Part shown: positions 1 to 64,000 of the stretch, in pieces
Layout: the number at the start of each line of letters is the position of its first letter
How positions within the stretch are numbered: the stretch's first letter is position 1
NCBI GenBank assembly: GCA_964483785.1
Contig: CAZACW010000003.1
Coordinates: 20,559-84,558, forward strand
DNA: 64,000 bases
Source: an uncultured Planctomycetales bacterium
GTDB lineage: Bacteria > Omnitrophota > Gorgyraeia > Zapsychrales > Fredricksoniimonadaceae
Direction of reading: 5' to 3'
The notes under the pieces: model-generated
Seen by the model: the letters and a program-made list of their open reading frames with translations, nothing else
Told to the model about the DNA's origin: nothing
Databases searched by the model: none
Made by a program: the position numbers and the translations under genes

Positions 1-3000
1 GGCGCCCTGGATAAAATCCAGGATCCATGAGGCTGTTAAAGCAGCGGCCCCCGCGCACAATAAGCCGGTATTTTGTACAACTTGCTGCATGAGCGTATGG
101 ACGATCACCTGGCTTCCTGTGGAAATAGATAAGGATTCCGGGAGGAGAAAATTAATTTGATAATCTCCGATAAAACCCATCAGCCAGGATGCCCCGAGCC
201 CAAGCCCTCCCAAGGCCAAAAGGCCCCTTGTCCATTTTGCTATGGGTGAGAGGACCGGGTTTTTTGTTTCAGGGACCATATAAACCATCATTATCAAGCC
301 AATGCCTGCAGCCAGCAGGCCCCAGGTCGATGATCCTGCGAACTGATGGATATAGGAAAACAGCACATTATTATACAAATGATCATGAATCATCGATTGA
401 ATATGGGTTATTTCCGCACGTCCGAATGCCGCCGCGATGAATATCCAATACACTAAAAATAAGTTTCTGGCGGCCCCGATCAATAAAGGATGGCGGGCTT
501 CCTTGGCCTTGGTCTGGGCCCAGGTTCTAAATTGGCCTTCATTGTTTAGAATTTCGAGCGATCGCCCGACTTGTTCTTTGACTCCCTGCTTATCAGCCTC
601 GGCCTGCCTGATTCTTTTGACTTCATCCCACATGTAAAGATTGATCAGGGTCATGGGATGGTAGCGGGGATTGGTGTAGGTATCCTCTTCATTATTGCGG
701 AATCTTATGCCTATGATCCTTCTGAGGCTTTTTAATATTGATCCCCGCGTTTTCCAATAAGTGGCCTGTTTTTCAAATTCTTCATAAAAAATTTGTGACC
801 ATTTGTTGATGATGGCCTTGATTTGATCATCGTTGATGACCGTGGGGTCCTTGGCTTGGATGTTTTTGAGCAATGCGATCAAGGCCGTAAAACCGTTGGC
901 TGAAAGAATATCCAGGGAGCGGGGCCCCTGAATGTCTTTTCGCAGGACATGCACACGATCTTGATGGGGATTTGGAATCGGGTTTCCATATTGATCAGTC
1001 ATTTCAATGGTCTGGGCGATCAGGTCATAAGCCGCGCTGATATCCTTCATGTCAAAATCAGGTATGCTGGCCTTGACCTTGCCGATCAGATAAAATTTCC
1101 TGACTTGAAGCAAATTTTTGGTCACGGCCCCGGTCAACAAATTGATAAAAGGCGCCAAAAGAATGCTGGCTAAAGGCAAATAAGCCATGGCAACCCAGAA
1201 TAGGCTGTGGGCGGCAGGAGCGGCAAAAGAAAGCTGTGCCCTGTCCTTGGGTGCCGGATTATAGACACTCGCCCCTCCTTGTTGGGCCATCAGCCAATCA
1301 GCGCCGGCTGTTAAAGATGGTGCCCAGCTTGGGGATGGTCCGTCCGTCCTCGGATAAAACCGTCTCATATCTCCTGAATCAAGTCCTTGTCGGGGATCCA
1401 CGGCGGACGCGTTTATACCGATTAATTCCGGGAACATATTTTCCGGTGTGCGCGGATAAGCGGCTAAGGCCCTTCTGAAGCCATCTTCAGCTTGCTGATA
1501 ACCAAGCAATCTCGCCGTTCTTAACCCATTAACGGTTGAATCCACAGCAATGACCCTTTGCCTGGGGCCGATGGCTATATCTAACCCCACCTGACCGTCT
1601 GTTTTAACTTCAAAAGGCCTATCCATCATGTCTAAAAGCTGGATGCCTTTTGCATCATCTATCCGCCCCATGGCCTTGGCGGCTTCAATAAAATAAAACC
1701 ATGTGTCGGATGAGGACCCCGGGATTTCGCCAAATTCGATGGCCCCGTTTTGCCTTCGGTAAAATCCATAAGGGACAATCGATTCATCCTTGACCCTGCC
1801 CATCACATAGGTATCAAAAAATTTCTGCAAAGACTCTATTCTGGGACCGAGGAATTGCCTAAAGTCCGCATCCAGCGTTGTATCTTGGCGCATGGCATTC
1901 AACAGAAGAAATATTTTGGAATTTGTCCGCGTGAGGTAATTATTGGGCCGCCCAAGAAAATTGAGGCCTAAGGTTTTGACTTGCGGAACAAATTTTTCTT
2001 CCGCAAAGGCCCCGATCTCATCATCGGAAGAATAGAAGGTCTCTACCAAGGTCCTGGCCATGGCCATGGCCATGGTGCGGGCATAAGGATTGCCATTGGC
2101 TTTCCAAAGTTGGTAGACCGCATTGGTAATGGCCGCCTGGCTGTCGGCTTTGGGAGTGGAATAGGTCGGATTATTTAAATCCGGAGTGGTGCGCTGAGGC
2201 GCCCCGGAATTGATGTTTAAAAAATTGACGACTGGGACCTTCCCTTCCCCTGTGCTGTCCCAGAAGCTGAAAGGCCGCTTATCTGTTTGATATAACAAAA
2301 TATCCTGGGCTATTTGGATCCCTTCTTGATCTCCAGATAAAATGAGCGCGGCCAGAAGGTCGCCTTGCTTGGCCACATCAAGGCTCTGCTCCTGGGTCCC
2401 ATGGGTCAATGGGATCAATCCTGTATGGCTGTTCCTCCATGCTTTGGCAATTTGTATCAAATCAGCTGTTGCGGGGATTGGATGATCGGGAAGATCATGG
2501 AGTTTCCAGAACGGCGTATTGTAAACAAATGCGCCCACTGGATGGGGTTTGGTTTCACGGTTATTTCTCATGCGGTCCAATACTACATTATCTATGGCTT
2601 CATGGTCCGCATTTGGATTGAATTTCGGAAAATAGCTCCTTGCAAAAGTCATGTAAAGATCGTTAAAGGTCAGTTCCCTGAATGCTTTGGCTGCGCCGCC
2701 TCCATAATTATTAGGAACAATAATAGGGGCATCGCCTTGCCAGGTGGTTTGGGACGGCCTGTTTCCTGCATGAGCAAAGGGGAATAATTGAATGGATGGA
2801 ATGCCGACGCCGTTGGACAATAAGTACATCCTTGAATAACCATTTTCCACAATGCTGATCTCTTCAGCCACTGTAAAACCGGGGTAGCCGGAATAAACAT
2901 TGGCTGTCGGCTGATTTTTTTCGTTTAAGTCATCGAAAGTATAAATGGTCGTTAAAGGCGTCCATTGGCCCAGCTTTTCATCGCGGTCGTAGCGGGACAT

Positions 3001-6000
3001 CAAGGCTTGCCCATCTCCCAGGATTTCAAATTGGACCCTGTCCCTTTCTTCATGGGTGCTTTTCATCTGCTGTAAGAACTCTCTTGTTTTGGCCCAAACG
3101 CCTTGCCTGGCTTTCATGTTTTGCAAATTGGCGACAGCCTCTCCGAAGTTCCATCCCAAATCAGCCGTGACCGTGTCATTGGAATTAAACTGGATACGGG
3201 CATCCGCTATATAGCGTTTTAACTCACCCAGCAAGACCGTCTCATCCTGTCTTTTTGTGATCTGGATTTCATTTTGCTGTTGGGTAGTTTTTAAAGCAGA
3301 TACGCCGACAGGGACGTCTTTATTGCCCTTATAATGGACAACCACAGAATTTATTTTGCTTGGATCGATCCCGGCATCGGCCATCCACTGCACCGGCATG
3401 ACAAATGGGTTTCTGCCCTTTAATGATCTTACATTGACCACGGCTGAACTTTCCCTGGTCGGAGATTTTTGGTCAGGGGTGGAAATGACGGTAAAATTGT
3501 AAGGATAAATAAAGGGTAATTCATGGATTTGACCCGAGGCCAACAGGTTCTCAAAATAATTTGATTTATCCATTTTGGATGTAAATGTGACCTGATGGCC
3601 GAGCGCATCCGTAACCAAGACTTCGATATCATCATACATCTGCCCATCCTTGGAATCTGCGAAGAAATACCAATAATCCTGTTTACTGGCGTCTTGAGGA
3701 GGAGCTCCTGCCAATAAATCGATCCTCCGGTCATTCTCCGAGGTCAAGCCAAGATAGGTCTCATGTTCCGGGGCATAAATATAGTAGGCAAATTTACGGT
3801 CCTGTTCACCCTGTTGATTGACCAGATTCGCGATACTGGATTGAATATCGCCCTTGGTTGACATGGTGATCATTTCAGTCCAGGTTTTGTCCTGGTTATT
3901 CCCAAAATAATGCGTGATCAGCATGGTGAGAGTGCCGTCATTCGGATTGTAGTCCTTGGCAGCAGCGGAATACAGGGGCCTCACCTGTTCCCCTTGATCA
4001 TTGATTTCAAAAACATCGACGGTATCAGCAATGCCGTGGGCCACGGAATAGGAGCCGGGTTCATTTCTCCAATTGAAAACGACTTTTTTATGGCCAATGA
4101 TTTTCCATTGGATGCGTTCAAGCCCGTAACGGTAGGCCAATTGGATGGTCTTGGCCACCTGCTGATTGTCTGCGATGACCTCCTGATTCACCACCGTGGT
4201 GCTGCCATTGCTGAGGGCCTCATCCAACTTAATCTTGAAAGTCCCCTGCAGTCTGGATACGTCATAAGACCCTAAGACCGGAATTCTGTTGACCGGCTTG
4301 CCGTTTTGATAGTTGGTGTTTTCAGAATCCGGTATAAGATCAAGATCGAATATATTATCTGCTGTAGGCTGCCGGAATATGTTTTGGGTCCTGTGCTCCC
4401 AGAGGGCCTGGGCCATAGGAACATTTTGACTGGAACTGTCAAAAAAGGCGCGCGTCGCAGATACCCTTCCGCGATGTTTCGGGTCTGTGTCTTCATAGAA
4501 GATTTTGTGGTCCGCGCCTTGGATTTGCCAGGTCAGCAAGGATGAGTTTAGGCCGCTGAATCTCCTTGTTTCTCCTCTATTGTTGACCACGGTTTGCGGC
4601 ACCAAGGCCAGAGGGCCATTATAGGCATAGCGGCTTGTGACAAGGCCTTCAAAACTGATGCCCAGAGGGCTTTTGTAAACGCCTTGAGGTGCTGATTCCG
4701 CAAGCAGCAGGCCTGTGGCCATATCATCCATTTGGGTGGATGGTTTTTGATGGCCAAGGTCCATGACATCCCGTATCCTTTGTCCACGCGCAAAACGGTA
4801 ATGGCTGAAATCAAATTGGTGTACCCATTGATGGGTGGCTGGATTAAAAAGGTCCATGGTTGCGCCTGTTTCAATGCCGTCTCGGTCATGACGGGGTAAA
4901 TACCGTTGATTGATCCCGTCATCGGAGGCGGTCAACACATCCAGGGTCCTTCCAAAAGGTGATTGATACACCGTGCTGCTTGCCAAAGCCAGGCCCTGGC
5001 CCACCTGCTCAGCCCATTTGGTCACATTCAATTCCCAGCGCATGTGATTGCGGTCATAGGTGCTGGTGGTGGTGACACCGCCTTTTTGCTGACCGATTGT
5101 GGTCGTTGAAGATTGATGGGTCTCATCGCGGTCCATGTCTGTCCTGGTTACGACCCAGCGGTCCAAGCTGTCCTTGCCGGCCACCAGGATCGGCTGTGTC
5201 CATCTTGGATCAAATAATCTGAATGATCCTTGGCCATGCTCATCCAAATGGTAAATCCAGCTTCTTCCCGTGGTTTGATCATAGTTGAATAACCGGTCTG
5301 AGGCCAAGGTGGTGCCTGAGCCGCTTTTGGTTTCCGATGCCAGGGGCACCACGCCCGAGAATTTGCTGCGGTCATAATCAAGCTGCGTATTTTGGGTTAC
5401 TGTATTTCCCCCTATTTGGTCCGCGTCCCTGTTCGATTGAACGACGCCCGATGCATTGATGACAAGGGAATGCGTTATGTTGGTCGACAGATTCAAGGAT
5501 TCAACGGGCAAGGTAAACCCTGATCTTTGCAGGTTTCTGTCCTGGCCCATGATAGGCGATGTGTTGGAGGTGCGAAGCGCCCCCGGGACAGGCCGGAGTA
5601 AACGCTGGGCGATTTGCTCAACATCCAAGGGCCCTGTCATGTCATCGCCGTTAAAGAAAACTTCTGAATGTGGAGGCAGGCCATAGGCGTTTCTCTGGTA
5701 TTCCGTAATTTCATTCAGGGTCACTTCAGAGTCCGGATATTCATGGTCGGTAAAAATTTGCAGCCTGCGTTCATTGTTGGTGCGGCCGATGTAAACTACC
5801 TTTTTGGTGATATGATGGTCTCCGGCCTTTCTTTCAAAGTTGGCATAGAGGGTGATGGTCACAGCTTCAGCTTGGGCTTTGCCCTGGGGTGTTTTGGCCA
5901 GTTCAGCCACGGCATTGGCTTGGGCCATGTATTCCGTCACGCCGGCTAATCTCTGGACATGGGTTGACCTATAGGGATTAGGATAAATATAGGTCCCGAC

Positions 6001-9000
6001 TTCCAGGTGGAGTTTCATATCATAGGCAGGAACAATGATATGTTCTTCATCAACGCTGTATTTTAATAAACCATTGCGGTACACCTTTAATACGGGTTTT
6101 CCAGTTGTTGGGCTTGGGGTGATTTTATGGACATCCGTATCTAAAGGATAGATAATCGTCGTAAATGGTCCTGTGGTCATCTGTAAATCTGCATAACCTT
6201 GCAATTGTGCATTGGCTTTTTGTTCATCTGTCCATTGTTCGAACTGAGGATCAAAGACCCCCCTGACCCAGGTCGAATTACGGATGTTTGCGCCTGTGGT
6301 GGGCTCAGGAATGATTCTTCCTGGGACAATGCCCCAGGGCATTTTTCTGACTTGGGAGACGATCCCGGCACCGCCTTCAAATCCAGGGTCCCCGCGGATG
6401 GCATGGCCCATGTTTTCGGCGTTGATTCGACCAATGGCGGCATTGATTTCTCTTTGCTGTAAATAAGCCAGCGACCTGGTCAAATGCAGATAAACAGTGG
6501 TCCCGTCCGCCTTGCTTTCAATGGTGGCCTCTGTATTTCCGCTTGGCCTGATATAACGCCCATTTTGGGCTTGGATGATCCTTCGGTAATGGTCGACCTC
6601 TTTGTCGCCGATATGGATGTCCACGCGTGTCATTTCATCCGTGACCACCTTGGCCGGCAAGGGGATAATGGACGGCGGCTTGAGGGTAGGCCTTCCGATC
6701 CTGAAAATATTGATCTGATGTTCTGACAAAGATTTTTGCAGAAGAGGCGCTGTGGCCCTTGTGCCTTCTTGAGTGTTATACCCAAAACCCGTTGGAATGT
6801 TCGAATGTGCGGCTTGAGGCAAATTACCGTCATTGGCATCGGCAACGATTCTTAACGTTTTCAAATAACCGTCGCGGATCTTGGAGGCTTTTTCAACGAT
6901 TTCCGGATGTTGGTGGGTGTAAGCGTAGTTGATGATTTCATTGAGGACTTGCACGGCTTCGGAGGTGACCTCAAACATGACGGCCTTTCCGAAACCGTGG
7001 GCACGGGCATCGGCATCAGCCAAACTCAATCCCCTGATCTCAAAACGGCGGCCGTTAGCGATATAATAATCATTGATCCCGAATTCTGCATCCACCCTTA
7101 ACCACCAGGCCATGACATCCTCGATGGTCATTTTATTGGATTGCATGAACAGTTCCATGCCCTTGCTTAAGAAGGTACGCGTATTAGCGTCAGAGGAGAG
7201 ATAGCTGTTGATGCCGGGTTTTTGCTGGCCGCCGGCCTTATACAATCCTTTTTGGGGATCGTAACGAGTATCTAAGGCTTCTGACATTTGACGGTACTGT
7301 TCGTCCAATTGACTTCCGATGCTTCCATTGAAAAGCCGGTTGAATCCGCTTTGCTGCTGTTGAAGCCCTGGGAGCATGATGTGCCTATATTCCCCCATCG
7401 CCCCCACGGTCAAGGCCAGTGGCTCGGTGCCGTTTTCATTTTTCCAATTATTGCCAAGCCATACGGCCAGGGCATTGATGATATCGTCATTGCGGGTGTA
7501 GGTGTTGTCGCCTTTTAAATAAAGGGCATTTCTTAAATTCAGCAAGGACATGAGGATTGAGGCATTGGGGCCTGGCCCGGGCGCGCCATCGCCTTGGGCG
7601 CGGCGGAAATCATACACATCGTAATATTCCGCGAAGCCTTGAAATCCCGTTTTTTGGGCATTAAAGATGGTGCGGATGAAAGCCTCCAGGGGCTGGATTC
7701 GGTTCCAATCATTGGCATACACCGCGAATGTCAGCCCCAGGGATTGATCGAACATATAGCCGCGGCGGTTGGATTGGCCGGCATGGATATAATCCATGCT
7801 TTGTAAAGCGCCGCTGGCTGTCCTTTGATGAAACGGATCCCCTCCAAGGGCGGCTTGGTAGATTTCAACGCCCCCCTGCTGCATCACGCTTGTAATCTTA
7901 TCATAAGTCTTCAAGTCCCTCTCCACCTGTTCGGCGTTCTCTTCAACGCCGTTGATGGTCGGAAAAAACAGCCTGTAGCTTTCCCTGCCCTTGGCATCAC
8001 GCTCTACGATGGCAAAAACCGGACGGTTGTTTTCCGTCATACCGATCACAAAACCTTTCATCATCTGGGCATGGGCCTCGGCCTTGGTATAGGTATGCAC
8101 CTTGCCGCTGAACCACCCATTATCGAAAGCATACCCGCTGATGCCGGAACCCCGGACATTGGCCTTGTTGATCGTGGTGATTTCCTCGAGCTGGGTCCTT
8201 AATTTAGTGTCATAGAGGCCCCAAAAATTAACGGATATAATTGGACCGTCGACATGGGGAAATGGCGCCCGCAGTGGATTGCCGCTGCCGGTTTCCTGTT
8301 CTATTTTGTTGGCCAATTGGTAAAAATTGATTTCTATGCCTGGTAACAAGGAACGGAAAACAACCGGCGCGTTGGGGCCTGCGATGTCTCTTAAGGCAAC
8401 AGCATCTTGCGGGCCGTGGTTCAAGGCCCAGGCCGCTGCGTAATTCACATTAAATGCGCCGCTTAAGGGATTAAACGGTATATTCCTGGCAGCCCTGCTC
8501 AAGGGGCTGTCTTTTAAGGTGGTGGTGGCGGCGTTAAGTACCCTTAAAGCATCGCCCATTTGGCGGGCGATTTTGTCATAGCCATATTTGCCTTCGATAT
8601 AATGTTGTAATTGTGTCATCTGTTCCTGGCCCAATTCTCCATTAATCATGCGGCGGGCTTGCTGGCGGAAAATATCCTTTTCAGGATCAGGCATCTGGTC
8701 CCAATTGGCCGTAGAACCGGATTGATGATAAACATATTGCGCGACAAAATCCATAAATTGGGTTTCGGTCGGCATGGTCATGAGGTCAGGACGGTTAAAA
8801 ATGTCCCAGCCGAAATCGAGGATGCTGCCTACCGGTACCTTCATGTTAGGCACAAAGGAAAGGCCGAGATTTACCAAAAAAACGGCCCGGTTGAAACGCT
8901 GTTTATTTTGTAAATAGACTTGGTAACGTTGATTTTGTTTGTTTTCAACTTCCGCCAAGAAACGGTCCGCGAAGGCCTCAGACCGTAATTGAACAAGATA

Positions 9001-11889
9001 ATTTCGGCCTAAAATGATTTTATGCGTGTTGTTGGGCTCATCTACGAATACAAAGGTCATGGTTTCTGAATCTGTGGTCGGTACGTATTTCAATTTATGC
9101 CATTGACCGTTGATCTGGACGACCCTTAATACACCTTCTTTCGGGTCTTCTGCATTTCTCCACTGGGTCCGGCTGATGAATCGTATTGGTTTGTAAGAGG
9201 GGCCTTGATGCGCGCTTTCGGCATTTTCGACCTCTACACCCAAAAGAAGATCATTGCCTTTGGGCAGTTCGGCATTCGGATAAAATTTATGCGCCAGGGT
9301 CCTGGCCTGGGTGCCGTCCAGTTCTGCCAAGATTGAACGAAAACCAATGACGTTTTCCCGGGTGATCCTTTGGTTTCTGGCCACATCCAGCATGGTCTGG
9401 GCCATGGTCTCATTGGTCATCATCAGCCCTTCCCTGACCTGGCCATTGATTTCGCCCTGGTACCAAACTACAAACGGGTTCATGTTGAAGTCGAAATCCT
9501 CCGCTTCGATGACGGACAAGCGTTGAAATAGCTTTGGGTCCTTGATATGCGCCCATTGCAAGGGGTCGGTAATACGTATCTTGGGTACATAGATGGCGAT
9601 CTGCAGATTATTTTTGATGGCATCCAGGAAAATTTTGGGATCGTTAAACCTGACCAGAGGAGAAAATAAGGCTTTTTCATTCAAATTGGCCAGAATGGCC
9701 ACTGGCCCGCCTTTTTTAAAAAATAATTCGCGTTGAATATTGTCCCTATTCTCTTGGGCTTGGACACTCAGAAGTCTCTGTGGTTCGCTGACTAACTGCG
9801 GCCTGACATTGGAACGAAAATGATTTTCAATAAGGTTCGCTGGAACCATGGTCATGGGAGGTGTGGCCATGGCCTCAAATCGTTGCATCTCAGATTGAGG
9901 AAATGACGGAAAACTGTTTTCATCCATCTGTGTTCTTGTAGTTGTGGGGAGAAACGGCAAAGGAACAGCGGAAGGCTGTACCGAAGCGGGAACCACCCTT
10001 GCAGGAATTGTTGCTGGAGCTGTCCCGATGGCCGCCGCGGGCATATGGAAATTTGCCGTTTCATTGGGATGGACGATCGTATTGTCAGGTGTGATGGTCC
10101 TGGTACCTTGAGGCCCGGTGACAGTCACCCGGCCTTCCTGGATCAGACGGTTGATCGTCATGCGTTGGGATTTGGCTAGGGTATTGTTATAGGCTTGGAT
10201 TTCTGCGGAGCCCATGAAGGTCGTATACAATGATCCCTGGATGCCGGCATTGATCACATGTTCCGGCGGCGGCGCACTGCCGCCGGCCGCTGCAGGTCCA
10301 TGGGCAGGCAGGACCGCGGCCGGCGCTGGAAGCTCTTCGGAACGCACTCCCCCGGCTGCTGCTGTGCGGACAAGGTCCAAATTAAGGACGATTTTATGCG
10401 GCGCTTGATTGGGCAATGACCGCAAATGATAATTGGGCACATCGGTGACAATATCACCGTCAATGCTCAATACGCCTTGGCGGGCCAGCACATCAATGGC
10501 TTTTTTCCAAACATTCAGGTCCTGGCCGGTCTCTTTATACAGCGTGCTGTTGATCAGTCCATACACGCTCCCTGCCCTGCCTTCGGCGTTGATGGCATGC
10601 AGGTCGGAATGATTCTCGGCGTATTGCTGGACAGCGGCAGCCGGCGTATTTAAAAACGGGTTTTCCGCGGCAGATGCCGTGTACATCCCGGCCAAACTGA
10701 CAGGAATGCTCAACAAGGCGCCAAATGCCAAGGCCTTTTTAGCCAGCTGTGCCGAATCCGGACCCTTGACGATCACCATGGCCGCGTTTTGCCAGGACAC
10801 ACCGCCTGAGAAATATTTTCTCGCCACGGTCTCATTGCTCGGCGTCACTTCTTCCTTGATGTAGTTGTACACGCCTTTTTTGTAAGACACCAGATACTGC
10901 CGGAAGATTTCCTCATCCACGTTTTTGTCCGTGACTTCAATGCCGTTGATTTTGCGGCGGTTGACATATCCTTTGGCCATGAGGCTTTCCTTTAATTTGT
11001 TTTTGTACCAAAGGGCCAGGACCAGCGAATTGTAGACCTGCCTTAAATTGGCGAAATTCTCCCCTGTGTTGACTTCTTTTTCCAGGATGGGCAGAATGAC
11101 CTGGCGGATAAGTTGATTGCTTAATTGATGGGCGTCCGGGGTTGGGTGTTTGGCATCAAGGTTTATGTTCTGATCACTGCTCACTGAGCGCTGATCAAGC
11201 GCATGATGCTTATGCATGGACAGATAATCTTCTTCCAACATCACCTTTAATTTGCTTTTGATGATCACGGCTGTATTGGCAGCGGCATTTTCATACACCA
11301 CGGCCTTCTCCGGGACGATCCACACCTTATTGAAGGTGTTCACCGGAATATCGGTGCTGCCCAATTTTTCATAGGCCTGCTGATAGATGGCGCGCCAGAA
11401 GGCACGGCCTACCTTGCCGTCCGGATACATCACAGAAGCCGTAACTTGTTTTAAGAGATAATCCTGGGCCAAGAGTTCCTTGCCCATTTCCGTGATCCCG
11501 AATTCCTTAGGGACGATATGCTCTTTTTCATAGGGGGATAAATTCACCCACATGTCTTTTTGGGGGATGGTCAAAGAGGCGAGAAAATATTTGATCAATC
11601 TTTCCGCTTCATGCTTGAGAAAGACTTTTTTCATCAGGGAGTCATCATCAAATTTAAGTGTGCTGTCCCCTTGCGAAAGCACGAATTCGAATTTGAAGGG
11701 ATTGTTTTTGTAAATTTTAAGGCCGCGGATGAGAGGCGGTGAAAAGCGCGGGGTCAGTGCGACCATTTGACCGGGCGCAGGCAGAAAAGGCACATTGGCC
11801 AAAACAGGTTCAGAGACCAGGGTATTGACCAGGAAGGTGGTAAGAACAGTCCATAAAATAGGTCTATTTATATACTTGTTTTTCAACAT
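1..11889 (-). CDS. Giant secreted protein, 5' end of gene present (ATG at 11889). The ORF runs off the window start, at least 3963 codons. N-terminal signal peptide MLKNKYINRPILWTVLTTFLVNTLVSEPVLA. Hydrophobic TM-like stretch near the window edge. No domain recognised by eye.
   Basis: Hand translation of the minus frame (codon first base at plus coordinates divisible by 3) gave no stop in about 25 sampled 60-nt lines. These were 1-480, 2041-2100, 5821-5880, 7381-7500 and 10681-11889. A TAA lies immediately upstream of the ATG at 11889-11887. The six-frame track lists no minus ORF in this frame across 1-11889, which fits a single open frame lacking an in-window stop. All listed minus ORFs here share the other frame. 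Confidence 0.6.
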   Translation of the reverse strand, partial: MLKNKYINRPILWTVLTTFLVNTLVSEPVLANVPFLPAPGQMVALTPRFSPPLIRGLKIYKNNPFKFEFVLSQGDSTLKFDDDSLMKKVFLKHEAERLIKYFLASLTIPQKDMWVNLSPYEKEHIVPKEFGITEMGKELLAQDYLLKQVTASVMYPDGKVGRAFWRAIYQQAYEKLGSTDIPVNTFNKVWIVPEKAVVYENAAANTAVIIKSKLKVMLEEDYLSMHKHHALDQRSVSSDQNINLDAKHPTPDAHQLSNQLIRQVILPILEKEVNTGENFANLRQVYNSLVLALWYKNKLKESLMAKGYVNRRKINGIEVTDKNVDEEIFRQYLVSYKKGVYNYIKEEVTPSNETVARKYFSGGVSWQNAAMVIVKGPDSAQLAKKALAFGALLSIPVSLAGMYTASAAENPFLNTPAAAVQQYAENHSDLHAINAEGRAGSVYGLINSTLYKETGQDLNVWKKAIDVLARQGVLSIDGDIVTDVPNYHLRSLPNQAPHKIVLNLDLVRTAAAGGVRSEELPAPAAVLPAHGPAAAGGSAPPPEHVINAGIQGSLYTTFMGSAEIQAYNNTLAKSQRMTINRLIQEGRVTVTGPQGTRTITPDNTIVHPNETANFHMPAAAIGTAPATIPARVVPASVQPSAVPLPFLPTTTRTQMDENSFPSFPQSEMQRFEAMATPPMTMVPANLIENHFRSNVRPQLVSEPQRLLSVQAQENRDNIQRELFFKKGGPVAILANLNEKALFSPLVRFNDPKIFLDAIKNNLQIAIYVPKIRITDPLQWAHIKDPKLFQRLSVIEAEDFDFNMNPFVVWYQGEINGQVREGLMMTNETMAQTMLDVARNQRITRENVIGFRSILAELDGTQARTLAHKFYPNAELPKGNDLLLGVEVENAESAHQGPSYKPIRFISRTQWRNAEDPKEGVLRVVQINGQWHKLKYVPTTDSETMTFVFVDEPNNTHKIILGRNYLVQLRSEAFADRFLAEVENKQNQRYQVYLQNKQRFNRAVFLVNLGLSFVPNMKVPVGSILDFGWDIFNRPDLMTMPTETQFMDFVAQYVYHQSGSTANWDQMPDPEKDIFRQQARRMINGELGQEQMTQLQHYIEGKYGYDKIARQMGDALRVLNAATTTLKDSPLSRAARNIPFNPLSGAFNVNYAAAWALNHGPQDAVALRDIAGPNAPVVFRSLLPGIEINFYQLANKIEQETGSGNPLRAPFPHVDGPIISVNFWGLYDTKLRTQLEEITTINKANVRGSGISGYAFDNGWFSGKVHTYTKAEAHAQMMKGFVIGMTENNRPVFAIVERDAKGRESYRLFFPTINGVEENAEQVERDLKTYDKITSVMQQGGVEIYQAALGGDPFHQRTASGALQSMDYIHAGQSNRRGYMFDQSLGLTFAVYANDWNRIQPLEAFIRTIFNAQKTGFQGFAEYYDVYDFRRAQGDGAPGPGPNASILMSLLNLRNALYLKGDNTYTRNDDIINALAVWLGNNWKNENGTEPLALTVGAMGEYRHIMLPGLQQQQSGFNRLFNGSIGSQLDEQYRQMSEALDTRYDPQKGLYKAGGQQKPGINSYLSSDANTRTFLSKGMELFMQSNKMTIEDVMAWWLRVDAEFGINDYYIANGRRFEIRGLSLADADARAHGFGKAVMFEVTSEAVQVLNEIINYAYTHQHPEIVEKASKIRDGYLKTLRIVADANDGNLPQAAHSNIPTGFGYNTQEGTRATAPLLQKSLSEHQINIFRIGRPTLKPPSIIPLPAKVVTDEMTRVDIHIGDKEVDHYRRIIQAQNGRYIRPSGNTEATIESKADGTTVYLHLTRSLAYLQQREINAAIGRINAENMGHAIRGDPGFEGGAGIVSQVRKMPWGIVPGRIIPEPTTGANIRNSTWVRGVFDPQFEQWTDEQKANAQLQGYADLQMTTGPFTTIIYPLDTDVHKITPSPTTGKPVLKVYRNGLLKYSVDEEHIIVPAYDMKLHLEVGTYIYPNPYRSTHVQRLAGVTEYMAQANAVAELAKTPQGKAQAEAVTITLYANFERKAGDHHITKKVVYIGRTNNERRLQIFTDHEYPDSEVTLNEITEYQRNAYGLPPHSEVFFNGDDMTGPLDVEQIAQRLLRPVPGALRTSNTSPIMGQDRNLQRSGFTLPVESLNLSTNITHSLVINASGVVQSNRDADQIGGNTVTQNTQLDYDRSKFSGVVPLASETKSGSGTTLASDRLFNYDQTTGRSWIYHLDEHGQGSFRLFDPRWTQPILVAGKDSLDRWVVTRTDMDRDETHQSSTTTIGQQKGGVTTTSTYDRNHMRWELNVTKWAEQVGQGLALASSTVYQSPFGRTLDVLTASDDGINQRYLPRHDRDGIETGATMDLFNPATHQWVHQFDFSHYRFARGQRIRDVMDLGHQKPSTQMDDMATGLLLAESAPQGVYKSPLGISFEGLVTSRYAYNGPLALVPQTVVNNRGETRRFSGLNSSLLTWQIQGADHKIFYEDTDPKHRGRVSATRAFFDSSSQNVPMAQALWEHRTQNIFRQPTADNIFDLDLIPDSENTNYQNGKPVNRIPVLGSYDVSRLQGTFKIKLDEALSNGSTTVVNQEVIADNQQVAKTIQLAYRYGLERIQWKIIGHKKVVFNWRNEPGSYSVAHGIADTVDVFEINDQGEQVRPLYSAAAKDYNPNDGTLTMLITHYFGNNQDKTWTEMITMSTKGDIQSSIANLVNQQGEQDRKFAYYIYAPEHETYLGLTSENDRRIDLLAGAPPQDASKQDYWYFFADSKDGQMYDDIEVLVTDALGHQVTFTSKMDKSNYFENLLASGQIHELPFIYPYNFTVISTPDQKSPTRESSAVVNVRSLKGRNPFVMPVQWMADAGIDPSKINSVVVHYKGNKDVPVGVSALKTTQQQNEIQITKRQDETVLLGELKRYIADARIQFNSNDTVTADLGWNFGEAVANLQNMKARQGVWAKTREFLQQMKSTHEERDRVQFEILGDGQALMSRYDRDEKLGQWTPLTTIYTFDDLNEKNQPTANVYSGYPGFTVAEEISIVENGYSRMYLLSNGVGIPSIQLFPFAHAGNRPSQTTWQGDAPIIVPNNYGGGAAKAFRELTFNDLYMTFARSYFPKFNPNADHEAIDNVVLDRMRNNRETKPHPVGAFVYNTPFWKLHDLPDHPIPATADLIQIAKAWRNSHTGLIPLTHGTQEQSLDVAKQGDLLAALILSGDQEGIQIAQDILLYQTDKRPFSFWDSTGEGKVPVVNFLNINSGAPQRTTPDLNNPTYSTPKADSQAAITNAVYQLWKANGNPYARTMAMAMARTLVETFYSSDDEIGAFAEEKFVPQVKTLGLNFLGRPNNYLTRTNSKIFLLLNAMRQDTTLDADFRQFLGPRIESLQKFFDTYVMGRVKDESIVPYGFYRRQNGAIEFGEIPGSSSDTWFYFIEAAKAMGRIDDAKGIQLLDMMDRPFEVKTDGQVGLDIAIGPRQRVIAVDSTVNGLRTARLLGYQQAEDGFRRALAAYPRTPENMFPELIGINASAVDPRQGLDSGDMRRFYPRTDGPSPSWAPSLTAGADWLMAQQGGASVYNPAPKDRAQLSFAAPAAHSLFWVAMAYLPLASILLAPFINLLTGAVTKNLLQVRKFYLIGKVKASIPDFDMKDISAAYDLIAQTIEMTDQYGNPIPNPHQDRVHVLRKDIQGPRSLDILSANGFTALIALLKNIQAKDPTVINDDQIKAIINKWSQIFYEEFEKQATYWKTRGSILKSLRRIIGIRFRNNEEDTYTNPRYHPMTLINLYMWDEVKRIRQAEADKQGVKEQVGRSLEILNNEGQFRTWAQTKAKEARHPLLIGAARNLFLVYWIFIAAAFGRAEITHIQSMIHDHLYNNVLFSYIHQFAGSSTWGLLAAGIGLIMMVYMVPETKNPVLSPIAKWTRGLLALGGLGLGASWLMGFIGDYQINFLLPESLSISTGSQVIVHTLMQQVVQNTGLLCAGAAALTASWILDFIQGA

Positions 11890-12098
11890 TTATCCAGTAC
11901 CTTTAAATAAACCTCTTCACTTCTTCATCAAAACTGTTCTCTATATCTAAAGTATATCCCGTTAATAAGGGCTTTGGGCCCCTGAAAGGCCTTTCAAGAG
12001 AAAGCGCTTTCCCGGTTAAACCCCGACGGAGATTAGAGATAATAGAAAAATTTAGATTAAATTTTTAAAAATTAGGGATCGAGGGTTGCTGCGGGAAA

Positions 12099-12512
12099 CT
12101 AAATCGAGGGCGTTTCGGATTTCTGCAGGATCTTCTTGATGAGCTTGAGCGAATTCTCATCGATGCTGGTAAAATAAATCACAAAGCCTTCGCCCGGCAC
12201 CATGCGGGAGATGCGGGCAAGGCCTTGGATCACTTCTGTATCGTTAACGGCACATTGGATGCTGATGCCGATTTCGTCGTTCACGCTCAAATAAAGATTA
12301 TTTTTGATCCTGACAAAGGCGCTGTTTAAGGACAGGTCCTTGATCTGCGCTTTCACGGACAATTGCGACCCGACGCTGACCGTGGCCGGAAATTCCACGT
12401 TGACGCGCGGCTGGCCGCGCTGGTCGCTGTTGCCCAAATAAGCCGTCATAACATTCCTCGATTCATCTAATGATTCAACGGGAGTAATCATCCTGAATCC
12501 GGATGATATCAT
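12099..12512 (-). CDS. PilZ-like domain protein (putative c-di-GMP binding). A more likely start is the internal Met (MTAYLG...) near 12449.
   Basis: 137 aa ORF. It has an RGQPR (RxxxR) motif followed about 25 aa later by a DLSLNS (DxSxxG-like) motif. It is co-directional with the hem operon. Confidence 0.35.
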   Translation of the reverse strand: MISSGFRMITPVESLDESRNVMTAYLGNSDQRGQPRVNVEFPATVSVGSQLSVKAQIKDLSLNSAFVRIKNNLYLSVNDEIGISIQCAVNDTEVIQGLARISRMVPGEGFVIYFTSIDENSLKLIKKILQKSETPSI

Positions 12513-12813
12513 CTTCTCCCAGGTATTTCCCGCAGGCCACTTCGATTAAAACCAAATGCTCAGGGCCTGTATTGCCTATGCGGTGGACGGCGCCTAAAGG
12601 CACATCCACCACGACACCGGGGTTGACAGGGATTTCCTTGCCGTTGACAATGGCCATGCCTTGCCCTGCCACCACGACCCATTTTTCCGACCGGTGCTGG
12701 TGCTTTTGCAGGCTTAACCTCGCTTGAGGGTTGACCTCAATGCGTTTCACCCAAACGCCGGGTTCCTGATGGAACTTGTGATATTGGCCCCACGGCCTTT
12801 TGGTGATTTCCAC
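12475..12813 (-). CDS. Cupin domain protein (mannose-6-phosphate isomerase type II / RmlC-like cupin)
   Basis: 112 aa. The core QKHQHRSEKWVVVAGQGMAIVNGKEIPVNPGVVVDVPLGAVHRIGNTG is typical of the cupin two-His motif 1 and motif 2. Confidence 0.55.
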   Translation of the reverse strand: MEITKRPWGQYHKFHQEPGVWVKRIEVNPQARLSLQKHQHRSEKWVVVAGQGMAIVNGKEIPVNPGVVVDVPLGAVHRIGNTGPEHLVLIEVACGKYLGEDDIIRIQDDYSR

Positions 12814-12818
12814 GACAG

Positions 12819-14081
12819 TTATTTTAGGAAAAAACCCGCGATTTGACCAGATAAATAGTTTAATTCTTTCGCGCTGTGGGCCATGGAAACAAAAAATGTT
12901 TCCAATTCAGCCGGCGGCCAGTAAATCCCCTTCCCTAATAAATAGTGGAAAAGGCGGGCGTATTGCTTTTGGTCCGAGGCTTTCAGGGCCTGCGCGTAAT
13001 TATTCACGGGCCCGGATGAAAAACGGAGGCAGACCATGCTGTGATGATAGGCCAGATGGGCCTGGATGCCGTTGGCCTGCAAAAGGGCATTGGTTTGGAT
13101 GACAAAATTTCTGCTTAGATCATTGAGTTTTTTATAGGCCGGCGGCGTCAATTGATGCAAGACCGCCAGGCCTGCCTGCATCACCACGGGATTGCCTGAA
13201 AAGGTCCCGGCTTGGTAAACGCCGCCTAAAGGCGCCAAATGCCGCATGATGTCCTTGCGTCCGCCATAGGCGCCGACCGGAAAACCGCCGCCGATGATTT
13301 TGCCCAGGCAGGTCAAGTCCGGAATAATGCTAAGCTCCGATTGGGCGCAGCCTAAATTGGACCTGAACCCGCTCATCACTTCATCAAAAATCAGGATGAT
13401 CCCATATTTTTTGGTCAAGGCCCGCAGGCCTTGCAGGAATTCCTTGTGAGGGTTGACCAGGCCCATATTGCCCGGTACAGGTTCAATGATCACGCAGGCG
13501 ATGTCGCGGTGATGGCGTTCAATGGTTTTGGATAAAGTTTGAATATCATTAAACGGCAGGCTTAAAGTGTCCTGCATATGCGCTTGCGGAATGCCCTGGC
13601 TCGAGGAAGCCGGCAAAAAGGCCAGGCCGGAGCCGGCCTTACTTAATAAATCATCGCTGTGCCCATGATAACAGCCGTCGAATTTGATGATTTTGGCGCG
13701 TTTGGTAAAACCGCGGGCTAAGCGCACAGCGCTCATCGTGGCTTCCGTCCCGGAATTGACAAAACGCACCCTGTCGATCGACGGGACATGACGGCAAATG
13801 AAGCGGGCGATTTCAATTTCAGCTTTGGTGGTGGTGCCGAAGCTGGTGCCGTTCTTGAGGGCTTTTTGAATGGCTTTGCGGACTTCACGGTTGTCGTGGC
13901 CCAAGATCAAGGCGCCCCAGGAAAGGCAATAATCAGCATAGCTTCGGCCTTGGATATCATAAAGCCGAAAGCCCCTGCCCCTGGCCATCAGCAGAGGCTT
14001 GCCGCCCACGGCCAAAAAAGCGCGGACCGGGCTGTTGACCCCTCCCACCAATACTTTTTGAGCTGAGTTTAAGAGATCCAT
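12819..14081 (-). CDS. hemL: Glutamate-1-semialdehyde 2,1-aminomutase
   Basis: 420 aa. N-terminal GGVNSPVRAF signature, PLP-dependent class III aminotransferase fold motifs, and a 13-nt overlap with hemB. Confidence 0.95.
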   Translation of the reverse strand: MDLLNSAQKVLVGGVNSPVRAFLAVGGKPLLMARGRGFRLYDIQGRSYADYCLSWGALILGHDNREVRKAIQKALKNGTSFGTTTKAEIEIARFICRHVPSIDRVRFVNSGTEATMSAVRLARGFTKRAKIIKFDGCYHGHSDDLLSKAGSGLAFLPASSSQGIPQAHMQDTLSLPFNDIQTLSKTIERHHRDIACVIIEPVPGNMGLVNPHKEFLQGLRALTKKYGIILIFDEVMSGFRSNLGCAQSELSIIPDLTCLGKIIGGGFPVGAYGGRKDIMRHLAPLGGVYQAGTFSGNPVVMQAGLAVLHQLTPPAYKKLNDLSRNFVIQTNALLQANGIQAHLAYHHSMVCLRFSSGPVNNYAQALKASDQKQYARLFHYLLGKGIYWPPAELETFFVSMAHSAKELNYLSGQIAGFFLK

Positions 14082-15031
14082 TTCAGGGCAGATTTGGCGT
14101 GATAAGAAATGATGATGTCTGCGCCGGCGCGCTTCATCGCGGTCAGGGTTTCCAGGACAATTGATTTTTCATCGATCCATCCGTTTTGCGCGGCGGCCTT
14201 GACCATGCTGTACTCACCGCTGACATTGTAGCCTACGATGGGCACGGTCAATTCCCGGCGAAGTTGGGCGATGATGTCCAAATAAGCCAAGGCAGGTTTC
14301 ACCATGATCATGTCAGCGCCCTCGTTAACGTCTTTTTTGGCTTCTTTCAAGGCCTCGCGGCTGTTGGCAGGGTCCATTTGATAGGATTTGCGGTCGCCTG
14401 ATTTGGGTGTCGAATGGGCGGCATCGCGAAACGGGCCGTAATAAGCCGAAGCATATTTGACTGCATAGGATAAAATGCCCACGTCCTGAAATCGGGCCTG
14501 GTTTAAGGCCTGGCGGATGGCGCTAACGCGAAAATCCATCATGTCCGAAGGAGCGACCCAATCCGCGCCGGCCTGGGCCTGGGCCACGGCCATTTTGCCA
14601 AGCACAGGCAGGGTCTTGTCGTTGTCGATTTTTTCGTTAACGATCAGGCCGCAATGCCCATGGCTCATGTACGCGCACAGGCACACGTCTGTGACGATCA
14701 AAAAATCCGGAAAATGTTTTTTTAAGGCCTTGATGGCCGACAAAACAGGGTTGCCGGCGGCATAGGCGTATTGGCCGGTATTATCTTTGCGGGCCGGCAC
14801 GCCAAAGAGCATGCATCCTTTGCCGCCTTCCCGGATATAATCATCAATATCTTTAAGCAGATAATCCAGGGAAAAGCGGAATATGCCGGGCATGCTGGGG
14901 ATGGCTTCCTTTTTGTTTTTGCCCGCGACGACAAAATAAGGCTGGAGAAGATCATAGGCATTTAAGCGGGTCTCGCGGACAAATTCCCTGATTGCGGGCG
15001 TGGCCCTTAATCTACGATAACGATACGGCAT
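14069..15031 (-). CDS. hemB: Porphobilinogen synthase (delta-aminolevulinic acid dehydratase)
   Basis: 320 aa. Starts MPYRYRRLRATPAIREFVRETRL and carries an active-site lysine region typical of HemB. Overlaps the upstream fusion gene by 20 nt. Confidence 0.95.
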   Translation of the reverse strand: MPYRYRRLRATPAIREFVRETRLNAYDLLQPYFVVAGKNKKEAIPSMPGIFRFSLDYLLKDIDDYIREGGKGCMLFGVPARKDNTGQYAYAAGNPVLSAIKALKKHFPDFLIVTDVCLCAYMSHGHCGLIVNEKIDNDKTLPVLGKMAVAQAQAGADWVAPSDMMDFRVSAIRQALNQARFQDVGILSYAVKYASAYYGPFRDAAHSTPKSGDRKSYQMDPANSREALKEAKKDVNEGADMIMVKPALAYLDIIAQLRRELTVPIVGYNVSGEYSMVKAAAQNGWIDEKSIVLETLTAMKRAGADIIISYHAKSALKWIS

Positions 15032-17084
15032 CTTGATATCCTGAGGCTTGCAAGGTTTGTAAGGTCACCGGCCCCTTGGCCAGGATTTTCCAGGAATTCG
15101 GTATTATACCATAATCCGTCAGGAAATTCCGGACGGTCGAGGGGCTGGTAAAAATGACTCCGTCTATCTTGATCTCGGGCAAAGCGCGCTTGGCCGGCTT
15201 GGTATTTTCATAAATGGTGATTTCCGTGACCTCGGCCCCCTGGGCTTGTAAGGCTTCTTTCAAAAAAGGATTGGGCAGATTTGAGCGCGGCCATAAAATG
15301 GATTTTCCTTTAAGTGTCCATCGCAAAGACATGGCCTTGAACAGGCCTTGCGCGGTTTCTTCCGGAGAGACCAGATCAGCTTCAATGCCGGATTTTTCAA
15401 GCGCCATTTGGGTGCGGCGGCCGATCACTGCAAATTTTTTAGTTTTGAAATCCGTGTTTGGATCAAGGGCCCGTATGGCTTTGATAAAATATTCGCCCGC
15501 ACTCCAGCTGGTGCAGACAATGATCTCGGCCTGCTTAAAACTTTCTTGCAGTGCTTTTGTCTGGGCCTGATTCATGGCCGCAGGCGTGATTTCGATCATG
15601 GGCCAGGACACGATATTCCCCCAGGGTTGATAAGCCTGGGGATGTGTCCCGCAGTGAAGCAGGGTCGGCTTCATTGCAGGTTTATAAAAGTCAATGGTCC
15701 GGCCGGCAAGAATCAGCGCCGGCGGTTTAAGGCCAAGGGCTTTGGCTTCAATGCTCTCAAGGGTGCCTTTGACAATCTGCTCCTTGGCCTTGGTGCCGTT
15801 GGCGATGATCATCATCGGCGTATCCTTGCTCCATCCTGCCTTGCGCAAGGATTGGACGATGGTATTTAATTTGGTCAAGCCCATCAAAAAGACCAGGGTA
15901 TCTGCCTGGGGAAGATGGATGTCCTTGGGATGCTTTTGGTCTTCCTGTTCTTCATGGCCGCTGATAAAGGCCACCGAGGAAGAGATGCCTCTGGCTGTCA
16001 AGGGAATGCCTAAGGCCGAGGGAATGCCGGTGGCAGAACTGACACCGGGAATAATTTCAACTTCAATATGATAGGAGCGCAGATATTGGATCTCATCCGC
16101 TCCCCGGCCGAAAATCAGAGGGTCCCCGCCTTTTAAGCGCACCACATTTTTGCCGGCCATGGCCTTCATTTTAAGCATCCGCGAAAGTTCTTCCTGGGGC
16201 AGCGCCTGCTCACCCTTGCGTTTACCCGCGTAGATGGTTTCAGCTTGAGGCGCGAATTTGAGAAGTTCGGGATCAACCAGATAATCATAGAAAACACAAT
16301 CAGCCGTTTTTAGCGCGTCCACCCCTTTAAGGGTGATCAGGCGGCTGTCCCCTGGCCCGGCACCGACCAGGCTGACCTTGCCGTAATGCCGCCGCACATC
16401 AATGTCCTGAAATAAAACTTCCAAATGCAAATCTTTCCTGCGGCCCACCACAGCCAGCTGGCCTTGCAAAGGCATGGCTTCCCAAGGCAAAAAATCCTTG
16501 ATCCGATGCTCGAGTTTAAGGCGTTTGAGCGCGCAGGCAGCCATCACCAGGCCGTCCAGCTTGCCTTCATCTAATAAGAGCAGGCGTTCCTGGATGGTGC
16601 CGCGGATATGGACAATATCCGCATCGGGCCGCATATGCAGGACCTGATGCTGACGCAAGACGCTGCTGGTGCCGATTTTGGCCCCTGGTTTTAAATCCTG
16701 CCAGGCCATGCGGCTGACCCAGGCGTCCCTGCCATCCATGCCCTTGGTCAAGGCAAAAATTTTCAAGCCCTCCGGCATATTTTGCGGCAGGTCCTTGGCG
16801 CTGTGCACGGCCAGATCAGCCTTATTGCCAAGCAGGGCCTGGTCAATGGCGTCGGTAAAAAAATCATCGCGGCTTTCCGTCAAGGGCGTATGCTTGTCTT
16901 TGTCGCCGCTGGTTTCCATGGTGATCAGCTGAAAATCCAAGGCCCTGCCCTGGATTTTAAGCTCCTGGACAATTTCTTCGACCTGGGCCAAGGCCAAGGG
17001 GCTGAAACGGGAAGCGATTCTAATAGGTTGATTCATAGAGGATATTATACAACGTGAGTTCGACATATTGAGAAAGGCATGCAA
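15012..17084 (-). CDS. hemC/cobA/hemD: Trifunctional fusion of porphobilinogen deaminase (domains 1-2 only), uroporphyrinogen-III C-methyltransferase (CobA/SUMT) and uroporphyrinogen-III synthase (HemD). The likely true start is the Met of MNQPIRIASR near 17036.
   Basis: N-terminus IRIASRFSPLALAQ ... GTSSVLR ... LQGQLAVVGRRKD is HemC-like. Middle VSLVGAGPGD ... VRLKGGDPLIFGRGADE ... IPGVSSA is SUMT. C-terminus KKFAVIGRRT ... GVIFTSPSTV is HemD. The HemC part is about 210 aa and stops where the E. coli domain 3 (Cys242 cofactor loop) would begin. Confidence 0.85.
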   Translation of the reverse strand: MHAFLNMSNSRCIISSMNQPIRIASRFSPLALAQVEEIVQELKIQGRALDFQLITMETSGDKDKHTPLTESRDDFFTDAIDQALLGNKADLAVHSAKDLPQNMPEGLKIFALTKGMDGRDAWVSRMAWQDLKPGAKIGTSSVLRQHQVLHMRPDADIVHIRGTIQERLLLLDEGKLDGLVMAACALKRLKLEHRIKDFLPWEAMPLQGQLAVVGRRKDLHLEVLFQDIDVRRHYGKVSLVGAGPGDSRLITLKGVDALKTADCVFYDYLVDPELLKFAPQAETIYAGKRKGEQALPQEELSRMLKMKAMAGKNVVRLKGGDPLIFGRGADEIQYLRSYHIEVEIIPGVSSATGIPSALGIPLTARGISSSVAFISGHEEQEDQKHPKDIHLPQADTLVFLMGLTKLNTIVQSLRKAGWSKDTPMMIIANGTKAKEQIVKGTLESIEAKALGLKPPALILAGRTIDFYKPAMKPTLLHCGTHPQAYQPWGNIVSWPMIEITPAAMNQAQTKALQESFKQAEIIVCTSWSAGEYFIKAIRALDPNTDFKTKKFAVIGRRTQMALEKSGIEADLVSPEETAQGLFKAMSLRWTLKGKSILWPRSNLPNPFLKEALQAQGAEVTEITIYENTKPAKRALPEIKIDGVIFTSPSTVRNFLTDYGIIPNSWKILAKGPVTLQTLQASGYQDAVSLS

Positions 17085-17135
17085 GGATATGTTTTTGATA
17101 AAGCGATGTGCTTTTCCCCCCAGGCGCGCAGAGAC

Positions 17136-17163
17136 CCATCACAACCCCCGGGGGTTGTGATGG
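17136..17163. repeat. 28-bp perfect GC-rich palindrome CCATCACAACCCCCGGGGGTTGTGATGG, copy 1 of 3
   Basis: Read directly. Intergenic, about 50-100 nt upstream of the hemC-fusion start on the minus strand. Near-identical copies lie at 18599-18622 and 47311-47337. Confidence 0.8.
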
Positions 17164-17372
17164 TATCCATGCGTACCGTCGGGTGGCCGAGGGAGGGGCA
17201 TCGCCCGTTGAGCGAGGCTTTTGCGAGCGAAACGGGGATACCCGAGGCCAGGACCCGACGGTCTGCTAAACATGTCCTTGCGTGCCTATAGATAGCGTTA
17301 TGTCGAACTGACGTTATACAAGAATTGGGAGGACACAATACTGAATTCAATCGTCGGGCCTTTAGGAGCCCC

Positions 17373-18566
17373 CTAAGGCGCTACATACTTATCGACCACA
17401 TAGCTTGCGAAAGGCAGGGAACAGGTCAGGGCCGGCGAGACAGCATTGAGCACATGGACGCTTTGTCCATCGCCCTCCACCACGAAATCCTGGACCAAAT
17501 TTAAAGTTGTGCGGTTAAGCAATTGGGCCCGGATCCCGGGCTTGGTCCAGTCCGTGAAGCCTTCAGGGTCAATGCGCTTGACCATGGATTGGGCCAGGCC
17601 GATGAAATATTTTTTGTCGTATTTGCGCATTTCTTCATGGGCCAGGGCGCGGAAATTAAAGGCATTGCTTGCGTACAGCTTGGTTTCGTAGAAAAGCACT
17701 TCGGACATTTCTTTAAAATCGAATCCGTGCCGGATATCGTAATTTTCGCGCCAAAACGCCGGGATCGCGGTGGGGCCGATTTTAATGTCGCCATTGACGG
17801 TCTTGGTAAAATGCACGCCTAAAAAAGGGTTTTTTAAATTTGGGACCGGATAAACATGGACGGAAACATCGTCCTTATTTTTAGTGTATTTCAGATAAAG
17901 GCCTTTGAAAGGGACCATGGTGTAACGTTTTCCAAATCCGAAATCCTGGGCCACCTTGTCCGCGTAAAGCCCGGCGCAATTGATGATCTTATCGCCCAAG
18001 AAATCGCCTTGCCGGGTATGGATGAGATTACGGGTATGTCCCAAATATTTGGTATTGAATGAGAATTCCACATCCTTTTGCATTAAATCCTCTTTGAGGC
18101 TGGCGCAGACCTGCACAGGGTCAATGCTGGCCGTATCCGGGGAATACAAGGCCTGCTTAAAGGTTTTGACATTAGGGTCTATGGCTGACACCTCTTCTTC
18201 TGTGATCAACCGCACATTGGAACCATTGGCCTTGCCCCGGCGCAAAAGCTCCTGCAGTTGGGACAATTCTTCCTCATTTTGGGCGACCACTAATTTTCCG
18301 CACGCATTCAGGCTCAAGCCCTTGGATTGCACATAGGCCCGCAGGGCCTTGTTGCCTTCCACGGTGAATCTGGCTTTCAGGGAATCAGCCGTATAATAAA
18401 AACCGGCGTGCAGAACACCGCTGTTGCGGCCTGAGGCATGCATGGCCTGGGCCTCTTCTTTGTCCAGAATGAGGATTTTGGCCATGGGCTTGCGCGCCTT
18501 AAGGGCACGCGCCATGGCCAGTCCTATGATGCCGGAACCAATGATGATAAAATCATAATTTTTCAT
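17373..18566 (-). CDS. FAD-dependent oxidoreductase, L-2-hydroxyglutarate oxidase (LhgO/YgaF)-like
   Basis: N-terminal MKNYDFIIIGSGIIGLAMARAL dinucleotide-binding motif. RNSGVLHAGFYY and overall collinearity with the LhgO family as recalled. The ORF track starts at 18605 inside the palindrome. Start at 18566 is more plausible. Confidence 0.65.
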   Translation of the reverse strand: MKNYDFIIIGSGIIGLAMARALKARKPMAKILILDKEEAQAMHASGRNSGVLHAGFYYTADSLKARFTVEGNKALRAYVQSKGLSLNACGKLVVAQNEEELSQLQELLRRGKANGSNVRLITEEEVSAIDPNVKTFKQALYSPDTASIDPVQVCASLKEDLMQKDVEFSFNTKYLGHTRNLIHTRQGDFLGDKIINCAGLYADKVAQDFGFGKRYTMVPFKGLYLKYTKNKDDVSVHVYPVPNLKNPFLGVHFTKTVNGDIKIGPTAIPAFWRENYDIRHGFDFKEMSEVLFYETKLYASNAFNFRALAHEEMRKYDKKYFIGLAQSMVKRIDPEGFTDWTKPGIRAQLLNRTTLNLVQDFVVEGDGQSVHVLNAVSPALTCSLPFASYVVDKYVAP

Positions 18567-18598
18567 ATGTGAGGTTAATTTTGCTAAAATAACGTCGA

Positions 18599-18622
18599 CC
18601 ATCACAACCCCGGGGGTTGTGG
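18599..18622. repeat. Palindrome copy 2 (CCATCACAACCCCGGGGGTTGTGG, right arm degenerate)
   Basis: Read directly. It lies in the divergent region between the LhgO-like gene (minus) and the plus-strand small-protein gene. Confidence 0.75.
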
Positions 18623-18668
18623 AGGTTAAAATGAGAAAACAAATTATATCATTAAGAGGGAGGATTCG

Positions 18669-18944
18669 ATGAATAAATTAACTTTTGGCTTAAGTTCGAT
18701 CATCGTGGCCCTGAGTTTTTGTTTGGGGACTGCCATCAACAGCCGGGCCCAGGACAAAAGCTTCTCAGGCGTTATACCCTTTGTGACCAGCAATGACCGG
18801 GTCGGGTTTTTAGACCAAAACAACGGCAAGGTCTATGTCTATGACAATAATCTGGGATCGTGCGTGTTCACCGGCCAGATCCAAACCCTGGGGGCACCGA
18901 TCCAAGTGATATCTTCACCTGCGGTAAACACCGTCAATCCATGA
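18669..18944 (+). CDS. Small secreted protein (signal peptide, cleavage around SRA-QD), hypothetical
   Basis: 91 aa with a strong SD (GAGGGAGG) 6 nt upstream. The stop TGA overlaps the ATG of the next gene (ATGA). One of only two plus-strand genes in the window. Confidence 0.5.
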   Translation: MNKLTFGLSSIIVALSFCLGTAINSRAQDKSFSGVIPFVTSNDRVGFLDQNNGKVYVYDNNLGSCVFTGQIQTLGAPIQVISSPAVNTVNP

Positions 18945-19168
18945 GCCGCAAACATCCCTTTACCATGCGGGTCAAGCCGGGCCGTTACGTTTGGTGCAGC
19001 TGCGTTGAATCCAAGCGACTGCCTTTTTGCGACGGGTCCCATGTCCGGACCGGCAGTACGCCGATGTTTGTCGAGATCACGCAAGAGCAGGAAGTTTCCT
19101 GGTGCGGCTGTAAGATGAGCGCCAAAAAACCGTTTTGCGACGGGACCCACGAACGCGCGGGATCATAG
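18941..19168 (+). CDS. CDGSH iron-sulfur domain protein (two CDGSH-type motifs)
   Basis: From ATG 18941 the sequence is MSRKHPF ... CSCVESKRLPFCDGSHV ... CGCKMSAKKPFCDGTHE. That gives two C-x-C-x(n)-CDG(S/T)H motifs, about 75 aa. It is translationally coupled to the upstream gene. Confidence 0.65.
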   Translation: MSRKHPFTMRVKPGRYVWCSCVESKRLPFCDGSHVRTGSTPMFVEITQEQEVSWCGCKMSAKKPFCDGTHERAGS

Positions 19169-20134
19169 CAGGCTGTGGGCGGTTGATGAGGCAATGTCTT
19201 TAAGGGCTTTAAGCAATTGCCGGCCGTGGGTGTTCAGGCGGCTGTGGGTGCTGCGGGTAGAAAGATTCATCACTCCTAAAATTTCTTTGTTGTTTCTGAT
19301 GATGGGCACAATCAGCGCACATTTTAATTCCGGCTTAATCATCAAATGACGGATGCGGTTATTTTGACCTTGGGCCTGGACCATCATCGGCTTTTTGCTT
19401 TGGGCCGCCAAACCTGCGATACCCTCCCCTAATTTGATGCCCACGCCCTGGGCCTTGCCCAGATTCATGCCCTTGACCATTTGAACATTCAGCTCATCCG
19501 TGCGTTTGTTAAACACCATCAGCGACCCGCATTCAGCCTGGGTCAAGGCCATGGACAATTCCAATAAATTTTTGAACACGGATAAGGACGCCGGGGATGG
19601 TTTGAAGGCAGTGACAGGCGCATCGGTTTCCTTGGACATGATCCTTAAGGCATACTGGGACAATTCCGCAAAAAGATCGAGCATGGATTTCAAGCCGTTA
19701 AAGGTCACGGCCCTGATCTCATTTAAAGAAGCCAGAAATTCCGCGGGATCAGCCCCAAGATCTTGGGCCATGGCCTTGTATTGGGCATGTTCCAAGGGTT
19801 TGTTGATGATCACCGGGCCTATAATCAAATAGGCCAAATGGTCCAGGCCGGCCGCGGCCATGGGAACAGCGAAATAATGCAGGCCAAGCTGGTCCGCGGC
19901 CTTTAAATAAGGGCCCTCTTTTTGGAATTGGGAAAGAAAACCGGATCCTCCAAGGCCCTGAAAAGCGCCCCAGCGCAAGGCCGCCTGTATGCCGTGGCCG
20001 CTGTTTTGCGGTGCTAAGATCGGCCTGCCTTCAGAGTCCGTCATCATGATATGGATGCGCAGCACATCCATAAAATTCACAAGGATCTGGCCTAATTGGG
20101 GACTGGCCTGGATTTTATCAATGATCATTTTCAT
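19163..20134 (-). CDS. GAF-domain protein (C-terminal GAF, N-terminal uncharacterised sensor-like domain). Last gene of the HK-RR-GAF operon.
   Basis: 323 aa. The C-terminal LGEGIAGLAAQSKKPMMV ... ILGVMNLS is GAF-like. Its start overlaps the end of the response-regulator gene by 17 nt. Confidence 0.55.
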   Translation of the reverse strand: MKMIIDKIQASPQLGQILVNFMDVLRIHIMMTDSEGRPILAPQNSGHGIQAALRWGAFQGLGGSGFLSQFQKEGPYLKAADQLGLHYFAVPMAAAGLDHLAYLIIGPVIINKPLEHAQYKAMAQDLGADPAEFLASLNEIRAVTFNGLKSMLDLFAELSQYALRIMSKETDAPVTAFKPSPASLSVFKNLLELSMALTQAECGSLMVFNKRTDELNVQMVKGMNLGKAQGVGIKLGEGIAGLAAQSKKPMMVQAQGQNNRIRHLMIKPELKCALIVPIIRNNKEILGVMNLSTRSTHSRLNTHGRQLLKALKDIASSTAHSLL

Positions 20135-21503
20135 CGGTCAGCGGTATCCCGTATTTTTTCATATTATTGTAAAGCGTGGTGCGGTTGATCCCCAGTTTTT
20201 GCGCGGTCTTGCTGCGGTTGCCATGGCAGTCTTTCAAGGCCTTAAGAATAATGTCCTTGGCCGGACCCTTTAATCCTTCCTGAAGTGATTTAGGCTCAGC
20301 CTTGATTTTGCTGTTGACGAAATTTTTAGGTAAATCTTCCTTGCCGATCATTTTCTTTTTGGCGATAATGGCCGCCCCTTCAATGACGTTTTCCAATTGG
20401 CGCACATTGCCGGGCCAGGCATGGGTCTCAAACAAGGCCTGGACTTCCTCATCAATGCCGGTGATGCTTTTATGGTTTTTGTGGTTGGAGGCTTCGATGA
20501 AATGCTTGACCAGCAGGGAAATATCTTCCCGGCGCTCCCTTAAAGGAGGCATGTGCAAAGGCAGGACATGGATGCGGTAATACAGGTCTTCCCGGAAAGA
20601 GCCTTCTTCAACGAGCTGTTCTAAGTCCTGATTGGAAGCCACGATGACCCGGGCATTGGTCTTTAACGTCTGGGTGTCCCCCACCCTTTCAAAACCGCCG
20701 TCCTGCAGAATGCGCAGCAATTTCACCTGCAGATTGGGCGAACAGGAATTGATTTCATCTAAGAAGATGGTGCCGTTTTGGGCCATTTCAAAGCGGCCTT
20801 TTTTGTCCTTGATGGCGCCGGTAAAGGCCCCTTTGACATGGCCGAACAATTCGCTCTCCAGCAAGGTCTCGGAGAGGGCGCCGCAGCTGACCTCCACAAA
20901 GGGCATGCGGCGGCGTTTGGAGTCATTGTCGTGCACAGCCCTGGCTGCCAGGCCCTTGCCCGTGCCGCTTTCTCCGGTGATCATGATGGTCGCGTTGGTA
21001 TCAGCGACGGATTCGATAAGGCTGTACACCGATTGGATGGCACTGCTGCGGCCGATCATGCCGAAAAAAGAGCCGGCCTTGGCCTTGGGGCCGTGCTGAC
21101 GCAGCTGCTGGCTTTCCTGCAGCAGGCGCTTCTTCTCGATGATTTTGGCCATCAGGTCCTTGACCTGGTCATCCACGATCGGCTTGGTGATGTAATCAAA
21201 GGCGCCCATTTTCATGGCTTCCACCGCCGAAGCGATGCTGCCGTAGCCGGTGATCAGGACCACCTCGGTCAAGGGCGAGGTCTTCTTAATGAAGGCCAAA
21301 AGGTCAAGCCCGCTTTTATCCGGCAATTTCATGTCCGTCATAACAATGTCAAAGGAGCGCTGGGCCGCAAGATGCGAAGCTTCCTGGACGCTGGAGGCCA
21401 TGGCCGCGTCAAAGCCCGCGATCTTCATGGTTTCATACAAGGACTTGCGGATCAAAGGCTCATCATCGACGATCAGGATGGAGTAGGGGTTTAGGCTCAT
21501 CAT
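20118..21503 (-). CDS. Sigma-54-dependent response regulator, NtrC family (REC + AAA+ sigma-54 activator + Fis-type HTH). PrsR-like by context.
   Basis: REC domain (ILIVDDE ... D ... K). Walker A GESGTGKG, GAFTGA sigma-54 contact motif, ESELFGH, and a C-terminal HTH RSKTAQKLGINRTTLYNNMKKYGI. Confidence 0.9.
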   Translation of the reverse strand: MMSLNPYSILIVDDEPLIRKSLYETMKIAGFDAAMASSVQEASHLAAQRSFDIVMTDMKLPDKSGLDLLAFIKKTSPLTEVVLITGYGSIASAVEAMKMGAFDYITKPIVDDQVKDLMAKIIEKKRLLQESQQLRQHGPKAKAGSFFGMIGRSSAIQSVYSLIESVADTNATIMITGESGTGKGLAARAVHDNDSKRRRMPFVEVSCGALSETLLESELFGHVKGAFTGAIKDKKGRFEMAQNGTIFLDEINSCSPNLQVKLLRILQDGGFERVGDTQTLKTNARVIVASNQDLEQLVEEGSFREDLYYRIHVLPLHMPPLRERREDISLLVKHFIEASNHKNHKSITGIDEEVQALFETHAWPGNVRQLENVIEGAAIIAKKKMIGKEDLPKNFVNSKIKAEPKSLQEGLKGPAKDIILKALKDCHGNRSKTAQKLGINRTTLYNNMKKYGIPLTDENDH

Positions 21504-22756
21504 GGGGCCTCGGCCAGGGGCAGTTTGATGCTGAAGGTCGTCCCTTCCTTCAAACGGCTTTTGACCTTGATTTTTCCATTATACAATTTGACGATTTCAT
21601 TGACCACGGTCAAGCCTAAGCCGCAGCCTTTGTCAATGTCCTTGGTGGTAAAAAACGGCTCGAAAATTTTGTCTAAATCAGCGGCCGTGATGCCGTGCCC
21701 GGTATCGGTGATGGCAATTTTGATAAACCCGTCTTCCGTCAGGGTGCGGATTTCGATGCAGCCGTTTTTGTCAATGGCATCAATGGCGTTTTTGATCAAA
21801 TTGCTGAAAACGCGCTCCAGGCCCCAGTCCGTTATTTCAGGGACATTGTGCGCGAAATGCTTGACGAGCTTGATGTTTTTGGCGGCCAGGTACGGATAAA
21901 GTTCCTTAAGGGCACCCTCGATGGTTTTATGGATATCGGCCTTGCGGGCGCTTTCAGGGGATTGGCGCGCGCAGGCCAGCAGGTTTTTGACGATATTGGC
22001 CATGCGTTTAAGGCCCATCTGCACCTCGGTCAAGTATTCTTTTAAGACCTCATCGTTTTGAGCGTGAGACATGCACAGATGATTGTAGCGCATCACCCCG
22101 TCTAAAGGATTGTTGAATTCATGGGCGATCCCTCCTGCCAATTTGCCGAGGGAGACCAGCCGCTCCTGCGATTCGATCTGCTTTTTCAATCCGCTGGTCT
22201 CCTCGCGGGCATGGCCCAATTGATGGGCCATCACGATGCGCTGATAATTAAGCGCAATTTGGTTCGACAAAAAATCCAACAGCTGGTGTTCCCGGTGGGT
22301 AAATGGTTTGGGAGGATTTTTGGCGTAAATGTGCACACTGCCCGTCAGCTTGTCCTTGATCATCAAGGGCGAAGCTATCGCGGTTTTGCTTCTATAGCCT
22401 TTGCCCGGGCCTAAGGTTTTAAGCAATTCCTCTTGATCGTTGTCTTTAAGGCCCACCGAGGCCTTAAGAAGCATCTGGTGGGTCTGGGGATCCAGCAGAA
22501 AAATGGCCCCGCGCCGGGCCTTGAAGACCGGCAAGGTGCTTTGTAAGGCGTCTTTGAAAAGATGCTGGGTGTCGATGGATTCTGAACACAGCACACAGAC
22601 CGCATTGATTTTTTCAAGAAGATTCGACAGCGGAGACGGCGCTTTGTGCTTTTTGAGGGGCATAATCCTGGCTGAGGCAGTCAATGTGTCTATCATATTA
22701 TCGTCAAATGAAAGGATCGTCAAACATCGAATGCATAAAAAAAGCAGACCTTTCAC
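21500..22756 (-). CDS. Cytoplasmic sensor histidine kinase with GAF domain (HisKA + HATPase_c). The GTG start at 22756 is doubtful. ATG at 22696 is more likely.
   Basis: H-box LAGGIAHEFNNPL. N-box and G-boxes NLIKNAIDA ... DTGHGI ... GLGLTVV. No TM segments. Overlaps the RR gene by 4 nt. Confidence 0.85.
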   Translation of the reverse strand: MKGLLFLCIRCLTILSFDDNMIDTLTASARIMPLKKHKAPSPLSNLLEKINAVCVLCSESIDTQHLFKDALQSTLPVFKARRGAIFLLDPQTHQMLLKASVGLKDNDQEELLKTLGPGKGYRSKTAIASPLMIKDKLTGSVHIYAKNPPKPFTHREHQLLDFLSNQIALNYQRIVMAHQLGHAREETSGLKKQIESQERLVSLGKLAGGIAHEFNNPLDGVMRYNHLCMSHAQNDEVLKEYLTEVQMGLKRMANIVKNLLACARQSPESARKADIHKTIEGALKELYPYLAAKNIKLVKHFAHNVPEITDWGLERVFSNLIKNAIDAIDKNGCIEIRTLTEDGFIKIAITDTGHGITAADLDKIFEPFFTTKDIDKGCGLGLTVVNEIVKLYNGKIKVKSRLKEGTTFSIKLPLAEAP

Positions 22757-22768
22757 AAGGACTGCTTT
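22737..22768 (-). terminator. Putative intrinsic terminator or attenuator between the sugar-transferase gene and the histidine-kinase gene
   Basis: Minus-strand RNA is AAAGCAG(U)CC-UUGUGAAA-GG(U)CUGCUUU followed by UUUUUUU. It ends at the GTG/ATG region of the kinase ORF. Confidence 0.35.
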
Positions 22769-22819
22769 GCATCACAGGTCTATAGGGTAAAATCAGGGGT
22801 TGTGTAGTGTATTAAAGGG

Positions 22820-23623
22820 TCACCGGGCGCCGAAGCCGGTCAAAATGACCCGGAATGTGCGCAAGATGATCCTGATATCGGTCAGGAAGCTGATGTTCTT
22901 GATGTAGAGGATATCGTATTTGACTTTTTTGCGCACATCCGCGATGGTCTCATCGTAGCGGTGGTGCACTTGGGCCAGGCCGGTGATGCCGGGTTTGACT
23001 CTCAGGCGTTTTTTGTAATCACCGATTTGGCCTTCCAATTGCTTGACAAATACCGGGCGCTCAGGCCTGGGGCCGATAACGCTCATCTCCCCTTTTAACA
23101 CATTGATAAATTGAGGGATCTCATCCAGACGGCTTTTGCGCAAAAATTGGCCGATGGGTGTGATTCTTTTGTCCTTGGCCTTGGCCCAAACAGGCCCTGA
23201 ATCTTTTTCCGCATCGATATTCATGGTGCGGAATTTATAGATTTCAAAATTTTTGCCGTCCTTGCCGGAGCGGATCTGGCTGTAAAAAATCGGACCTTTG
23301 GAGCTGAGCTTAATCAAAGCCGCAACCAACAGGCAGATAGGAGATAAAAGCACCAGACAAACGCAGGAAATGAGGATATCCATGATTCTTTTGGAGACAT
23401 GATAGGCCCTTCTTAAAAAAGCCACGATCATGGTCAAGACGCCGCTGCCGAAAAGCAGAAAGCTGGAAGGTTCAGGGGCCCGGGAATGGGGCTGGGCGAG
23501 CAAGGCATTGGCCTTATGCACGGCAACCGTGGCGGCCCAGGCATGGGCGTCCATGCCAAGCACAGCGATTAAGGCTGCTCCGAAACAAATAAAAGCCATG
23601 GTTTTAGAGGTCGATTTCATCAT
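22820..23623 (-). CDS. PglC/WbaP-C-terminal-like polyprenyl-phosphate sugar phosphotransferase with an about 80-aa N-terminal extension containing a signal-peptide-like helix and a PEP-CTERM-like motif
   Basis: Core KRIMDILISCVCLVLLSPICLLVAALIKLSSKGPIFYSQIRSGKDGKNFEIYKFRTM ... GPRPER ... PGITGLAQV are small sugar-transferase signatures. The extension reads MMKSTSKTMAFICFGAALIAVLGMDAHAWA-ATVAV ... RAPEPSSFLLFGSGVLTMIVAFLRRAYH, that is PEP, a hydrophobic stretch, then RR. No in-frame stop between the extension and the core. Confidence 0.8.
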   Translation of the reverse strand: MMKSTSKTMAFICFGAALIAVLGMDAHAWAATVAVHKANALLAQPHSRAPEPSSFLLFGSGVLTMIVAFLRRAYHVSKRIMDILISCVCLVLLSPICLLVAALIKLSSKGPIFYSQIRSGKDGKNFEIYKFRTMNIDAEKDSGPVWAKAKDKRITPIGQFLRKSRLDEIPQFINVLKGEMSVIGPRPERPVFVKQLEGQIGDYKKRLRVKPGITGLAQVHHRYDETIADVRKKVKYDILYIKNISFLTDIRIILRTFRVILTGFGAR

Positions 23624-23671
23624 TTTTGCTGTTTTTAGAGATTAAAAATTTGGCTTACATTAGGGTATAGC

Positions 23672-23688
23672 AGCAATTACCGTGCCAA
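23672..23688 (-). promoter_or_regulatory. Sigma-54 (-24/-12) promoter TTGGCACGGTAATTGCT upstream of the PEP-CTERM/sugar-transferase gene
   Basis: On the minus strand: TGGCAC-GGTAA-TTGCT. This is an exact match to TGGCAC-N5-TTGCW with correct 5-nt spacing. It lies about 50 nt upstream of the start codon at 23623, inside an AT-rich 240-nt gap. Confidence 0.65.
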
Positions 23689-23862
23689 ACCGCTAAAATC
23701 GCGCAAAATATTTAAATTTTTATAACTTGATTATTTCCAGTATGATAGAGAATAAATATAAAAATAAGATTAAAATCCCATAAAAAATACGTTCAAATAA
23801 GCAAAATAGAGGTATTTAAATGTATAAGTTTTTCAACACCCTATGTCTGATTTGACTTTATA

Positions 23863-24495
23863 TTAAGGTAGGTATTGCGATAATTTTGGACCTAACATGC
23901 TGGCAAATGCATCGATACGTTTTGAGGCCTCATTTTGACGCCCATCAATAATGTCAGCAGAAATCCTAATTAGAGCAGTACCTGTTCTCTTACCGGTCAA
24001 GGTATTATAGGCTGATAAGGTCTGCTGTTTCCAATAGCTGTGGGTGTACAAATTACCCACCTTAAACCAATAATAGACAATTTGCTGGTTTTGGTCATTA
24101 TCCAGCAAAAGCCAGTTGACCTTGATCTTGGGCCGAGAAGGGTTAATTATAATAGTATTCTTGCCCTTGTCAAGGATAGAAAATCCTGAATCCTTGTAAA
24201 AAATATCCGGCGGATTGGCGGCTTTGGGATTGCTTTGGGAATAGGCAATATATAAATAAATCCGCCCATGTCTGGCAGAATCATAACGCCTCAGAAAGGC
24301 GTTCTTGGTTTCCAAAATAGACACGTCCACCCTGCCCAAAGGCAGTTCCTGCGCAGTCCAGGGGCCGATGGTGGCGGGGAATTTTTCAACGCTGATGGAG
24401 TCCGGGTGATTAAAAGAAGTGGAATAATATTCCCATGAAATGAACATGGTGAAGATGGCCAGGGTCAGAATAAAAAAATAGTAGCGTGAGGGCAT
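23863..24495 (-). CDS. EpsI-family exosortase-associated protein
   Basis: 210 aa, N-terminal TM, IGPWTAQELP motif, periplasmic domain. It sits immediately downstream of the exosortase gene. Confidence 0.55.
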   Translation of the reverse strand: MPSRYYFFILTLAIFTMFISWEYYSTSFNHPDSISVEKFPATIGPWTAQELPLGRVDVSILETKNAFLRRYDSARHGRIYLYIAYSQSNPKAANPPDIFYKDSGFSILDKGKNTIIINPSRPKIKVNWLLLDNDQNQQIVYYWFKVGNLYTHSYWKQQTLSAYNTLTGKRTGTALIRISADIIDGRQNEASKRIDAFASMLGPKLSQYLP

Positions 24496-24496
24496 T

Positions 24497-25375
24497 TTAG
24501 GTCAATAGTTTTTTAACGGTAAAAAGCATCAAAAAAGCAAAAATAAAGACCATGTACCCTGATAATCCATGGAGAAAGCCCTGGGTGTATTGCGTTCCCC
24601 AGATCTCCCCTACCGCAGCCAAGAACACGATGCGCAGGGCATTGGTGACCACGGCAATGGGGATGGCCGAGGCAAAAAGCAGGATTTTTTTCGACAATCT
24701 CAATTTCAAGCGGTAGGCAAAGATACTGCCTAAGGCAGCCAGGGAGATCAGGGACCTTAAGCCGCCGCAGGAATCCTCCACTTCCACGTAACTATGGGAC
24801 ATCATGATCAAACTGCTCTGCTGCAGCGCGGGAAGGCCCATGAGATTGAGGACCAAGGTGGCCAGGTGCGCGGCGATGATTTTCAATTTAAAACACACAA
24901 AAGCGACCAGGATGATGGGCATGGGCACCATGAAGGCCAGAAACAATACCGGAAAACGGATTTCCTTGAGCGTCCTTTCCCCGTAAAAATACAGGATAAG
25001 GCCAGCGAGGATGATGATCATGGCGAAACCTGAGGTGAAATACACATGCAGAATGGCGCTGGCCCAATAGAGGATGACGCCTGCGCTAAATAGTTCAAAT
25101 CCCCAATGGGAGGGTTTAACCGGGATTTTTTTAAGGACAGCCCTTTTTTTCCAAATCAAAAATGCGGAGATGACGGGGATGAGAATGCCGTGGCTGTAAT
25201 AGGAATTGTCCGCGAACCAGCGGTCCCACATCCACAGCATGGTCGGGAAAAACGCGGCCAGCAAAAAGACAAATACCAGCAATTCCCGTTGATGGTCCCT
25301 GATCAGGGCCTTGGTCTGGAGCATATCATGGGTGCCGCGCCTTTGTCCAGGCGGCCTGCTGTTGGGCCGTGACAA
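24497..25375 (-). CDS. Exosortase (EpsH/Xrt family transpeptidase)
   Basis: 292 aa polytopic membrane protein. Conserved Cys in VEDSCGGLRSLISLAALG and Asn/Arg in VVTNALRIVFLA match the exosortase catalytic signature. Genomic context is EpsI, GT2, deacetylase. Confidence 0.75.
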   Translation of the reverse strand: MSRPNSRPPGQRRGTHDMLQTKALIRDHQRELLVFVFLLAAFFPTMLWMWDRWFADNSYYSHGILIPVISAFLIWKKRAVLKKIPVKPSHWGFELFSAGVILYWASAILHVYFTSGFAMIIILAGLILYFYGERTLKEIRFPVLFLAFMVPMPIILVAFVCFKLKIIAAHLATLVLNLMGLPALQQSSLIMMSHSYVEVEDSCGGLRSLISLAALGSIFAYRLKLRLSKKILLFASAIPIAVVTNALRIVFLAAVGEIWGTQYTQGFLHGLSGYMVFIFAFLMLFTVKKLLT

Positions 25376-26477
25376 AACGCCAAAAGCCGGCCAGCGCTGA
25401 GAAATTCAAAAGACAGAACACATACGGCACGTAGCAAACTTTGGAGATGTATTTCAAAAGGCCCTGGCGGCCCTCCCGCGTCAGATGCCCGATGAGGGCC
25501 GCCAGATAAAAGGCGGATTGAAGGACAAAGAAAAATCGGAAAACAGCATCATAAATTAGCACAAGATTGATCAAAAATAAAGCGATAAGGCAAAACGGGA
25601 CCATGACTCTCAGGAATTTATGGGAGATCAAGGGCCAGGCAATGGGGCTTTTCAAGGGGATGAACATGTCCGGAAAAAGGAAAAAAATCTGGTAATTGCC
25701 AAACAGGGTCCTGGTCTTGCGGCGGTATTCTTCCTTGGGGGAAGCTGCTACCTCATCAAAGGCCAGGGCACTGCCGTCGAAGACGGCCCGAAAACCCTGG
25801 CGGATGATGGCCAAGGGAATGTACATATCATCCAGGACAATGTCCAAAGGCCCGGGGACAAACAGATTTTTACGGATGGCGTAAATGGCGCCGGTCGAAC
25901 CCAGCATGGAATGCAGGGCGCTTTCCTGGCGGCGGATGAATTTTTCATAGGTCCAATACAGGCTGACCCCCTGGGCCGTGCTCCCTTGCTTGGGCGCGAA
26001 GACCAATTCCCCGCTGACACAGCCGATCTTGGGGTCGGCGAAATTGGCGGTCAATTGCTTCAGCGCGCCGGGGTCGATGTTTTGCCTGGCATCATTGAAA
26101 AAGATGATCTCATGGCCGGCATGCTCCACCAGGCTGTTGAGGGTGGCCATTTTTCCCTGGCGCTTTGGATTGACAAAGAGTTTGACCCGCGGGCTTAAAT
26201 AAGGGCGGATGATCTCATGGGTCAGGTCGCTGGAGCCGTCGGAGCCGATCAAAATTTCCAATTTGTTTTCGGGGTAATCGAGTTTAAGGAGATTTTGGAT
26301 TTTGGGACCGATCACATCTTCTTCATTGTAGACCGAGATGAGCAGAGAAACCGTCGGCTCATAGGAGGATTTATGCACCGGGTTTTTCAAAAGCCTGGCC
26401 AGCGCAAAGACCAGGCAGGGATAAAGAAAATAACAATAAACGACGAGCGACAAAATCGTCCAGAAGAGGATGGTCAT
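25326..26477 (-). CDS. Family 2 glycosyltransferase with C-terminal TM helices (processive synthase-like)
   Basis: LISVYNEEDVIGPKIQNLLKLDYP ... ILIGSDGSSD ... DAR, plus multiple C-terminal hydrophobic helices. Confidence 0.75.
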   Translation of the reverse strand: MTILFWTILSLVVYCYFLYPCLVFALARLLKNPVHKSSYEPTVSLLISVYNEEDVIGPKIQNLLKLDYPENKLEILIGSDGSSDLTHEIIRPYLSPRVKLFVNPKRQGKMATLNSLVEHAGHEIIFFNDARQNIDPGALKQLTANFADPKIGCVSGELVFAPKQGSTAQGVSLYWTYEKFIRRQESALHSMLGSTGAIYAIRKNLFVPGPLDIVLDDMYIPLAIIRQGFRAVFDGSALAFDEVAASPKEEYRRKTRTLFGNYQIFFLFPDMFIPLKSPIAWPLISHKFLRVMVPFCLIALFLINLVLIYDAVFRFFFVLQSAFYLAALIGHLTREGRQGLLKYISKVCYVPYVFCLLNFSALAGFWRFVTAQQQAAWTKARHP

Positions 26478-27256
26478 TGGATGAGTTTAATGAAGAGGCT
26501 GCGCAGTCCATTGTATCCGTTTTCGCGCAGCAGGATTTTCAAGGTCCTTTTGACCGCGTCCCCCGTCCTTTCCAGGAAAGGGGTCTTGCCATGCATGGCC
26601 AGATCGAAACGGGCCAGGTTCCAATGGGACTTGACCGCGATGCGGCTGATGCATCCTGATTTAAGCCAGGCCTGGGGTTCAGAAATGAAAATGGTCTTAT
26701 ACCCCAGCCCATAGGCGGTCTCGATGATTTTTTCGTTGCAAAACCCCCTGGGGATGGACAGGGCATCAATGCTGATCCCCAAATTTTTTTCCAGGTTTTT
26801 TTTGGAGGCCCGCAATTCCTCCTCCATTTGGGAATCCAGCAAATTGGTGAGGATCTCATGGCTCAAGCCGTGGGAGCCGATCACCATGCCGGCCTCATGC
26901 AGTTCTTTGAGCTCCTTCCAGCCCATATAGCCGTCCCTGCCCACCCTTTTGATGATGATGAAAAAATAAGCCTTCCATCCCATGCTTTTTAAGACCGGCA
27001 GGGCCTGCTTGTGATTGTTCATTTCCCCGTCGTCAAAGGTGATGATCACGGGTTTGGGGCCCATCAGCGCTGCGGTGTTTTCATACAGCGTTGGTTCAAA
27101 TCCCTGCTCTTTGAGCCAGTTCATCTGGGTGACGAAATTATCCAGGGACACATCATACAGGTGCGCCCCTGTTTCGCGGTCATCCGGCAGACGGCCCGGC
27201 TCATTGGCACTGATGCCGTGGTACATCAGGGTGATGGGATTAAGTCCTTGAGGCAC
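26474..27256 (-). CDS. Polysaccharide deacetylase (NodB homology domain), exosortase-locus type
   Basis: IITFDDGEMNNHKQALPVLKSMGWKAYFF ... GSHGLSHE are NodB motifs 1-3. Confidence 0.8.
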   Translation of the reverse strand: MPQGLNPITLMYHGISANEPGRLPDDRETGAHLYDVSLDNFVTQMNWLKEQGFEPTLYENTAALMGPKPVIITFDDGEMNNHKQALPVLKSMGWKAYFFIIIKRVGRDGYMGWKELKELHEAGMVIGSHGLSHEILTNLLDSQMEEELRASKKNLEKNLGISIDALSIPRGFCNEKIIETAYGLGYKTIFISEPQAWLKSGCISRIAVKSHWNLARFDLAMHGKTPFLERTGDAVKRTLKILLRENGYNGLRSLFIKLIQ

Positions 27257-27275
27257 AAGGCCGCTCCTTGAAATT

Positions 27276-27809
27276 TTACGATTCCATTAAACTCATGCGC
27301 GCCACCACAATGCGGCCGCGCAAGGACCCCGACGCATCGGAGTATTTTTCCAGGTTGAGCGCATTGATAAAGTAAAAGTTGGGCGGGTCCTGCAAGGCGC
27401 GCAAAAACTGCACGATGTCCAGCCATTGCCCGTCGATTTCCAGCTCCACCGGGAAAAAACTGGCCTCTTTCTGGATGAAGGACCTTTGCGGCTGGATATT
27501 GGCGATATGGATATTGCTTTCCCTGGCCGCGGCCTCGATTTTGGAGATGATCGCAGGGGCCTGGGTCTCTTCTGACCCGGCCAGGCCGATGGCATCCGCC
27601 AGATTATGGTACCTGGTTTCGATCATGCCCCCCTGGCCCAAGACCTGGCGGCTCTTTAAAAGTCTGGCCTTGGTGACCCGCAGTTGATCGTCGATGTCCG
27701 CGGCCCCTTCCTTAACGGGCCTGATCACCCAGAGGTAAACAAGAAAAACAGCCGAAAGCCCCAGGGTGATGCTCAGGATGATGGTTTCGCGTTGGCTAAG
27801 CTTTTTCAT
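27276..27809 (-). CDS. gspM: T2SS protein M-like (GspM/PilO fold)
   Basis: 177 aa with a short N-terminal cytoplasmic segment, one TM and a periplasmic domain. Last gene of the gsp-ordered operon. Confidence 0.5.
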   Translation of the reverse strand: MKKLSQRETIILSITLGLSAVFLVYLWVIRPVKEGAADIDDQLRVTKARLLKSRQVLGQGGMIETRYHNLADAIGLAGSEETQAPAIISKIEAAARESNIHIANIQPQRSFIQKEASFFPVELEIDGQWLDIVQFLRALQDPPNFYFINALNLEKYSDASGSLRGRIVVARMSLMES

Positions 27810-29235
27810 GCGGTGCGCTCATGGGTTTAAAGGCGCAGGTGATCTTGAAATAATCCACTTCTCCCTGCTGGGTCACCCGTTTATTGACATAATCCAAATT
27901 CACATTGGAAAATTTTTGGTAATTGGCCAGGTCTTTTTGGAATTGGTTGACATCGACGGGGTTTGAGGCCACCCCTTGAAACGAGAGGCTGTTGTTTTCA
28001 TTCAGGGCCATGCTGACCAGATACACCTGGGCCGGCAGGACACGGTAAATTTCCAAGGCCAAATCAGAAAAGACCAGGCGGTTTTTGACCATCGATTCAA
28101 TATCATGGATTTTTTTCAGCCGCTCCTCCACCTTCTGGGCCGCTTCTTTGGTGGTGCGCAGCTGGTCCTTAAGCTTGGCCAGCTGGATATTTTTTTTGAC
28201 ATAGCCCATGCTTAAAGAGAGCCCCAGGGCGGCCAGGGCCGCGGCCAGCCAAAGGCCGCAGATGATCAGCTGGCGCTGATGCATCTTTTGTTCCTGGGAT
28301 TGCCGCACAGCTGTTGGGACCAAATTGATGGGCGGTGTTTGACTGCTTAAGGCAATGCCGGCCAGCGGCGCCAGGGACATGCCCTCTTGCGTGCATAAGG
28401 AGGGTATGCGCACATCACGGGCCAATTTTAAGAATTTTGTCAACAGCACATCCTGAATGTTTAAGGCATTTTGGGTTTTGGTCAGTTCCTGGCCAAGGGC
28501 AAAAGCCCCTTCCCAGCAGCTGATGATATACACCGTGTCCAAGGCCTGGGCCGCCTTTTCGCCGCCGATATTATGCTGGGTCAGTTCCCATTGTTTTAAT
28601 ATTTCCCCATAACCGTCCTGAGCGATCTGGGTGAGACCCGACGGCAATTCTCTCGATGCAGACCAGTGCGCGGGATGGCAGACGCAGATTTCGCTTTTGT
28701 CAAGGTCAAGGTCAAAGACCGCCGCAGGCTTGTCCCCTGTATTGGGCCATTGGGTGTAAAGGTTCCAGAGGCCGATGGAGGAGAGCGTGATGCTGTGCAC
28801 CCTGACCTTGGCCTCCGCGAAGATTTTCCAATAGCGCATGGCGGTTTCCTGCGGGATGATGACCACAGCCACCTTGGCGTATCCGTCGGGAGATTTGGCC
28901 AGGACTTGAAAATCCATCTGCACTTCTTCCAATTCATAGGGAATGCTGCTGCTAACCTGCAGTTCGATCATGGAACGGATCTCGCTGTCCTGATGGGAAG
29001 GCACGGACATCAAACGCAGGATCACCCGCGAGCGCGGGATCACCACGGTCACCCTGGCCTCGTTCAAATTTAATCTGCGCCTTTTAAGAAAGGTCCAGAG
29101 GCCCTGGCTGATTTGAGCTTCGCTCTGGCCTTTGATCAAAAGCACATCCAGGGCCGTAACGAGCTTGGAGCTTGTCAGGACCTGTAAAAATTTGATGCGT
29201 TCCTCGTCGATATAAAACACGGCGTTGGATTTCAT
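27796..29235 (-). CDS. gspL: T2SS protein L-like (cytoplasmic actin-like domain + TM + periplasmic PilN-like domain). The true start is MKSNAVFYIDEERIKF. The upstream 52 codons in the ORF track are an Arg-rich read-through.
   Basis: Architecture is cytoplasmic domain, TM (LIICGLWLAAALAALGLSL), periplasmic domain. Position between gspK-like and gspM-like genes. Confidence 0.5.
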   Translation of the reverse strand: MKSNAVFYIDEERIKFLQVLTSSKLVTALDVLLIKGQSEAQISQGLWTFLKRRRLNLNEARVTVVIPRSRVILRLMSVPSHQDSEIRSMIELQVSSSIPYELEEVQMDFQVLAKSPDGYAKVAVVIIPQETAMRYWKIFAEAKVRVHSITLSSIGLWNLYTQWPNTGDKPAAVFDLDLDKSEICVCHPAHWSASRELPSGLTQIAQDGYGEILKQWELTQHNIGGEKAAQALDTVYIISCWEGAFALGQELTKTQNALNIQDVLLTKFLKLARDVRIPSLCTQEGMSLAPLAGIALSSQTPPINLVPTAVRQSQEQKMHQRQLIICGLWLAAALAALGLSLSMGYVKKNIQLAKLKDQLRTTKEAAQKVEERLKKIHDIESMVKNRLVFSDLALEIYRVLPAQVYLVSMALNENNSLSFQGVASNPVDVNQFQKDLANYQKFSNVNLDYVNKRVTQQGEVDYFKITCAFKPMSAPHEKA

Positions 29236-29237
29236 CT

Positions 29238-30254
29238 TTAATCCCTTTGCCGGGACACCAGAACGGCCGGCGCGCCGGGCACGCGATGGATCACCGCTTC
29301 GATGATGGATCGCGCACCGCTGACAGCGTCGATGCCGATGACCCTGGCCCGGTAATAATTGGAGACCCCTTCCTGCAGGGCCGCGGGCCAATTGGGGTCA
29401 GCCACGCTGGCCAAGGACCCTGCCCCGTCGTCCAAGGTAAAAGACCGGCTGTCCGCGCCGTCGCGCAGGGCATAGGCTTGGCTGATCACCTCATCGGCGT
29501 TGACAGACGGATTAACGCGGGCCGCGGCATGGACAACGGCCTGGATCACGTCATTGTCGGCCGTGTCCACATTGACTCTAAGGCCGTTTTGGATGTCCCC
29601 ATAAACAGTCACATCGTCTTTTATTTTAGCAAAAATTTCCTTGGTCATGCCATTTACTTCCAATAATTCCAGGAGATTTTCATAGGGCCTGTTTTTGGTC
29701 TTCAACAGCGCATCATCCAGGTTTTTGAAAGACTGATTGTTGCTGGCCTGCGCGTTTAAGCCCGTGTAATTGACGATGGCCAGGGCCAGCCTGTCCCCTT
29801 CTGCCAATGAAAGGCCATAGACCTGCAGCAAGGCGCTGAGGACCTGGTAATTGGAAATCCCGATGGCATTGATATTGATGCGCCCCCCTTCATCCCTGAT
29901 GCCGTATTGCATCTGCCCGTCGTCCACACCGTTGAAATGCGCTGCCGGCCAGGCGATGATGGCGTAGTTACGGGGGCCGGTGTCGACATGGGAAAATAAT
30001 GTTTCAGGGCTTTGGGTGGCGCTGATCAGAATGCCGTCGGAATATAAACAGTCCTTGGCCGCGGGCGCTTTTTGCAGAAGATCCAGGACCTGATTGAGCC
30101 CGGAGCGCGCGGCTGCCAGGGAGCGCAGTTTTCCCCGGTAGGTGTCGACCAGGGACACTTCCAGCGCGGCGCGCCGGCCAAGGCCCCAGGCGATCAAGGC
30201 CAAAATGATCAGGACCCATAAGGCCACGATCAAGACAGCGCCTCTATTGTTCAT
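29238..30254 (-). CDS. gspK: Minor pseudopilin GspK-like (start at MNNRGAVLIVALWVLIIL, no Glu+5)
   Basis: Prepilin-like N-terminus lacking the conserved glutamate. About 338 aa. Position after gspJ-like. Confidence 0.5.
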   Translation of the reverse strand: MNNRGAVLIVALWVLIILALIAWGLGRRAALEVSLVDTYRGKLRSLAAARSGLNQVLDLLQKAPAAKDCLYSDGILISATQSPETLFSHVDTGPRNYAIIAWPAAHFNGVDDGQMQYGIRDEGGRININAIGISNYQVLSALLQVYGLSLAEGDRLALAIVNYTGLNAQASNNQSFKNLDDALLKTKNRPYENLLELLEVNGMTKEIFAKIKDDVTVYGDIQNGLRVNVDTADNDVIQAVVHAAARVNPSVNADEVISQAYALRDGADSRSFTLDDGAGSLASVADPNWPAALQEGVSNYYRARVIGIDAVSGARSIIEAVIHRVPGAPAVLVSRQRD

Positions 30255-30972
30255 TGTACAGGCCCTCCACCGGCGGCAAGTAAAAATCACGTTTAAACAC
30301 CGGGCCTCCTGCGCGGCTGGACGGATCAGACAGCACAAAGGCGCAGGACACGGCCAAAGGGAGCCCTTTTTCGTCCCAGCTTTCGGCAAAATTCAGCTCC
30401 TGCGCCCCGCCTGTATGCAGGTTTTTGGTAAAAGGCGCAAAGCGGCAGTTGAAGCTTCCTTTTTTTAAACCAGCGGCGATGATTTGGGTGGACGCATCAT
30501 GGTTCGTTTCATTAAGCCAGTCCGCCAAACTGCTTTCCTGCCTCAGCAAAAACTCATCCGGCGATGACCCTGAATTTGCGCTGCCGCCGTGATTGACCAC
30601 GCGGCCGATCATGGCATAGGCCAGGCCTCCTGGCGGCGGAAGGCCGGCATAATAACGGACATGTTTAAGGCCCGATGGGGTCTGGGTCATGAAGGAGAAT
30701 TCCTGCGCCTGGCCTTCAAAGACCGCGGCATCGGGATAGGAACCGGACAGATCGAGGCTGACCGCATTGTCCAGGTCGCGGGTCATGGCTTGATCCGCCA
30801 GCAGGATTTCCATCCAATGGTCATGGCTGTGCCTCAAGCGTTCATCGAGTTTCATGGAAGACCAAAAGAGATTGTAAACGCTGACGCCGATGATGGCGGC
30901 GATGGCCAGCCCCAGCAGAACTTCGACGAGGGTAAAGGCCCGGGGTGAATGTTGGAGTCGTTTAATTCTCAT
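30244..30972 (-). CDS. gspJ: Minor pseudopilin GspJ-like
   Basis: N-terminus RAFTLVEVLLGLAIAAII is a prepilin cleavage/methylation motif. 242 aa. Confidence 0.5.
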   Translation of the reverse strand: MRIKRLQHSPRAFTLVEVLLGLAIAAIIGVSVYNLFWSSMKLDERLRHSHDHWMEILLADQAMTRDLDNAVSLDLSGSYPDAAVFEGQAQEFSFMTQTPSGLKHVRYYAGLPPPGGLAYAMIGRVVNHGGSANSGSSPDEFLLRQESSLADWLNETNHDASTQIIAAGLKKGSFNCRFAPFTKNLHTGGAQELNFAESWDEKGLPLAVSCAFVLSDPSSRAGGPVFKRDFYLPPVEGLYNEQ

Positions 30973-31336
30973 CGAGGCTGTACAGGATTGAGCTTACGGC
31001 CATGCGGTTTGCACCTGACCCGGCGGGCCATTGCAAGGTCAGGTCCACTTTTTTCAAATGCGCATTGACCCTGCTGGTTTGGGCGCTTGTGGTCATGAGC
31101 TCATAGGGCTTGTCCATGGGCCGCGCCGCGCTCTCCAGCTGGTCCGGTGCGCCGCTGCTGGCCCACAGGAGCCCCAATTGGTTTTCCATGGCGAGCAAAG
31201 CCCTGACTGTTTCCTGAAACCTGAGGCCGGTGCGGTAATTGGTCCAGAGCGATTCGACGATGAAGGTCAGGACAATGCTGACAATGACAATGGTCAGCAC
31301 GGCCTCCAAGAGCATAAACCCGTTTTTATTCTTCAT
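30962..31336 (-). CDS. gspI: Minor pseudopilin GspI-like
   Basis: N-terminus NGFMLLEAVLTIVIV. 124 aa. Confidence 0.5.
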   Translation of the reverse strand: MKNKNGFMLLEAVLTIVIVSIVLTFIVESLWTNYRTGLRFQETVRALLAMENQLGLLWASSGAPDQLESAARPMDKPYELMTTSAQTSRVNAHLKKVDLTLQWPAGSGANRMAVSSILYSLDEN

Positions 31337-31823
31337 GGTCTTCCTTGATCATCATGCCCCGCACCGTGGATGAGCTTAAGGTGGTTTTGAAAGCGGATGA
31401 ATCCAGGACAATGGACGCGGGATCAATGGTCCCGTCCGGATGAAACTGAATGCTTGAGGGTTGCACATCGACCCGCACAGCCTCTGGCACAGGGTGCGGC
31501 CTGCCTAAGGAGCCGTTGACCGGCTCAAAACTGTCCTCTTCATCCTCTGCCTGGCCTTCCTTGGCGCGCATCAGTTTATACGCGCGGCCGTCCTCGGCAA
31601 AGCGCAAGGCATAGGCCCTTTGCTGGCCGATGGCCATGGCCTGCGCCCAGCGGCTGATGTGAAGCAAATCATCCGCGGTCTGGTTCAACTGAAAATGCGC
31701 GTAACCTTTGGAAAAATTGGGCGCGCTAAGCGCCAGGACGATCCCCAGCACGATGATGACCAAAAGCAATTCCACAAGCGTCAGGCCGCTATTTGCCTTC
31801 GGTGCCCCAATTGGTGATATCAT
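31326..31823 (-). CDS. gspH: Pseudopilin GspH-like (start near MISPIGAPKANSGLTLVELLLVII)
   Basis: GLTLVELLLVIIVLGI prepilin motif. The ORF-track start at 31910 overlaps gspG. Confidence 0.5.
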   Translation of the reverse strand: MISPIGAPKANSGLTLVELLLVIIVLGIVLALSAPNFSKGYAHFQLNQTADDLLHISRWAQAMAIGQQRAYALRFAEDGRAYKLMRAKEGQAEDEEDSFEPVNGSLGRPHPVPEAVRVDVQPSSIQFHPDGTIDPASIVLDSSAFKTTLSSSTVRGMMIKEDHEE

Positions 31824-32226
31824 CGCCGCTTTCCACCCCGTCAGGGCCCGGGGACGATAGATCATAGCTTTCCGGATTGTGCTGGCCCGGAGCTGTGTAC
31901 ACATAATCATGGCCCCAGGGGTCCTTGGGGATTTTTTTCTTTTTCAAATAAGGGCCGCTCCAATTTTCCGGGACCGGAGAGGCCGTGGGCTGTGCGATCA
32001 GGGCGGCAAGGCCCTGTTCCGTGTTGGGGTATTGGCCCACGTCCATCTTGTAAAGGTCCAAGGCCGTGCTTAAGTTGGATTCGAGGTCTGTGCGGGCCGC
32101 GGTCTTGCGCGCCTGCTCGCTGCGGCCGGCGATATTGGGGACCAGCATGGCCACCAGGATCCCGATGATGATCACCACCAGCATGATTTCGATGAGCGTA
32201 AATCCCCGTCTGGATGAATCGAACAT
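31789..32226 (-). CDS. gspG: Major pseudopilin GspG
   Basis: RGFTLIEIMLVVIIIGILVAM prepilin motif plus the GspG-specific DPWGHDYVY (DPWGNPY-like) signature. 145 aa. Confidence 0.85.
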   Translation of the reverse strand: MFDSSRRGFTLIEIMLVVIIIGILVAMLVPNIAGRSEQARKTAARTDLESNLSTALDLYKMDVGQYPNTEQGLAALIAQPTASPVPENWSGPYLKKKKIPKDPWGHDYVYTAPGQHNPESYDLSSPGPDGVESGDDITNWGTEGK

Positions 32227-32238
32227 ACAGCTCTCCCG

Positions 32239-33453
32239 TCAATTAATGATCATATTCATTTGGAACATCGGCAAAAGCATGGCCACCACCATGAAGCCCA
32301 CAATGCCAACGACCACAACCAGGACCGCCGGCCCCAGGATGGTCACAAAGGTCTGGGCCAGGGCCTGTGAGCGGCGTTCGCAATGGTCAGCCAATTTGTA
32401 CAGCCCTTTTTCCAGTTTACCACTTTCCTGGCCCACGGCAATCAAATCCACGGCCATTTCAGGAAACAAGGTGCTTAATTTGATGGCTTGGGTCAGGCTC
32501 ATGCCGGACTTGACCCTGAGGGCCATTTTTTTGACTTCTTCCTGCAAGATGACATTGTCCATCACCTGGGTCACAGACTCCAGGGCCGTGACAATGGGTA
32601 CCCCGCTCTCTAAAAGCATCCCCAGGGTCCTGGCTAAGCGGCTTAATTGCGTATCTTCAATAAAGGTTTTAAGCAATGGGATTTTTAAACACAGGCCGTC
32701 CAGCCAGGCCTTGCCCGGCGCGGATTTGATGGAACGCATCAGTCCATAGGTTGCGGCCGCCGTCGCTGCGGCAATCAGCCACCAAAAGTGCGCAAAAAAT
32801 TGGCTGAGCGCAACGACGATCCGGGTGATCAAGGGCAGTTGGGCGTTTAAGTCGTCGAACATCAAGGTCAGGCGCGGCAACACAAAAGACAAGAGCACAT
32901 AAAGGGTCAAAAGCCCGACGGCCAAGATGATGGCAGGATACAACAGGCTTGAAGTGACCCTGGAGCGCATGCGCATATCCGCATCCAACAATTGGGCCAG
33001 CCTGTCCATGACTAAGGGCAGCTGGCCGCTGCTTTCCGCGGCCTTCACGGTATGGACATAAATAGGCAGAAATATTTTAGGAAATCTGGACAAGGCAAAG
33101 GAGAAACTCCCCCCTTGCTGCAGGCTCATATTCAAGGAGGCGATGATCAGCTGCATGAGCGGATATTGGCGCTGTTTGGACAAAATTTCCATGCACCGCG
33201 CCAAGGGGATCCCCGCTTCCAAAAGGTCCGCCAATTGCCGGGTAAATTGATAAAGGGCGGCCTGGGTGGTCTTGGTGGTGGTGATGGTGTCACCGGCATC
33301 GGGCAGGTCTATTTTTAAGTATTGTTTGACATCTAAGGGGACCTGGCCGGCATGGGTCAGTTTGGCAACGGCCTCAGCCAGGGTGTCTGCTTCGATCATG
33401 CCGTTGACCACATTTTGGGGACCGCTTTTGGCTGTGTAGGAAAATTGCGGCAT
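32239..33453 (-). CDS. gspF: T2SS inner-membrane platform protein GspF
   Basis: 404 aa with two GspF-type repeats and three TM segments. Position between gspE and gspG. Confidence 0.85.
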   Translation of the reverse strand: MPQFSYTAKSGPQNVVNGMIEADTLAEAVAKLTHAGQVPLDVKQYLKIDLPDAGDTITTTKTTQAALYQFTRQLADLLEAGIPLARCMEILSKQRQYPLMQLIIASLNMSLQQGGSFSFALSRFPKIFLPIYVHTVKAAESSGQLPLVMDRLAQLLDADMRMRSRVTSSLLYPAIILAVGLLTLYVLLSFVLPRLTLMFDDLNAQLPLITRIVVALSQFFAHFWWLIAAATAAATYGLMRSIKSAPGKAWLDGLCLKIPLLKTFIEDTQLSRLARTLGMLLESGVPIVTALESVTQVMDNVILQEEVKKMALRVKSGMSLTQAIKLSTLFPEMAVDLIAVGQESGKLEKGLYKLADHCERRSQALAQTFVTILGPAVLVVVVGIVGFMVVAMLLPMFQMNMIIN

Positions 33454-33459
33454 AGGGCT

Positions 33460-35148
33460 TTAGATGTCTTCGGTGACGCGCAGCACCTCGCTGGGGCTGG
33501 TCAGGCCCGCGGCCACCTTTTCCCAGCCGTGCTGGCGCAGGGTCTTCATCCCGTCGGACACGGCCCGGTGCTTGATTTCCCGGCTGGTGGCGCGCGATGT
33601 AATGAGGCCGCGGATTTTTTCATTCAGGAGTAGAAATTCGCAAATGGCCTGGCGGCCGCTGTAGCCGGTCATGCGGCAGGCCTTGCACCCGGTGGCCTCG
33701 TAGATCAGCGGGTCAACGATGGTGTTGTTCAGGTCGAATTTATATTTGATATTGTCCGTCAGGGTGGTGGCTTTTTTGCACGCGGGGCACAATAGGCGCA
33801 CCAGGCGCTGGGCCAGGAAACACTCGACGGAAGAGGCGATGAGGTAGGGCTCGATGCCGATGTCGATCAGGCGCGTGACCCCCGAGGCGGCGTCATTGGT
33901 GTGCAAGGTGGAAAAGACCAGATGGCCGGTCAAGGACATTTGGATGGAAATCTGGGCGGTCTCAAAATCGCGCACCTCCCCCACCATGATCACGTCCGGA
34001 TCATTGCGCAGGATGGTGCGCAGGGCCGCGGCAAAGGTCAAGCCTATGAGAGGATTGGCCTGCACCTGGATGGCCCCCTGCAGCTGGTATTCAATGGGGT
34101 CTTCCACGGTGATGATCTTGGTGTCCTTGGAGTTGATCGCCGCCAGGCAGGAATAAAGCGTCGTGGTCTTGCCGCTGCCCGTGGGGCCGGTCAAAAAAAT
34201 AATGCCGTGCGGCTTGTTGATCAGGACATTCAGGGTCTTGATCTCATCGCCGGTAATGCCCAATTCTTCAAAATCATAGAGCCTAAAGGCGTTTAACAGG
34301 CGGATCACACAACTTTCCCCGTAGGTGGTCGGCAAAAAGGACACGCGCAAATCCATTTCCGCGCCTTCCACCTTCACCTTGAAACGGCCGTCCTGCGGCA
34401 GTCTTTTCTCGGCGATGTTGAGATTCGAAAGGATCTTGATGCGGGAGATCAGGGCGTCCTTGAAGTAGCGGATGTTTTCCGGGACCTGGGCGTCATATAA
34501 TTCCCCGTCGATGCGGTAGCGGATGCGCAGTTCATGGCCGAAGGGCTCGATATGGATGTCCGTGGCCTGGTCCCGGTGGGCATGGAAGAGGATCTGGTTT
34601 AAAAACTGGCTGATGGAGGCTTCCGATGATGTCCCGTCGATGGTTTCCGTGGCCGGGGCCTCGGCGCTCATCATCTCCTTGTCGGACATCATGCGCTCGA
34701 TGGTCTCGGCGCCAAGCCCATAATGCTCGCGGATGGCTTCGTTGATGTCTTTTTCTTCGGCCAAAACCGGCTGGATGGGTCCGCGGGCCACCATGGCCAG
34801 ATCATCCAGGACATTGAGCTTCCAGGGATTGGTCATGGCCACGGTCAAGAGGCCGTTTTCGAATTTGACGGGAAAGACCTTGTAATGGTTGACTGCCTTG
34901 GCCGGAAGCCGGCTGATGGCCTCGGCCGAAGCTTCGACGGATTTCAAGGATACAAAACCGATGTCGAATTTTTCGGCCAGGAGCGGGAACACCGTTTTTT
35001 CATCGGTGATCAGGCCCATGTGGACCAGGGTCAGGCCTAAGGGCTGGCCGGTTTTTTTTTGTTCTTCCAGGGCTTGCTGCAGCTGTTGGGCGGTGATGAT
35101 CCCTTTTTGGACCAGCAATTCTCCCAATAATTTGTTGCGGTTTGACAT
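33460..35148 (-). CDS. gspE: T2SS/T4P secretion ATPase GspE (N-terminal MshEN/T2SSE_N domain)
   Basis: Walker A GPTGSGKTTTLY, Asp box, His box, C-terminal tetracysteine (CPACKK ... CKAC), N-terminal LGELLVQKGIITAQQLQQAL. Confidence 0.9.
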   Translation of the reverse strand: MSNRNKLLGELLVQKGIITAQQLQQALEEQKKTGQPLGLTLVHMGLITDEKTVFPLLAEKFDIGFVSLKSVEASAEAISRLPAKAVNHYKVFPVKFENGLLTVAMTNPWKLNVLDDLAMVARGPIQPVLAEEKDINEAIREHYGLGAETIERMMSDKEMMSAEAPATETIDGTSSEASISQFLNQILFHAHRDQATDIHIEPFGHELRIRYRIDGELYDAQVPENIRYFKDALISRIKILSNLNIAEKRLPQDGRFKVKVEGAEMDLRVSFLPTTYGESCVIRLLNAFRLYDFEELGITGDEIKTLNVLINKPHGIIFLTGPTGSGKTTTLYSCLAAINSKDTKIITVEDPIEYQLQGAIQVQANPLIGLTFAAALRTILRNDPDVIMVGEVRDFETAQISIQMSLTGHLVFSTLHTNDAASGVTRLIDIGIEPYLIASSVECFLAQRLVRLLCPACKKATTLTDNIKYKFDLNNTIVDPLIYEATGCKACRMTGYSGRQAICEFLLLNEKIRGLITSRATSREIKHRAVSDGMKTLRQHGWEKVAAGLTSPSEVLRVTEDI

Positions 35149-35162
35149 AGGTTCACCGGTCT

Positions 35163-36746
35163 TTAAGGCACCGGGGTGGTGGATTCATCTCTGGGGAAGG
35201 GGTCGTAATAGGTCTTGTTGCCTTTGATGGTCGGAGTTGTTTCCATGTATTCCTGGGGGCTGATATGCACGTCCCCGTTGATGATATGCGGCGTTAAAAA
35301 GATCACGATTTCCGTTTTTTTCATGTTACGGTTTTCCGTGTTAAAGGCCTTGCCCAAAAACGGCAAGTCGCCCAAGACCGGGATCTTGGTCTTATTGTTG
35401 ACCAGCTCATCGGTCATCAGCCCGCCGATGATGATGGTGATCCCGTTTTTGATGCGCACCGTGGTCTGCACCTCGGAGGTGTCCACGATGGGGATCACCG
35501 TGCCGTCAGAGGCCGTGAAAGGCTTAGGCTCCTCATTGGAGATCTCCGGCTTGATCTTCATGGTGATGTAGCCGTCATCGTGGATGGTCGGCGTCACGTG
35601 CAATTTCACGCCGGTATCGATAAAGTTGACGGCCTCCGCCGTGGTGGAGGCCCCTTGCGCCGGGGTCGTGGTGGTGCTGGTCGTATAGGGAATGGTGGTC
35701 CCGATTAAAATGCTGGCTTCCTGGTTGTTGACCACGGCCAGGCGCGGATCAGAAAGGGTGCGGGACTTGCCAAAGGTGTCTAAGGCCTGCAGGAGCATGT
35801 AATACGAGGTCGCGTTGAGCGTCCCGATGGAGGCTGTGCCCACTCCGGTGGTGATATTGCCCGGGATGGGGAAATTGCTGATCAAGGTCAGATTGGTGTC
35901 TCCGGTCACATGATGCAGGACTTTTTCCCAGTTGATGCCCATTTGGTACTGGTCGCCCAGGGTGATCTGCACGATCTTGGCTTCAATGAACACTTCCTTG
36001 TCGTTTTTGTCAATGGCCCTGATCATGGTGCCGATTTCCTCAATTTTAGGCGGAATGTCCATGACCACCAGGGTGTTGGAGCGGGCGTCGAATTCAATGC
36101 TGCCCACGTCCTTAGTCAGCATGGGCCCGATGGTCTTGGCCAATTCCTCGGCCTTGGCGTAATTGATGTTAAAGACCTTGGTCTTTAACGGGATGTCGAT
36201 TTGGTGGATATATTTCATGATGTCCACCAGCTTGCTGTCCGCAACGTCCTCGACGATGATGCTGTTGGATTTGCTGTCCGCGATCACCTTGCCGCTGAGG
36301 CTTTTGATTTGAGTGAGCACAGCCACCACGTCCGCGGCCTTGGCCGACTGCAGGGAAACGATGGTGCTTTGCATGTTGACCCCGAATTTATGGCCGGTGG
36401 CCTGCTCATAATCCGCGGCCGTCATGATCTGGGTCACCCCATGGCTCTCGATATAGGCTAAGTCATTGGCCTTAAGGATAATTGTCAGCGCATCATGCAC
36501 GTCCACATTCTGCAGGAAGATGGTCACCCGGCCGGTGATGCTTTTGCCGGCGATGATGTTTAAGCCTGACTTGGAGGACAAAAGCTTAAGCACATCATTG
36601 ATGTCCATGTCCTTGATTTCCAGGGTGTCCAACATGGCAGGCTTTTGCAATTCTTCCTGGGCCAAGCCCCCGGAGGGGACAAAACAGACGCCCCCTGCCA
36701 GAAGCAGGAAAGCAGACAAGGCTGCAGAGCGCATGGAGATGCTCAT
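35163..36746 (-). CDS. gspD: Secretin (GspD/PilQ family)
   Basis: Signal peptide, N0/N1-like domains, C-terminal secretin core (VVNNQEASILIGTTIPY ... IIIGGLMTDE ... IPVLGDLPFLGKAF). Confidence 0.85.
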   Translation of the reverse strand: MSISMRSAALSAFLLLAGGVCFVPSGGLAQEELQKPAMLDTLEIKDMDINDVLKLLSSKSGLNIIAGKSITGRVTIFLQNVDVHDALTIILKANDLAYIESHGVTQIMTAADYEQATGHKFGVNMQSTIVSLQSAKAADVVAVLTQIKSLSGKVIADSKSNSIIVEDVADSKLVDIMKYIHQIDIPLKTKVFNINYAKAEELAKTIGPMLTKDVGSIEFDARSNTLVVMDIPPKIEEIGTMIRAIDKNDKEVFIEAKIVQITLGDQYQMGINWEKVLHHVTGDTNLTLISNFPIPGNITTGVGTASIGTLNATSYYMLLQALDTFGKSRTLSDPRLAVVNNQEASILIGTTIPYTTSTTTTPAQGASTTAEAVNFIDTGVKLHVTPTIHDDGYITMKIKPEISNEEPKPFTASDGTVIPIVDTSEVQTTVRIKNGITIIIGGLMTDELVNNKTKIPVLGDLPFLGKAFNTENRNMKKTEIVIFLTPHIINGDVHISPQEYMETTPTIKGNKTYYDPFPRDESTTPVP

Positions 36747-37237
36747 GGATTTTTACTTACAGGCAAACGGATCTCCTGTCCTTGATAATTGATGATCATG
36801 ACCTTGCTATCGGCGCTGACGATCTTGATCCCGTCCTGCGGGTGGTCCTGGTCGATGAAAAAGGTCTGTTTGGCAAAAGCGTCCTCAACGATAAGCTGCG
36901 GCTCCTGCGCAATGACAATGCCGACCACCTTCAAATGGGCCGGAAGCTCTCCTTTGGGCGTATTTTCGATCATGCCCGACGGGCTGACATAGCTCAAGGA
37001 AAAGATGTCCCTGGGCTGGACCGCCGGGAGCGCCTCATTGGCCTTCATCTCCAGCAAGGGCGTGGACAAAGCCAGGCCCTCTTCTTTGGAGGCGGCTGCA
37101 TGATGATCTTCGGCGTTCACAGTTTCATGCCCTTTGACGGTCCAAAAAAAGGCCAAATAGGCACAACAGCCCAAGGTCAAGGCCATGGACAGCCGTTGGA
37201 CCCATTGAATCATCGGCCATGCTATGCGGGGATTCAT
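36743..37237 (-). CDS. gspC: GspC/PilP-like protein (TM + HR beta-sandwich domain). The ATGA overlap with the secretin gene suggests translational coupling.
   Basis: 164 aa. TM LSMALTLGCCAYLAFFW. C-terminal LKVVGIVIAQEPQLIVED ... IKIVSADSKVMIINYQGQEIRLPV resembles the secretin-binding HR domain. Confidence 0.45.
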   Translation of the reverse strand: MNPRIAWPMIQWVQRLSMALTLGCCAYLAFFWTVKGHETVNAEDHHAAASKEEGLALSTPLLEMKANEALPAVQPRDIFSLSYVSPSGMIENTPKGELPAHLKVVGIVIAQEPQLIVEDAFAKQTFFIDQDHPQDGIKIVSADSKVMIINYQGQEIRLPVSKNP

Positions 37238-37314
37238 ATCTTTTTTTTAATTATACTCTTTAAATTTTATTTCAAAAGGAAAAGATAAACTTTTTGGGAG
37301 GCTTGCACCCTCTT

Positions 37315-37348
37315 TTAAGGAAGCAGGGGTGGGGCCCTGCTTCCTTAA
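37315..37348 (-). terminator. Strong hairpin: 14-bp perfect stem (TTAAGGAAGCAGGG / CCCTGCTTCCTTAA) with a 6-nt loop, 13 nt downstream of the 1110-aa gene stop. It has no U-tract.
   Basis: Read directly. Probably a transcript 3' end or stabiliser between the adhesin-like gene and the AT-rich gspC promoter region. Confidence 0.4.
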
Positions 37349-37360
37349 GGTGTTCAGCAA

Positions 37361-38820
37361 TTACTTCACTACAATTTTATTGCCGTTGGACATCGTTGTC
37401 CATCCGGAGCTGTCCGTGGCCTTGGCGCTGATGCTATAGGTCCCTGGACGGACATTGTACCAGACCATCTTATAAGAAGGGCCGCTGTAGGCAGATCCTA
37501 AATACAGCCATCCATTGGCATAATAATCCACCTTGGCAATATAGCCGCCATGGGCTGTTACGCTTGAGCTCAAGGACAAATTGCTGTAGGCCCTGACCGT
37601 GGCATTATTGGCCGGACTCAGCATGGAGACGCTGGGCGCCATGTGCGCATTCACAGTGATGTTCACTGCGGGTGCGAAGAACACATTGCCGTTGGTATCC
37701 GTGGCCTTGGCCGTAATGCTGTAGGTGCCGGCCTGGGCTGAGTTCCAATTCACGTTATAGGGGCTGCTGGTGGCCTCGCCCAAATAAATGGAACCCGCAT
37801 AATAATCGACCCTGGCTGGCGCGCTGTCCGTCACATTGGCCGTTAAGATGATGTTGGACGGTATGGTGAAGGAAGCGTTGTTAAGCGCAGCTGTAATGAC
37901 GATGGTCGGCGCGACAACAGGCGCTGTTACCGTAATGCTGACAGCGGCTGAAGTAACGCTGACTCCGCCATTGTCCGTGGCGATAGCCGTTAAGCTGTAG
38001 CTGCCGGCTGTTGGATTCTGCCATGACAAGGCAAAGGGGCTGGCTGTGGCCGTGCCCAGCAGGCTTGACCCGCTGTAAAAAGCCACCTTGGAGATGATGC
38101 CGTTATTTTCAGAAGCTGAAGCGGCCAGGTTGATCGCAGAACCTGCCGTAAAATGACTTCCTCCGGCCGGGCTGGTGATGGAGACCTGCGGCAAAGACGG
38201 GACCACAGGCACCACGGGCGCAGCTTTGACCGTGACGGTCACCGGCACAGATGAAGCGGTCATGCCGTTGGCGTCCTGGGTCTGGGCCGTGAAGGTATAG
38301 GGCCCGGCCTGGATATTAGTATTGATGAAGTTTAAGGAATTACCGTTGGCTGAATTCAACAGAACGCCTGCCCCGTTAAAAAGGGAGACCTTGGCAATGC
38401 TTCCGTTGGCCTCTGAAGCCGCGGCTGTGACCGTGACATTATCGCCGGCTGTAAAGCTGCTGCCATCGGCCGGGCTGGTGATGGCCACGGTCGGCAAAGA
38501 AGGAAGCAGCGGCGGTGCGGTCACTGTCACCGTCACCGGCGCGGATGTTGCCAAAATGCCGTTGGCATCCGTGGCCGTAGCGGTCAAGGCATAACTGCCC
38601 GCAGCGATATTGTTCATGACCATGCTATAAGAAGAAAGCCCGCTGGATCCAAGCAGGGCTGTTCCATTGTAGATGGAGATATTGGTAATGGTCCCATTGG
38701 CTTCGGAAGCGGAAGCTGTGATGGTCAGATTGGTCCCGGCGGTGATGGAAGAGCCGCTGACCGGACTGGTGATGGCCACGGTCGGTGTTGCCAGGACACT
38801 GCCGCTGCAGATCCCGTTGG
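37361..38820 (-). repeat. Tandem Ig-like domain repeats (5 copies, about 290 nt each) inside paralog A
   Basis: Periodic protein repeats. Antisense plus-strand ORFs 38322-38594 and 38673-38891 echo each other (MLPLASEAAAVTVTL / MVPLASEAEAVMVRL). Confidence 0.7.
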
Positions 38821-40693
38821 AACACATGACGCTTAAGCATTCTGCATTAAAAAAGCAGGTGCCGCCGTTGGCGACCAGGGAACCGTGCTGATAGGCGCCG
38901 ATGTCCCATGAAGTCCCGCGGGCATTGTTATTGTAATCATTGGATGTTCCGTTTAACGTGATGACCCCGGCCGTACCGATCAAGGGGCTGTTGGCCGTGG
39001 GATAAAACTGGTCTGCCAGGCCGGTGCCGGTATATACAAAGGAACTGTTGAGATTGAAATTGCCGCTGACGCCGGCATTGGCCGGATTGCTGCAGATATC
39101 ATGACTGCCGGCGCAATCCTGGGGATCATAAACATGATAGACCAGATTATTATTTTCAACCACGTGGGCGCAGCTGCCCGCGTCATTTTCCCAGAACCTG
39201 GTTTGCTGGGCATCGCCGTTGGTGTAATCCGGCGCGCCGATGACTAAGCTGTTGTTGACATTCAGGGCCACATTGCCGCCGCCGCACCAGGATGTGGTCA
39301 GCTCAATATTGGTGCCGCCGTTGGAATACAGCGTTGAGTTGGACACATTAAAGGAAGTGGTGGTATTGGGCACGGCAAAGACCAGGCCGTCGCCGGCTGC
39401 GCGGCAGAAATCATGGCCGTTGACCGGCGGGCAATTGCCGTAAGAATCGCAGACTGCCGTAAAACTCTGGCCCTGGAAGAAATTGCAGTCATTGATGATC
39501 TGGGAATTTTCAATGTTCACCGCGCCGTAGTTCAGCTTCAATTGCTGGCTTTCATTGCCTTCGGCCCTGACACGGTAGGCATTGAAGGTCCCGGTGCCGT
39601 TGCAATGCAGATTATCGATGCCTCCCTTGGTGTTATAGGAGACATTGGTATTGCTCATGTTCACCAAATTGCAGATTCCGCTGCCGGCTTCCATGCCCCA
39701 GCCGTCGGCCAGGATAGAGCCGTTGCTGCTGCTGTCATCAGCGCAATCGTGATAATTTAAGGTGTCAAAGGGATTGCTCGAATGCAGCGGATACACCGAA
39801 CCGCAGCCGTTAAAGACAATGGTCTCGCCATTGACCGTGGTGGTGCCGGCCAAGCTCATGGTCCCGCTGTTGCTGATATTCTGGCCCAGGCCCACCCCGC
39901 CGGCCCCGTTGCCGTTGATGATATTATTGGTTTCCGTAAAATTGCTTAAATTTCCGGTTGTGACCCCCCAATAGGACATGCCGTGGATCCAGTTGTTTTG
40001 CAAGTTGATATTGGAGCCGGTCAAGCTGACACCGGTAAGGCCGTAATTGCCGTAAGGTGAGGAAAATCCATTGTTGGGCTTATGGCAGGCGTTGGGAAAG
40101 CCGTTGATCGAGCCTGCAGGATTGGCGCCGTTGGTAACGCAGGATGAATGCTGGGTGATTTCCAGGTTATTGATGACCGTGTTAGCGCTGTTATTGTCAT
40201 TCAGGACCTGGACCACTTGTTCACGTCCCCACAGTTGCGGCCTGTGCGCGCCAATGCCGATCACTGAAGCATTGGACGGTATATTGGCCATGGTGCAGTT
40301 TTCAGGCACAGGTGCGTAACAATTACTGCCGTTGGTGGGGGTGATCACTCCGGTCACGTCCAGACCAATGGGATACTGGGCCTGGGTGCCGGGATTCATA
40401 TCGCTGTCGCCCACTATATAAAGGGTGTCCCCGTCTGCCATGACGCCTGGACGGTCGCAGGTGTTCCAGCCGGTATTACCGCAGCCGGCCCCCAGCACAT
40501 ACATGGGATTGGACAAGGCGCAGGGTTGATTCAAGCCGCTTCCAGGATAAACTGCATTGGTGGTTCCAGTGCATTGGACAGGTGTTCCGCCGCCGTCTCT
40601 TACGTACCAGGTTGCTGCGGAGGCGTTCACTGCACCCATAGCCCAGAAGCCCAAGACCATTGTGATGCTGATTGCCAAATTTGTTTTTTTCAT
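37361..40693 (-). CDS. Large secreted protein: Cys-rich N-terminal module + right-handed parallel beta-helix + 5 tandem Ig-like repeats (paralog A)
   Basis: Signal peptide. N-terminus ATWYVRDGGGTPVQCTGTTNAVYPGSG ... PMYVLGAGCGNTG. Repeated NNxI/NG beta-helix rungs. Five roughly 97-aa repeats of the form ITSPxxGSxFTAGxN ... SENNGxIxKVxFY ... PYxxxW ... GxYxLTAxATDxxG. No PEP-CTERM or LPXTG at the C-terminus. Confidence 0.8.
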   Translation of the reverse strand: MKKTNLAISITMVLGFWAMGAVNASAATWYVRDGGGTPVQCTGTTNAVYPGSGLNQPCALSNPMYVLGAGCGNTGWNTCDRPGVMADGDTLYIVGDSDMNPGTQAQYPIGLDVTGVITPTNGSNCYAPVPENCTMANIPSNASVIGIGAHRPQLWGREQVVQVLNDNNSANTVINNLEITQHSSCVTNGANPAGSINGFPNACHKPNNGFSSPYGNYGLTGVSLTGSNINLQNNWIHGMSYWGVTTGNLSNFTETNNIINGNGAGGVGLGQNISNSGTMSLAGTTTVNGETIVFNGCGSVYPLHSSNPFDTLNYHDCADDSSSNGSILADGWGMEAGSGICNLVNMSNTNVSYNTKGGIDNLHCNGTGTFNAYRVRAEGNESQQLKLNYGAVNIENSQIINDCNFFQGQSFTAVCDSYGNCPPVNGHDFCRAAGDGLVFAVPNTTTSFNVSNSTLYSNGGTNIELTTSWCGGGNVALNVNNSLVIGAPDYTNGDAQQTRFWENDAGSCAHVVENNNLVYHVYDPQDCAGSHDICSNPANAGVSGNFNLNSSFVYTGTGLADQFYPTANSPLIGTAGVITLNGTSNDYNNNARGTSWDIGAYQHGSLVANGGTCFFNAECLSVMCSNGICSGSVLATPTVAITSPVSGSSITAGTNLTITASASEANGTITNISIYNGTALLGSSGLSSYSMVMNNIAAGSYALTATATDANGILATSAPVTVTVTAPPLLPSLPTVAITSPADGSSFTAGDNVTVTAAASEANGSIAKVSLFNGAGVLLNSANGNSLNFINTNIQAGPYTFTAQTQDANGMTASSVPVTVTVKAAPVVPVVPSLPQVSITSPAGGSHFTAGSAINLAASASENNGIISKVAFYSGSSLLGTATASPFALSWQNPTAGSYSLTAIATDNGGVSVTSAAVSITVTAPVVAPTIVITAALNNASFTIPSNIILTANVTDSAPARVDYYAGSIYLGEATSSPYNVNWNSAQAGTYSITAKATDTNGNVFFAPAVNITVNAHMAPSVSMLSPANNATVRAYSNLSLSSSVTAHGGYIAKVDYYANGWLYLGSAYSGPSYKMVWYNVRPGTYSISAKATDSSGWTTMSNGNKIVVK

Positions 40694-40727
40694 AACCCAC
40701 CTCGCCGTTGGGGCATTACATTAAATT

Positions 40728-40767
40728 AAAAAACCTATTCCTCGTTTGCACAAAGAATAGGTTTTTT
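40728..40767. terminator. Bidirectional rho-independent terminator AAAAAACCTATTC-(14 nt loop)-GAATAGGTTTTTT, located 33 nt upstream of the paralog-A start codon
   Basis: 9-bp stem flanked by A6 and T6. On the minus strand it follows the 688-aa gene by about 300 nt and precedes the RBS GAGGTGG of the 1110-aa gene. Confidence 0.6.
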
Positions 40768-40876
40768 AATGGTGAATATGGCAACTGGCTACCTGTCCGG
40801 GCTACGGCCCGGGGTAAGGCCCTATAGCTTTGTGCCCCACCCTTTCGGGTGGTTTACCTTTTACATATCTAAGCGA

Positions 40877-40905
40877 AGCATAACACGTAATTCTTGTGTT
40901 GTCAA
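40877..40905 (-). promoter_or_regulatory. Sigma-70-like promoter TTGACA-17nt-TATGCT on the minus strand, about 175 nt upstream of the paralog-A start
   Basis: Minus-strand read aaacTTGACAacacaagaattacgtgtTATGCTtcg. Perfect -35, 17-nt spacer, 4/6 -10. Confidence 0.3.
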
Positions 40906-41062
40906 GTTTACTAAAAATCAAATATAATTTGATATTAGGTATATTATTTGCCTAATAATCAAAGTATATTTTTGCGGTCAAGATTAAAAAGATCGATGTC
41001 AAATTCGACAGAAACAGGTTTTTATCCTAAAAAATTATTGTAAACCTTAGATAGATATTGAA

Positions 41063-43129
41063 TTAAGATTGTGGTGAAGAGGATTTGGCAGGAGGCAGTT
41101 TTTGGTCGGAAACGGTTATCAGCACAGGTTTTGAGACAGTTGTCCTGCCTTCCGTGTCCGTGGCTGTGGCGATAATGGAATAGGTCCCTAAAGCGACTTT
41201 TTCAGCCATATATTCATAGGGAAGCCGGCTGACCGTTCCCAAAAGATTCATTCCATTGTAATAAAAATTGACATGGGCAATGGTGCCGTTGATCTCTGAA
41301 GCAGCGGCTATAATGGCCACGTTCGACCCGGCCGGGAACATCGTATCTTTAACCGGCCTGGTGATAACGATTTCAGGATTATATTTAATCTGGGGCAAGG
41401 CCGCAGCCGGCTTGCCGCTGGTGATATTCTTGGACAAAGCGTTGAACGGATTGTTTTTAAGGCCAAGCAGGCTGTTGGCTGATGTTCCTTGATAATAGGT
41501 ATCTGCCCTGCCCCCTGCCTGGCCCATGGGTATTTTATCGGCAAAATCAGGTTTTTTGCCGCATGCGTTTAAAAATCCGCTGCAGCCGTGATTATTGTTT
41601 CTGGTGTGGTACACCGTATTGCCCAGCTGGTCCCATTTCAGGTTTCCACAGCTTCCTGCGCCATCGCCGTTGCTTCCCGCATTGTAAATATAGCTGGTCA
41701 AGGCATTGCCGCCGGCGCTGTTGAAGGAAGTATCATCGATCCAGGCATAGCCGCCCAGCACCACATTATTTTTCAAAGATATGGAGGTGGAACCGTCACA
41801 GCCGCTGCCGTTAATATCCGATGATTCCAAGCTTATATTCCCATTGCTTAAAATCGTGTTATTTTCCAAAGAGGTATGGCTGTGATTGGTCACGTTAAAG
41901 ACCACTGCGTCTCCCAGGGCCCGGCAAATGTCCCCGCCTTTAAAACCCGGCGAAGAGACCGCAGCGCCCAGCCACCAGCCGCAATCACCGATTACAACAC
42001 TGTTGGTCATGCGGGAGTTTAAGGCATTCATCTTCACCTGATTGCCGGCATTGCCCTCAAAGAGCATCTTGTCAATGAAGATGTTCCCGTCCCCATTGCC
42101 GTGCAGGGTGTCTAAGCCGTCCTGGGTGTTAAAACTGATGGAGCCTGGGCCCTGGATGCTCCAGTTGCCCGCTCCTCCGTGTCCCACATTGCCGAAGGCC
42201 AGGCCGTCCCCGTAACCGCTTTGGTTTTGGCCGAAACAATCCGTGAGATTGGAAGGGCTGTCCATCACCAGATCATTATTTAAGGGATAGGACTCGACAC
42301 AGCCGTTGTATTCGATCACCGGCTGATCAAAGGTCAAGGTGCCGGAAATCACGGCATTGGTCCCGGTCGTAAATCCGCCATATCCGTTGCCGATGATCCT
42401 CAAGCGCGTAAAGACAGCACTGCCTAAATTGTCCGTGTTGATGCCGTAGCGCCCCATCCCATGCACATAGACATCAATGATATGGACATCATCCCCTCCT
42501 ATATTTAATCCATCCAGCGCCCAGGGTCCGTAGGGATAAGGGCCGTCGTAATTACAGCCTTTGTCCGGGGAATTATAAGCGCAGCTGGCGTGGTCGGTGA
42601 TGTCCAGATTTTGAAGCACAAGATGGTTGTTGTTGGCATTGAGGATTTGCCATAATCTTTGCGTGCCCCATAATTGCGGCTTGTGCTGGCCCGTGCCGAT
42701 GATGGAGCTGGGCTGTAAAGCGCTAAGGCCGGCAGGCAGATTGCCCAGGGTGCAGTCATAGGGGTAGGACTCGGCACATCCCGGCGTCGCGTTATTCTCC
42801 CCGTCATCATATCCGATTTCATATTGGGCCTGGCCTCCGTTTGCCGGATCATCGCCGCTGATGTACAAGGTGTCCCCCGCATGCATCACACCGGCATTGG
42901 CGCAATTGTTTCCGGCATTGCCGCAGCCCCAGCCTAAGGCATAGCGCGGATGATTAAAGGCGCAGTCAACAGCACTGCCGGAGCCGGGATAGGCTGCATC
43001 CGCTGTGCCGGAGCATTCTTCCGGCGTCCCCCCATCCGGGCGGACATAATAGGCCGCGGCCAGGGCAAGGGTCTGGGAAAACACGGCCAGACCGAGAAAC
43101 AGGATGAATATGAAAATGGGTTTGTTCAT
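41063..43129 (-). CDS. Secreted beta-helix protein with one C-terminal Ig-like domain (paralog B, divergent)
   Basis: Signal peptide. N-terminus AAYYVRPDGGTPEECSGTADAAYPGSG ... RYALGWGCGNAG has the same Cys-rich module. Beta-helix rungs and one Ig-like repeat before a low-complexity tail. Confidence 0.8.
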   Translation of the reverse strand: MNKPIFIFILFLGLAVFSQTLALAAAYYVRPDGGTPEECSGTADAAYPGSGSAVDCAFNHPRYALGWGCGNAGNNCANAGVMHAGDTLYISGDDPANGGQAQYEIGYDDGENNATPGCAESYPYDCTLGNLPAGLSALQPSSIIGTGQHKPQLWGTQRLWQILNANNNHLVLQNLDITDHASCAYNSPDKGCNYDGPYPYGPWALDGLNIGGDDVHIIDVYVHGMGRYGINTDNLGSAVFTRLRIIGNGYGGFTTGTNAVISGTLTFDQPVIEYNGCVESYPLNNDLVMDSPSNLTDCFGQNQSGYGDGLAFGNVGHGGAGNWSIQGPGSISFNTQDGLDTLHGNGDGNIFIDKMLFEGNAGNQVKMNALNSRMTNSVVIGDCGWWLGAAVSSPGFKGGDICRALGDAVVFNVTNHSHTSLENNTILSNGNISLESSDINGSGCDGSTSISLKNNVVLGGYAWIDDTSFNSAGGNALTSYIYNAGSNGDGAGSCGNLKWDQLGNTVYHTRNNNHGCSGFLNACGKKPDFADKIPMGQAGGRADTYYQGTSANSLLGLKNNPFNALSKNITSGKPAAALPQIKYNPEIVITRPVKDTMFPAGSNVAIIAAASEINGTIAHVNFYYNGMNLLGTVSRLPYEYMAEKVALGTYSIIATATDTEGRTTVSKPVLITVSDQKLPPAKSSSPQS

Positions 43130-43141
43130 GATTTGGAGAAT

Positions 43142-46100
43142 TTAATTGACCGAAGAATTCGTCACGGTATTGGAAGAGGTCAGGACTCCGTCGGCTTGGT
43201 CTGTCTGTGCGGCATCATCCGCAGCCACAACCACGGGTGCGGCTGCAACGCTCGGCCCAACAACAGGCGGCGCAGGAGTATTGGTGGCTGGCAGCGGCGG
43301 CGGAGTAAGGTTGCTTGCCACATTAATGCTGACCGGTGTTGAGGTGGAAGACCAACCGTAACTGTCCGTGGCCTTGGCCGTTAAGGTGTAATTGCCGGGC
43401 TGGACATTGTTCCAGGTCACGGTATAAGGGCTGTTATAGGCTGTTCCTAAATACAGCCAGCCATTGCTGTAGAAATCAACCTTGGTGATACTGCCTCCTG
43501 TGACCGCGGCATTGGCAGTCACAGGAATATTGGCGAATGAGCCAAAGGAGGCGTTATTGGCCGGGGCCGCGATGCTGATGGTGGGGGCTTTATGGGCGCT
43601 GACCGTGACGGTCACAGGCGATGCATAAAACACATTGCCGTTGCTGTCCACTGCCTTGGCCGTAAGATTATAGCTTCCCGGCTGGGCGCTGTTCCAATTG
43701 ACCTTGTAGGGAGGCCGGTTGGCTTCCCCTAAATAGAGCGATCCCGCATAATAATCCACCCTGTAAATGATGGCCCCTTGATCGGAAACATCGGATTTCA
43801 AGACGATATTGGCAGGGAGCGTAAAAGAAGCATTGCTGCCGGGTGATGTCAGGCTGATGGAGGGCGCATTAACAGCAGCTTGGCTCGGCGGCGCGCTGAC
43901 CGGAGCATTGACGGTAATGCTTATAGGCGCTGAGGTCACGGTTTGATTGTTGGCATCCGTGGCCACTGCGGTAATGGTGTAAGTACCTGCAGGCACATTG
44001 GTCCAGATGAAACTATAGGGGCTGTTGGCATCTGTACCCAAGAGATTATTGCCGTTAAAAAACGCGACCTGGGTGATGCTCCCGTTGTTTTCAGAAGCGG
44101 CAGCATTTAAGGTGATATTATTCCCTGCCGTAAAGGCGGCATTGTTGGACGGAGAACTTATACTGACTACCGGCGGTGAACTCGGCACGGATACGATTAT
44201 GTTGACAGCGCCGGAGGTTGAGGACCAGCCATAACTGTCCGTGGCCTTGGCCGTCAGAATGTAATTGCCGGGCTGGACATTGTTCCAGGTCACGGTATAA
44301 GGGCTGTTTTCTGCGGAACCTATATATAAGGACCCGCTGTAAAAATCAACCTTGGTGATGTTTCCGCCCGAAGATGAGGCGCTGGCTGTCAGCGTAATGT
44401 TCGCGGGCGTATTAAACGATACGCCGGCAGAGGGCGATGTCAGGGAAACTGCAGGCGCTGCATGGGCGCTGACCGTGATATTGATTGGCGTGGAATAAAA
44501 AACCGCCCCATTGCTGTCCGTGGCCTTGGCTGTGACGCTGTAATTGCCGGCCTGCGCGCTGTTCCAGGCCACGGAATAAGGGCTGAAGGTCGACTCCCCT
44601 AAAAACACCGGGCCCGCGTTATAATCGACCCTGTACACCTGGGCGCTGTCTGTCACCGTGGCGTTAAAGGTAATGGCCGCAGGCACGGTAAAGGAAGCAT
44701 TGTTTCCCGGAGAGCTGATGCTGATATTCGGGGCGGCATTGTTCGTTGGGATGTTTTGGGCGGTGACTGTCAAAGCCACGGGTGCCGAGGTCGTTGTGGC
44801 CCCATTGGCATCTGTGGCCACGGCTGTGATGGCATAGGTTCCCGCAGCCACATTATTCCAAGTATAGCTGTAGGGGCTATTGCTAAGTGCAGCCAGCAGA
44901 TTTGTCCCGTTATAATAAGAGACCTGGGTGATGGTGCCGTTGCTCTCCGAGGCGGTTGAGGTGAAGGTGATATTGGAGCCTGAAGCAAAGGTGCTGTTAT
45001 TCGGGGGTGTGGCGATCATCACAACCGGCGCAGCCTGCAGCGCCGGCGCTGTCACTATGATCGTCACCGGCGCCGAGGTCGCGGTGGCGCCGTTGGCATC
45101 TGTGGCCACGGCCGTCAATGCGTCTGTGCCCGGCGGCAGATTGACGGCGATCCATTGATAAGGTGCTGCCAAGGAAGTCCCTAAAAGGTCCGTGCCGTTA
45201 TAGAAGGCCACCTGGGTAATACTGCCGTTGTTTTCCGAGGCCGTGGCTGTAATGGTGACGCTGGCTGTGCTTAAGACGCTGCTGCCGTCGGCCGGAGCCG
45301 TGATGCTGACTGCCGGCTGTCCAGGTGCCGGGGCCGGCGGGTTCTGGATGGGCGGCGGGCTATTTTGGCTTACCGGATTGCTTGGCAGCGTTGTCTGCGG
45401 ATTCACGCATACGGCATTGGAGCAATCATTGTTGGTACATTCCGCGTTGAAAAAGCAGGTGCCGCCGTCAGCCACGGTTGATCCGTATTGATAGGACCCA
45501 ATGGCCCAGGCCGGACTGCGGGGGTTATTGTTGTAATCACTGGACGTGCCGCTTAGGACCAGGCTGCTGTTGCCTGCGCCGATCAAGGGAGAATTGGCCG
45601 CCGGATAAAATTGGTCAGCCAGGCCGACATTGGTATACTCATGGGAACTGTTTAAGGCGAAGTTTCCAGCCACGCCGGCATTTGCCGGATTATTGCAGAT
45701 ATCATGGCTGCCTGCGCAGTCCTGGGGATCATTCACCTGATAGACCAGATTATTGTTCTCCACCACATTGGCGCAGGAGCCGGCATCATTTTCCCAAAAC
45801 CTGGTCTGCTGGGAAAAGCTGCTGGTATAATCCGGCGCTCCCACAATTAAATTGTTGTTGACGTTGACAGTGACCTTGCCGCCGCTGCACCAGGACGTTG
45901 TCAGTTCAATGTTGGTGCCGCCGTTGGAATAAAACGTCGAGTTGGACACATTAAAGGCCGCGGTATTGTTGGGGATGGCAAAGACCAGTCCGTCGCCGGC
46001 AGCCCGGCAAAAATCATAGCCGTTGATGGGCGGGCAATTGCCGTAAGAATCGCAGGAGGTGGTAAAGGGCTGGCCCGCGAAAAAATTGCAGTTATTGATG

Positions 46101-47299
46101 ATTTGGGAATTTTCGATATTAACGGCGGCGTAATTGAGCTTCATCTGCTGGCTTTCATTGCCTTCGGCCCTGACGCGGTAGGCATTGAAGCTCCCGGTGC
46201 CGTTGCAGTGCAGATTGTCCACCCCTCCCTTGGTATTATAAGCAATGATGGAATTGCTCATGGTGATATTGTTGCAGATGCCGGTGCCGGCTTCCATGCC
46301 CCAGCCGTCGGCTAAGATGCCTCCGTTGCTGCTGCTGTCATCGGCGCAATGGTGGTAGTTTAAAGCATCAAAAGGATTGCTGGAATGCAAAGGATAAACC
46401 GAGCCGCATCCGTTAAAGACAATGGTGTCTCCGTTGACCGTGGTGATGCCGCCTAAGGACATGGTCCCGGAATTGCTGATGTTTTGGCCCAGGCCCACCC
46501 CGCCTCCGCCGTTGCCGTTGATGATATTGTTGGTTTCCGTAAAATTGCTTAAATTTCCGGTGGTGATGCCCCAGAAAGACATGCCGTGGACCCAATTGTT
46601 TTCCAGGGTAATGTTGGCGCCGGTGAGGCTTATGCCTGCCAATCCATAATCACCATAGGGGGAATTAAAGCCATTGTTCGGTTTATGGCAGGCATTGGGA
46701 AATCCGCCGGTCTGTTCGGCCGGGTCAGCGCCGTTGGTCACACAGGATGAATGCTGGGTGATTTCCAGGTTATTGATGATGGTATTGGAACTGTTATTGT
46801 CATTGAGGACCTGTACTACTTCTTCCCTGCCCCATAATTGCGGCCTTTGCGAGCCGATCCCGATGACGGAAGAATTGGACGGCATATTGGCCATGGTGCA
46901 GTCTTCGGGCGCCTGGGCCACGCAATGGCGGCCGTCCACAGGTGTAATTACGCCGCTGGTGTCAAGGCCGATGGGATATTGGGCCTGGGCGCCGGGCACC
47001 AGGTCGCTGTCTCCCACAATATAAAGCGTGTCTCCGCTGGACATGAGACTGGGCCTGTCGCAGGCATCAAAGCCGGTATTGCCGCATCCGGCGCCCAGCA
47101 CGTACATGGGATTTGAAAAGGCGCAGGGTTGATTGGTGCCGTTGCCGGGATAGACCGCGTTGGCCGTGCCTGTGCATTGCGTGGGATTGCCCCCGCCGTC
47201 ACGTACATACCAGTTGGCGGCACAGGCAGGCGCTGACCAAAGCACGGCCCAGCCAAAACAGCTTCCTAATATTATGGGGGAGGAAAAAATGAACCGCAT
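43142..47299 (-). CDS. Large secreted protein: Cys-rich module + beta-helix + 7 tandem Ig-like repeats + Pro-rich tail (paralog C). Likely start MRFIFSSPIILG at 47299. The ORF track begins at 47317 inside the palindrome.
   Basis: About 90% identical to paralog A over the sampled beta-helix core (NNW[IV]HGMS[YF]WG ... GWGMEAG[ST]GICN). Seven roughly 100-aa Ig-like repeats. 12-nt gap to paralog B. Confidence 0.8.
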   Translation of the reverse strand: MRFIFSSPIILGSCFGWAVLWSAPACAANWYVRDGGGNPTQCTGTANAVYPGNGTNQPCAFSNPMYVLGAGCGNTGFDACDRPSLMSSGDTLYIVGDSDLVPGAQAQYPIGLDTSGVITPVDGRHCVAQAPEDCTMANMPSNSSVIGIGSQRPQLWGREEVVQVLNDNNSSNTIINNLEITQHSSCVTNGADPAEQTGGFPNACHKPNNGFNSPYGDYGLAGISLTGANITLENNWVHGMSFWGITTGNLSNFTETNNIINGNGGGGVGLGQNISNSGTMSLGGITTVNGDTIVFNGCGSVYPLHSSNPFDALNYHHCADDSSSNGGILADGWGMEAGTGICNNITMSNSIIAYNTKGGVDNLHCNGTGSFNAYRVRAEGNESQQMKLNYAAVNIENSQIINNCNFFAGQPFTTSCDSYGNCPPINGYDFCRAAGDGLVFAIPNNTAAFNVSNSTFYSNGGTNIELTTSWCSGGKVTVNVNNNLIVGAPDYTSSFSQQTRFWENDAGSCANVVENNNLVYQVNDPQDCAGSHDICNNPANAGVAGNFALNSSHEYTNVGLADQFYPAANSPLIGAGNSSLVLSGTSSDYNNNPRSPAWAIGSYQYGSTVADGGTCFFNAECTNNDCSNAVCVNPQTTLPSNPVSQNSPPPIQNPPAPAPGQPAVSITAPADGSSVLSTASVTITATASENNGSITQVAFYNGTDLLGTSLAAPYQWIAVNLPPGTDALTAVATDANGATATSAPVTIIVTAPALQAAPVVMIATPPNNSTFASGSNITFTSTASESNGTITQVSYYNGTNLLAALSNSPYSYTWNNVAAGTYAITAVATDANGATTTSAPVALTVTAQNIPTNNAAPNISISSPGNNASFTVPAAITFNATVTDSAQVYRVDYNAGPVFLGESTFSPYSVAWNSAQAGNYSVTAKATDSNGAVFYSTPINITVSAHAAPAVSLTSPSAGVSFNTPANITLTASASSSGGNITKVDFYSGSLYIGSAENSPYTVTWNNVQPGNYILTAKATDSYGWSSTSGAVNIIVSVPSSPPVVSISSPSNNAAFTAGNNITLNAAASENNGSITQVAFFNGNNLLGTDANSPYSFIWTNVPAGTYTITAVATDANNQTVTSAPISITVNAPVSAPPSQAAVNAPSISLTSPGSNASFTLPANIVLKSDVSDQGAIIYRVDYYAGSLYLGEANRPPYKVNWNSAQPGSYNLTAKAVDSNGNVFYASPVTVTVSAHKAPTISIAAPANNASFGSFANIPVTANAAVTGGSITKVDFYSNGWLYLGTAYNSPYTVTWNNVQPGNYTLTAKATDSYGWSSTSTPVSINVASNLTPPPLPATNTPAPPVVGPSVAAAPVVVAADDAAQTDQADGVLTSSNTVTNSSVN
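43309..45397 (-). repeat. Tandem Ig-like domain repeats (7 copies) inside paralog C
   Basis: Periodicity seen in the protein. Antisense ORFs 44025-44234, 44928-45158 and 45228-45491 repeat the same motif (LPLFSEAAAFKV / VPLLSEAVEVKV / MFSEAVAVMVTL). Confidence 0.7.
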
Positions 47300-47310
47300 A
47301 TTTCTTACAA

Positions 47311-47337
47311 CCATCACAACCCCGGGGGTTGTGATGG
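47311..47337. repeat. Palindrome copy 3 (CCATCACAACCCCGGGGGTTGTGATGG), 12 nt upstream of the paralog-C start codon
   Basis: Read directly. Extends to A ... T at 47310/47338. Confidence 0.8.
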
Positions 47338-47373
47338 TGTTAAAATATATATTGAACAGTTATGGGGCGATAG

Positions 47374-49098
47374 TCAATAGTTTTGAGTAATTTTATTGAA
47401 TTCTTCGATTTTGGCGGCCAGGGCCTTGCGCCGGCTTTCCAACGCATGGGCCTCATGGGTAAATTGGGACATGGAGCTTGCAATGGCCTTATCAATGGCC
47501 AGCAGTGCGCGGCTTTGTTCCAGCCAATTCCTTGAAATTTTATCCAGGCCCTTGCTTTGAAAGATTTTGATGTCTCTGGAAAGCTCGTTTAAGTATTCAT
47601 AATCTTCCATGCCTTCGCGAAACAGCTCCACGCGCAGGGACGGCCAGGGCCCGTTGTCACCGGGATAAAACAAAAGGCCGTTGCCGTTTTGCTCCCATTT
47701 CGAGTTTTTAGCGCTTTCAAAAGGATCAACCAGCGGCCACCAGTTCACGCACCAATACAAAAATCCCTTGATGCCGTATTTCCAGCAGAGCCAGGGGATG
47801 ATGCGGTAATCCATGGCATCAAAGTCCATGGCCAAATTCGGGGTCCCTGTGCCTGAAGGTCCGGAAATATACATCCAGATTTCCTTGCCCTTGTCCTGCA
47901 AGGCCCGCATTTTGGCCTCCTGAAAATCATCGATTTGAAAGCTCCAGATATCAATGTCCTTGATCCAATCCGCTCCGTCAGCCATGTCCCAAAGCCCGTG
48001 ATAACAGACCATATTTTTAAACCCTTGATCAGCTTTATGGAGCATGGCTGCGATTTTAGCGGCCTTGGGGTTGCCCATGTCCCCTTCATCCCAGGCATAA
48101 ATATAATTGTAATCAAAAAGATTTCGGCGCTTGAGGATTTGCGCATAGCTTGTGTATTGCGCTTGCAATGAACTTAAAGAAACATCATCCCCAGGCCAAT
48201 TATTATCAAAGGTCCCGCCTTTTTTGCCGATCGAGAAATTATTCAGGCCGTAGGCCATGTACCGGTTTAAATCCGACACATCGTCTTTGTTGGAGGGATC
48301 CACATTGAGGATCGGGTCCATCCGGTAAAGCAGCATGGTCAGGATAAATTGGTCCTTGATTTTTTTAATCCGTTGATCATAGGCATCCTGACCTTCGTTT
48401 GGTTTTTGCGGAAATCTTAATTTAGTCAAGTGGCCGTAAAAATCAAAGGCGGTTTTTAAATGGCTGACCGCGGGCAGGACGAAATCATAGACATGGATGG
48501 ACAAGTCAACAGCCTGCAATTTTTCCTCCTTGGCCATGACCAGGATTTTGCCTGTATAGTCTCCGGCCTCTGCATACGCAGGCGCATAAACAGTCACCCA
48601 GAAAGGCTGGGTCCGGTTGGCTGGAATCTTAATAGGATGCGGCGGCAGTAAAGGATCAGGCCATGGCCCGACATAGGCCGTCGGATAATAGGGCTTTTGG
48701 GTTGGGACATAACCTACGACTTTCCAGGTCATGTGTTTTTTATGGATGGTTTTTCCGTTTTGCTGATTCATGAGATCGTCCAGGACCAAATGCACATCTT
48801 CCAGAGGCCTGTCCTTGGTTTGAAGAACGATTTGAAAGGAACGGTATTCATTTTTGGCCATTGCCATCGAAGCGTTTGAGCCAAAATCAGGTTTTTTGAG
48901 TGTCCCGCCGTCCTGAAAAATCCGGTCTAAGCTGGAAGCGGTAAAAACCGCCACCCCATTTTGAAAAGCCGTGGGCGTTTTGGAAAAATAACGGCCGTGC
49001 TTCGGCTTGAATTTTTTAAGAAAAAAAAGTCCGCCGGCACCAAGGCACAGGCAAAAAAGAATAATGAAGAATTTATATTTGGGGAGTGCGCAGAACAT
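47374..49098 (-). CDS. Membrane-anchored hypothetical protein, possibly a DUF4091-like glycoside hydrolase
   Basis: 574 aa with an N-terminal TM (FFIILFCLCLGAGGLFFL). The function guess rests only on W/Y-rich acidic motifs such as YNYIYAWDEGD and EIWMYISG. Weak. Confidence 0.4.
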   Translation of the reverse strand: MFCALPKYKFFIILFCLCLGAGGLFFLKKFKPKHGRYFSKTPTAFQNGVAVFTASSLDRIFQDGGTLKKPDFGSNASMAMAKNEYRSFQIVLQTKDRPLEDVHLVLDDLMNQQNGKTIHKKHMTWKVVGYVPTQKPYYPTAYVGPWPDPLLPPHPIKIPANRTQPFWVTVYAPAYAEAGDYTGKILVMAKEEKLQAVDLSIHVYDFVLPAVSHLKTAFDFYGHLTKLRFPQKPNEGQDAYDQRIKKIKDQFILTMLLYRMDPILNVDPSNKDDVSDLNRYMAYGLNNFSIGKKGGTFDNNWPGDDVSLSSLQAQYTSYAQILKRRNLFDYNYIYAWDEGDMGNPKAAKIAAMLHKADQGFKNMVCYHGLWDMADGADWIKDIDIWSFQIDDFQEAKMRALQDKGKEIWMYISGPSGTGTPNLAMDFDAMDYRIIPWLCWKYGIKGFLYWCVNWWPLVDPFESAKNSKWEQNGNGLLFYPGDNGPWPSLRVELFREGMEDYEYLNELSRDIKIFQSKGLDKISRNWLEQSRALLAIDKAIASSMSQFTHEAHALESRRKALAAKIEEFNKITQNY

Positions 49099-50275
49099 GG
49101 GCGTAAACGGATTTTAATTGCCGGCCGATGATGTCCCAACTGTAACTGCCGCAGACGAGCCTGCGGCCTTCCTGGGCCAGGGCCTTGGCAAGATTCTTGT
49201 CATGCAATACCCGGACAATGGCTTGCGCAAAGTCAGCGGGCCCATCCGCTAAAAGGATATTGGCGCCGGCGGTATGCTGGATGCCTTCAGCGCCTATAAA
49301 GGTCGAAACCACCGGCCTGGACATGGACATGGCCTCCAGGATTTTAAGCCTGGTGCCGCCGCCGATGCGCAAAGGGACAATGAAAACTTCACAACGCTGA
49401 ACATAGGGCCTGACATCATCAACGCGGCCGGTGACAATCACCCGCGGGTCCTTGCCCGCCAGACTTTTGACCAGGCCCGAAGGTGATTTGCCCACCACGT
49501 ACAGTTTGGCGGAGGGCTGCCTGGCCCAGATCAGGGGAAGAATTTCAGCGCAAAAATAGGAGACCGCGTCCTCATTGGGCAGCCAATCCATGGAACCGGT
49601 AAAAACCATGGCCCCTTCTTCCTTATTATCATCGGCGGATTGGAAATATTCCGTATCCACTCCGTTGGGAATCACCTGCACCGGCGTCTGGCTTAAGACA
49701 AGGTTTTCTAAAATTGAGCGGTCCTCTTGGGAGCAGGCCAGGATGCTTTGGGCTGTTTTGGCCTGACGTACTTCATAGGTTTTCATTTTGCCGGCCTGCT
49801 GAAGGTAGAGCATTTTTTTGATTGGATTCGCTTCCACCTGGGCACAGCGCTCGAGGATTTTGAATTCCACGTTATGTTCATCCAAAATTTTGGGGACCCC
49901 AGGACCTGTCCCGCTATAATGGGCCATATGCAGATGGTCGATATGTACGGCATCAAAAGATTCGGCCTTGATCAAGGCCTCCATGGCCGAGCGCATGGCC
50001 AAGGATTGGTATTTGATGATCGCATGAGGCAGATCACCTGTGAGCACGTTCCAAACTTTTTGCGCCGAGGAAGATTCCAGGGCAGGCACCAGGGTGATGC
50101 GCAGGCCCAATTGTTTGAGTTCTTCCTTGAGTTGGGCATCTGCCGGGTCATAGGAAAAACTGAGCAAATGCACCTGGGCGTATTTTAAAAGCTGTTTTAA
50201 GATATTAAGGGTACGGATTTTTCCGCCGGTATCAGCGGGCAAAGGAAATCTGGGAGAAAGGAAAAGTATTTTCAT
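49073..50275 (-). CDS. Glycosyltransferase family 4 (GT-B, retaining)
   Basis: 400 aa. C-terminal EX7E-like region VVSTFIGAEGIQHTAGANILLAD. Confidence 0.8.
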   Translation of the reverse strand: MKILFLSPRFPLPADTGGKIRTLNILKQLLKYAQVHLLSFSYDPADAQLKEELKQLGLRITLVPALESSSAQKVWNVLTGDLPHAIIKYQSLAMRSAMEALIKAESFDAVHIDHLHMAHYSGTGPGVPKILDEHNVEFKILERCAQVEANPIKKMLYLQQAGKMKTYEVRQAKTAQSILACSQEDRSILENLVLSQTPVQVIPNGVDTEYFQSADDNKEEGAMVFTGSMDWLPNEDAVSYFCAEILPLIWARQPSAKLYVVGKSPSGLVKSLAGKDPRVIVTGRVDDVRPYVQRCEVFIVPLRIGGGTRLKILEAMSMSRPVVSTFIGAEGIQHTAGANILLADGPADFAQAIVRVLHDKNLAKALAQEGRRLVCGSYSWDIIGRQLKSVYAHVLRTPQI

Positions 50276-52507
50276 TTAGATCTCAACCGCTGCCCTGTAC
50301 ATTTGATGGTAGTCATCTGCCATGCGGGTATCGCTGTATTCCCGCTCAACATCTTGATAAGCCTGGTCAGCCAATTGCCTGCGCAAGGATGGATTTTGGA
50401 AAAGTTCCCCAATGGCCCTGGCCAATGCTTGAACATCCCCGGCTTCAAGTAAAAGACCATTGACATGGTCCTTGATCAATTGGCCCACCCCTCCGGTTTT
50501 AGTCGCTATCACAGGCACGCGGCTGGCCATGGCTTCTAAAATGGTCATGGGCAGACCTTCGCTGAAGGAGGCGTTGACCAGCGCGTCCATGGACCTGTAT
50601 ATTTCAGGCATGTCCTTGCGCAAGCCGGTTAAAATGATGTTTTGGGACACATTGAATTGTTTGATCTGCGCCTTGATTTGAGGCTCCAAAGGCCCTTCGC
50701 CGACGATCAACAATTTTATCCGCGGGGCTTGCTCAACCGCCCTGGCCATGGCCTCGATTAACACCTTATGCCCTTTTTCCAGGGCCAGGCGCCCTACGAT
50801 GGCCAGGACAAAATCATCCGCCGCAAGTCCGAATTCTTCCCTTAAATGCCCTGCAGTCAGGGAAGGCGAAAATTGCCGCAGATCAATGCCGTTGGCAATC
50901 ACGGATAATCGGCCGGCCGGATAATTTTTTTTCAGCAGATTCTGGTAATTGTTCTGCGACACGCAGACCACATGGTCTGCGAATTTCAAGACAAAGGCAT
51001 CCATGCGTTCATACCCTTTGAGTTTGGCGTCGGTGCCGATCCAGCCATGGATGGTGGCTGCCCATTTTTTGCCGGCCAAACGGGCGGCCCGTCCGCCCAA
51101 GAGATTGGCCTTATAATTGTGCGTATGCACCAGGTCAATGTGATGCTCCAAAATATATCTTTTGATTTGATCGATGGTTGTCAAATCAAAACGCCCCGAG
51201 GCCTCAAACACAGCATAGGCAAGCCCCATGCGCCTGGCTTCCTCAATGATCTCCAAATGCGGATTATGCGCATTATGAACAGCGCCCACGGTTTGTTGGG
51301 CGTTTTTCGTATGCGCGGCCAAATTTAAGATCACCCTTTCCGCTCCAAATAAGCCCGAGGAGCTGACTAAATGCAGGACCTTGATTTGAAACAGCCCTTC
51401 GTAGGCTGCCATCATTGCTTCCATGGAAAATTGGGACCTGACCCTCTCAAGCCCGTTTTGGCCCATGCTCTGCCTTTCTTGAGGGTTTTGGATCAAACGT
51501 TCCAAAGCTTGGGCCAGGGCCTCTGCATTTTCTTGATCGACGAGAAGGCCGTTATAACCATCCTTAACCAGTTCCGGATTTCCGCCGACCTTGGTGGCGA
51601 TCACGGCCTTGCCATGGGACATATATTCCAAAATGGCATTGGACATCCCCTCGCTTAAAGAAGGCAGGACGCACAGATCCGCCGCATCCAGTAATGCCGC
51701 GGCATCCTTGCGCTGGCCGAAGAAAAGCACCTTGTCCTTGATGTTCAAAGCATCGGCCATGGACTGGATGGCGCCGTTTAATTCATCCTTGCCGACGAGG
51801 ATCAATTTTACGAAAGGGTGCTGTTGGGATATTTTGGCAAAGGCCTGGATCAAATGAGCATGGCCTTTGACCGGCCTTAGATTGGCCACATGCATGATGA
51901 CCAAATCCCGGGGCAAGAGCCCTAAATCTTTTTTTTGCACGGCGCTGTCTAAGGGTTTTGCGTTAAACTCAACCCCATTATAAATGACCTTGATCTTCTG
52001 TGGCGGCACAGCTTCGGTGTCCCTGACCATGGCTTTGATGGATTCCGTCACTGTAACAATGGTCTGCACCCACGGATTGATGAGGCGATAGGCCCAGATA
52101 TGCAGAGGCCCGCGCCAGTACCCCATGTCCCTGCGGTTGGAAATGATGGAAGGCACCTTGGCCCAATGCGCCCACCAGGCGCCCCAGATATCCGAGCCGA
52201 AATGATAGGTCATTAAAATATGGATGGAATTGCGGCGCAGGAAATGATAAAAGCGCCAGCCTTGAAGCAGGCCTGAAAGGCCGTAAATCCTTTTGACACG
52301 GAAAATTTCAAAACAACAGCCGATGGCCTGGATCAAGGCCGGCGAGGTCTCTCCCTGCGCCTCCATGCTGATGATCCAAACATTGTAACGGTCCTTGGGC
52401 AGGCGCTTGGCAAGCTCAATGATCTGTTTTTCCGCCCCGCCGGTCACATCCCCCAGGCAATCCGTCAGCAGGGCTATATTGGTTTTCAATTGCGGCTGTG
52501 TCATCAA
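50276..52507 (-). CDS. Tandem fusion of two GT4 glycosyltransferase domains
   Basis: 743 aa. Two complete GT4 signatures: ... SLSEGMSNAILEYMSHGKAVIATKVGGNPELV ... and ... SFSEGLPMTILEAMASRVPVIATKTGGVGQLI ... Confidence 0.8.
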   Translation of the reverse strand: MMTQPQLKTNIALLTDCLGDVTGGAEKQIIELAKRLPKDRYNVWIISMEAQGETSPALIQAIGCCFEIFRVKRIYGLSGLLQGWRFYHFLRRNSIHILMTYHFGSDIWGAWWAHWAKVPSIISNRRDMGYWRGPLHIWAYRLINPWVQTIVTVTESIKAMVRDTEAVPPQKIKVIYNGVEFNAKPLDSAVQKKDLGLLPRDLVIMHVANLRPVKGHAHLIQAFAKISQQHPFVKLILVGKDELNGAIQSMADALNIKDKVLFFGQRKDAAALLDAADLCVLPSLSEGMSNAILEYMSHGKAVIATKVGGNPELVKDGYNGLLVDQENAEALAQALERLIQNPQERQSMGQNGLERVRSQFSMEAMMAAYEGLFQIKVLHLVSSSGLFGAERVILNLAAHTKNAQQTVGAVHNAHNPHLEIIEEARRMGLAYAVFEASGRFDLTTIDQIKRYILEHHIDLVHTHNYKANLLGGRAARLAGKKWAATIHGWIGTDAKLKGYERMDAFVLKFADHVVCVSQNNYQNLLKKNYPAGRLSVIANGIDLRQFSPSLTAGHLREEFGLAADDFVLAIVGRLALEKGHKVLIEAMARAVEQAPRIKLLIVGEGPLEPQIKAQIKQFNVSQNIILTGLRKDMPEIYRSMDALVNASFSEGLPMTILEAMASRVPVIATKTGGVGQLIKDHVNGLLLEAGDVQALARAIGELFQNPSLRRQLADQAYQDVEREYSDTRMADDYHQMYRAAVEI

Positions 52508-53889
52508 AGATCGTAATAGCGGACTTTTTTCTTAGGTCTGGCGGCAAAGGTCCTGGGTTTAAGCACCGCCTTGGCCGCTTGCGGGGCTTCTTCAACCGTC
52601 TGCGGCTTGGGCAGCCTGGTCATGGCATTCAACCTGCAGACCAAGGCCCCGAAAATCCAAAGATAGGCATTGGGTTCCATGTAGGACCAGCGGTCGCCGA
52701 AAAAATTATTGAAGGCCAAGATCACGATGCATATGCAAAGGCCTAAGCCCAGGGCCTTTTCCAACTCATCTTCCCCTTTTTGATACAGATAAAATCCTTC
52801 CCGGATAAAACAGAAAAGTGCTAGGACCAGGATCAAAAGGCCCACCAGGCCCTGTTCCGTCAGGATCTTGACATAGATATTGTGCGTATCCCCAAGGTCA
52901 AGGCCCAGGTAGCGGAAGGCGCCGTACCCGATGCCGACGACGGGGTTCTTTTGAAACAAGGCCATGGCCTGCTGCCAGATATTGATCCTGCGCTGGGAAG
53001 ATTCATCGAGCTGGCCGCTTTCGTTTTTAGTACCCTTGATGCGCTCCACCGCTTTTTCCGGCAATACGGCCTGCCACAAAGCCACGACCAAGATCAAGGG
53101 AATGAGCAATTTTTTGTTTTTGAGCAAAAATAAGATCATCATGCCGATGGCCATGCCGCCGTACGCCCCCCGGGAATAGGTAAAAACAATCGAATAAAAA
53201 TTCCAATAGATCAGGATGGTCAAGAGGATCTTGATCCTGCCTTTTTTAAGGGCGAATAAAAGGCTGAGCAATATGATGGTGTATTCATTGAAAAAGGCGG
53301 CCACCTCATTGGGCCCTAAAAACTGGAACGTGGCGGAGATTTTGCTGCGGGATTCCAGCGACGAGTACCAAAGCACCTGGTTAAAGGTGTAGTAATCCAT
53401 GATGCACATGGCAACACACATGGCGGCCACAATCTCCCAGATTTCTTTTTTGGTGTGCACACTGTTAAGGATGATGAAGTACAAAAGCGGCAGAACGCAG
53501 AAATTTTTCCAGTCCTGGACCCGTGAATCATGGATATCAAAGACGAATTGGCCGAAGATATAAAACCCGCCGATAATCAGGGAAATAAAGAGATAAAAGA
53601 CGAGCATCACCGAGATGCCGTTTAAGGATGAGGACTCGAAGAGTTTGCGGCCCTTGGTGCCGGATTTGGAAAACCAGCCGACGATGAGCGAAACAAGCAG
53701 AATGTCGATGAATTGGGTCCCGCCGGGGAAATCCTGCACCTTTTCCAGGATATTGCGCAGGGGCATCATGAAGGTGATGAGCAGGATGGCCCAGCGGCTG
53801 TTGCCGCCCAGCGCGGACAAGGCGCAAAACAGCCCGAAAAGATAGATCGTCAACGGCAGGAAATTTTTTAAGAGGATTCCAAGATGCAT
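52504..53889 (-). CDS. O-antigen ligase / Wzy_C-family polymerase-like membrane protein
   Basis: 461 aa, about 10 TM. A conserved TYSRGAYGG block and a periplasmic loop with His/Arg typical of the Wzy_C domain. Confidence 0.7.
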   Translation of the reverse strand: MHLGILLKNFLPLTIYLFGLFCALSALGGNSRWAILLITFMMPLRNILEKVQDFPGGTQFIDILLVSLIVGWFSKSGTKGRKLFESSSLNGISVMLVFYLFISLIIGGFYIFGQFVFDIHDSRVQDWKNFCVLPLLYFIILNSVHTKKEIWEIVAAMCVAMCIMDYYTFNQVLWYSSLESRSKISATFQFLGPNEVAAFFNEYTIILLSLLFALKKGRIKILLTILIYWNFYSIVFTYSRGAYGGMAIGMMILFLLKNKKLLIPLILVVALWQAVLPEKAVERIKGTKNESGQLDESSQRRINIWQQAMALFQKNPVVGIGYGAFRYLGLDLGDTHNIYVKILTEQGLVGLLILVLALFCFIREGFYLYQKGEDELEKALGLGLCICIVILAFNNFFGDRWSYMEPNAYLWIFGALVCRLNAMTRLPKPQTVEEAPQAAKAVLKPRTFAARPKKKVRYYDL

Positions 53890-53894
53890 ATCAG

Positions 53895-54413
53895 TTATTC
53901 ATTGAGGGTTTTGGCAGGAATGCCCACGGCCGTGGCCCCCGCGGGGACATCGTTTAAGACCACGGCATTGGCACCGATCTTGGCCCTGTCTCCGATCTTG
54001 ACGGCTCCCAGGATCTTGGCGCCGACGCCGATATACACATCGTTGCCTATTTCCGGCGCGCCCTTGCTGCCGTTGCCCCTGGTGCCGATGACGACCCCGG
54101 GACCTATGGAACAATGCTCCCCCATCTTGACATCGCTGTGCAGGATGATGCCGCCAAAATGCCCGACGTAAAATCCCTTGCCGATCTGGGCGCTGGCAGG
54201 CAGGGAAATGCCTGTCATCACCTCGGTCATTTTAAACAACAGGAAGGCGAGCAGTCTCAAAACCCAGGAAAGCAGCGGAATCTGGAAACTTCTGGCCCAT
54301 CGCCCCAATCTATAGACCGCGATGGCCCAAAGCCCTTGCTCAAAAATAAGGTAAAACGCGTGGCTTTCCAGGCCCCGGTATCTTTGGATATCTTCTTTAA
54401 AATGATTGAACAT
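53895..54413 (-). CDS. Hexapeptide-repeat acetyltransferase (serine O-acetyltransferase-like)
   Basis: 172 aa. Left-handed beta-helix hexapeptide repeats (IGPGVVIG ... IGNDVYIGVGAKILGAVKIGDRAKIGANAVV). Confidence 0.75.
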   Translation of the reverse strand: MFNHFKEDIQRYRGLESHAFYLIFEQGLWAIAVYRLGRWARSFQIPLLSWVLRLLAFLLFKMTEVMTGISLPASAQIGKGFYVGHFGGIILHSDVKMGEHCSIGPGVVIGTRGNGSKGAPEIGNDVYIGVGAKILGAVKIGDRAKIGANAVVLNDVPAGATAVGIPAKTLNE

Positions 54414-54425
54414 AAGCCGGTTATT

Positions 54426-55535
54426 TTAAGCCAAAGCGTAGACCTTTTGCATGGCTTGGGCAAAATTGTCCCAACTGAAGCGTTTGGCCTGGCCAAACCC
54501 TTTTTGGACCAGGTCCTGCCTTAACTGGTTATTTTGACATATTTCATTGATGGCGGCGGATATTTCTTGAATATTATTAGGATCGACCAGGACCGCCGCG
54601 TCCCCTGCCACTTCCGGGCAGGACGAGCCATTGGAAGTGATCACCGCCGCGCCGCATTGCATGGCTTCCAAAATCGGCAGGCCAAAGCCTTCATAGAGCG
54701 AAGGAAAAACAAAGGCATGGCAGCAGGAAAACAAGGCCACCACATCCTCATCCGTCAAATGGCTTAGGATTTTGACCTGCGGCTCCACCCCCCATTGCCG
54801 GGCCCTCTGCCGGTATTTGTCCGTGTCCATATTACTGCCTAAGACCAGGGTAAAATTTGTTTTGGCCTTGCTGGCGGCAAAGGCACGGATGATGCCGTCG
54901 ATATTTTTGCGCGGCACCGAGCCTACGGAAAACAAAAAAGGCTGATGCAGATCATATTTCGATTTTACCGCTTCCTGGGCCTTGGCCTCGGCCGGCTTGA
55001 AGCGCTCGTCCGCGCCCAAATGAATGACCTTGATCTTCTCTTCCTTAATGGCAAAATGCCTTAAAATGTCCTGCTTGGTGCATTCCGAGACCACCACACA
55101 GGCATCCAGGCTGTTGACGGTTTTTTGATAATTCCCTATGTTCTGCGCCCAAAATCCGTCCTTGATGGTCAGGGTCCTAAGATCATGGATGGTCAAAACT
55201 TTAAATATTTGGCTGGCCTGCGGCATGGTGTACCCCGCGGGGCGGTGAAAGACCCTGATTTTATGCGCTTTAAAAAATTGGGGCAGAAGAAAAGCATCAA
55301 TGAGCTGTTGGCGCATCCAAAAATCCCTGTCAGCCACGCGCAGGACATGTTTTTGAAAACGCTCTCCCTCAGGCCCGGGCATGTCCTGGGGGCTTCGCCG
55401 GAGCGAATAATAAGCCAGGTCAAAATGATTGACCTTGTCGTTTTTAAAAAGCCCGTTGACCAAACCTTCGGTATAGGTCATAAGGCCTGAACGGCGCGGA
55501 TGATTAAGGACAAAGGATTCAATGCAGATATTCAT
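54426..55535 (-). CDS. Glycosyltransferase family 4
   Basis: 369 aa. C-terminal FPSLYEGFGLPILEAMQCGAAVITS EX7E motif. Confidence 0.8.
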   Translation of the reverse strand: MNICIESFVLNHPRRSGLMTYTEGLVNGLFKNDKVNHFDLAYYSLRRSPQDMPGPEGERFQKHVLRVADRDFWMRQQLIDAFLLPQFFKAHKIRVFHRPAGYTMPQASQIFKVLTIHDLRTLTIKDGFWAQNIGNYQKTVNSLDACVVVSECTKQDILRHFAIKEEKIKVIHLGADERFKPAEAKAQEAVKSKYDLHQPFLFSVGSVPRKNIDGIIRAFAASKAKTNFTLVLGSNMDTDKYRQRARQWGVEPQVKILSHLTDEDVVALFSCCHAFVFPSLYEGFGLPILEAMQCGAAVITSNGSSCPEVAGDAAVLVDPNNIQEISAAINEICQNNQLRQDLVQKGFGQAKRFSWDNFAQAMQKVYALA

Positions 55536-55537
55536 AT

Positions 55538-56461
55538 TCAGGATTTTACCAGGGACAATAACAAAAGTCCGTAGGGTTTCATTAAGGTGATGATTTTGCG
55601 GCCCGCATGATCTGACTTTTTAAAGAAATACGAGCCTAATAAAGGATACCTCAAAATGGCTTTCCATGCATGTTGGAAGGCGTTTGGATAAGACCCTTGA
55701 TCATAGAAGGCCTTGGCCAGCAGGTACTGGTTTTCCGTAATGCGGCGCAGCATTAATTTTGGGGGCGCTTGAGGATAATTGGCCTGGATTTTGGTAAAAA
55801 TTTTAACCAAGCCCTCATACACCTTGACCATGTTTTGGGTGATCTGCTGGCCGTGGCGTCGGTAATAGGCCAGGACCTTGTGTTCGATTTCATAAAGATC
55901 ATAATGTTCCGCGATACGGATCCACATATCAATGTCTTCCATGGATTCAAGCTGGGTGTCAAATAACCCGGCTTGATCAAAACAGGCTTTTCTGGCTAAG
56001 ACCGTGGAGGTCGGGATATCGCCCCAAAGCTCCAGAAGCTCTTTCAAATTTTTTCCGGAAACACCGGCTGGCTTCATGCCGATGGTTTCGCCTTTCTCAT
56101 TGATAATGGGCATACGGCCATAAACAATGCCGACCCGGGGGTTTTGGTCAAGGACCTTGACCTGCTCCTGCAGTTTCTCCGGCGTCCAAAAATCATCGGA
56201 GTCCAAAAAAGCAATATAGCTCCCCTGGGCCTGCCTGATCCCCTGGTTGCGGGTCTGGGCAATGCCCTGATTGGCCTGGCATATGGTGTTGATCCTGCCG
56301 TCGAATTTTTTCCGGATTTCCTGGGTATTGTCCGTGGAGCCGTCATCAATCACGATGATTTCATAATCCTTGAAGGTCTGGGCCAGGACGCTGTCAATGG
56401 CCTGGCTGATCAAGGAAGCGCGGTTATAGGTGGGGATGATAACGCTGACCCTGGGCGCCAT
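55538..56461 (-). CDS. Glycosyltransferase family 2
   Basis: VSVIIPTYNRASLISQAIDSVLAQTFKDYEIIVIDDGSTDNT ... DSDD. Confidence 0.8.
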   Translation of the reverse strand: MAPRVSVIIPTYNRASLISQAIDSVLAQTFKDYEIIVIDDGSTDNTQEIRKKFDGRINTICQANQGIAQTRNQGIRQAQGSYIAFLDSDDFWTPEKLQEQVKVLDQNPRVGIVYGRMPIINEKGETIGMKPAGVSGKNLKELLELWGDIPTSTVLARKACFDQAGLFDTQLESMEDIDMWIRIAEHYDLYEIEHKVLAYYRRHGQQITQNMVKVYEGLVKIFTKIQANYPQAPPKLMLRRITENQYLLAKAFYDQGSYPNAFQHAWKAILRYPLLGSYFFKKSDHAGRKIITLMKPYGLLLLSLVKS

Positions 56462-57381
56462 TAGATTTGACCTGCCTTTCCCATCCTGCGGTATTCCTGG
56501 ATCATGCCCCAGGTGCGGAAAAAACGGCGGCAGGCATCATACCGGCCCAAGGCGTCAAATGATCCCGGCACAAAACGCAGGGCATTCTTCACAAGCTCTT
56601 TCCAAAGGTATCTGGGTACTGCCCCCCACAAAGGAAGGCCTTGGGCCCCTTCTTCCTTTTCTCTGAGGGCCGCGTATCCTCCCAAGGCCGTGTTCCAGCG
56701 CGCCGCGTGTTTTAAGGTCAGGCGGTTTAAATACACCGGATGTTGGACCAAGGCCGTGCCGCAATAAAAAAGTTTTTTCTGCTGTTTCATGAAGCGCTCG
56801 ACAATTTCCGTATCCTCGCCGATGTGGATGCGGTTGTTAAAAATCAAATCTTCGCGAAACAAGCCGCAGCTTTCAAAGAGCTCTTTGCGGAAAGCGAAAT
56901 TGGCGCTGATAAAACGAAAATAGGACAAATCATAGACAAAGGTTTTAAGGCCCTCATCATAAATCACCACCCCGCCGGAAATTTTTTTGGGATTGGTTTT
57001 GGCCCACGGCGGCGTGCCTTCCGGAAAGATGGGCAGGACCCTGCCGCCCACCCCGTCGCATTGGTTCTGCCCGAAACAGGCATCGATCTCCTGCAGCCAT
57101 CGGGGATCTGCAATAATATCATCGTCGGTAAAAGCCAGATACGCGCCCTTGGCCTGGCGGATGCCGTAATTACGCGCCGCGGCAGCGCCTTGATTGTCCT
57201 GGTAATAATAACGGATCCGATTTTCAAAAGGCTTTAATACAGTCCTGGTACCGTCGCTGGATCCATCATCAACAACAATGATTTCAAAGTCCTTGAAGCT
57301 TTGGGCCAAAAGGCTTTGAATGGCTTTGCCGATCCAGGAGGCGCGGTTATAGGTGGGGATGATGACACTGAATTTAGGCAT
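56461..57381 (-). CDS. Glycosyltransferase family 2
   Basis: FSVIIPTYNRASWIGKAIQSLLAQSFKDFEIIVVDDGSSDGT ... DDD. Confidence 0.8.
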   Translation of the reverse strand: MPKFSVIIPTYNRASWIGKAIQSLLAQSFKDFEIIVVDDGSSDGTRTVLKPFENRIRYYYQDNQGAAAARNYGIRQAKGAYLAFTDDDIIADPRWLQEIDACFGQNQCDGVGGRVLPIFPEGTPPWAKTNPKKISGGVVIYDEGLKTFVYDLSYFRFISANFAFRKELFESCGLFREDLIFNNRIHIGEDTEIVERFMKQQKKLFYCGTALVQHPVYLNRLTLKHAARWNTALGGYAALREKEEGAQGLPLWGAVPRYLWKELVKNALRFVPGSFDALGRYDACRRFFRTWGMIQEYRRMGKAGQI

Positions 57382-58333
57382 GCTGGTCCCTGTATACTTT
57401 GCGGATTTGCATGGCCTTGCCCCAATTCCTGTTTAATTCAATCCAGGCCATCAGGAATTCCCGCCGATTAAACAGATGCGCCAGCAAGCGTTTGATGTTG
57501 CGCAGAAAGACCGGAAACATATACCTTGGGACCCCCAGCCAATAAACCCAGGCAGGGTTGGCATGATTATGCTCATCCACCATGAACCGGTATTTGCCAA
57601 GCCCCGAGTTCCAGGCGCCAATATAGGAGAGGCTCATGCGGTTTTTTTCCACGGGATGCCAAACCACGGCCCTGCCGCAATAATAGAGTTTTTTGCCGGC
57701 TTTAAAAAATCGGTTGACGATTTCCGTATCATCGCCGAAACTGCCAGTGCCTGGGCCGATGGTCTCGGAAAAAAGGCCGTATTCCTTAAACAGCTCTTTT
57801 TTAAAGGCGAAATTCGAGCCCAAAAATTCAAACATAGGTTTTTCGTACGGCTTATGGTCCTGGCCGTAATCATACATGACGATAGGGCCTGATAAGATAT
57901 CGGCATTGGCCTTGACCCAGGACGGTGTTTCTTCAGGGTACTGCGGCAGCACCCGTCCGCCCACCCCGTCGCAGGCAAAGCGGGTAAAACAATCCGCGAT
58001 GTTCTGCAGCCAAAATTTGTCTGCGATAATATCATCATCCGTAAAAATCAGATGCCTGCCCACGGCCTGCTCAATGCCCAGATTCAGGGCCTTGCATTTG
58101 CCTGGATCAGGCTCAAAGCCATACCTTAAAGGGACAGGAGTTTGGGAGGCCAGTGATTTGATCATGTCCTTGGTATCATCCGTGGAATGATTGTCAACGA
58201 CCAGGATTTCCCAGGAAAATTTTCCGGTTGTGTTTTGGGCCCAGAGGCTTTCCAAACAGGCCTTCAGCTGTCGGCTGCGGTTGCGGGTCGCTATGATGAT
58301 GCTGAAATCCATATCCTGTCCTAACTTTTCCAT
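57374..58333 (-). CDS. Glycosyltransferase family 2
   Basis: FSIIIATRNRSRQLKACLESLWAQ ... EILVVDNHSTDDT ... DDD. Confidence 0.8.
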   Translation of the reverse strand: MEKLGQDMDFSIIIATRNRSRQLKACLESLWAQNTTGKFSWEILVVDNHSTDDTKDMIKSLASQTPVPLRYGFEPDPGKCKALNLGIEQAVGRHLIFTDDDIIADKFWLQNIADCFTRFACDGVGGRVLPQYPEETPSWVKANADILSGPIVMYDYGQDHKPYEKPMFEFLGSNFAFKKELFKEYGLFSETIGPGTGSFGDDTEIVNRFFKAGKKLYYCGRAVVWHPVEKNRMSLSYIGAWNSGLGKYRFMVDEHNHANPAWVYWLGVPRYMFPVFLRNIKRLLAHLFNRREFLMAWIELNRNWGKAMQIRKVYRDQHA

Positions 58334-58914
58334 TGAATACCGTTTTTAATCACCCTGGCCGGCACACCGGCTGCGAGGCTGTGAGGCGGGACACTCTTGG
58401 TCACCACAGACCCGGCGGCAATCACCGAGCCCTCCCCGATCGCCACTCCTTTTAAAATAATGGCCCGCATGCCGATCCAGACATTGTCCTCGATGACAAT
58501 GGGTTTGCTTAATTCATAGCCTTCATAGCCCATGTGATGGGCGTCCGCATCATTGAGGACCACCTCGCTCGATATGTAGACATTGCGGCCGATGGTGATT
58601 TTATTATTGCAGAACATTTTGGAATCAGTCCAGATATATCCGCTGCCTAATTCCACAATCCCGCCCTTGTTAAGGGTGATCACATTCCCGGCATAGACCG
58701 TAAAATGGCCCCGGACAATGACCTTGCTCTCGCCGAATATGTTGATCTGGGTCGGCTGATGGGTGGGGTAATTGCGGTCTTTATTGCCCAGTTCAAGTTT
58801 TGCGCCCCGATGAATGATCAGGGATTTGCGCAGGCCGTTGATTTTGGCCGGCGGGCAAATGGTCAAGCCCGGCATGGTGATGATCTTGTCCTTAATTTTC
58901 TTCAATAAGGTCAT
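58321..58914 (-). CDS. Hexapeptide-repeat O-acetyltransferase (maltose/galactoside acetyltransferase-like)
   Basis: 197 aa. ... DNVWIGMRAIILKGVAIGEGSVIAAGSVVTKSVPPHSLAAGVPARVIK. Confidence 0.8.
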   Translation of the reverse strand: MTLLKKIKDKIITMPGLTICPPAKINGLRKSLIIHRGAKLELGNKDRNYPTHQPTQINIFGESKVIVRGHFTVYAGNVITLNKGGIVELGSGYIWTDSKMFCNNKITIGRNVYISSEVVLNDADAHHMGYEGYELSKPIVIEDNVWIGMRAIILKGVAIGEGSVIAAGSVVTKSVPPHSLAAGVPARVIKNGIQWKS

Positions 58915-60242
58915 GGCTGGGGCCCTGCGGTGCCGTCTTTTTTAAATTCATTGATCCATGTCTTGATTTCAGCTAATTCTTCGGGATATTGCTTGATATA
59001 TCGCTGATGGTCCAAATGCATCCGGGCGATATTGGCTTCCACATTGTCCTTGGTTAAGAGCATGCCGAAATCCTTAGGGCATGGATGTTGAGGATCATCG
59101 GTTTCGAACAACCGGTTTAAGATCATGTCTCCGATCTGTTCCTTGAAATGCGAGGTATCCCAATAATTGGCCATTTCTTCATGGCTGCCTTCCGGGGGCA
59201 ATGGTTCTGTAGTGACGGAGGAATATCCGTAAAAATCATAAAGGGGAATGGGTTTTTGATCAGGGTGCCGGCTTGCCTCCAGGGCCAGGATCTTGACCAA
59301 GCGCCGTTTTTCGTTATCTATGGGACCCAGCCCCCCTTCCACCTTGATGGCAATTTCAAGCAGGCGGGCATGGGATGGTGTGGTGAAAATCTTCAAGGCG
59401 ATGTGATGATAGCGGCAATACTCAATGATTTTATAAAGATAATCAAAAGAACTCAGCGGGTCTTGCTCGACCGCCACCACGTCATGATAGGGCTTGATCT
59501 CCTTGACCGGAGGAGCTTCTTCGATCAGCAAATTTTTGATCAGGGCATGGTCCAGCCTGTCCATGTATTCTTCCGGGCCTAATTTTTCAAAGTCCCAACT
59601 TTTTCTCCGGTAAAATTTGTCCCCGATCCTTTGCCCGTCAGCGGCGATCCAAGATGCCGCGGCGGATTTTTGCTTTAAGACGGTGTTCCAGCTGGATTTG
59701 AGGGCATCCATGCTCGTTAATATCTTGATATCGGCCAAGGCCAGCTTGACCTTAGACCATAAAGAAGCGTCGGACATTAAAATGTCCGGGTCAAAATCGA
59801 TTTCAGGCTTATCCGGCTTGTCGAGCCTCGGATAAAGGTCCAGGCCCAAAAGGACCAATTTCTGCGGACGCACATTACCGGCATGGATCAGGTAACGGTA
59901 CATTTCTTCGACCGAGGCGCTGTCTATGCCGAGATTGTAGCGATGCCCGGCATTGCGGCCCCAAGCCGGATGATTTGTCCGCAAGCCGAAATAACAACGG
60001 GAGCTGCCTAAAAGGACCGAATCGGGTTTAAGCCTTCGGATATCATAGGCCTTTAAAAGACGTCCGCGCTCATAGGTCGAAGGTTTTTTGGCATTGAAAT
60101 TTTTAATGGTCAAAAGGTCAAACATGCCGAAAGGATCAACCAATAGATTCCAAAGCGCCGCAGTTCCCATGAGAAGAACAACGGTCAGGACCATGGCCCA
60201 CAGATATTGGGAAGATGTTGTCTGGGATTTAAATTTTGACAT
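58911..60242 (-). CDS. Hypothetical single-pass membrane protein with a large periplasmic domain. Start at MSKFKSQTTSS. Possible SGNH/AlgJ-like acyl-transfer partner (speculative).
   Basis: TM YLWAMVLTVVLLMGTAALW. A DSVLLGSSRCYFG block reminiscent of an SGNH block I. No other recognisable motif. Confidence 0.45.
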   Translation of the reverse strand: MSKFKSQTTSSQYLWAMVLTVVLLMGTAALWNLLVDPFGMFDLLTIKNFNAKKPSTYERGRLLKAYDIRRLKPDSVLLGSSRCYFGLRTNHPAWGRNAGHRYNLGIDSASVEEMYRYLIHAGNVRPQKLVLLGLDLYPRLDKPDKPEIDFDPDILMSDASLWSKVKLALADIKILTSMDALKSSWNTVLKQKSAAASWIAADGQRIGDKFYRRKSWDFEKLGPEEYMDRLDHALIKNLLIEEAPPVKEIKPYHDVVAVEQDPLSSFDYLYKIIEYCRYHHIALKIFTTPSHARLLEIAIKVEGGLGPIDNEKRRLVKILALEASRHPDQKPIPLYDFYGYSSVTTEPLPPEGSHEEMANYWDTSHFKEQIGDMILNRLFETDDPQHPCPKDFGMLLTKDNVEANIARMHLDHQRYIKQYPEELAEIKTWINEFKKDGTAGPQP

Positions 60243-62118
60243 AGGCCGATAAAATGAAATCTTCCTTGCTTTTGGCAAACCAAAATTGATTGAATTGGGC
60301 CCCCTGCATGGAGATAATCCTGGGAGGGTTTTCCTCAATGGCCAGCAAGGCGCAGGGAGTAAAATGACCCAATGGATATTTCAATCCGGAGGAAATATTA
60401 CTGACTTGAACATGCTCGATCCTTAAATCCGCATCAGGATGTGCCTCCCGTAACAAGAGCCAGACGGGATATTCCCAGGAATCCACACCCATGATAAGAC
60501 CAATAAAGCGGCAATGGGTTGATTTGATCTTTTGGGCCGCCTGCTCGAAATAAGGCTGTTTTTCCGGGCTGATGGCAAAGTATTGCGGGATGATGGGGCT
60601 GGTCAAAATATTCCGGCGGCCCGGGGTCCACGGATGGTAATGATTGCTAAACAGCCAGGGCATGGAACAGACAAAGAAAATCAGGCTTGCCCACACCATG
60701 GCCCGGGGGACCAGCCGCTCCATAAAAACCGCGCAGGGCGCGCAAAACATCAAAAACAGCCAGAGATGAAAGCGGCTGATCCACGGCTGCCAGCGGATGA
60801 TCCAGCAAAACAGGATAAAGGACGCCAGCAGGGACAACAGGTAGGGCCAAAGCCCCCCGCTTTTTTGGGGCAAAACGAGCATCACGGCCAAGATCAGCGC
60901 GAAGAAAATAAAATGCATGAAATTACCGGCCCTGTCTTCGTCCGTATTCATGGCTGCGACGGAAAATTGACGGTTTAAAAAGGTGATGTCACGGTCATTG
61001 CCTGAAGCGCCTAAGGCATGTTCCGCAGAAAGAATAATTGTTTCGAACATATGATTAAGCCGTTGGGAAGGCGTTCCTAAGTGAGGGCCGGCCGCGCGCA
61101 GAACATTGCGCAGTAAGGTATGTACATCATGGGAAGCATTGACCAGGGTCGGCGTTTGCGGCGTTAAAGAGCCGGACATCTGATGATTACGCTGAAAATA
61201 TCCGGCGCTTAAGGACAGCGCTATCAGGACCATGATAATCCCGGGCCCAATTCTTTCAGCGGAGCTTTTAAACGGCTGAAACAAATAATTTAAGAAAAAA
61301 GGGATGATGTAAATATAGGCATAGCCCTTGGTCAAAAACGCAAGCCCCATGCCTATCCCGGCGCCCAGAATATTCGAGGCCTTTGGCACGCTTCTGAGCC
61401 GCAAAAGAAAATAGACAGCAGATAAAAGCCAAAAACTGACTAAATAATCGGTTTGAGTACTAACGGACTGCAAAATACCCATGGGCAAGGAAACGGCCAG
61501 CAAGCAGGCAAAAAGCTGGGCCTTGCGCGAGGCAGATAATTCTTGGGCGATCAAGGATATGGCTGTCAGGGAACCGAGCATGGCCCCCCATTGCAAGGCA
61601 TTGGCCGCTGTATCCGGGGCTTTTAAAGCCAAAAGATTGGCCAGGGCATATTCACCCCAGGGCGGATATATATTTTGCCGGTCTATGGCGCAAGGATAAA
61701 AGGCAACGGTCTTGTTTTGCAGCCAATGTTCGATGCGGGCAAGATGGTACACCAAGGAGTCCCAGGAATTGGGGGCGCCAAGCAGCGCGGTGATGAGGGT
61801 GATCAAGGCGATGAATTTGATCATCAAGATCAGGATTTTTTCATCACGGGGAAACCCCTTCCAATCTAAATCATTTAAAGGAAGGAGCTGCCATCTGCCC
61901 ATGCTTCCCACGATCAAGACAGCCAGGGACCAGCAGATGGATAACGGCCAAAAGCTAAAGGCATGGAACAAGCTCAAAATTTCCGTAAACAGCAATACCG
62001 CAAGGCCGCTGCCGCAGGCGGATAAGAGCAAGGCATGCCTTAGGCCTGAGCCATTCCATTTTGTCCTGGCCAGGGCAGCCAAAAAATAGAAAAACAGTAC
62101 GGGAAGAATAGCCAGCAT
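60229..62118 (-). CDS. Polytopic GT-C-fold membrane glycosyltransferase (ArnT/PMT/COG1807-like), putative
   Basis: 629 aa, at least 11 predicted TM in the N-terminal two-thirds and a periplasmic C-terminal domain. It is immediately downstream of an ArnC/GtrB-like GT2. Confidence 0.5.
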   Translation of the reverse strand: MLAILPVLFFYFLAALARTKWNGSGLRHALLLSACGSGLAVLLFTEILSLFHAFSFWPLSICWSLAVLIVGSMGRWQLLPLNDLDWKGFPRDEKILILMIKFIALITLITALLGAPNSWDSLVYHLARIEHWLQNKTVAFYPCAIDRQNIYPPWGEYALANLLALKAPDTAANALQWGAMLGSLTAISLIAQELSASRKAQLFACLLAVSLPMGILQSVSTQTDYLVSFWLLSAVYFLLRLRSVPKASNILGAGIGMGLAFLTKGYAYIYIIPFFLNYLFQPFKSSAERIGPGIIMVLIALSLSAGYFQRNHQMSGSLTPQTPTLVNASHDVHTLLRNVLRAAGPHLGTPSQRLNHMFETIILSAEHALGASGNDRDITFLNRQFSVAAMNTDEDRAGNFMHFIFFALILAVMLVLPQKSGGLWPYLLSLLASFILFCWIIRWQPWISRFHLWLFLMFCAPCAVFMERLVPRAMVWASLIFFVCSMPWLFSNHYHPWTPGRRNILTSPIIPQYFAISPEKQPYFEQAAQKIKSTHCRFIGLIMGVDSWEYPVWLLLREAHPDADLRIEHVQVSNISSGLKYPLGHFTPCALLAIEENPPRIISMQGAQFNQFWFAKSKEDFILSAYVKI

Positions 62119-62125
62119 GGTCTGC

Positions 62126-62815
62126 CTATGATGTAAACCTGTATTTGATGATCGGCCAATACATTTGCAGGGCCGTGCCCCAACGGATTTTCTTGCCTTG
62201 TGCGCGGGTGCGCGCGGTATAGCCGATGGGAAGCTCCTTGATCCTAAGCCCTTTTTTCAGGAATTTGATCGTGACTTCCGTCTCAAAGGCGAAATTCTGG
62301 GCGGTGATGGTGATGCCTTCAAAGGCCTTGCGCGTGAAAATTTTGTAACAGGTATTGATGTCCGTGATCCTGACGCCCCAGAGGGCGGAAAAAGTCCAGT
62401 TGGAGACCACGTTGGCGAAGCGGTTGATCCCCTCCATGTTCTGAATATGGCCTAAAAATCGGGAACCGTAAACAACCTGATATTCCTCTTTCAAGATGGG
62501 TTCAAGCAGTTTGGGATATTCATAAGGGTCATATTCCAGGTCCGCATCCTGGATGAGCAGGATATCTCCCTGGGCCTTGCTGAAACCCGTCAAGAGGGCC
62601 GATGTTTTGCCTCCGTTGGGTTTTTCAAAGACCTTGATAAGCGGTTGGGAAGCATATTTTTTCAAAACATCCGCGGTCCTGTCCTTGGAGCCGTCATTGA
62701 CAATGATGATCTCCTTGGTCAGGCCGGAAGGCAGCTGCACGGACAAGACCCTGTCAATCAGGGAAGCCACGGATTTTTCTTCGTTGTACACAGGTATGAT
62801 AATGGAAACCAGCAT
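62126..62815 (-). CDS. Polyprenyl-phosphate sugar synthase, GT2 (ArnC/GtrB/DPM1-like)
   Basis: MLVSIIIPVYNEEKSVASLIDRV ... IIIVNDGSKDRTADV ... LIQDADLEYDP. 229 aa and soluble or peripheral. Confidence 0.8.
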   Translation of the reverse strand: MLVSIIIPVYNEEKSVASLIDRVLSVQLPSGLTKEIIIVNDGSKDRTADVLKKYASQPLIKVFEKPNGGKTSALLTGFSKAQGDILLIQDADLEYDPYEYPKLLEPILKEEYQVVYGSRFLGHIQNMEGINRFANVVSNWTFSALWGVRITDINTCYKIFTRKAFEGITITAQNFAFETEVTIKFLKKGLRIKELPIGYTARTRAQGKKIRWGTALQMYWPIIKYRFTS

Positions 62816-62837
62816 CGAATGCTCCTTTGGTTTTTGT

Positions 62838-64000
62838 TTAAAATTGAAAATAAATAAACTCTGAGACCTTAGACAACATCATAAGGGAACAGGCGAATAA
62901 AAAACCGGCATACAAGGCCCAACTGAGCGTTGGCCTCCAGGGCCCCTGCAGGGCCGGTGATTGCTTTTGTTTTTGAACATGACTGCTGTATTCCGGGCCG
63001 CTGTAATGCATCAAGGTCTGCGTATTGGGCGCAAACCAGGTGACCGACAGCAGGACCAGGGCCAGGACCAGGGTCACGGCCGGGTCCACCGGCGATCGCG
63101 AGAATTGCGCGTGATGGTCCCAATGGGCCAGGGACGGCGGCAGTAAAAAGCCGTGAAGGCCCATCATGCTTTTGAGTATGTCCCAGGCAATGGACACATC
63201 CGCGGCCCGGAAAAAGACCCAGCCGACGAGCACGGCCAAAAAAGTCAGGGCCTGGGAACAAAGATTGGCGCCTGCATTGTTTTCTGGTACAGAGATGTTC
63301 AGGCGCGCCAACAGGGCCCTCCATCCGTGGTTGATGATTAAGTAGGTCCCGTGCAAGGCGCCCCAGACCACAAAGGTCCAGCCCGCGCCATGCCAGATCC
63401 CGCCTAAGAGCATGGTCAAAAGCAAATTGACATATCTGCGCACCGGGCCTTTGCGGTTGCCTCCCAGTGGAATGTAAAGGTAATCTCTTAAAAAGCGAGA
63501 AAGCGTCATATGCCAGCGTTGCCAGAATTCGATGATGCTTTTAGATTTGTACGGGGAATTGAAATTCACAGGCAGATGGATGCCAAACAAGAGGCCGATG
63601 CCGATGGCCATGTCCGAGTAAGCTGAAAAGTCAAAATACAGCTGGACCGCGTAGCTCAAGGCCGCACTCCAGGCCGCCAGAAAATCCAGGTGCTGGCCTT
63701 TGGCGCAAACGTTAAACTGCAGTGTGGCAAATTTGGCGATGGTGTCCGCCACCATCACTTTTTTGGAAAGGCCGATGGCAAAGATCGTCATGCCCCAGGA
63801 AATCGAATCCAGGGTAACGGGTTTGGACTGCTTGAATTGGGGGATCACCTCGCTATGGTGTGTGATAGGCCCGGCAATAAGTTGAGGGAAAAAGGTCACA
63901 AATAAGGCATAATCCAAAAGGTCCAGGGAAGCGACCTTGTTCTGGTAAATGTCGATCAAAAGCCCGATTTTTTGGAAGGTAAAGAAAGAGATCCCGATAG
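62838..64000 (-). CDS. MBOAT-family membrane O-acyltransferase (AlgI/DltB-like). The 5' end lies beyond the window end.
   Basis: FFPQLIAGPI ... WQRWHMTLSRFLRDYLYIPLGGNRKG ... GIWHGAGWTFVVWGALHG with the conserved His. The frame stays open upstream to position 64000. Confidence 0.8.
   Translation of the reverse strand, partial: IGISFFTFQKIGLLIDIYQNKVASLDLLDYALFVTFFPQLIAGPITHHSEVIPQFKQSKPVTLDSISWGMTIFAIGLSKKVMVADTIAKFATLQFNVCAKGQHLDFLAAWSAALSYAVQLYFDFSAYSDMAIGIGLLFGIHLPVNFNSPYKSKSIIEFWQRWHMTLSRFLRDYLYIPLGGNRKGPVRRYVNLLLTMLLGGIWHGAGWTFVVWGALHGTYLIINHGWRALLARLNISVPENNAGANLCSQALTFLAVLVGWVFFRAADVSIAWDILKSMMGLHGFLLPPSLAHWDHHAQFSRSPVDPAVTLVLALVLLSVTWFAPNTQTLMHYSGPEYSSHVQKQKQSPALQGPWRPTLSWALYAGFLFACSLMMLSKVSEFIYFQF

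Follow-up and report, generated by a model that had tools for sequence, protein, structure and literature searches.

A single reading frame

The locus raises the question of whether a minus-strand frame that stays open across the first 11.9 kb of the window (the whole stretch of 64,000 nucleotides analysed here) and then leaves it is one genuine gene and, if so, what so long a product might do. Omnitrophota are widespread, ultra-small and probably host-dependent bacteria, and nothing about the phylum is understood less well than its very long genes that defy annotation.

1..11889, minus strand: the gene, codons 1-3963 of 5038 (stop-free frame, P0122 identity, host-like codon usage)

Reverse-complement translation of positions 1-11889 runs through 3963 codons without meeting a stop, which has a chance of about 1e-85 given the base composition, and each of the remaining five frames carries 112-219 stops in the first 12 kb. 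The start ATG lies at 11887-11889 with a TAA directly before it at 11890-11892, so a longer N-terminus is impossible, and alignments of homologs begin at residues 1-15 of the product. Codon usage is uniform along the gene and correlates with that of ten neighbouring genes at 0.87 in frame and at 0.16 and 0.05 in the shifted frames. Two peptides, AKWTRGLLALGGLGLG and LCAGAAALTASWILDF, are found in the translated frame. A public protein, P0122 (NCBI source, 96,009-bp contig), has 5038 aa and matches all 3963 visible residues without a difference, and therefore 1075 residues lie past window position 1 and the gene measures 15.1 kb (5038 codons). Thus the very long single gene running past the window that a preliminary description had proposed is borne out, as is its account of the silent ORF track: the gene is missing from the ORF list only because its frame runs off the window.

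The possibility that there is no single functional gene here, and that an assembly chimera, genes fused by error or a decaying pseudogene gives the appearance of one, draws on a third homolog, L001, in which at least four frameshifts interrupt the frame; as a further relative, that homolog also counts on the side of a real gene. Against it stand the chance expectation and the uniform codon usage given above, together with an ortholog, P0123, of 5213 aa on an independent JGI contig, which is 58% identical and collinear from signal peptide through tail; further, the conserved head comes first and the tail last, as the family rule set out below requires. The chimera, fused-gene or pseudogene reading is very improbable and close to refuted, and the locus is taken as a single real gene of 15.1 kb from a bacterium of Omnitrophota type.

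Predicted export and membrane topology

11797..11889, minus strand: aa 1-31, signal peptide made up of MLKNKYINR, a hydrophobic core and SEPVLA, with cleavage predicted ahead of N32
10678..10734, minus strand: moderately hydrophobic segment ALAFGALLSIPVSLAGMYT, aa 386-404, an uncertain membrane span (Kyte-Doolittle 19-aa mean 1.57)
1120..1200, minus strand: first membrane anchor, aa 3564-3590 (hydropathy peak 1.94, K/R-rich stretch after it, conserved in P0121 and P0123)
493..1119, minus strand: aa 3591-3799, a loop domain rich in K/R and predicted to be cytoplasmic (31 K+R in about 200 aa between membrane helices)
1..492, minus strand: aa 3800-3963, where the polytopic membrane module begins, with four of roughly 17 helices (hydropathy)

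The product begins with a classical signal peptide, as had been noticed by eye, with a basic n-region, a hydrophobic core of about 15 aa and V-L-A at −3 to −1. Among aligned family members Ala occupies −1 in 53 of 56 and A, V or S occupies −3 in 47 of 56, a G-P-x-P helix breaker stands ahead of the family cleavage site, and a hydrophobic N-terminal helix occurs in 77 of 102 members. The visible C-terminal end, described earlier as strongly hydrophobic, indeed holds five TM-like segments (aa 3564-82, 3802-20, 3854-72, 3889-3907 and 3942-60), four of which open a polytopic membrane module that continues off the window to aa ~4900. By hydropathy the full-length protein has 16-17 TM-like segments, all but one or two of them within aa 3564-4900, and the loops past aa 3564 alternate between K/R-poor and K/R-rich, the loop at aa 3591-3799 being 62-70% identical to that of P0123. 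Cys is scarce, with 3 residues in 5038 aa and 0-6 in the paralogs, which is counted in favour of export and of the topology proposed next.

From hydropathy and the positive-inside rule, the only basis of this topology, the Sec pathway would carry the N-terminal ~3500 residues over the inner membrane, led by the signal peptide, until the helix at aa 3564-3590 halts transfer and leaves the protein anchored via its C-terminal membrane module, with the K/R-rich domains at aa 3591-3799 and ~4123-4558 predicted to face the cytoplasm. The segment at aa 386-404 has a counterpart in the ortholog P0123. Of 102 family members, 10 have a strong one, or 19 when moderate ones are counted as well; if it were a second membrane helix, the large middle region could come to lie in the cytoplasm instead. 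Whether the tail is inside or outside would depend on the parity of the C-terminal helices.

On the opposing side, some head-bearing paralogs carry AAA_5 or PPDK_N domains, typically cytoplasmic and ATP-using, after the same signal peptide, which fits export poorly.

A head-cargo-tail family

10795..11796, minus strand: Omnitrophota-specific head domain, aa ~32-365

Behind the signal peptide lies a domain of about 335 aa that recurs at more than 590 Omnitrophota loci, with E 1.8e-137 to the best relative and 45 invariant columns. At the extreme end of the ORF, outside the window, is a tail of about 60 aa with the pattern GGIDL...P(V/I)I...FLG, shared by P0122 and P0123 and matching the family tails with tblastn E-values down to 2e-8; such a tail closes 52 of the 61 complete head-bearing ORFs. 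Beyond the head no similarity to the gene product was found at 80 Omnitrophota loci, and two complete head-family proteins and the P0122 tail gave only noise against NCBIfam at E<=1. The protein belongs, then, to a large phylum-specific family built of a signal peptide, a head, a variable middle and a tail, of which we could find no prior description. With no database entry of their own, head and tail make a sequence handle that retrieves hundreds of related proteins.

Head and GGIDL tail together could form a phylum-specific sorting or anchoring cassette for the Omnitrophota envelope, with cargo that could range from 400-aa proteins up to 5000-aa machines, perhaps larger, and with delivery possibly via the co-located type II secretion-like apparatus. 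Substrates of type IX secretion offer an apparent analogy, in that they too seem to hold highly variable cargo between a conserved export signal at the N-terminus and a conserved module at the C-terminus and to occur as many paralogs per genome. In contrast to them the Omnitrophota family has an extra conserved head of 335 aa, and its GGIDL tail, which has no match in Pfam or NCBIfam, is unlike the C-terminal sorting domains described so far; no matching secretion machinery was identified. The head-cargo-tail rule opens the question of how Omnitrophota target large proteins to the surface.

A fast-evolving region and a conserved core

5290..10677, minus strand: fast-evolving region, aa ~405-2200 (17-32% identity, with many gaps, to P0123)
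4765..5742, minus strand: first block common to distant membrane proteins of 3.3-5.6 k-aa, aa ~2050-2375 (phmmer)
1300..2442, minus strand: aa ~3150-3530, the extracytoplasmic domain with the widest conservation, ahead of the first anchor (phmmer)

The cargo itself falls into two parts that evolve very differently: identity to the ortholog P0123 is 50-77% outside aa ~405-2200, against 17-32% within that region. The fast-evolving region includes Pro/Ala-rich linkers at aa ~500-700 and has no Pfam match and no internal repeats; aa 1001-1700 have no relative in JGI metagenome contigs. The conserved core spans aa 2200-5038 (~2800 aa) and comprises about 17 membrane helices, a pair of domains predicted to be cytoplasmic and the tail. 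It is rare, with 22 relatives, P0123 being one of them, among 1.84 billion representatives in an exhaustive search, and a JGI metagenome scan with the core returned the P0123 contig only. The C-terminal part found no relative in the GTDB genomes scanned, and the C-terminal 864 aa matched only P0121 in a word-indexed database, which apparently leaves unlisted any match beyond about 1.75 times the query length.

Four collinear blocks are common to the core and to the distant membrane proteins of 3.3-5.6 k-aa. When P0122 was compared by phmmer with P0132-P0141, the block at aa ~2050-2375 was found in 8 of 9 proteins, collinear in all 8, with i-E-values of 3e-11 to 2e-4. The domain at aa ~3150-3530, which is the region common to most of the 22 relatives, gave i-E-values of 6e-22 to 4e-13 and is 35% identical to P0121; its profile has no PDB or Pfam match. 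Invariant residues of the core are D-R, E, G-W, S-E-D, K-x-R-E and R-W. No conserved neighbours were found around the distant relatives.

The preliminary description had recognised no catalytic or adhesin motif in the product, and searches of Pfam, NCBIfam and the PDB agree. Pfam gave nothing for aa 1-3963 (E<=0.01) or for aa 3501-5038 (E<=0.1) and only noise on protein tiles at E<=1; NCBIfam gave nothing for the 3963 visible aa; sequence and profile searches of the PDB with the whole visible protein, the C-terminal module of the distant family and the family of aa 3100-3963 returned nothing meaningful, and fold searches were all negative. Internal repeats in the protein, and paralogs within the window, were not found. 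A by-eye impression of RHS/YD-repeats at aa ~2100-2700 has no Pfam support. As no known domain was found anywhere in the protein, its function is purely a matter of inference and any biochemical activity is a candidate one.

The fast-evolving ectodomain may be the part that meets the outside world, whether other cells or surface polymers, and the conserved membrane core, in which charged residues are invariant, would be the working part, which most probably moves or makes an envelope polymer. Taken whole, the explanation preferred here, of a real gene of the head-cargo-tail family with an exported, membrane-anchored product and a polymer-handling core, is judged probable, if only slightly so.

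Does the core polymerise sugars?

A more specific proposal is that the C-terminal module, aa ~3800-4900, is a processive membrane glycosyltransferase of the cellulose-synthase/Fks1 type, in which a GT-A-like cytoplasmic domain at aa ~4123-4558 would polymerise sugar from a nucleotide-sugar donor and the product would be threaded through the protein's own channel to the ectodomain, with the neighbouring PilZ protein gating activity. The domain is predicted to be cytoplasmic, with helix bundles either side, and a poor AlphaFold model shows alternating strands and helices at segment residues 228-342. In alignment A3 the invariants K285, D307, E361, E422-D423 and K452-x-R454 (segment numbering) fall at offsets −22, 0, +54, +115/116 and +145/147, and in Fks1 the residues K1082, D1102, E1155, E1221-D1222, K1246 and R1248, which are reported essential, fall at −20, 0, +53, +119/120 and +144/146. 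S-E-D followed about 45 residues on by R-W is likewise reminiscent of the TED...QxxRW of cellulose synthase, in which D343 sits in the TED motif and QxxRW is a characteristic motif. Five motifs, D...DxD/DAN...(T/E)ED...K-x-R/QxxRW, would thus agree in order and in spacing to within 5 residues, an agreement noticed post hoc and in a register that differs from that given by hhalign. A UDPGP-domain (UDP-sugar pyrophosphorylase) protein three genes downstream of the ortholog P0123 (E 1e-9), the adjoining PilZ gene and the EPS cluster and c-di-GMP riboswitch nearby would all suit such an enzyme.

The searches speak otherwise. Pfam finds no glycosyltransferase (PF02364 Glucan_synthase, GT2) in aa 3501-5038 of P0122, in P0134 or in P0138, and NCBIfam nothing in P0134 or P0132; the family profile matches nothing in the PDB at E<=10, even though structures of Fks1 and BcsA (5EJZ) are deposited there. 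With hhalign the probabilities were 0.5% and 0.1% against genuine FKS fragments, in a test that was partial because the FKS alignment covered the ED/KxR region only, and 0.2% against a GT2 protein of the window. The case for a glycosyltransferase is therefore one of motif spacing, which profile-profile comparison does not support, and we regard it as a tentative idea that is more probably wrong.

Set beside BcsA (GT2) and Fks1 (GT48), the module would resemble both in having a cytoplasmic domain between helix bundles and the invariant K, D, E, E-D and K-x-R in similar order and spacing, and BcsA also in its PilZ/c-di-GMP setting, although PilZ is a separate gene here. It differs from both in having no detectable sequence or profile similarity to them, and neither has a counterpart to the 3500-aa ectodomain of the Omnitrophota protein. 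The core and its relatives of 3.3-5.6 k-aa could all the same be synthase-exporters with a cellulose-synthase-like centre under PilZ/c-di-GMP control. That head and tail are a sorting cassette and, jointly, the core an undescribed family of polymer synthase-exporters seems unlikely as a pair of linked claims. If the core is a synthase or exporter it would be a new family in envelope-polymer biosynthesis; otherwise it is well-delimited protein dark matter.

Genomic setting

11890..12098, minus strand: AT-rich intergenic region of 209 bp upstream of the gene (sequence)
12099..12512, minus strand: stand-alone PilZ-domain gene, immediately upstream (Pfam PilZ E 1e-6, 29.4 bits, cutoff 22.5)

The 209-bp upstream region contains one sigma-70-like match at 12068-12039, a match to consensus that does not imply function. 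From its adjacency to the gene, the PilZ product is a candidate c-di-GMP-dependent partner and, with c-di-GMP, may control the membrane core. The gene stands in one co-directional array together with a c-di-GMP riboswitch and with genes for exosortase/EPS and for a type II secretion-like system; GspD/E/F/K/M-like, PilM/N/O-like and pseudopilin genes lie at 27.3-36.7 kb of the window. The secretion/exosortase cluster reported earlier does lie upstream, but it is not adjacent: regulators, heme-biosynthesis genes and the PilZ gene (~12 kb) come between.

The genes for the exosortase EpsH and for EpsI, 12 kb upstream on the same strand, might suggest that the product is itself a PEP-CTERM protein handled by that exosortase. 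However, the C-terminal 40 aa of P0122 (...LLLNSDGLTPIINDIKVMTPAMVDRFVGAN) lack a PEP motif and end in neither a membrane helix nor an Arg-rich or basic stretch, and the C-terminus bears instead the GGIDL tail of the family. Since a PEP-CTERM tail is lacking, the protein is not an exosortase substrate; the proposal is refuted at sequence level and retains almost no probability.

Relation to the giant proteins of Omnitrophota

In Omnitrophota the term giant is used of proteins of 10,000-147,000 aa, and those described by West-Roberts et al. (2023, bioRxiv 10.1101/2023.11.21.568195) exceed 30,000 aa, with genes of more than 90 kb, and are reported to have T2SS-like loci upstream and pilZ close by. 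The present gene was first called giant. It is very long, but it is not open-ended, and 5038 aa is far under the range just given. Nor are long unannotatable proteins rare in the phylum, as had been thought, given that 137 of 916 Omnitrophota proteins of at least 10 kAA have no match in any InterProScan database. The gene is real; because the literature already counts very long genes that defy annotation among the hallmarks of Omnitrophota, it is a variant within a known long-gene phenomenon and not a new one. It is experimentally tractable, being short enough, with defined ends, an ortholog and a variable outer part set against a conserved membrane core.

The Archaeovorin- and Dockerin-type giants share with it the phylum, an N-terminal signal, many membrane helices (16-17 segments by hydropathy here), long stretches that cannot be annotated, and a neighbourhood with pilZ close by and a type II secretion-like locus upstream. 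In contrast, the present protein is six to seventeen times shorter, the SecA_DEAD and SecA preprotein-binding domains found in most giants were not detected in it, nor were C39/S8 peptidase, glycosyl hydrolase or transferase, methyltransferase, NUDIX, dockerin or TSP3 domains, and no sequence similarity to the giants of West-Roberts et al. was found. The Pfam-dark 'SP+TM' proteins of Nielsen and Lui (2026, bioRxiv 10.64898/2026.06.07.730766) are alike in architecture, in being domain-dark and non-repetitive and in having secretion or pilus genes around them; the catalogue starts at 10,000 aa, against 5038 here, and the accessible part of it does not mention head or tail modules.

Such likenesses could mean that the protein is a small relative of the giants, for which a role in attaching to prey or host cells and in digesting their walls has been proposed; its variable ectodomain would then bind the target and unrecognised hydrolase domains would degrade it. 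Its phylum and its class of architecture are those of catalogued long proteins, 39% of which combine a signal peptide with membrane helices, the upstream locus and nearby pilZ are as for giant genes, and one stretch of 1800 aa has evolved much faster than the remainder, as is expected of a surface that interacts with other organisms. But adhesin, lectin, dockerin, glycoside hydrolase, peptidase and SecA domains were not found in it, the classes described exceed 30,000 aa where this protein has 5038, similarity to the 80 Omnitrophota loci stops at the head, and the predation hypothesis for the giants is itself unproven, so that this reading is held to be quite improbable.

A real gene of 5038 codons

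The minus-strand frame over window positions 1-11889 is a real gene. Its reverse-complement translation runs for 3963 codons without an in-frame stop, just as the preliminary description had it, against 112-219 stops in each of the other five frames over the first 12 kb of the window, and from the base composition such a run would arise by chance with a probability of about 1e-85. Codon usage is uniform along the gene and correlates with that of ten neighbouring genes at 0.87 in frame, and at 0.16 and 0.05 in the shifted frames. A TAA directly precedes the ATG at 11887-11889 and so the start is not further upstream, and the gene is missing from the ORF list only because its frame leaves the window, as had been proposed. 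When 1.84 billion cluster representatives were searched exhaustively by HMMER with a 1200-aa tile (aa 2401-3600), an NCBI record of 5038 aa (P0122), encoded on a 96,009-bp contig, matched at 100% identity. Its residues 1-3963 are identical to the window translation, and so the last 1075 codons lie outside the window. The gene thus runs off the window but is not open-ended, being closed in P0122. This true length and a split into variable and conserved parts are judged to be among the most useful of the new facts, along with a shared-core superfamily and a head-cargo-tail rule.

Anatomy and relatives of the protein

Among the matches of that search is also an ortholog of 5213 aa (P0123) from a JGI metagenome contig, 58% identical over the matched stretches and collinear with P0122 from the signal peptide through the last residue. 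This contig is the sole match of the large gene in the JGI metagenome scans, the C-terminal part had no match in the GTDB genome scan, and only 22 proteins match the aa 2401-3600 tile at E<=1e-3. The 5038-aa protein is laid out as follows.

aa 1-31: signal peptide, in which a basic n-region leads into a hydrophobic core; predicted cleavage follows V-L-A
aa ~405-2200: variable region, gap-rich and 17-32% identical to the ortholog P0123
aa 2200-5038: conserved core, with blocks common to nine proteins of 3341-5573 aa
from aa 3564: membrane module of 16-17 hydrophobic helices

The signal peptide and the hydrophobic end of the visible part had been read rightly from the window alone. Outside the variable region P0122 and P0123 are 50-77% identical, rising to 84% over the last 38 residues. 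The nine core-sharing proteins come from other metagenomes and align in four collinear blocks (aa ~2050-2375, 3150-3530, 4480-4615 and 4620-4800), all present in eight of them and two in P0139; one, an Omnitrophica entry from NCBI, has the annotation 'MFS transporter, partial'. A superfamily of 3-5.6 k-aa membrane proteins with a common core is thereby a further new fact. Short loops of the membrane module that are free of K/R alternate with K/R-rich ones, which would make aa 3591-3799 and ~4123-4558 cytoplasmic and put aa 32-3563 outside. Cys occurs only 3 times in the 5038 residues, the sequence has no internal repeats, and no paralog was found within the 64-kb window.

These core-sharing distant relatives (P0132-P0141, from ENA, Logan and NCBI sources) are very large membrane proteins negative in Pfam and NCBIfam. 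Their C-terminal module is highly conserved: over 750 aa it is 40-63% identical to the reference P0134, and about 150 alignment columns are invariant. A third homolog (L001, ENA ERZ25039529 contig_42993) is interrupted by several frameshifts: its positions 1597-5423 correspond to aa 2658-3940 with at least four frame switches (frames 1-3-1-3), and overlapping open stretches run on to about 9570. The switches point either to errors in a long-read assembly or to a copy in decay.

A head-cargo-tail family

The N-terminus is far more widespread. Residues 1-400 have 1162 homologs at E<=1e-3 (best 1.8e-137, 58% identity), and all those with an organism name are Candidatus Omnitrophica/Omnitrophota, except two labelled only 'hydrothermal vent metagenome'. 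A GTDB scan with one genome per species found the ~335-aa head at more than 590 loci. The 80 retained are in MAGs labelled Omnitrophota/Omnitrophica, apart from 'uncultured Planctomycetales' co-assembly bins and one Candidatus Elulimicrobium, and individual MAGs hold 5-9 copies. From this distribution of the family the window is inferred to come from Omnitrophota. Past aa 420 the large protein has nothing in common with the middle parts of the head-bearing ORFs at these loci.

The last ~60 residues of P0122 (GGIDL...FDDPAML..LL.S.GLTPII.DI..MTP...D.FVG) are found again at the very end of ORFs opening with the head, lying within the last 90 residues in 52 of the 61 that close inside the fetched loci. 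The rule, also new, is a signal peptide, the head, a variable cargo and a ~60-aa GGIDL...FLG tail, in ORFs whose products span from roughly 400 aa to over 3700 aa. Among 56 aligned members the signal peptides have Ala at −1 in 53 and A/V/S at −3 in 47, preceded by a G-P-x-P breaker. The annotatable cargo domains are unrelated (AAA_5, PPDK_N/glucan-water-dikinase, HEAT, UPF0489, HAD, methyltransferase). Head and tail are both absent from Pfam and NCBIfam, nothing in the PDB matches the head, and the tail motif string was not found in the literature searched. That head and tail sort or anchor the cargo is plausible, though only by analogy with other proteins in which a cargo is bracketed. Cytoplasmic-type, ATP-using cargo here follows a canonical signal peptide, a puzzle also noted for Omnitrophota giant proteins (bioRxiv 10.1101/2023.11.21.568195).

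Possible function of the core

That no motif could be recognised agrees with Pfam and NCBIfam, which are empty on the visible protein, and equally on its tiles, the off-window C-terminus and the distant relatives. The domain at aa ~4123-4558 has an invariant K, D-R, E, S-E-D and K-x-R-E, plus an R-W, and these agree in order and spacing, within 5 residues, with residues reported essential in the glucan synthase Fks1 (K1082, D1102, E1155, E1221-D1222, K1246, R1248), whose fold is cellulose-synthase-like. A synthase would also suit the predicted cytoplasmic location of this domain, a nearby gene on the P0123 contig for a protein with a UDP-sugar pyrophosphorylase domain and the PilZ/c-di-GMP setting of the large gene. 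However all direct tests (Pfam, NCBIfam, and PDB sequence and profile searches with the large protein and its relatives) were negative, and since the case is built from motif spacing, predicted location, gene neighbourhood and regulatory setting, a synthase is a tentative and rather doubtful assignment. This gene near P0123 (locus L082, 17112-19304, plus strand) is the third downstream of the P0123 stop, and its product, of 730 aa, contains a UTP-glucose-1-phosphate uridylyltransferase (UDPGP) domain (E 1.1e-9).

Relation to Omnitrophota giant proteins

The rarity first implied for so large an unannotatable protein is not upheld given the phylum, giant ORFs being a documented hallmark of Omnitrophota. 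ORFs above 20 kb are present in many of its genomes. The proteins, of up to 85,804 aa, include archaeovorin and dockerin types; numerous membrane helices and SecA-like domains are described for them, as are type II secretion-like loci upstream of their genes and pilZ genes nearby (bioRxiv 10.1101/2023.11.21.568195). A catalogue from 2026 that covers 916 proteins of 10 kAA or more reports a signal peptide or membrane helices in 94% and no database hit for 137 (bioRxiv 10.64898/2026.06.07.730766). The large gene resembles these in phylum, in signal peptide and membrane architecture, in darkness and in genomic setting, but its product is too short, is without any of their signature domains and shows no similarity beyond the head to the loci examined, and so it is filed as a variant of the known giant-gene phenomenon, outside any described class.

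Genomic setting

Every gene of the window is on the minus strand, the large gene being the last visible, and upstream of it lie in order:

12099-12512, minus: PilZ gene, the first upstream
minus: hemL, hemB and a hemC-cobA-hemD fusion
minus: FAD oxidoreductase
minus: PocR-GAF protein
minus: sigma-54 response regulator and histidine kinase
minus: sugar transferase, EpsI and exosortase EpsH
minus: GT2 and polysaccharide deacetylase
minus: type II secretion / type IV pilus-like set (PilO/M/N, GspK, pseudopilins, GspF, GspE, secretin)
minus: three secreted proteins with Ig domains, one of them preceded by a c-di-GMP riboswitch
minus: GH123-like protein, glycosyltransferases and Wzy-like polymerase

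The exosortase and secretion genes, described earlier as a supercluster beside the large gene, do share its gene array but at a distance of 12-25 kb. The C-terminus of P0122 has no PEP-CTERM tail as an exosortase substrate would, and in two distant relatives the neighbouring genes are unrelated to those of the large gene.

The 690-aa fusion (15012-17084, minus), which adjoins hemB and hemL and is placed between the large gene and the regulators, joins porphobilinogen deaminase, a CobA-like tetrapyrrole methylase and uroporphyrinogen-III synthase. A 112-aa ORF overlapping the PilZ gene start (12475-12813, minus) appears cupin-like by eye (…GAVHRIGNTG…). The secreted proteins (37361-40693, 41063-43129 and 43142-47317, all minus) are paralogs rich in Big_7 Ig domains, with a near-identical mature N-terminus (WYVRDGGG / YYVRPDGG) behind the signal peptide, and none of the three has a PEP-CTERM-like tail despite the nearby exosortase. 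Directly upstream of the 1110-aa first of these is a c-di-GMP-I-GGC riboswitch (40776-40867, minus; Rfam RF03167, 60.8 bits against a gathering score of 59, E 7e-12). The polysaccharide cluster includes the GH123-like glycoside hydrolase (47374-49098, minus) and a 743-aa protein of two tandem GT4 units (50276-52507, minus).

Follow-up and report, generated by a model that had tools for sequence, protein, structure and literature searches.

Results

Organization of the hem locus

The reverse strand of the 64-kb stretch of Omnitrophota DNA analysed here (the window) carries a HemC–SUMT–HemD fusion gene at 15012..17036, which codes for 674 aa plus stop and joins HemC domains 1 and 2, an SUMT (CobA) and a uroporphyrinogen-III synthase (UroS, HemD) in one polypeptide. 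The initial annotation had placed this fusion in a hem operon, and this was upheld, as two hem genes overlap downstream on the same strand: hemB (ALAD, 320 aa; 14069..15031), whose first 20 nt, from the ATG on, are shared with the end of the fusion gene, and hemL, of the glutamate-1-semialdehyde aminomutase type (Aminotran_3, 420 aa; 12819..14081), which has a 13-nt overlap with the end of hemB. The order fusion–hemB–hemL was kept in 8 loci at 54–100 % identity, and a contig search with the fusion protein as the query matched 4 loci. No ahb, sirC, cbi or hemA genes were found within the window, and the flanks of 8 related loci held no ahbABCD, sirC, chelatase or cbi genes.

A mechanical ORF listing gave a longer frame of 690 aa (15012–17084, reverse strand) that begins with an upstream TTG at 17084. 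This TTG is probably not the start used, and the true start is probably the ATG at 17036, because public gene calls and homologue N-termini agree on it; the latter align with the MNQPIRI position of the fusion protein, and a 674-aa gene call from an independent assembly (P0001) is 100 % identical to it. A putative TATAAT box (17044..17049, reverse strand) ends 7 nt upstream of this ATG, where a Shine–Dalgarno sequence is absent, and it may possibly represent the promoter of a leaderless operon transcript. An Rfam search over 11500–19500 returned no riboswitch or other RNA family at E≤1.

Domain anatomy of the fusion protein

The HemC module lies at 16425..17024 on the reverse strand (ORF residues 21–220) and was matched by Porphobil_deam (PF01379; Pfam E 1e-54) over profile positions 1–204 of 207. 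The equivalog cutoff of TIGR00212 (hemC) was passed with 194.3 bits against 164, with an alignment confined to profile positions 1–218 of 293, and HemC chains from the PDB aligned over E. coli residues 4–201 and B. megaterium residues 5–219. A Foldseek comparison of an AlphaFold model superposed the HemC crystal structures 5h6o, 2ypn and 1pda over 215–225 columns with an rmsd of 1.8–3.2 Å. The module has the periplasmic-binding-protein-like fold that builds the catalytic cleft of HemC. The Pfam, TIGR00212 and PDB alignments agree with the reading first proposed, of an N-terminal HemC of about 210–220 aa that ends at the boundary of domains 2 and 3.

The complete SUMT and the HemD that had been proposed to follow were likewise recovered, both full-length and above Pfam thresholds. 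The uroporphyrinogen-III C-methyltransferase occupies 15750..16379 on the reverse strand (ORF residues 236–445; TP_methylase, E 3.5e-50, profile positions 1–211 of 212) and passed the cutoffs of TIGR01469 (248.4 bits against 185) and NF004790 (263 against 198); NirE, CysG and SUMT structures matched this domain, the NirE and CysG matches in the PDB reaching E 5e-52. The uroporphyrinogen-III synthase spans 15030..15617 on the same strand (ORF residues 490–685; HEM4, PF02602, E 2e-35), with 122.3 bits against a gathering threshold of 27.5 over profile positions 13–217 of 231. The NCBIfam HemD equivalog models scored under their cutoffs for this domain (best 99.7 against 275), as is usual in a family as poorly conserved as HemD. 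All three domains were modelled by AlphaFold with high pLDDT. The model gives channelling between them no structural support, since its pTM is 0.55 and the inter-domain geometry is not confident.

Absence of domain 3 and of the cofactor cysteine

The start of the SUMT domain coincides with the hinge where domain 3 would begin. Profile-HMM boundaries, which the initial annotation had proposed as a check, were found for Porphobil_deam, TP_methylase and HEM4, whereas Porphobil_deamC (PF03900) had no Pfam match in the fusion protein. To look for domain 3 further afield, the window and 12 related loci were translated in six frames and searched with an HMM built from two sequences, followed by one built from 29. 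The 29-sequence HMM, which scored E. coli HemC at 1.6e-38 as a positive control, matched nothing in the fusion protein or anywhere in the window, and a trans-encoded domain 3 was not found in the window or in 8 Omnitrophota, 3 chlamydial-type and 1 Elusimicrobiota loci. Precomputed Pfam annotation placed a PF03900 gene beside 0 of 8 loci checked. A search for three-domain HemCs in Omnitrophota that started from the canonical HemC P0256 gave relatives of gammaproteobacterial type.

Domain 3 of E. coli HemC comprises residues 222–313 and bears C242 (PMC3945110). This cysteine was invariant in 29/29 canonical HemCs and has no counterpart in the fusion protein, so that the claimed loss of domain 3 and of the dipyrromethane-binding Cys was confirmed. 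No Cys was conserved throughout the domain-3-less clade, and a single common anchoring solution is therefore not evident. The loss concerns the covalent attachment point together with domain 3; the cleft that cradles the cofactor is present. In Pfam, the name 'dipyrromethane cofactor binding domain' is given to domains 1 and 2.

Two further candidates were discarded. A divergent domain 3 was ruled out in the tails or spacers of seven odd relatives (P0249, P0160, P0174, P0231, P0255, P0186 and P0191), where the segments proved to be the beginnings of HemD, unmatched linkers or a phosphatase-like domain. Cys247 of the SUMT domain was rejected as an alternative anchor, since just 4/76 fused SUMTs have Cys here and most have Val or Ile; NirE has Val.

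Conservation of the catalytic cleft

Sixteen cleft residues (R11, S13, Q19, F62, S81, K83, D84, S128, S129, R132, R149, R155, A170, R176, Q198 and G199 in E. coli numbering) were kept in at least 138/147 clade representatives; in E. coli HemC these serve deamination or hold the substrate or the elongating chain. The catalytic pair, Asp84 (16791–16793) and Lys83 (16794–16796), both on the reverse strand in the HemC module of the fusion gene, was conserved in 145–147/147 sequences along with the full Arg set. Such near-invariance indicates purifying selection on catalysis and argues for an active enzyme.

Within the arginine cluster R11, R131, R132, R149, R155 and R176, only R131 is not kept in the fusion protein, where the clade alignment places a Leu (Leu127 of the 674-aa protein; 16656..16658, reverse strand). 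Arg131 was invariant in the 29 canonical HemCs, whereas the position varies freely in the subclade of the fusion protein. An E. coli R131L mutant lost the cofactor and was inactive (PMC3945110), and a Leu or a relaxed position 131 fits the loss of the canonical cofactor site. Elsewhere in the cleft, the fusion protein has, in place of E. coli Ala172, a Cys (Cys168 of the 674-aa protein; 16533..16535, reverse strand; motif AACALKRL) that is almost fixed in the subclade holding the triple fusions, whereas 28/29 canonical HemCs have Ala. A172 is counted among the chain-contacting residues of E. coli HemC (PMC3945110), and Cys172 is put forward, purely as a hypothesis drawn from the alignment, as a candidate alternative anchor for the first pyrrole.

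Distribution and relatives of the short HemC

Sampling of the clade took in the 147 representatives closest to the window module among clusters at 50 % identity, and 146 of them had no domain 3. Their architectures included 58 C12–SUMT–HemD and 38 C12–HemD proteins (C12 being HemC domains 1 and 2), besides HemA–C12 and SirC–HemA–C12 fusions and stand-alone proteins of about 215–240 aa. The partners of the module were exclusively tetrapyrrole enzymes and never included domain 3. The triple fusion was found in >120 clusters at 53–70 % identity, with the same uninterrupted architecture, a length of 650–700 aa and a conserved HemC–SUMT junction sequence, which confirms that the fusion with its domain-3-less HemC module is real. 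Those clusters that are named belong to Candidatus Omnitrophota, and by this sampling the triple fusion is the standard form of that phylum. Two nearly complete assemblies of the phylum with the fusion are GCA_964572155.1 (contig CAZNDZ010000001.1, 1.34 Mb) and GCA_044225175.1 (contig JBGAJA010000001.1, 820 kb). Thus the initial annotation was right to call the protein unusual as measured against textbook HemC but not as measured against sequence space.

The stand-alone short form is the chlamydial HemC, always with an overlapping hemD downstream, and HMMER ranking puts it in the same clade as the window module; by these comparisons the domain-3-less HemC is a large and widespread clade that includes Chlamydiae. 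The lineages of Omnitrophota and Chlamydiae both belong to the PVC group. Like the window module, the chlamydial type (NCBIfam NF002202/PRK01066, a model of 241 positions; for example Parachlamydia sp. AcF125, P0437, 230 aa) has two domains without PF03900, ends at the hinge of domains 2 and 3 and is coupled to HemD. The window module scored 201.8 bits against the NF002202 cutoff of 251, over profile positions 16–234 of 241, and environmental stand-alone short HemCs also fell under this cutoff (178–245 bits). The two differ in that the chlamydial HemC stands alone beside a separate hemD rather than being fused, keeps Arg131 and Ala172 and frequently has Cys at 75 and 218, unlike the Cys172/variable-131 subclade of the window module. 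To our knowledge, Chlamydia genomes have no HemC besides the short form, and this holds for C. trachomatis, whose sole hemC encodes about 241 aa and lies in radA–hemC (CT298–CT299).

No other hemC was found near the HemA–C12, SirC–HemA–C12 or chlamydial hemC–hemD genes, and the module fills the hemC slot. One Chlamydiota locus with a stand-alone short hemC has hemE, hemF and a hemY-like oxidase nearby. An Elusimicrobiota locus (L013) carries cbiX, a hemA–hemC12 fusion, a cobA–hemD fusion, hemB and hemL, in the same order as the window with other fusion breakpoints. Its CobA–HemD (SUMT–UroS) protein of 468 aa has the architecture that makes up the last two-thirds of the window protein. Fusions of this kind, reported in Desulfovibrio and clostridial hem operons, share with the window the order hemC, cobA/hemD, hemB, hemL; to them the window gene adds a short hemC in frame, so that one chain carries three activities in succession.

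Canonical HemC (hydroxymethylbilane synthase or porphobilinogen deaminase, HmbS, EC 2.5.1.61; E. coli, 313 aa; PDB 1PDA and 2YPN) has the fold of domains 1 and 2 in common with the window module, together with Asp84/Lys83, R11, R132, R149, R155, R176, Q19, F62, Q198 and G199 and an operon slot before hemD, alongside hemB and hemL. In contrast to it, the window module is without domain 3 and Cys242, has Leu for Arg131 and Cys for Ala at 172, and is fused to two downstream enzymes. An HmbS–UroS fusion of Leptospira interrogans, for which both activities were reported (Guegan et al. 2003, as related in PMC8698207 and PMC3945110), has, as there described rather than by its sequence, a HemC–HemD architecture like that of 38/147 relatives, with no SUMT.

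The literature searched yielded no described domain-3-less HemC and no biochemistry of one, and major and recent reviews describe solely the Cys242-linked cofactor, with no exception. The clade has thus apparently gone uncharacterized so far. NCBI annotates the chlamydial short forms as hydroxymethylbilane synthase, and the naming of the proteins in question is inconsistent, being variously HemC, CobA or HemD.

Discussion

Our analysis suggests, with a probability of roughly 0.6, that the window encodes a three-activity enzyme in which a two-domain hydroxymethylbilane synthase module works independently of domain 3, so that one chain would lead from porphobilinogen to precorrin-2. HemB, presumably co-transcribed, would supply porphobilinogen; the fusion enzyme would join four molecules of it into hydroxymethylbilane and go on to uroporphyrinogen III and precorrin-2. 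The first module would represent a distinct class of hydroxymethylbilane synthase, composed of domains 1 and 2 only, with its polymerization cleft intact. With the loss of the cofactor Cys and the domain 3 loop that bears it, the dipyrromethane primer cannot be held in the canonical manner; the first pyrrole may be anchored elsewhere (in the window subclade perhaps at Cys172 of the cleft), or the module may work with a non-covalent primer or with none that is permanent. The unstable bilane would be handed straight to HemD, a partner invariably fused to the module or encoded beside it. In evolutionary terms, the gene unites neighbours of an operon, a short hemC and a cobA–hemD fusion.

A more specific proposal, which we hold tentatively and consider rather doubtful, is an active HemC without the Cys242 cofactor in which Cys172 serves as the anchor in the window subclade and the chlamydial subclade has another solution. 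Replacement of Cys242 by Cys172 as the covalent anchor would have freed Arg131 to drift. The chlamydial subclade has retained both Arg131 and Ala172, and there the primer might be non-covalent, or polymerization might be primer-free with a hand-off to HemD.

To take CobA as a sign of precorrin-2, siroheme or cobalamin as possible products, as the initial annotation did, is reasonable. Relatives lend this some indirect support, namely the SirC–HemA–HemC fusions and the Elusimicrobiota operon with cbiX beside it. Heme and cobalamin pathways are patchy across the phylum Omnitrophota (PMC10066038).

The initial annotation had offered two explanations, a domain supplied in trans or a non-catalytic module, and this dichotomy omitted the option that is now best supported, a catalytic module that works without domain 3. 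A non-synthase module that binds porphobilinogen or bilane, or acts as a scaffold or regulatory sensor, is in our judgement unlikely. As an example, a canonical HemC from another locus might release hydroxymethylbilane, which such a module would capture and pass to HemD and CobA. This reading accounts for the absence of both Cys242 and domain 3, which are thought essential for turnover, and for Leu131, which corresponds to the substitution that inactivates the E. coli enzyme. However, such strict conservation of the catalytic pair and Arg set would be superfluous in a domain that only binds, and the HemA–C12, SirC–HemA–C12 and chlamydial hemC–hemD genes put the module in the hemC slot with no hemC nearby. 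Moreover, Omnitrophota genomes are reduced (PMC10066038), and for this reason a redundant pseudo-enzyme is unlikely to have been kept phylum-wide.

We consider it clearly less probable still that HemC is split and that a small, separate Cys-loop protein docks on the two-domain module. Domain 3 in trans would be the simplest route to retaining the textbook chemistry, and the cofactor-contacting residues of the cleft are all retained save R131. Against this stand the negative HMM searches of the window and the 12 related loci, the lack of a PF03900 gene beside the 8 Pfam-inspected loci, fusion partners that are diverse yet never include domain 3, and the free variation of the cofactor-holding Arg131 in the window subclade. 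That a frameshift, a misassembly or a decaying pseudogene deleted domain 3 and joined adjacent genes can be dismissed with near certainty. One related MAG locus (L009) does have frameshifts in the fusion gene and in hemB, but the identical protein in an independent assembly, and conservation of architecture and junction across independent assemblies, already refute an artefact, as do three full-length domains of high pLDDT.

Textbooks present hydroxymethylbilane synthase as an enzyme of three domains that makes its own dipyrromethane cofactor and carries it on a conserved Cys of domain 3. Our study describes a large natural clade that is without this domain and Cys, keeps the catalytic cleft and occupies every hem operon context. 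To this clade belong the enzyme of Chlamydiae, among which are major pathogens, and the enzyme of an entire candidate phylum. If active as proposed, the triple fusion would be a ready-made module from porphobilinogen to precorrin-2, usable in pathway engineering. The question posed is how a polypyrrole chain is primed, held and measured without domain 3, and the answer bears on enzyme mechanism, on annotation and perhaps on a trait that sets the enzyme of pathogens apart from the human one. Should the anchor indeed have been relocated, a cofactor attachment regarded as 'universal' would have been re-invented at least once.

Results

The window protein was confirmed by Pfam, NCBIfam, PDB alignment and AlphaFold superposition to be a HemC without domain 3 fused to SUMT (CobA) and HemD, as the initial annotation had claimed. 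The profile-HMM domain boundaries bore this out, with Pfam placing Porphobil_deam at ORF residues 21–220, TP_methylase at 236–445 and HEM4 at 490–685, and finding no match to Porphobil_deamC (domain 3, PF03900) in the protein. The alignment to TIGR00212, the NCBIfam hemC equivalog, was confined to profile positions 1–218 of 293; the cutoffs of the NCBIfam SUMT models were passed, and the best HemC-specific model, NF002202/PRK01066, has a length of only 241 positions. In E. coli HemC, domain 1 comprises residues 1–99 and 200–217, domain 2 residues 105–193 and domain 3 residues 222–313, and C242 on a domain 3 loop is thioether-linked to the dipyrromethane cofactor (PMC3945110). Alignment to HemC structures in the PDB reached E. 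coli residue ~201–219, and the methyltransferase starts exactly at the hinge. The AlphaFold model had a mean pLDDT of 83 and was matched by HemC crystal structures across ~215–225 columns only (1.8–3.2 Å), which correspond to domains 1 and 2.

The mechanical open frame has 690 codons (window 15012–17084, minus strand) and opens at a TTG that is probably not the true start. The real gene most likely spans 15012–17036, based upon an identical 674-aa gene call from an independent public assembly (P0001), the N-termini of all homologues at the Met17 position of the ORF ('MNQPIRIASR') and a TATAAT box (17049–17044, minus strand) lying 7 nt before the ATG at 17036 with no Shine–Dalgarno sequence. 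The closeness of this box to the ATG, with no Shine–Dalgarno sequence, suggests a leaderless transcript. The fusion gene and hemB share a 20-nt overlap, and hemB and hemL one of 13 nt; directly 3' of hemL are a 112-aa cupin (MannoseP_isomer C-terminal/Cupin_2; 12475–12813, minus strand) and then a PilZ protein. An FAD oxidoreductase gene lies upstream of the fusion gene, and between the two is a perfect 18-nt palindrome, ACAACCCCCGGGGGTTGT (~17140–17157, minus strand), with no T-run after it. An Rfam search around the operon gave no match.

No other tetrapyrrole genes were found elsewhere in the 64-kb window, the rest of which holds regulators, exopolysaccharide genes, type II secretion/pilus-like genes, giant Ig-repeat proteins and one giant ORF. 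This ORF is stop-free over at least 3,963 codons (1–11889, minus strand) and continues beyond the start of the window; ORFs of giant size are reported as common in Omnitrophota, a phylum for which patchy pathways to heme and cobalamin have also been described (PMC10066038). Two Big_7 Ig-repeat proteins of 1,110 and 1,391 aa (37361–47317, minus strand) adjoin a type II secretion/type IV pilus-like set (27276–36746), and together these may form adhesion machinery, consistent with a proposed host-attached lifestyle.

An exhaustive HMMER search with the 220-aa module against 1.84 billion cluster representatives gave 317 matches at E≤1e-30, the best 147 of which were aligned with E. coli HemC, their domains being mapped by our own probes and Pfam. 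These 147 included 58 module–SUMT–HemD and 38 module–HemD proteins, 13 module–SUMT proteins (partly truncated), about 25 stand-alone short HemCs of 211–239 aa, and fusions of HemA or SirC–HemA to the module; a genuine domain 3 was present in only 1/147, a gammaproteobacterial-type HemC (P0256). Two single oddities among them, P0188 (841 aa; the module with a NIR_SIR sulfite/nitrite-reductase-like region and TusA) and P0191 (352 aa; the module with a low-molecular-weight-phosphatase-like tail), could be either real fusions or gene-calling artefacts.

The three Pfam domains of the triple fusion, without PF03900, were found in >120 clusters (90 % identity clustering) of proteins ~650–700 aa long and 53–70 % identical to the query, the named members being Candidatus Omnitrophica/Omnitrophota MAGs. 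The fusion–hemB–hemL order was kept in eight loci, usually with the cupin next. This cupin follows hemL in most related loci (62–78 % identity) and sits 5' of the operon in locus L008. In locus L009 (10001–13013) frameshifts split the triple-fusion gene and hemB, and are most likely assembly errors, not pseudogenes. Loci L006 and L007, from MAGs titled 'uncultured Planctomycetales bacterium', carry triple fusions 67–68 % identical in the same DAO–fusion–hemB order, and may be mis-assigned Omnitrophota bins.

Searching from a stand-alone short protein gave 120 proteins with PF01379 only, those named belonging to Parachlamydia sp. AcF125, Waddliaceae, Parachlamydiaceae, Chlamydiales and one Verrucomicrobia MAG, and each being annotated as hydroxymethylbilane synthase. 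Three stand-alone-type loci shared the order rnc–radA–hemC(short)–hemD, with hemD overlapping, and in one of them hemE, hemF and a hemY-like oxidase lay <7 kb away. Locus L012 (carrying P0502), labelled Verrucomicrobia, has the rnc–radA–hemC–hemD–Rce1-like–SOD–accD order of the chlamydial loci L010 and L011, and may be a mis-assigned chlamydial bin. An Elusimicrobiota locus (cbiX, [hemA–hemC12], [cobA–hemD], hemB, hemL) has the window's gene order with other fusion breakpoints, and the Omnitrophota triple fusion is best explained by adjacent operon genes having been joined in frame.

Discussion

Our study found that residues which are catalytic or contact the cofactor or growing chain (PMC3945110) have been kept in the short HemCs. 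R11, S13, Q19, F62, S81, K83, D84, S128, S129, R132, R149, R155, A170, R176, Q198 and G199 (E. coli numbering) were each retained in at least 138/147 of the best 147 of 317 matches, and most in at least 144/147. The only settings in which the module was found were tetrapyrrole operons or fusions, where it takes the hemC position. Taken together, this conservation and context argue at the sequence level for an active synthase, not a relic or mere binding domain. The interpretation given in the initial annotation is partly supported; the two options that it offered, a missing domain supplied in trans or a non-catalytic module, are the less supported ones. No domain 3 is encoded nearby, an HMM of 29 domain 3 sequences having given no match when the window and 12 related loci were translated in six frames (E. 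coli control, 1.6e-38); a canonical hemC or domain 3 gene could in principle lie far from the locus. The non-catalytic option is the one that the residue conservation argues against.

The sequences suggest no universal substitute for Cys242 across the clade, as no Cys column reached ≥60 % in the 147-representative alignment. Cys247, invariant in Omnitrophota, was rejected as a candidate, as it is part of a SUMT beta-strand ('ADCVFYD') and is replaced by Val or Ile in NirE and in other fused SUMTs. Chlamydial stand-alone proteins frequently carry Cys at E. coli positions 75 (91 %) and 218 (75 %), both missing from the triple fusions. In a neighbour-joining tree the window protein falls, together with almost all triple fusions, in one contiguous subclade, in which E. 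coli position 172 is almost fixed as Cys and position 131 is hypervariable (L, S, A, N, E, Q, T, I, H and others; Leu in the window protein), whereas the other subclade retains Arg131 and Ala172, as found in 29/29 and 28/29 canonical HemCs, respectively. The E. coli R131L mutant no longer binds the cofactor, and simulations show A172 among the residues touching the elongating chain (PMC3945110). We take the split as evidence that selection no longer maintains the canonical cofactor site in the Cys172 subclade. A relocated anchor may be provided by Cys172, which is put forward as a hypothesis only, since its association with variable position 131 is largely one phylogenetic event and at least one Omnitrophota member, P0108, has Ala at position 172.

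Under the mechanism that we propose, HemB would supply porphobilinogen, and the two-domain module, its cleft intact but with no domain 3 as a tether, would polymerise four units of it. The fused HemD would then receive the bilane and cyclise it to uroporphyrinogen III, which the SUMT domain would methylate twice to yield precorrin-2, the point at which the routes to siroheme, siroheme-dependent heme and cobalamin diverge. Short HemC always comes with HemD, either fused to it or, in Chlamydiota, as an overlapping gene, which suggests that HemD makes up for the lost domain 3 or takes the product directly; with a pTM of 0.55, the AlphaFold model lends structural support neither way.

The SUMT–HemD portion is a known fusion type, HemC–HemD fusions are known in Leptospira (PMC3945110) and the chlamydial short HemC is catalogued in NCBIfam. 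The window protein has neither domain 3 nor the cofactor Cys, both of which define canonical HemC, and its score does not reach the cutoff set for the chlamydial model; we therefore file it as a Cys172/variable-131 triple-fusion subtype of the known short HemC. The only cofactor that major reviews describe is the Cys242-linked one, and in the literature searched no paper was found that notes or studies HemCs lacking domain 3 and Cys242. Should the short HemCs prove active, this would come as a surprise to specialists.

Follow-up and report, generated by a model that had tools for sequence, protein, structure and literature searches.

The small palindromic repeats closest to the feature described here are the REP and BIME elements of Enterobacteria and Pseudomonas. 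A typical REP is a palindrome of about 20–40 bp with a stable stem-loop, located outside genes and present in tens to hundreds of near-identical copies genome-wide, this high copy number being what defines REPs; in REPINs, the units are arranged as inverted doublets. The associated transposases are called RAYTs, and in a REPtron a single-copy Y1/HUH transposase gene has the same REP on both sides in inverted orientation. In E. coli, REPs stabilise the mRNA upstream of them. Two large REP superfamilies are defined by GTAG and CGTC tags, and REPs are unusual in divergent promoter regions (PMC3733652). The CGTC-tagged REPs had no dedicated transposase at the time of their description by Di Nocera et al. 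(2013); they have 8–9 bp stems that start with A-T pairs, loops of 4–5 nt and a CCA tail (PMC3733652).

We analysed a 64-kb stretch of DNA (the window) in which a GC-rich palindrome occurs three times (Table 1). Nearly all genes of the window are on the minus strand, and the homologues of its LhgO and GH123 proteins that bear a source name come from Candidatus Omnitrophica/Omnitrophota MAGs. Judging from sequence, the palindrome is probably a young, lineage-specific, REP-like dispersed repeat, acquired by insertion and present in three copies in 64 kb, rather than a shared operator. Like the REP and BIME units, it is short, GC-rich and palindromic; its extragenic copies are near-identical, lie mostly between co-directional genes and can form hairpins in RNA or single-stranded DNA. 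It differs from them in having no GTAG tag, in consisting of single perfect palindromes rather than imperfect stems in inverted doublets, and in that no RAYT gene is seen in the 64-kb window. Compared with the CGTC-tagged REPs, which are also small palindromic repeats, the stem is longer (12–13 bp) and a CGTC is found at copy 2 only (18591-18594, 2 nt from the foot of the stem); copies 1 and 3 have no unpaired GTAG or CGTC tag at the stem.

Table 1. Positions of the palindrome copies, the associated repeats and promoter elements, and the genes of the window.
Feature	Position	Strand	Description
Palindrome, consensus	17136-17163, 18599-18625, 47311-47337		CCATCACAACCCC(C)GGGGGTTGTGATGG; 27–28 bp, GC-rich
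Palindrome copy 1	17136-17163	none	CCATCACAACCCCCGGGGGTTGTGATGG; 28-bp perfect palindrome, folded as a 12-bp stem with a 4-nt loop
Palindrome copy 2	18599-18625	none	CCATCACAACCCCGGGGGTTGTGGAGG; left arm exact
Palindrome copy 3	47311-47337	none	CCATCACAACCCCGGGGGTTGTGATGG; 27-bp perfect palindrome, 29 bp counting the flanking A/T
Foldback around copy 1	17045-17321	none	imperfect, about 280 bp; arms 17045-17097 and 17268-17321
Segment A	17373-17436	-	functional LhgO 3' end (...PFASYVVDKYVAP, stop); other copy of the duplicated target
Segment B	17037-17100	-	decayed duplicate of the LhgO 3' end and the ancestral LhgO/hemC junction
Left repeat member at copy 2	18583-18593	+	GCTAAAATAAC; gives TGnTAAAAT 17 nt after TTCATA (18562-18567)
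Right repeat member at copy 2	18625-18635	+	GTTAAAATGAG; aligns with TAAAAT of the relatives, now behind the palindrome
LhgO extended -10 element	18643-18651	-	TGATATAAT, TGnTATAAT; invariant between window and relatives
Former half-site	22796-22804	+	GGGGTTGTG; probably a chance 9-mer, outside the family
Giant ORF	1-11889		
PilZ, cupin			
hemL, hemB, fused hemC/cobA/hemD			
LhgO			
Small secreted protein, CDGSH protein		+	
PocR-GAF, GAF histidine kinase			
Sigma-54 response regulator	20118-21503		HTH_8 domain; 1.5 kb from a palindrome copy; sole DNA-binding regulator gene in the window
PEP-CTERM/exosortase block			
Type II secretion / type IV pilus-like block			
Three Big_7 proteins			
GH123-like gene			
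Long glycosyltransferase cluster			

The window contains the three full copies reported in a preliminary description of this DNA; by chance, no match within three mismatches is expected, and none was seen in 100 shuffled sequences. The 13-mer arm with up to two mismatches matches 10 times in the window, where 2.5 matches are expected. The centre between the arms is 10 nt long in copy 1 but 9 nt in the other two copies; apart from this, the copies are identical over 27 nt. Variation between copies is confined to the apex (CCCCCGGGGG vs CCCCGGGGG) and the foot of copy 2, a distribution that suits a hairpin unit. The right arm of copy 2 is GGGGTTGTGGAGG, with two mismatches that give GGAGG, and its centre is 1 nt shorter than that of copy 1. 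This copy had been recognised as degenerate and placed at 18599-18622; the degeneracy stands, and the end moves to 18625. A fourth site, described as a half-site at 22791-22805, shrinks to the 9-mer GGGGTTGTG. Such 9-mers are expected 0.82 times per window, so one more is unremarkable. The site has no capacity to fold (-0.6 kcal/mol) and is located in a 3' region partly alignable with relatives, after the sugar-transferase stop codon (22820) and ahead of an intrinsic terminator (22741-22768 and its T-run) that is conserved.

Self-BLAST of the window shows that the unit common to the copies extends beyond the palindrome by only 1 nt at either end, indicating that they are not fragments of some longer repeat. 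All three copies are singletons, with no second unit within hundreds of nucleotides in the window search, and the inverted doublet of a REPIN is thus not present. According to the curated gene list, the non-coding part of the window amounts to 1,680 nt (2.6%), and all three copies fall within it; three random placements would do so with a probability of about 2e-5. The downstream ATG is about 99, 32 and 11 nt from copies 1, 2 and 3, respectively. In length (27–28 bp, with stems of 12–13 bp) and extragenic position (three of three copies), the unit agrees with REPs; its copy number of three was counted in the 64-kb window alone. Similarity to MITEs is also apparent in the insertion-type differences from relatives, in the short imperfect direct repeat at copy 2 and in the foldback that contains copy 1. 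In contrast to a MITE, the repeated unit of the window is only about 29 bp long, the 280-bp foldback is unique with arms derived from the local LhgO 3' end rather than from element ends, and a flanking repeat is found only at copy 2.

As RNA, copy 1 is predicted to fold at -24.0 kcal/mol on the minus strand and -21.6 kcal/mol on the plus strand, and copy 2 at -16.1 / -18.7 kcal/mol. Overall, the hairpins of the copies range from -16 to -24 kcal/mol (z = -2.7 to -4.7). At copy 3, weaker AT-rich pairing lengthens the stem to 47298-47350, and this extended stem (-28.8 kcal/mol) takes in the AUG of the Big_7 giant gene. No U-tract or T-run follows any copy on either strand, and terminator scans around the copies did not report any of them. 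Canonical hairpin-plus-T7 terminators are in use in this genome; one at 22741-22768 is kept in relatives. In the window, Rfam detects only a c-di-GMP riboswitch located elsewhere, and the interval 16900-18800 is empty at E <= 1. Pfam analysis of about 40 ORFs of the window identified no transposase, no RAYT/Y1_Tnp and no repressor-type regulator.

The surroundings of copy 1 were compared with those in the closest syntenic relatives. These Omnitrophota-like contigs (L056-L060) match the window in gene order between the exosortase block and the hem operon, with 76–79% identity in LhgO and about 70% identity in the DNA. The LhgO-hemC spacer is 8 nt long in every relative vs 336 nt in the window (17037-17372), and copy 1 lies inside the extra DNA. 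The three neighbouring genes had been regarded as unrelated. Instead, copies 1 and 2 flank one LhgO gene that, as the 8-nt gap in the relatives indicates, adjoined the hem genes.

Much of the extra DNA forms the imperfect foldback, whose interior holds copy 1 and an 87-nt hairpin (17173-17259). Its terminal arms are 23 nt long. Arm-to-arm alignment gives a score of 54, compared with 15.7 +/- 2.9 for shuffled sequences, and the best arm is 87% identical. The minimum free energy is -135.3 kcal/mol on the minus strand (z = -9.2) and -138.7 kcal/mol on the plus strand (z = -9.3). This equal stability on both strands reflects symmetry at the DNA level and gives no evidence of a structured RNA. A retron-like or structured-RNA reading of the foldback was rejected on the same grounds, together with the absence of a reverse transcriptase gene and the origin of the arms as copies of the LhgO 3' end. 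No second copy of the foldback was found in the window or in plasmids. Segment B aligns with the relatives with a score of 34–35, whereas shuffled sequences score 16.1 +/- 3.1 (maximum 29), and an inverted copy of it at 17268-17321 pairs with it to form the foldback arms.

Segment B also contains TATAAT (17044-17049), followed after 7 nt by the hemC ATG (17036). This TATAAT-N7-ATG arrangement is conserved in relatives, which suggests that the hemC promoter is very near the start codon and that the mRNA is perhaps leaderless. Copy 1 is about 90 nt upstream of the motif and therefore belongs to the 3' region of LhgO, not to a hem leader; the earlier placement of this copy between promoter and start codon is not borne out. 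We also considered a CRP-like site and rejected it, as the TCACA and TGTGA motifs are everted, 12–13 nt apart.

At copy 2, the divergent spacer upstream of LhgO is 59–62 nt in the relatives (L056, L059, L060) and aligns with the window save for a block of about 42 nt that carries the palindrome. The block is edged by an imperfect 11-nt direct repeat, GCTAAAATAAC / GTTAAAATGAG, in which 8 of the 11 positions are identical. From the position of the invariant -10 element, copy 2 is predicted to occupy about +12 to +38 of the LhgO transcript, whose 5' end would be near 18636. On the opposite strand, the -10 of a candidate promoter, TTCATA-17-TGCTAAAAT, is the duplicated member of the flanking repeat, and transcription from it would start about 2 nt before copy 2, near 18597.

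The GH123-like gene ends with its stop codon (47374) 36 nt ahead of copy 3, and the gene for the Big_7 giant protein starts 11 nt past the copy, with the ATG at 47299. The scan showed no promoter-like or terminator-like sites around it, and the copy is probably intercistronic. In the nearest homologous locus, GH123 is 57% identical and the spacer is 326 nt long without a palindrome; this locus is too distant to align.

A synteny comparison, proposed as a check in the preliminary description, shows that the element is absent from the orthologous LhgO-hemC and LhgO leader spacers of the relatives. Nor did we find a comparable hairpin in 21 kb of their loci. Copies 1 and 2, at least, are located in DNA that has no counterpart in the relatives, which shows that they were inserted into a conserved gene order rather than inherited as regulatory sites. 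The relatives are distant (about 70% nucleotide identity), and absence alone would also be compatible with newly evolved regulatory sites.

Beyond the relatives, we scanned 185,579 species genomes with a 20-nt core, TCACAACCCC-N0-4-GGGGTTGTGA. None of these genomes has multiple copies. Six singleton loci were found in unrelated MAGs, approximately the number expected by chance (roughly 3 by our own estimate); one of them is an ordinary A-run/hairpin/T-run terminator in two Bacteroidaceae MAGs. Viral contigs and plasmids searched for the palindrome gave no matches. The lack of a multi-copy genome and of viral or plasmid matches indicates that the family, in its present form, is confined to the lineage of the window. 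A literature search on palindromic repeats in Omnitrophota gave nothing relevant, and the metagenome scan did not find a contig of the window's organism.

The same metagenome scan with the 20-nt core returned 48 loci, about 40 of which belong to one family with a conserved context in soil bacteria (for example L029, L032, L014, L034 and L050). The unit of this family is about 100 nt long and comprises three hairpins: AATCCC-AAC-GGGATT; CCCAGGGT...ACCCTGGG; and ATCACAACCCC-AAC-GGGGTTGTG. In eight loci, about 20 nt separate the third, innermost hairpin from a downstream gene with a product that starts with MPQSLS, and in all five loci for which the downstream flank was read the whole three-hairpin unit is repeated, inverted, directly 3' of the stop codon. 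Of the six MPQSLS ORFs that were translated, five encode 151 aa (MPQSLSAVYLHLVFSTKDR...) and one encodes 139 aa. The 151-aa product is a Y1_Tnp / IS200-type transposase (PF01797 at 5e-21; NF033573), and its close homologues, from Verrucomicrobia, are named 'REP element-mobilizing transposase RayT' by JGI. Acidobacterial genomes also carry the hairpin unit, and Rfam gives no match on the soil-family loci. The 9-bp stem CACAACCCC/GGGGTTGTG is exact in about half of 24 family hairpins that were not selected by the search pattern, indicating that it is the usual form in the soil family.

The innermost soil hairpin and the palindrome of the window have the same 9-bp stem and the same two preceding bases. 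In both cases the dispersed copies are intergenic. The phyla that host the soil family are related to Omnitrophota or co-occur with it; Verrucomicrobia, like Omnitrophota, is part of the PVC group. The two hairpins differ in architecture: in the soil hairpin, the stem is 9 bp long and the loop is AAC/GTT, whereas the window unit has a stem of 12–13 bp and a CCGG-type centre. Furthermore, the soil hairpin travels with two companions, AATCCC-AAC-GGGATT and CCCAGGGT...ACCCTGGG, and a search of the window for both found neither. By eye, the soil family has a conserved CGTC 8–9 nt before the hairpin, recalling the CGTC-tagged REPs. The shared stem carries only 9–11 nt of information, and the same stem arises independently as an ordinary terminator in Bacteroidaceae. 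We take the match as a lead rather than as proof of membership; the probability that it is due to chance is perhaps a few percent.

These observations suggest how the repeat could have reached its present positions. The unit would spread as a hairpin-forming single-stranded DNA substrate. In soil Verrucomicrobia and Acidobacteria, CACAACCCC/GGGGTTGTG forms the innermost of the hairpins that flank the gene for an IS200-like Y1 (HUH) transposase of the RayT type on either side; an enzyme of this kind, with its gene outside the window, would therefore be the most likely agent. Once inserted, a copy would be transcribed within the neighbouring mRNAs and would fold with the stability given above. 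Copy 1 would be found in the 3' region of LhgO ahead of the hemC promoter, copy 2 in the leaders of two divergent transcripts, and copy 3 in the spacer between the GH123 and giant-gene cistrons, where the extended stem overlaps the start codon. Possible effects include blocked 3'-exonucleases, slower read-through and masked initiation regions. Such effects on RNA would be by-products and not the reason why the copies exist.

Y1 transposition creates no target duplication. Copy 2 is edged by the 11-nt imperfect repeat and copy 1 by a duplication of about 60 nt. Like the lack of a GTAG or CGTC tag and of inverted doublets, these duplications weigh against assigning the unit simply to one of the known REP classes.

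The preliminary description had left the choice between a stem-loop that stabilises the 5' end of mRNA, a common repressor operator and a REP- or MITE-like element. The last of these is favoured here by the near-identity of the copies, their strictly extragenic location and their absence, with insertion-type differences, from the orthologous spacers of relatives. It is unlikely, though conceivable, that the palindrome is instead kept for a function in RNA, as a stem-loop that sets mRNA half-life, read-through or the masking of initiation, its spread as a repeat being secondary. The hairpins are strong; on the plus strand, copy 2 would be almost at the 5' end of the candidate transcript; the extended stem of copy 3 includes the start codon of the giant gene; and copy 1 parts LhgO from hemC, which are nearly adjacent in relatives. 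However, the palindrome and the 280-bp foldback fold equally on both strands, with no strand-specific (G-U) signature, and the positions of the copies relative to promoters and start codons vary from locus to locus. In the LhgO mRNA, about 12 nt would precede the stem, too many for cap-like protection of the 5' end, and the relatives do without a hairpin at these places. A 5'-terminal stabilising role is thus plausible for copy 2, in the plus-strand transcript only, but not for copy 1, which lies upstream of the hemC -10, or for copy 3, which has no detectable promoter. We consider it highly improbable that the copies are intrinsic, possibly bidirectional terminators that share a sequence by coincidence. 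On the transcribed strand, copies 1 and 3 do follow a stop codon, and the same stem with an A-run and a T-run forms the terminator-like site of the two Bacteroidaceae genomes. Against this, every copy lacks a U-tract on both strands and the scans are silent, the genome uses canonical terminators of a different kind, with a T7 run, and the genes on either side of copy 2 diverge, leaving no transcript for it to terminate.

An operator role, in which a dimeric transcription factor binding the palindrome would unite LhgO and heme synthesis with the secreted Big_7 protein in one regulon, is very unlikely. The perfect dyad symmetry of the palindrome, the location of copy 2 among divergent promoters with a conserved -10 element to either side and the nearby gene for a sigma-54 response regulator with HTH_8 would fit such a role. 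Yet every syntenic relative lacks the sites at the same promoters while retaining the regulator genes. Operators of a regulon normally have only degenerate half-sites in common, whereas here 27 bases, the centre among them, are identical at all three sites, and the half-site spacing of copy 1 differs by 1 bp from that of copies 2 and 3. Copy 1 precedes the hemC -10 by about 90 nt, nothing promoter-like was seen ahead of copy 3, and by eye we saw no sigma-54 type -24/-12 element beside copy 1. Moreover, the one gene between copies 1 and 2 is part of an ancestral operon, so two of the supposed regulon members reduce to one, and no candidate repressor gene was found among the ORFs of the window examined with Pfam; the operator proposal is not upheld. 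The chance that the palindromes are artefacts of a metagenome-assembled contig appears slightest of all. An independent Logan assembly of SRR12313480 is 100% identical over 11867-17080 and ends 55 nt before copy 1; exact-protein look-ups gave two Logan contigs from this run, both inside the window and neither spanning a palindrome. Nevertheless, the three copies occupy three different unique contexts whose flanks are not fold-backs of each other, copy 2 has substitutions of its own, and the foldback at copy 1 is imperfect, unlike hairpins made by assemblers.

A bolder version of the REP-like reading, which we regard as improbable, combines several of these observations: the palindrome would represent an undescribed class of REPs in Omnitrophota, untagged, made of single units, target-duplicating and put to use by the host. 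The duplications could be about 11 nt at copy 2 and, at copy 1, about 60 nt with an additional inverted copy. Duplication of the target would imply a mobilisation route unlike the single-stranded DNA transposition of RAYT/IS200-type enzymes. Host use could comprise, at copy 2, a rebuilt -10 with a new Shine-Dalgarno sequence and leader ORF and, at copy 1, the uncoupling of LhgO from the hem operon.

The palindrome probably belongs among the REP-like small repeats, an ordinary kind of feature, here in an under-studied phylum. It bears on the annotation of gene starts. The length of LhgO in its public record (P0001, 409 aa) fits a start at the ATG inside copy 2, and the conserved LhgO start is 12 codons downstream of that ATG; likewise, the longest ORF of the Big_7 gene begins at a GTG inside copy 3. 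For the biology of this poorly known candidate phylum, the REP-like reading would mean that a small hairpin repeat has remodelled operon architecture: a tight LhgO-hemC junction has been turned into a 336-nt structured spacer, and both leaders of a divergent promoter region have acquired a stem-loop. Should the link to RayT hold, a REP recognition hairpin would be common to several phyla, which would bear on the domesticated Y1 transposases.

The 3′ end of LhgO, the gene upstream of hemC on the minus strand, is present in three versions within 17037-17440 (-), shown in the table: functional, inverted, and decayed but in direct orientation. The last two pair to form a 280-bp foldback around the first palindrome copy, with a folding energy of -135 kcal/mol and a z-score of -9. 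This foldback is absent from the relatives at the LhgO/hemC junction.

Read on the minus strand, the second and third palindrome copies each have an arm with the sequence GTGATGG (18602 and 47314-47317, respectively), in both cases in frame with the gene that follows. At copy 2, the ATG within the palindrome is located 12 codons upstream of the conserved LhgO start, and a public LhgO protein record (P0001) is 409 aa long, the length predicted from this upstream ATG; the match is by length alone. On the plus strand (18621-18672), copy 2 has gained a GGAGG through the two base changes in its right arm; 5 nt after it comes an ATG (18631) that starts a 13-codon open reading frame. The TGA of this frame overlaps the ATG (18669) of a gene for a 91-aa secreted protein. 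The relatives have ATA at the position of ATG 18631.

Features of the window discussed in the text
Feature	Position	Strand	Remarks
Open reading frame	1-11889	-	continues beyond window start; 3,963 codons or longer
LhgO 3′ end, decayed direct version	17037-17100	-	immediately ahead of hemC
LhgO 3′ end, inverted version	17268-17321		
LhgO 3′ end, functional version	17373-17436	-	
Canonical intrinsic terminator	22741-22768	-	GCAGAC...GTCTGC, then T7
c-di-GMP-I-GGC riboswitch	40776-40867	-	RF03167, 60.8 bits, E = 7e-12

Elsewhere in the window, the riboswitch lies within the 369-nt spacer upstream of the gene for a 1110-aa Big_7 protein (37361-40693). Judged by eye, a leader resembling it precedes the giant gene of another relative (L061, 3380-3470). 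The first 1,200 residues of the long open reading frame have no Pfam match. Between their PocR-GAF and CDGSH genes, the relatives carry a gene of 341-353 aa (L056 8387-9448), also with no Pfam match; it lacks a counterpart in the window (18944-19163).

Seven soil Verrucomicrobia/Acidobacteria contigs containing the palindrome core (L012, L014, L023, L029, L032, L034 and L050) encode a 151-aa RayT-type Y1 transposase (L029 2000-2900, minus strand), flanked on both sides, in inverted order, by a three-hairpin unit of ~100 nt. Many solo units are dispersed between genes in such contigs, often annotated as spurious translated 'hypothetical proteins', and the units match no Rfam family.

The palindrome stem also occurs, in the form TCACAACCCC-GC-GGGGTTGTGA, in two Bacteroidaceae MAGs (L001 6671-6692 and L004 5134-5155). 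There it is bordered by an A-run and a T-run and is an ordinary bidirectional terminator, a demonstration that independent origins of this stem are possible. The window's own intrinsic terminator, between the sugar-transferase and histidine-kinase genes, is conserved in L056 and L060.

At the hemC start, TATAAT followed after 7 nt by the ATG is kept in all four genomes: the window (17034-17049, minus strand) and the syntenic relatives L056 (11183-11202), L059 and L060, where a TG is also found upstream of TATAAT. This conservation suggests that the LhgO 3′ end contains a promoter for hemC, and that the hemC mRNA is leaderless or nearly so.
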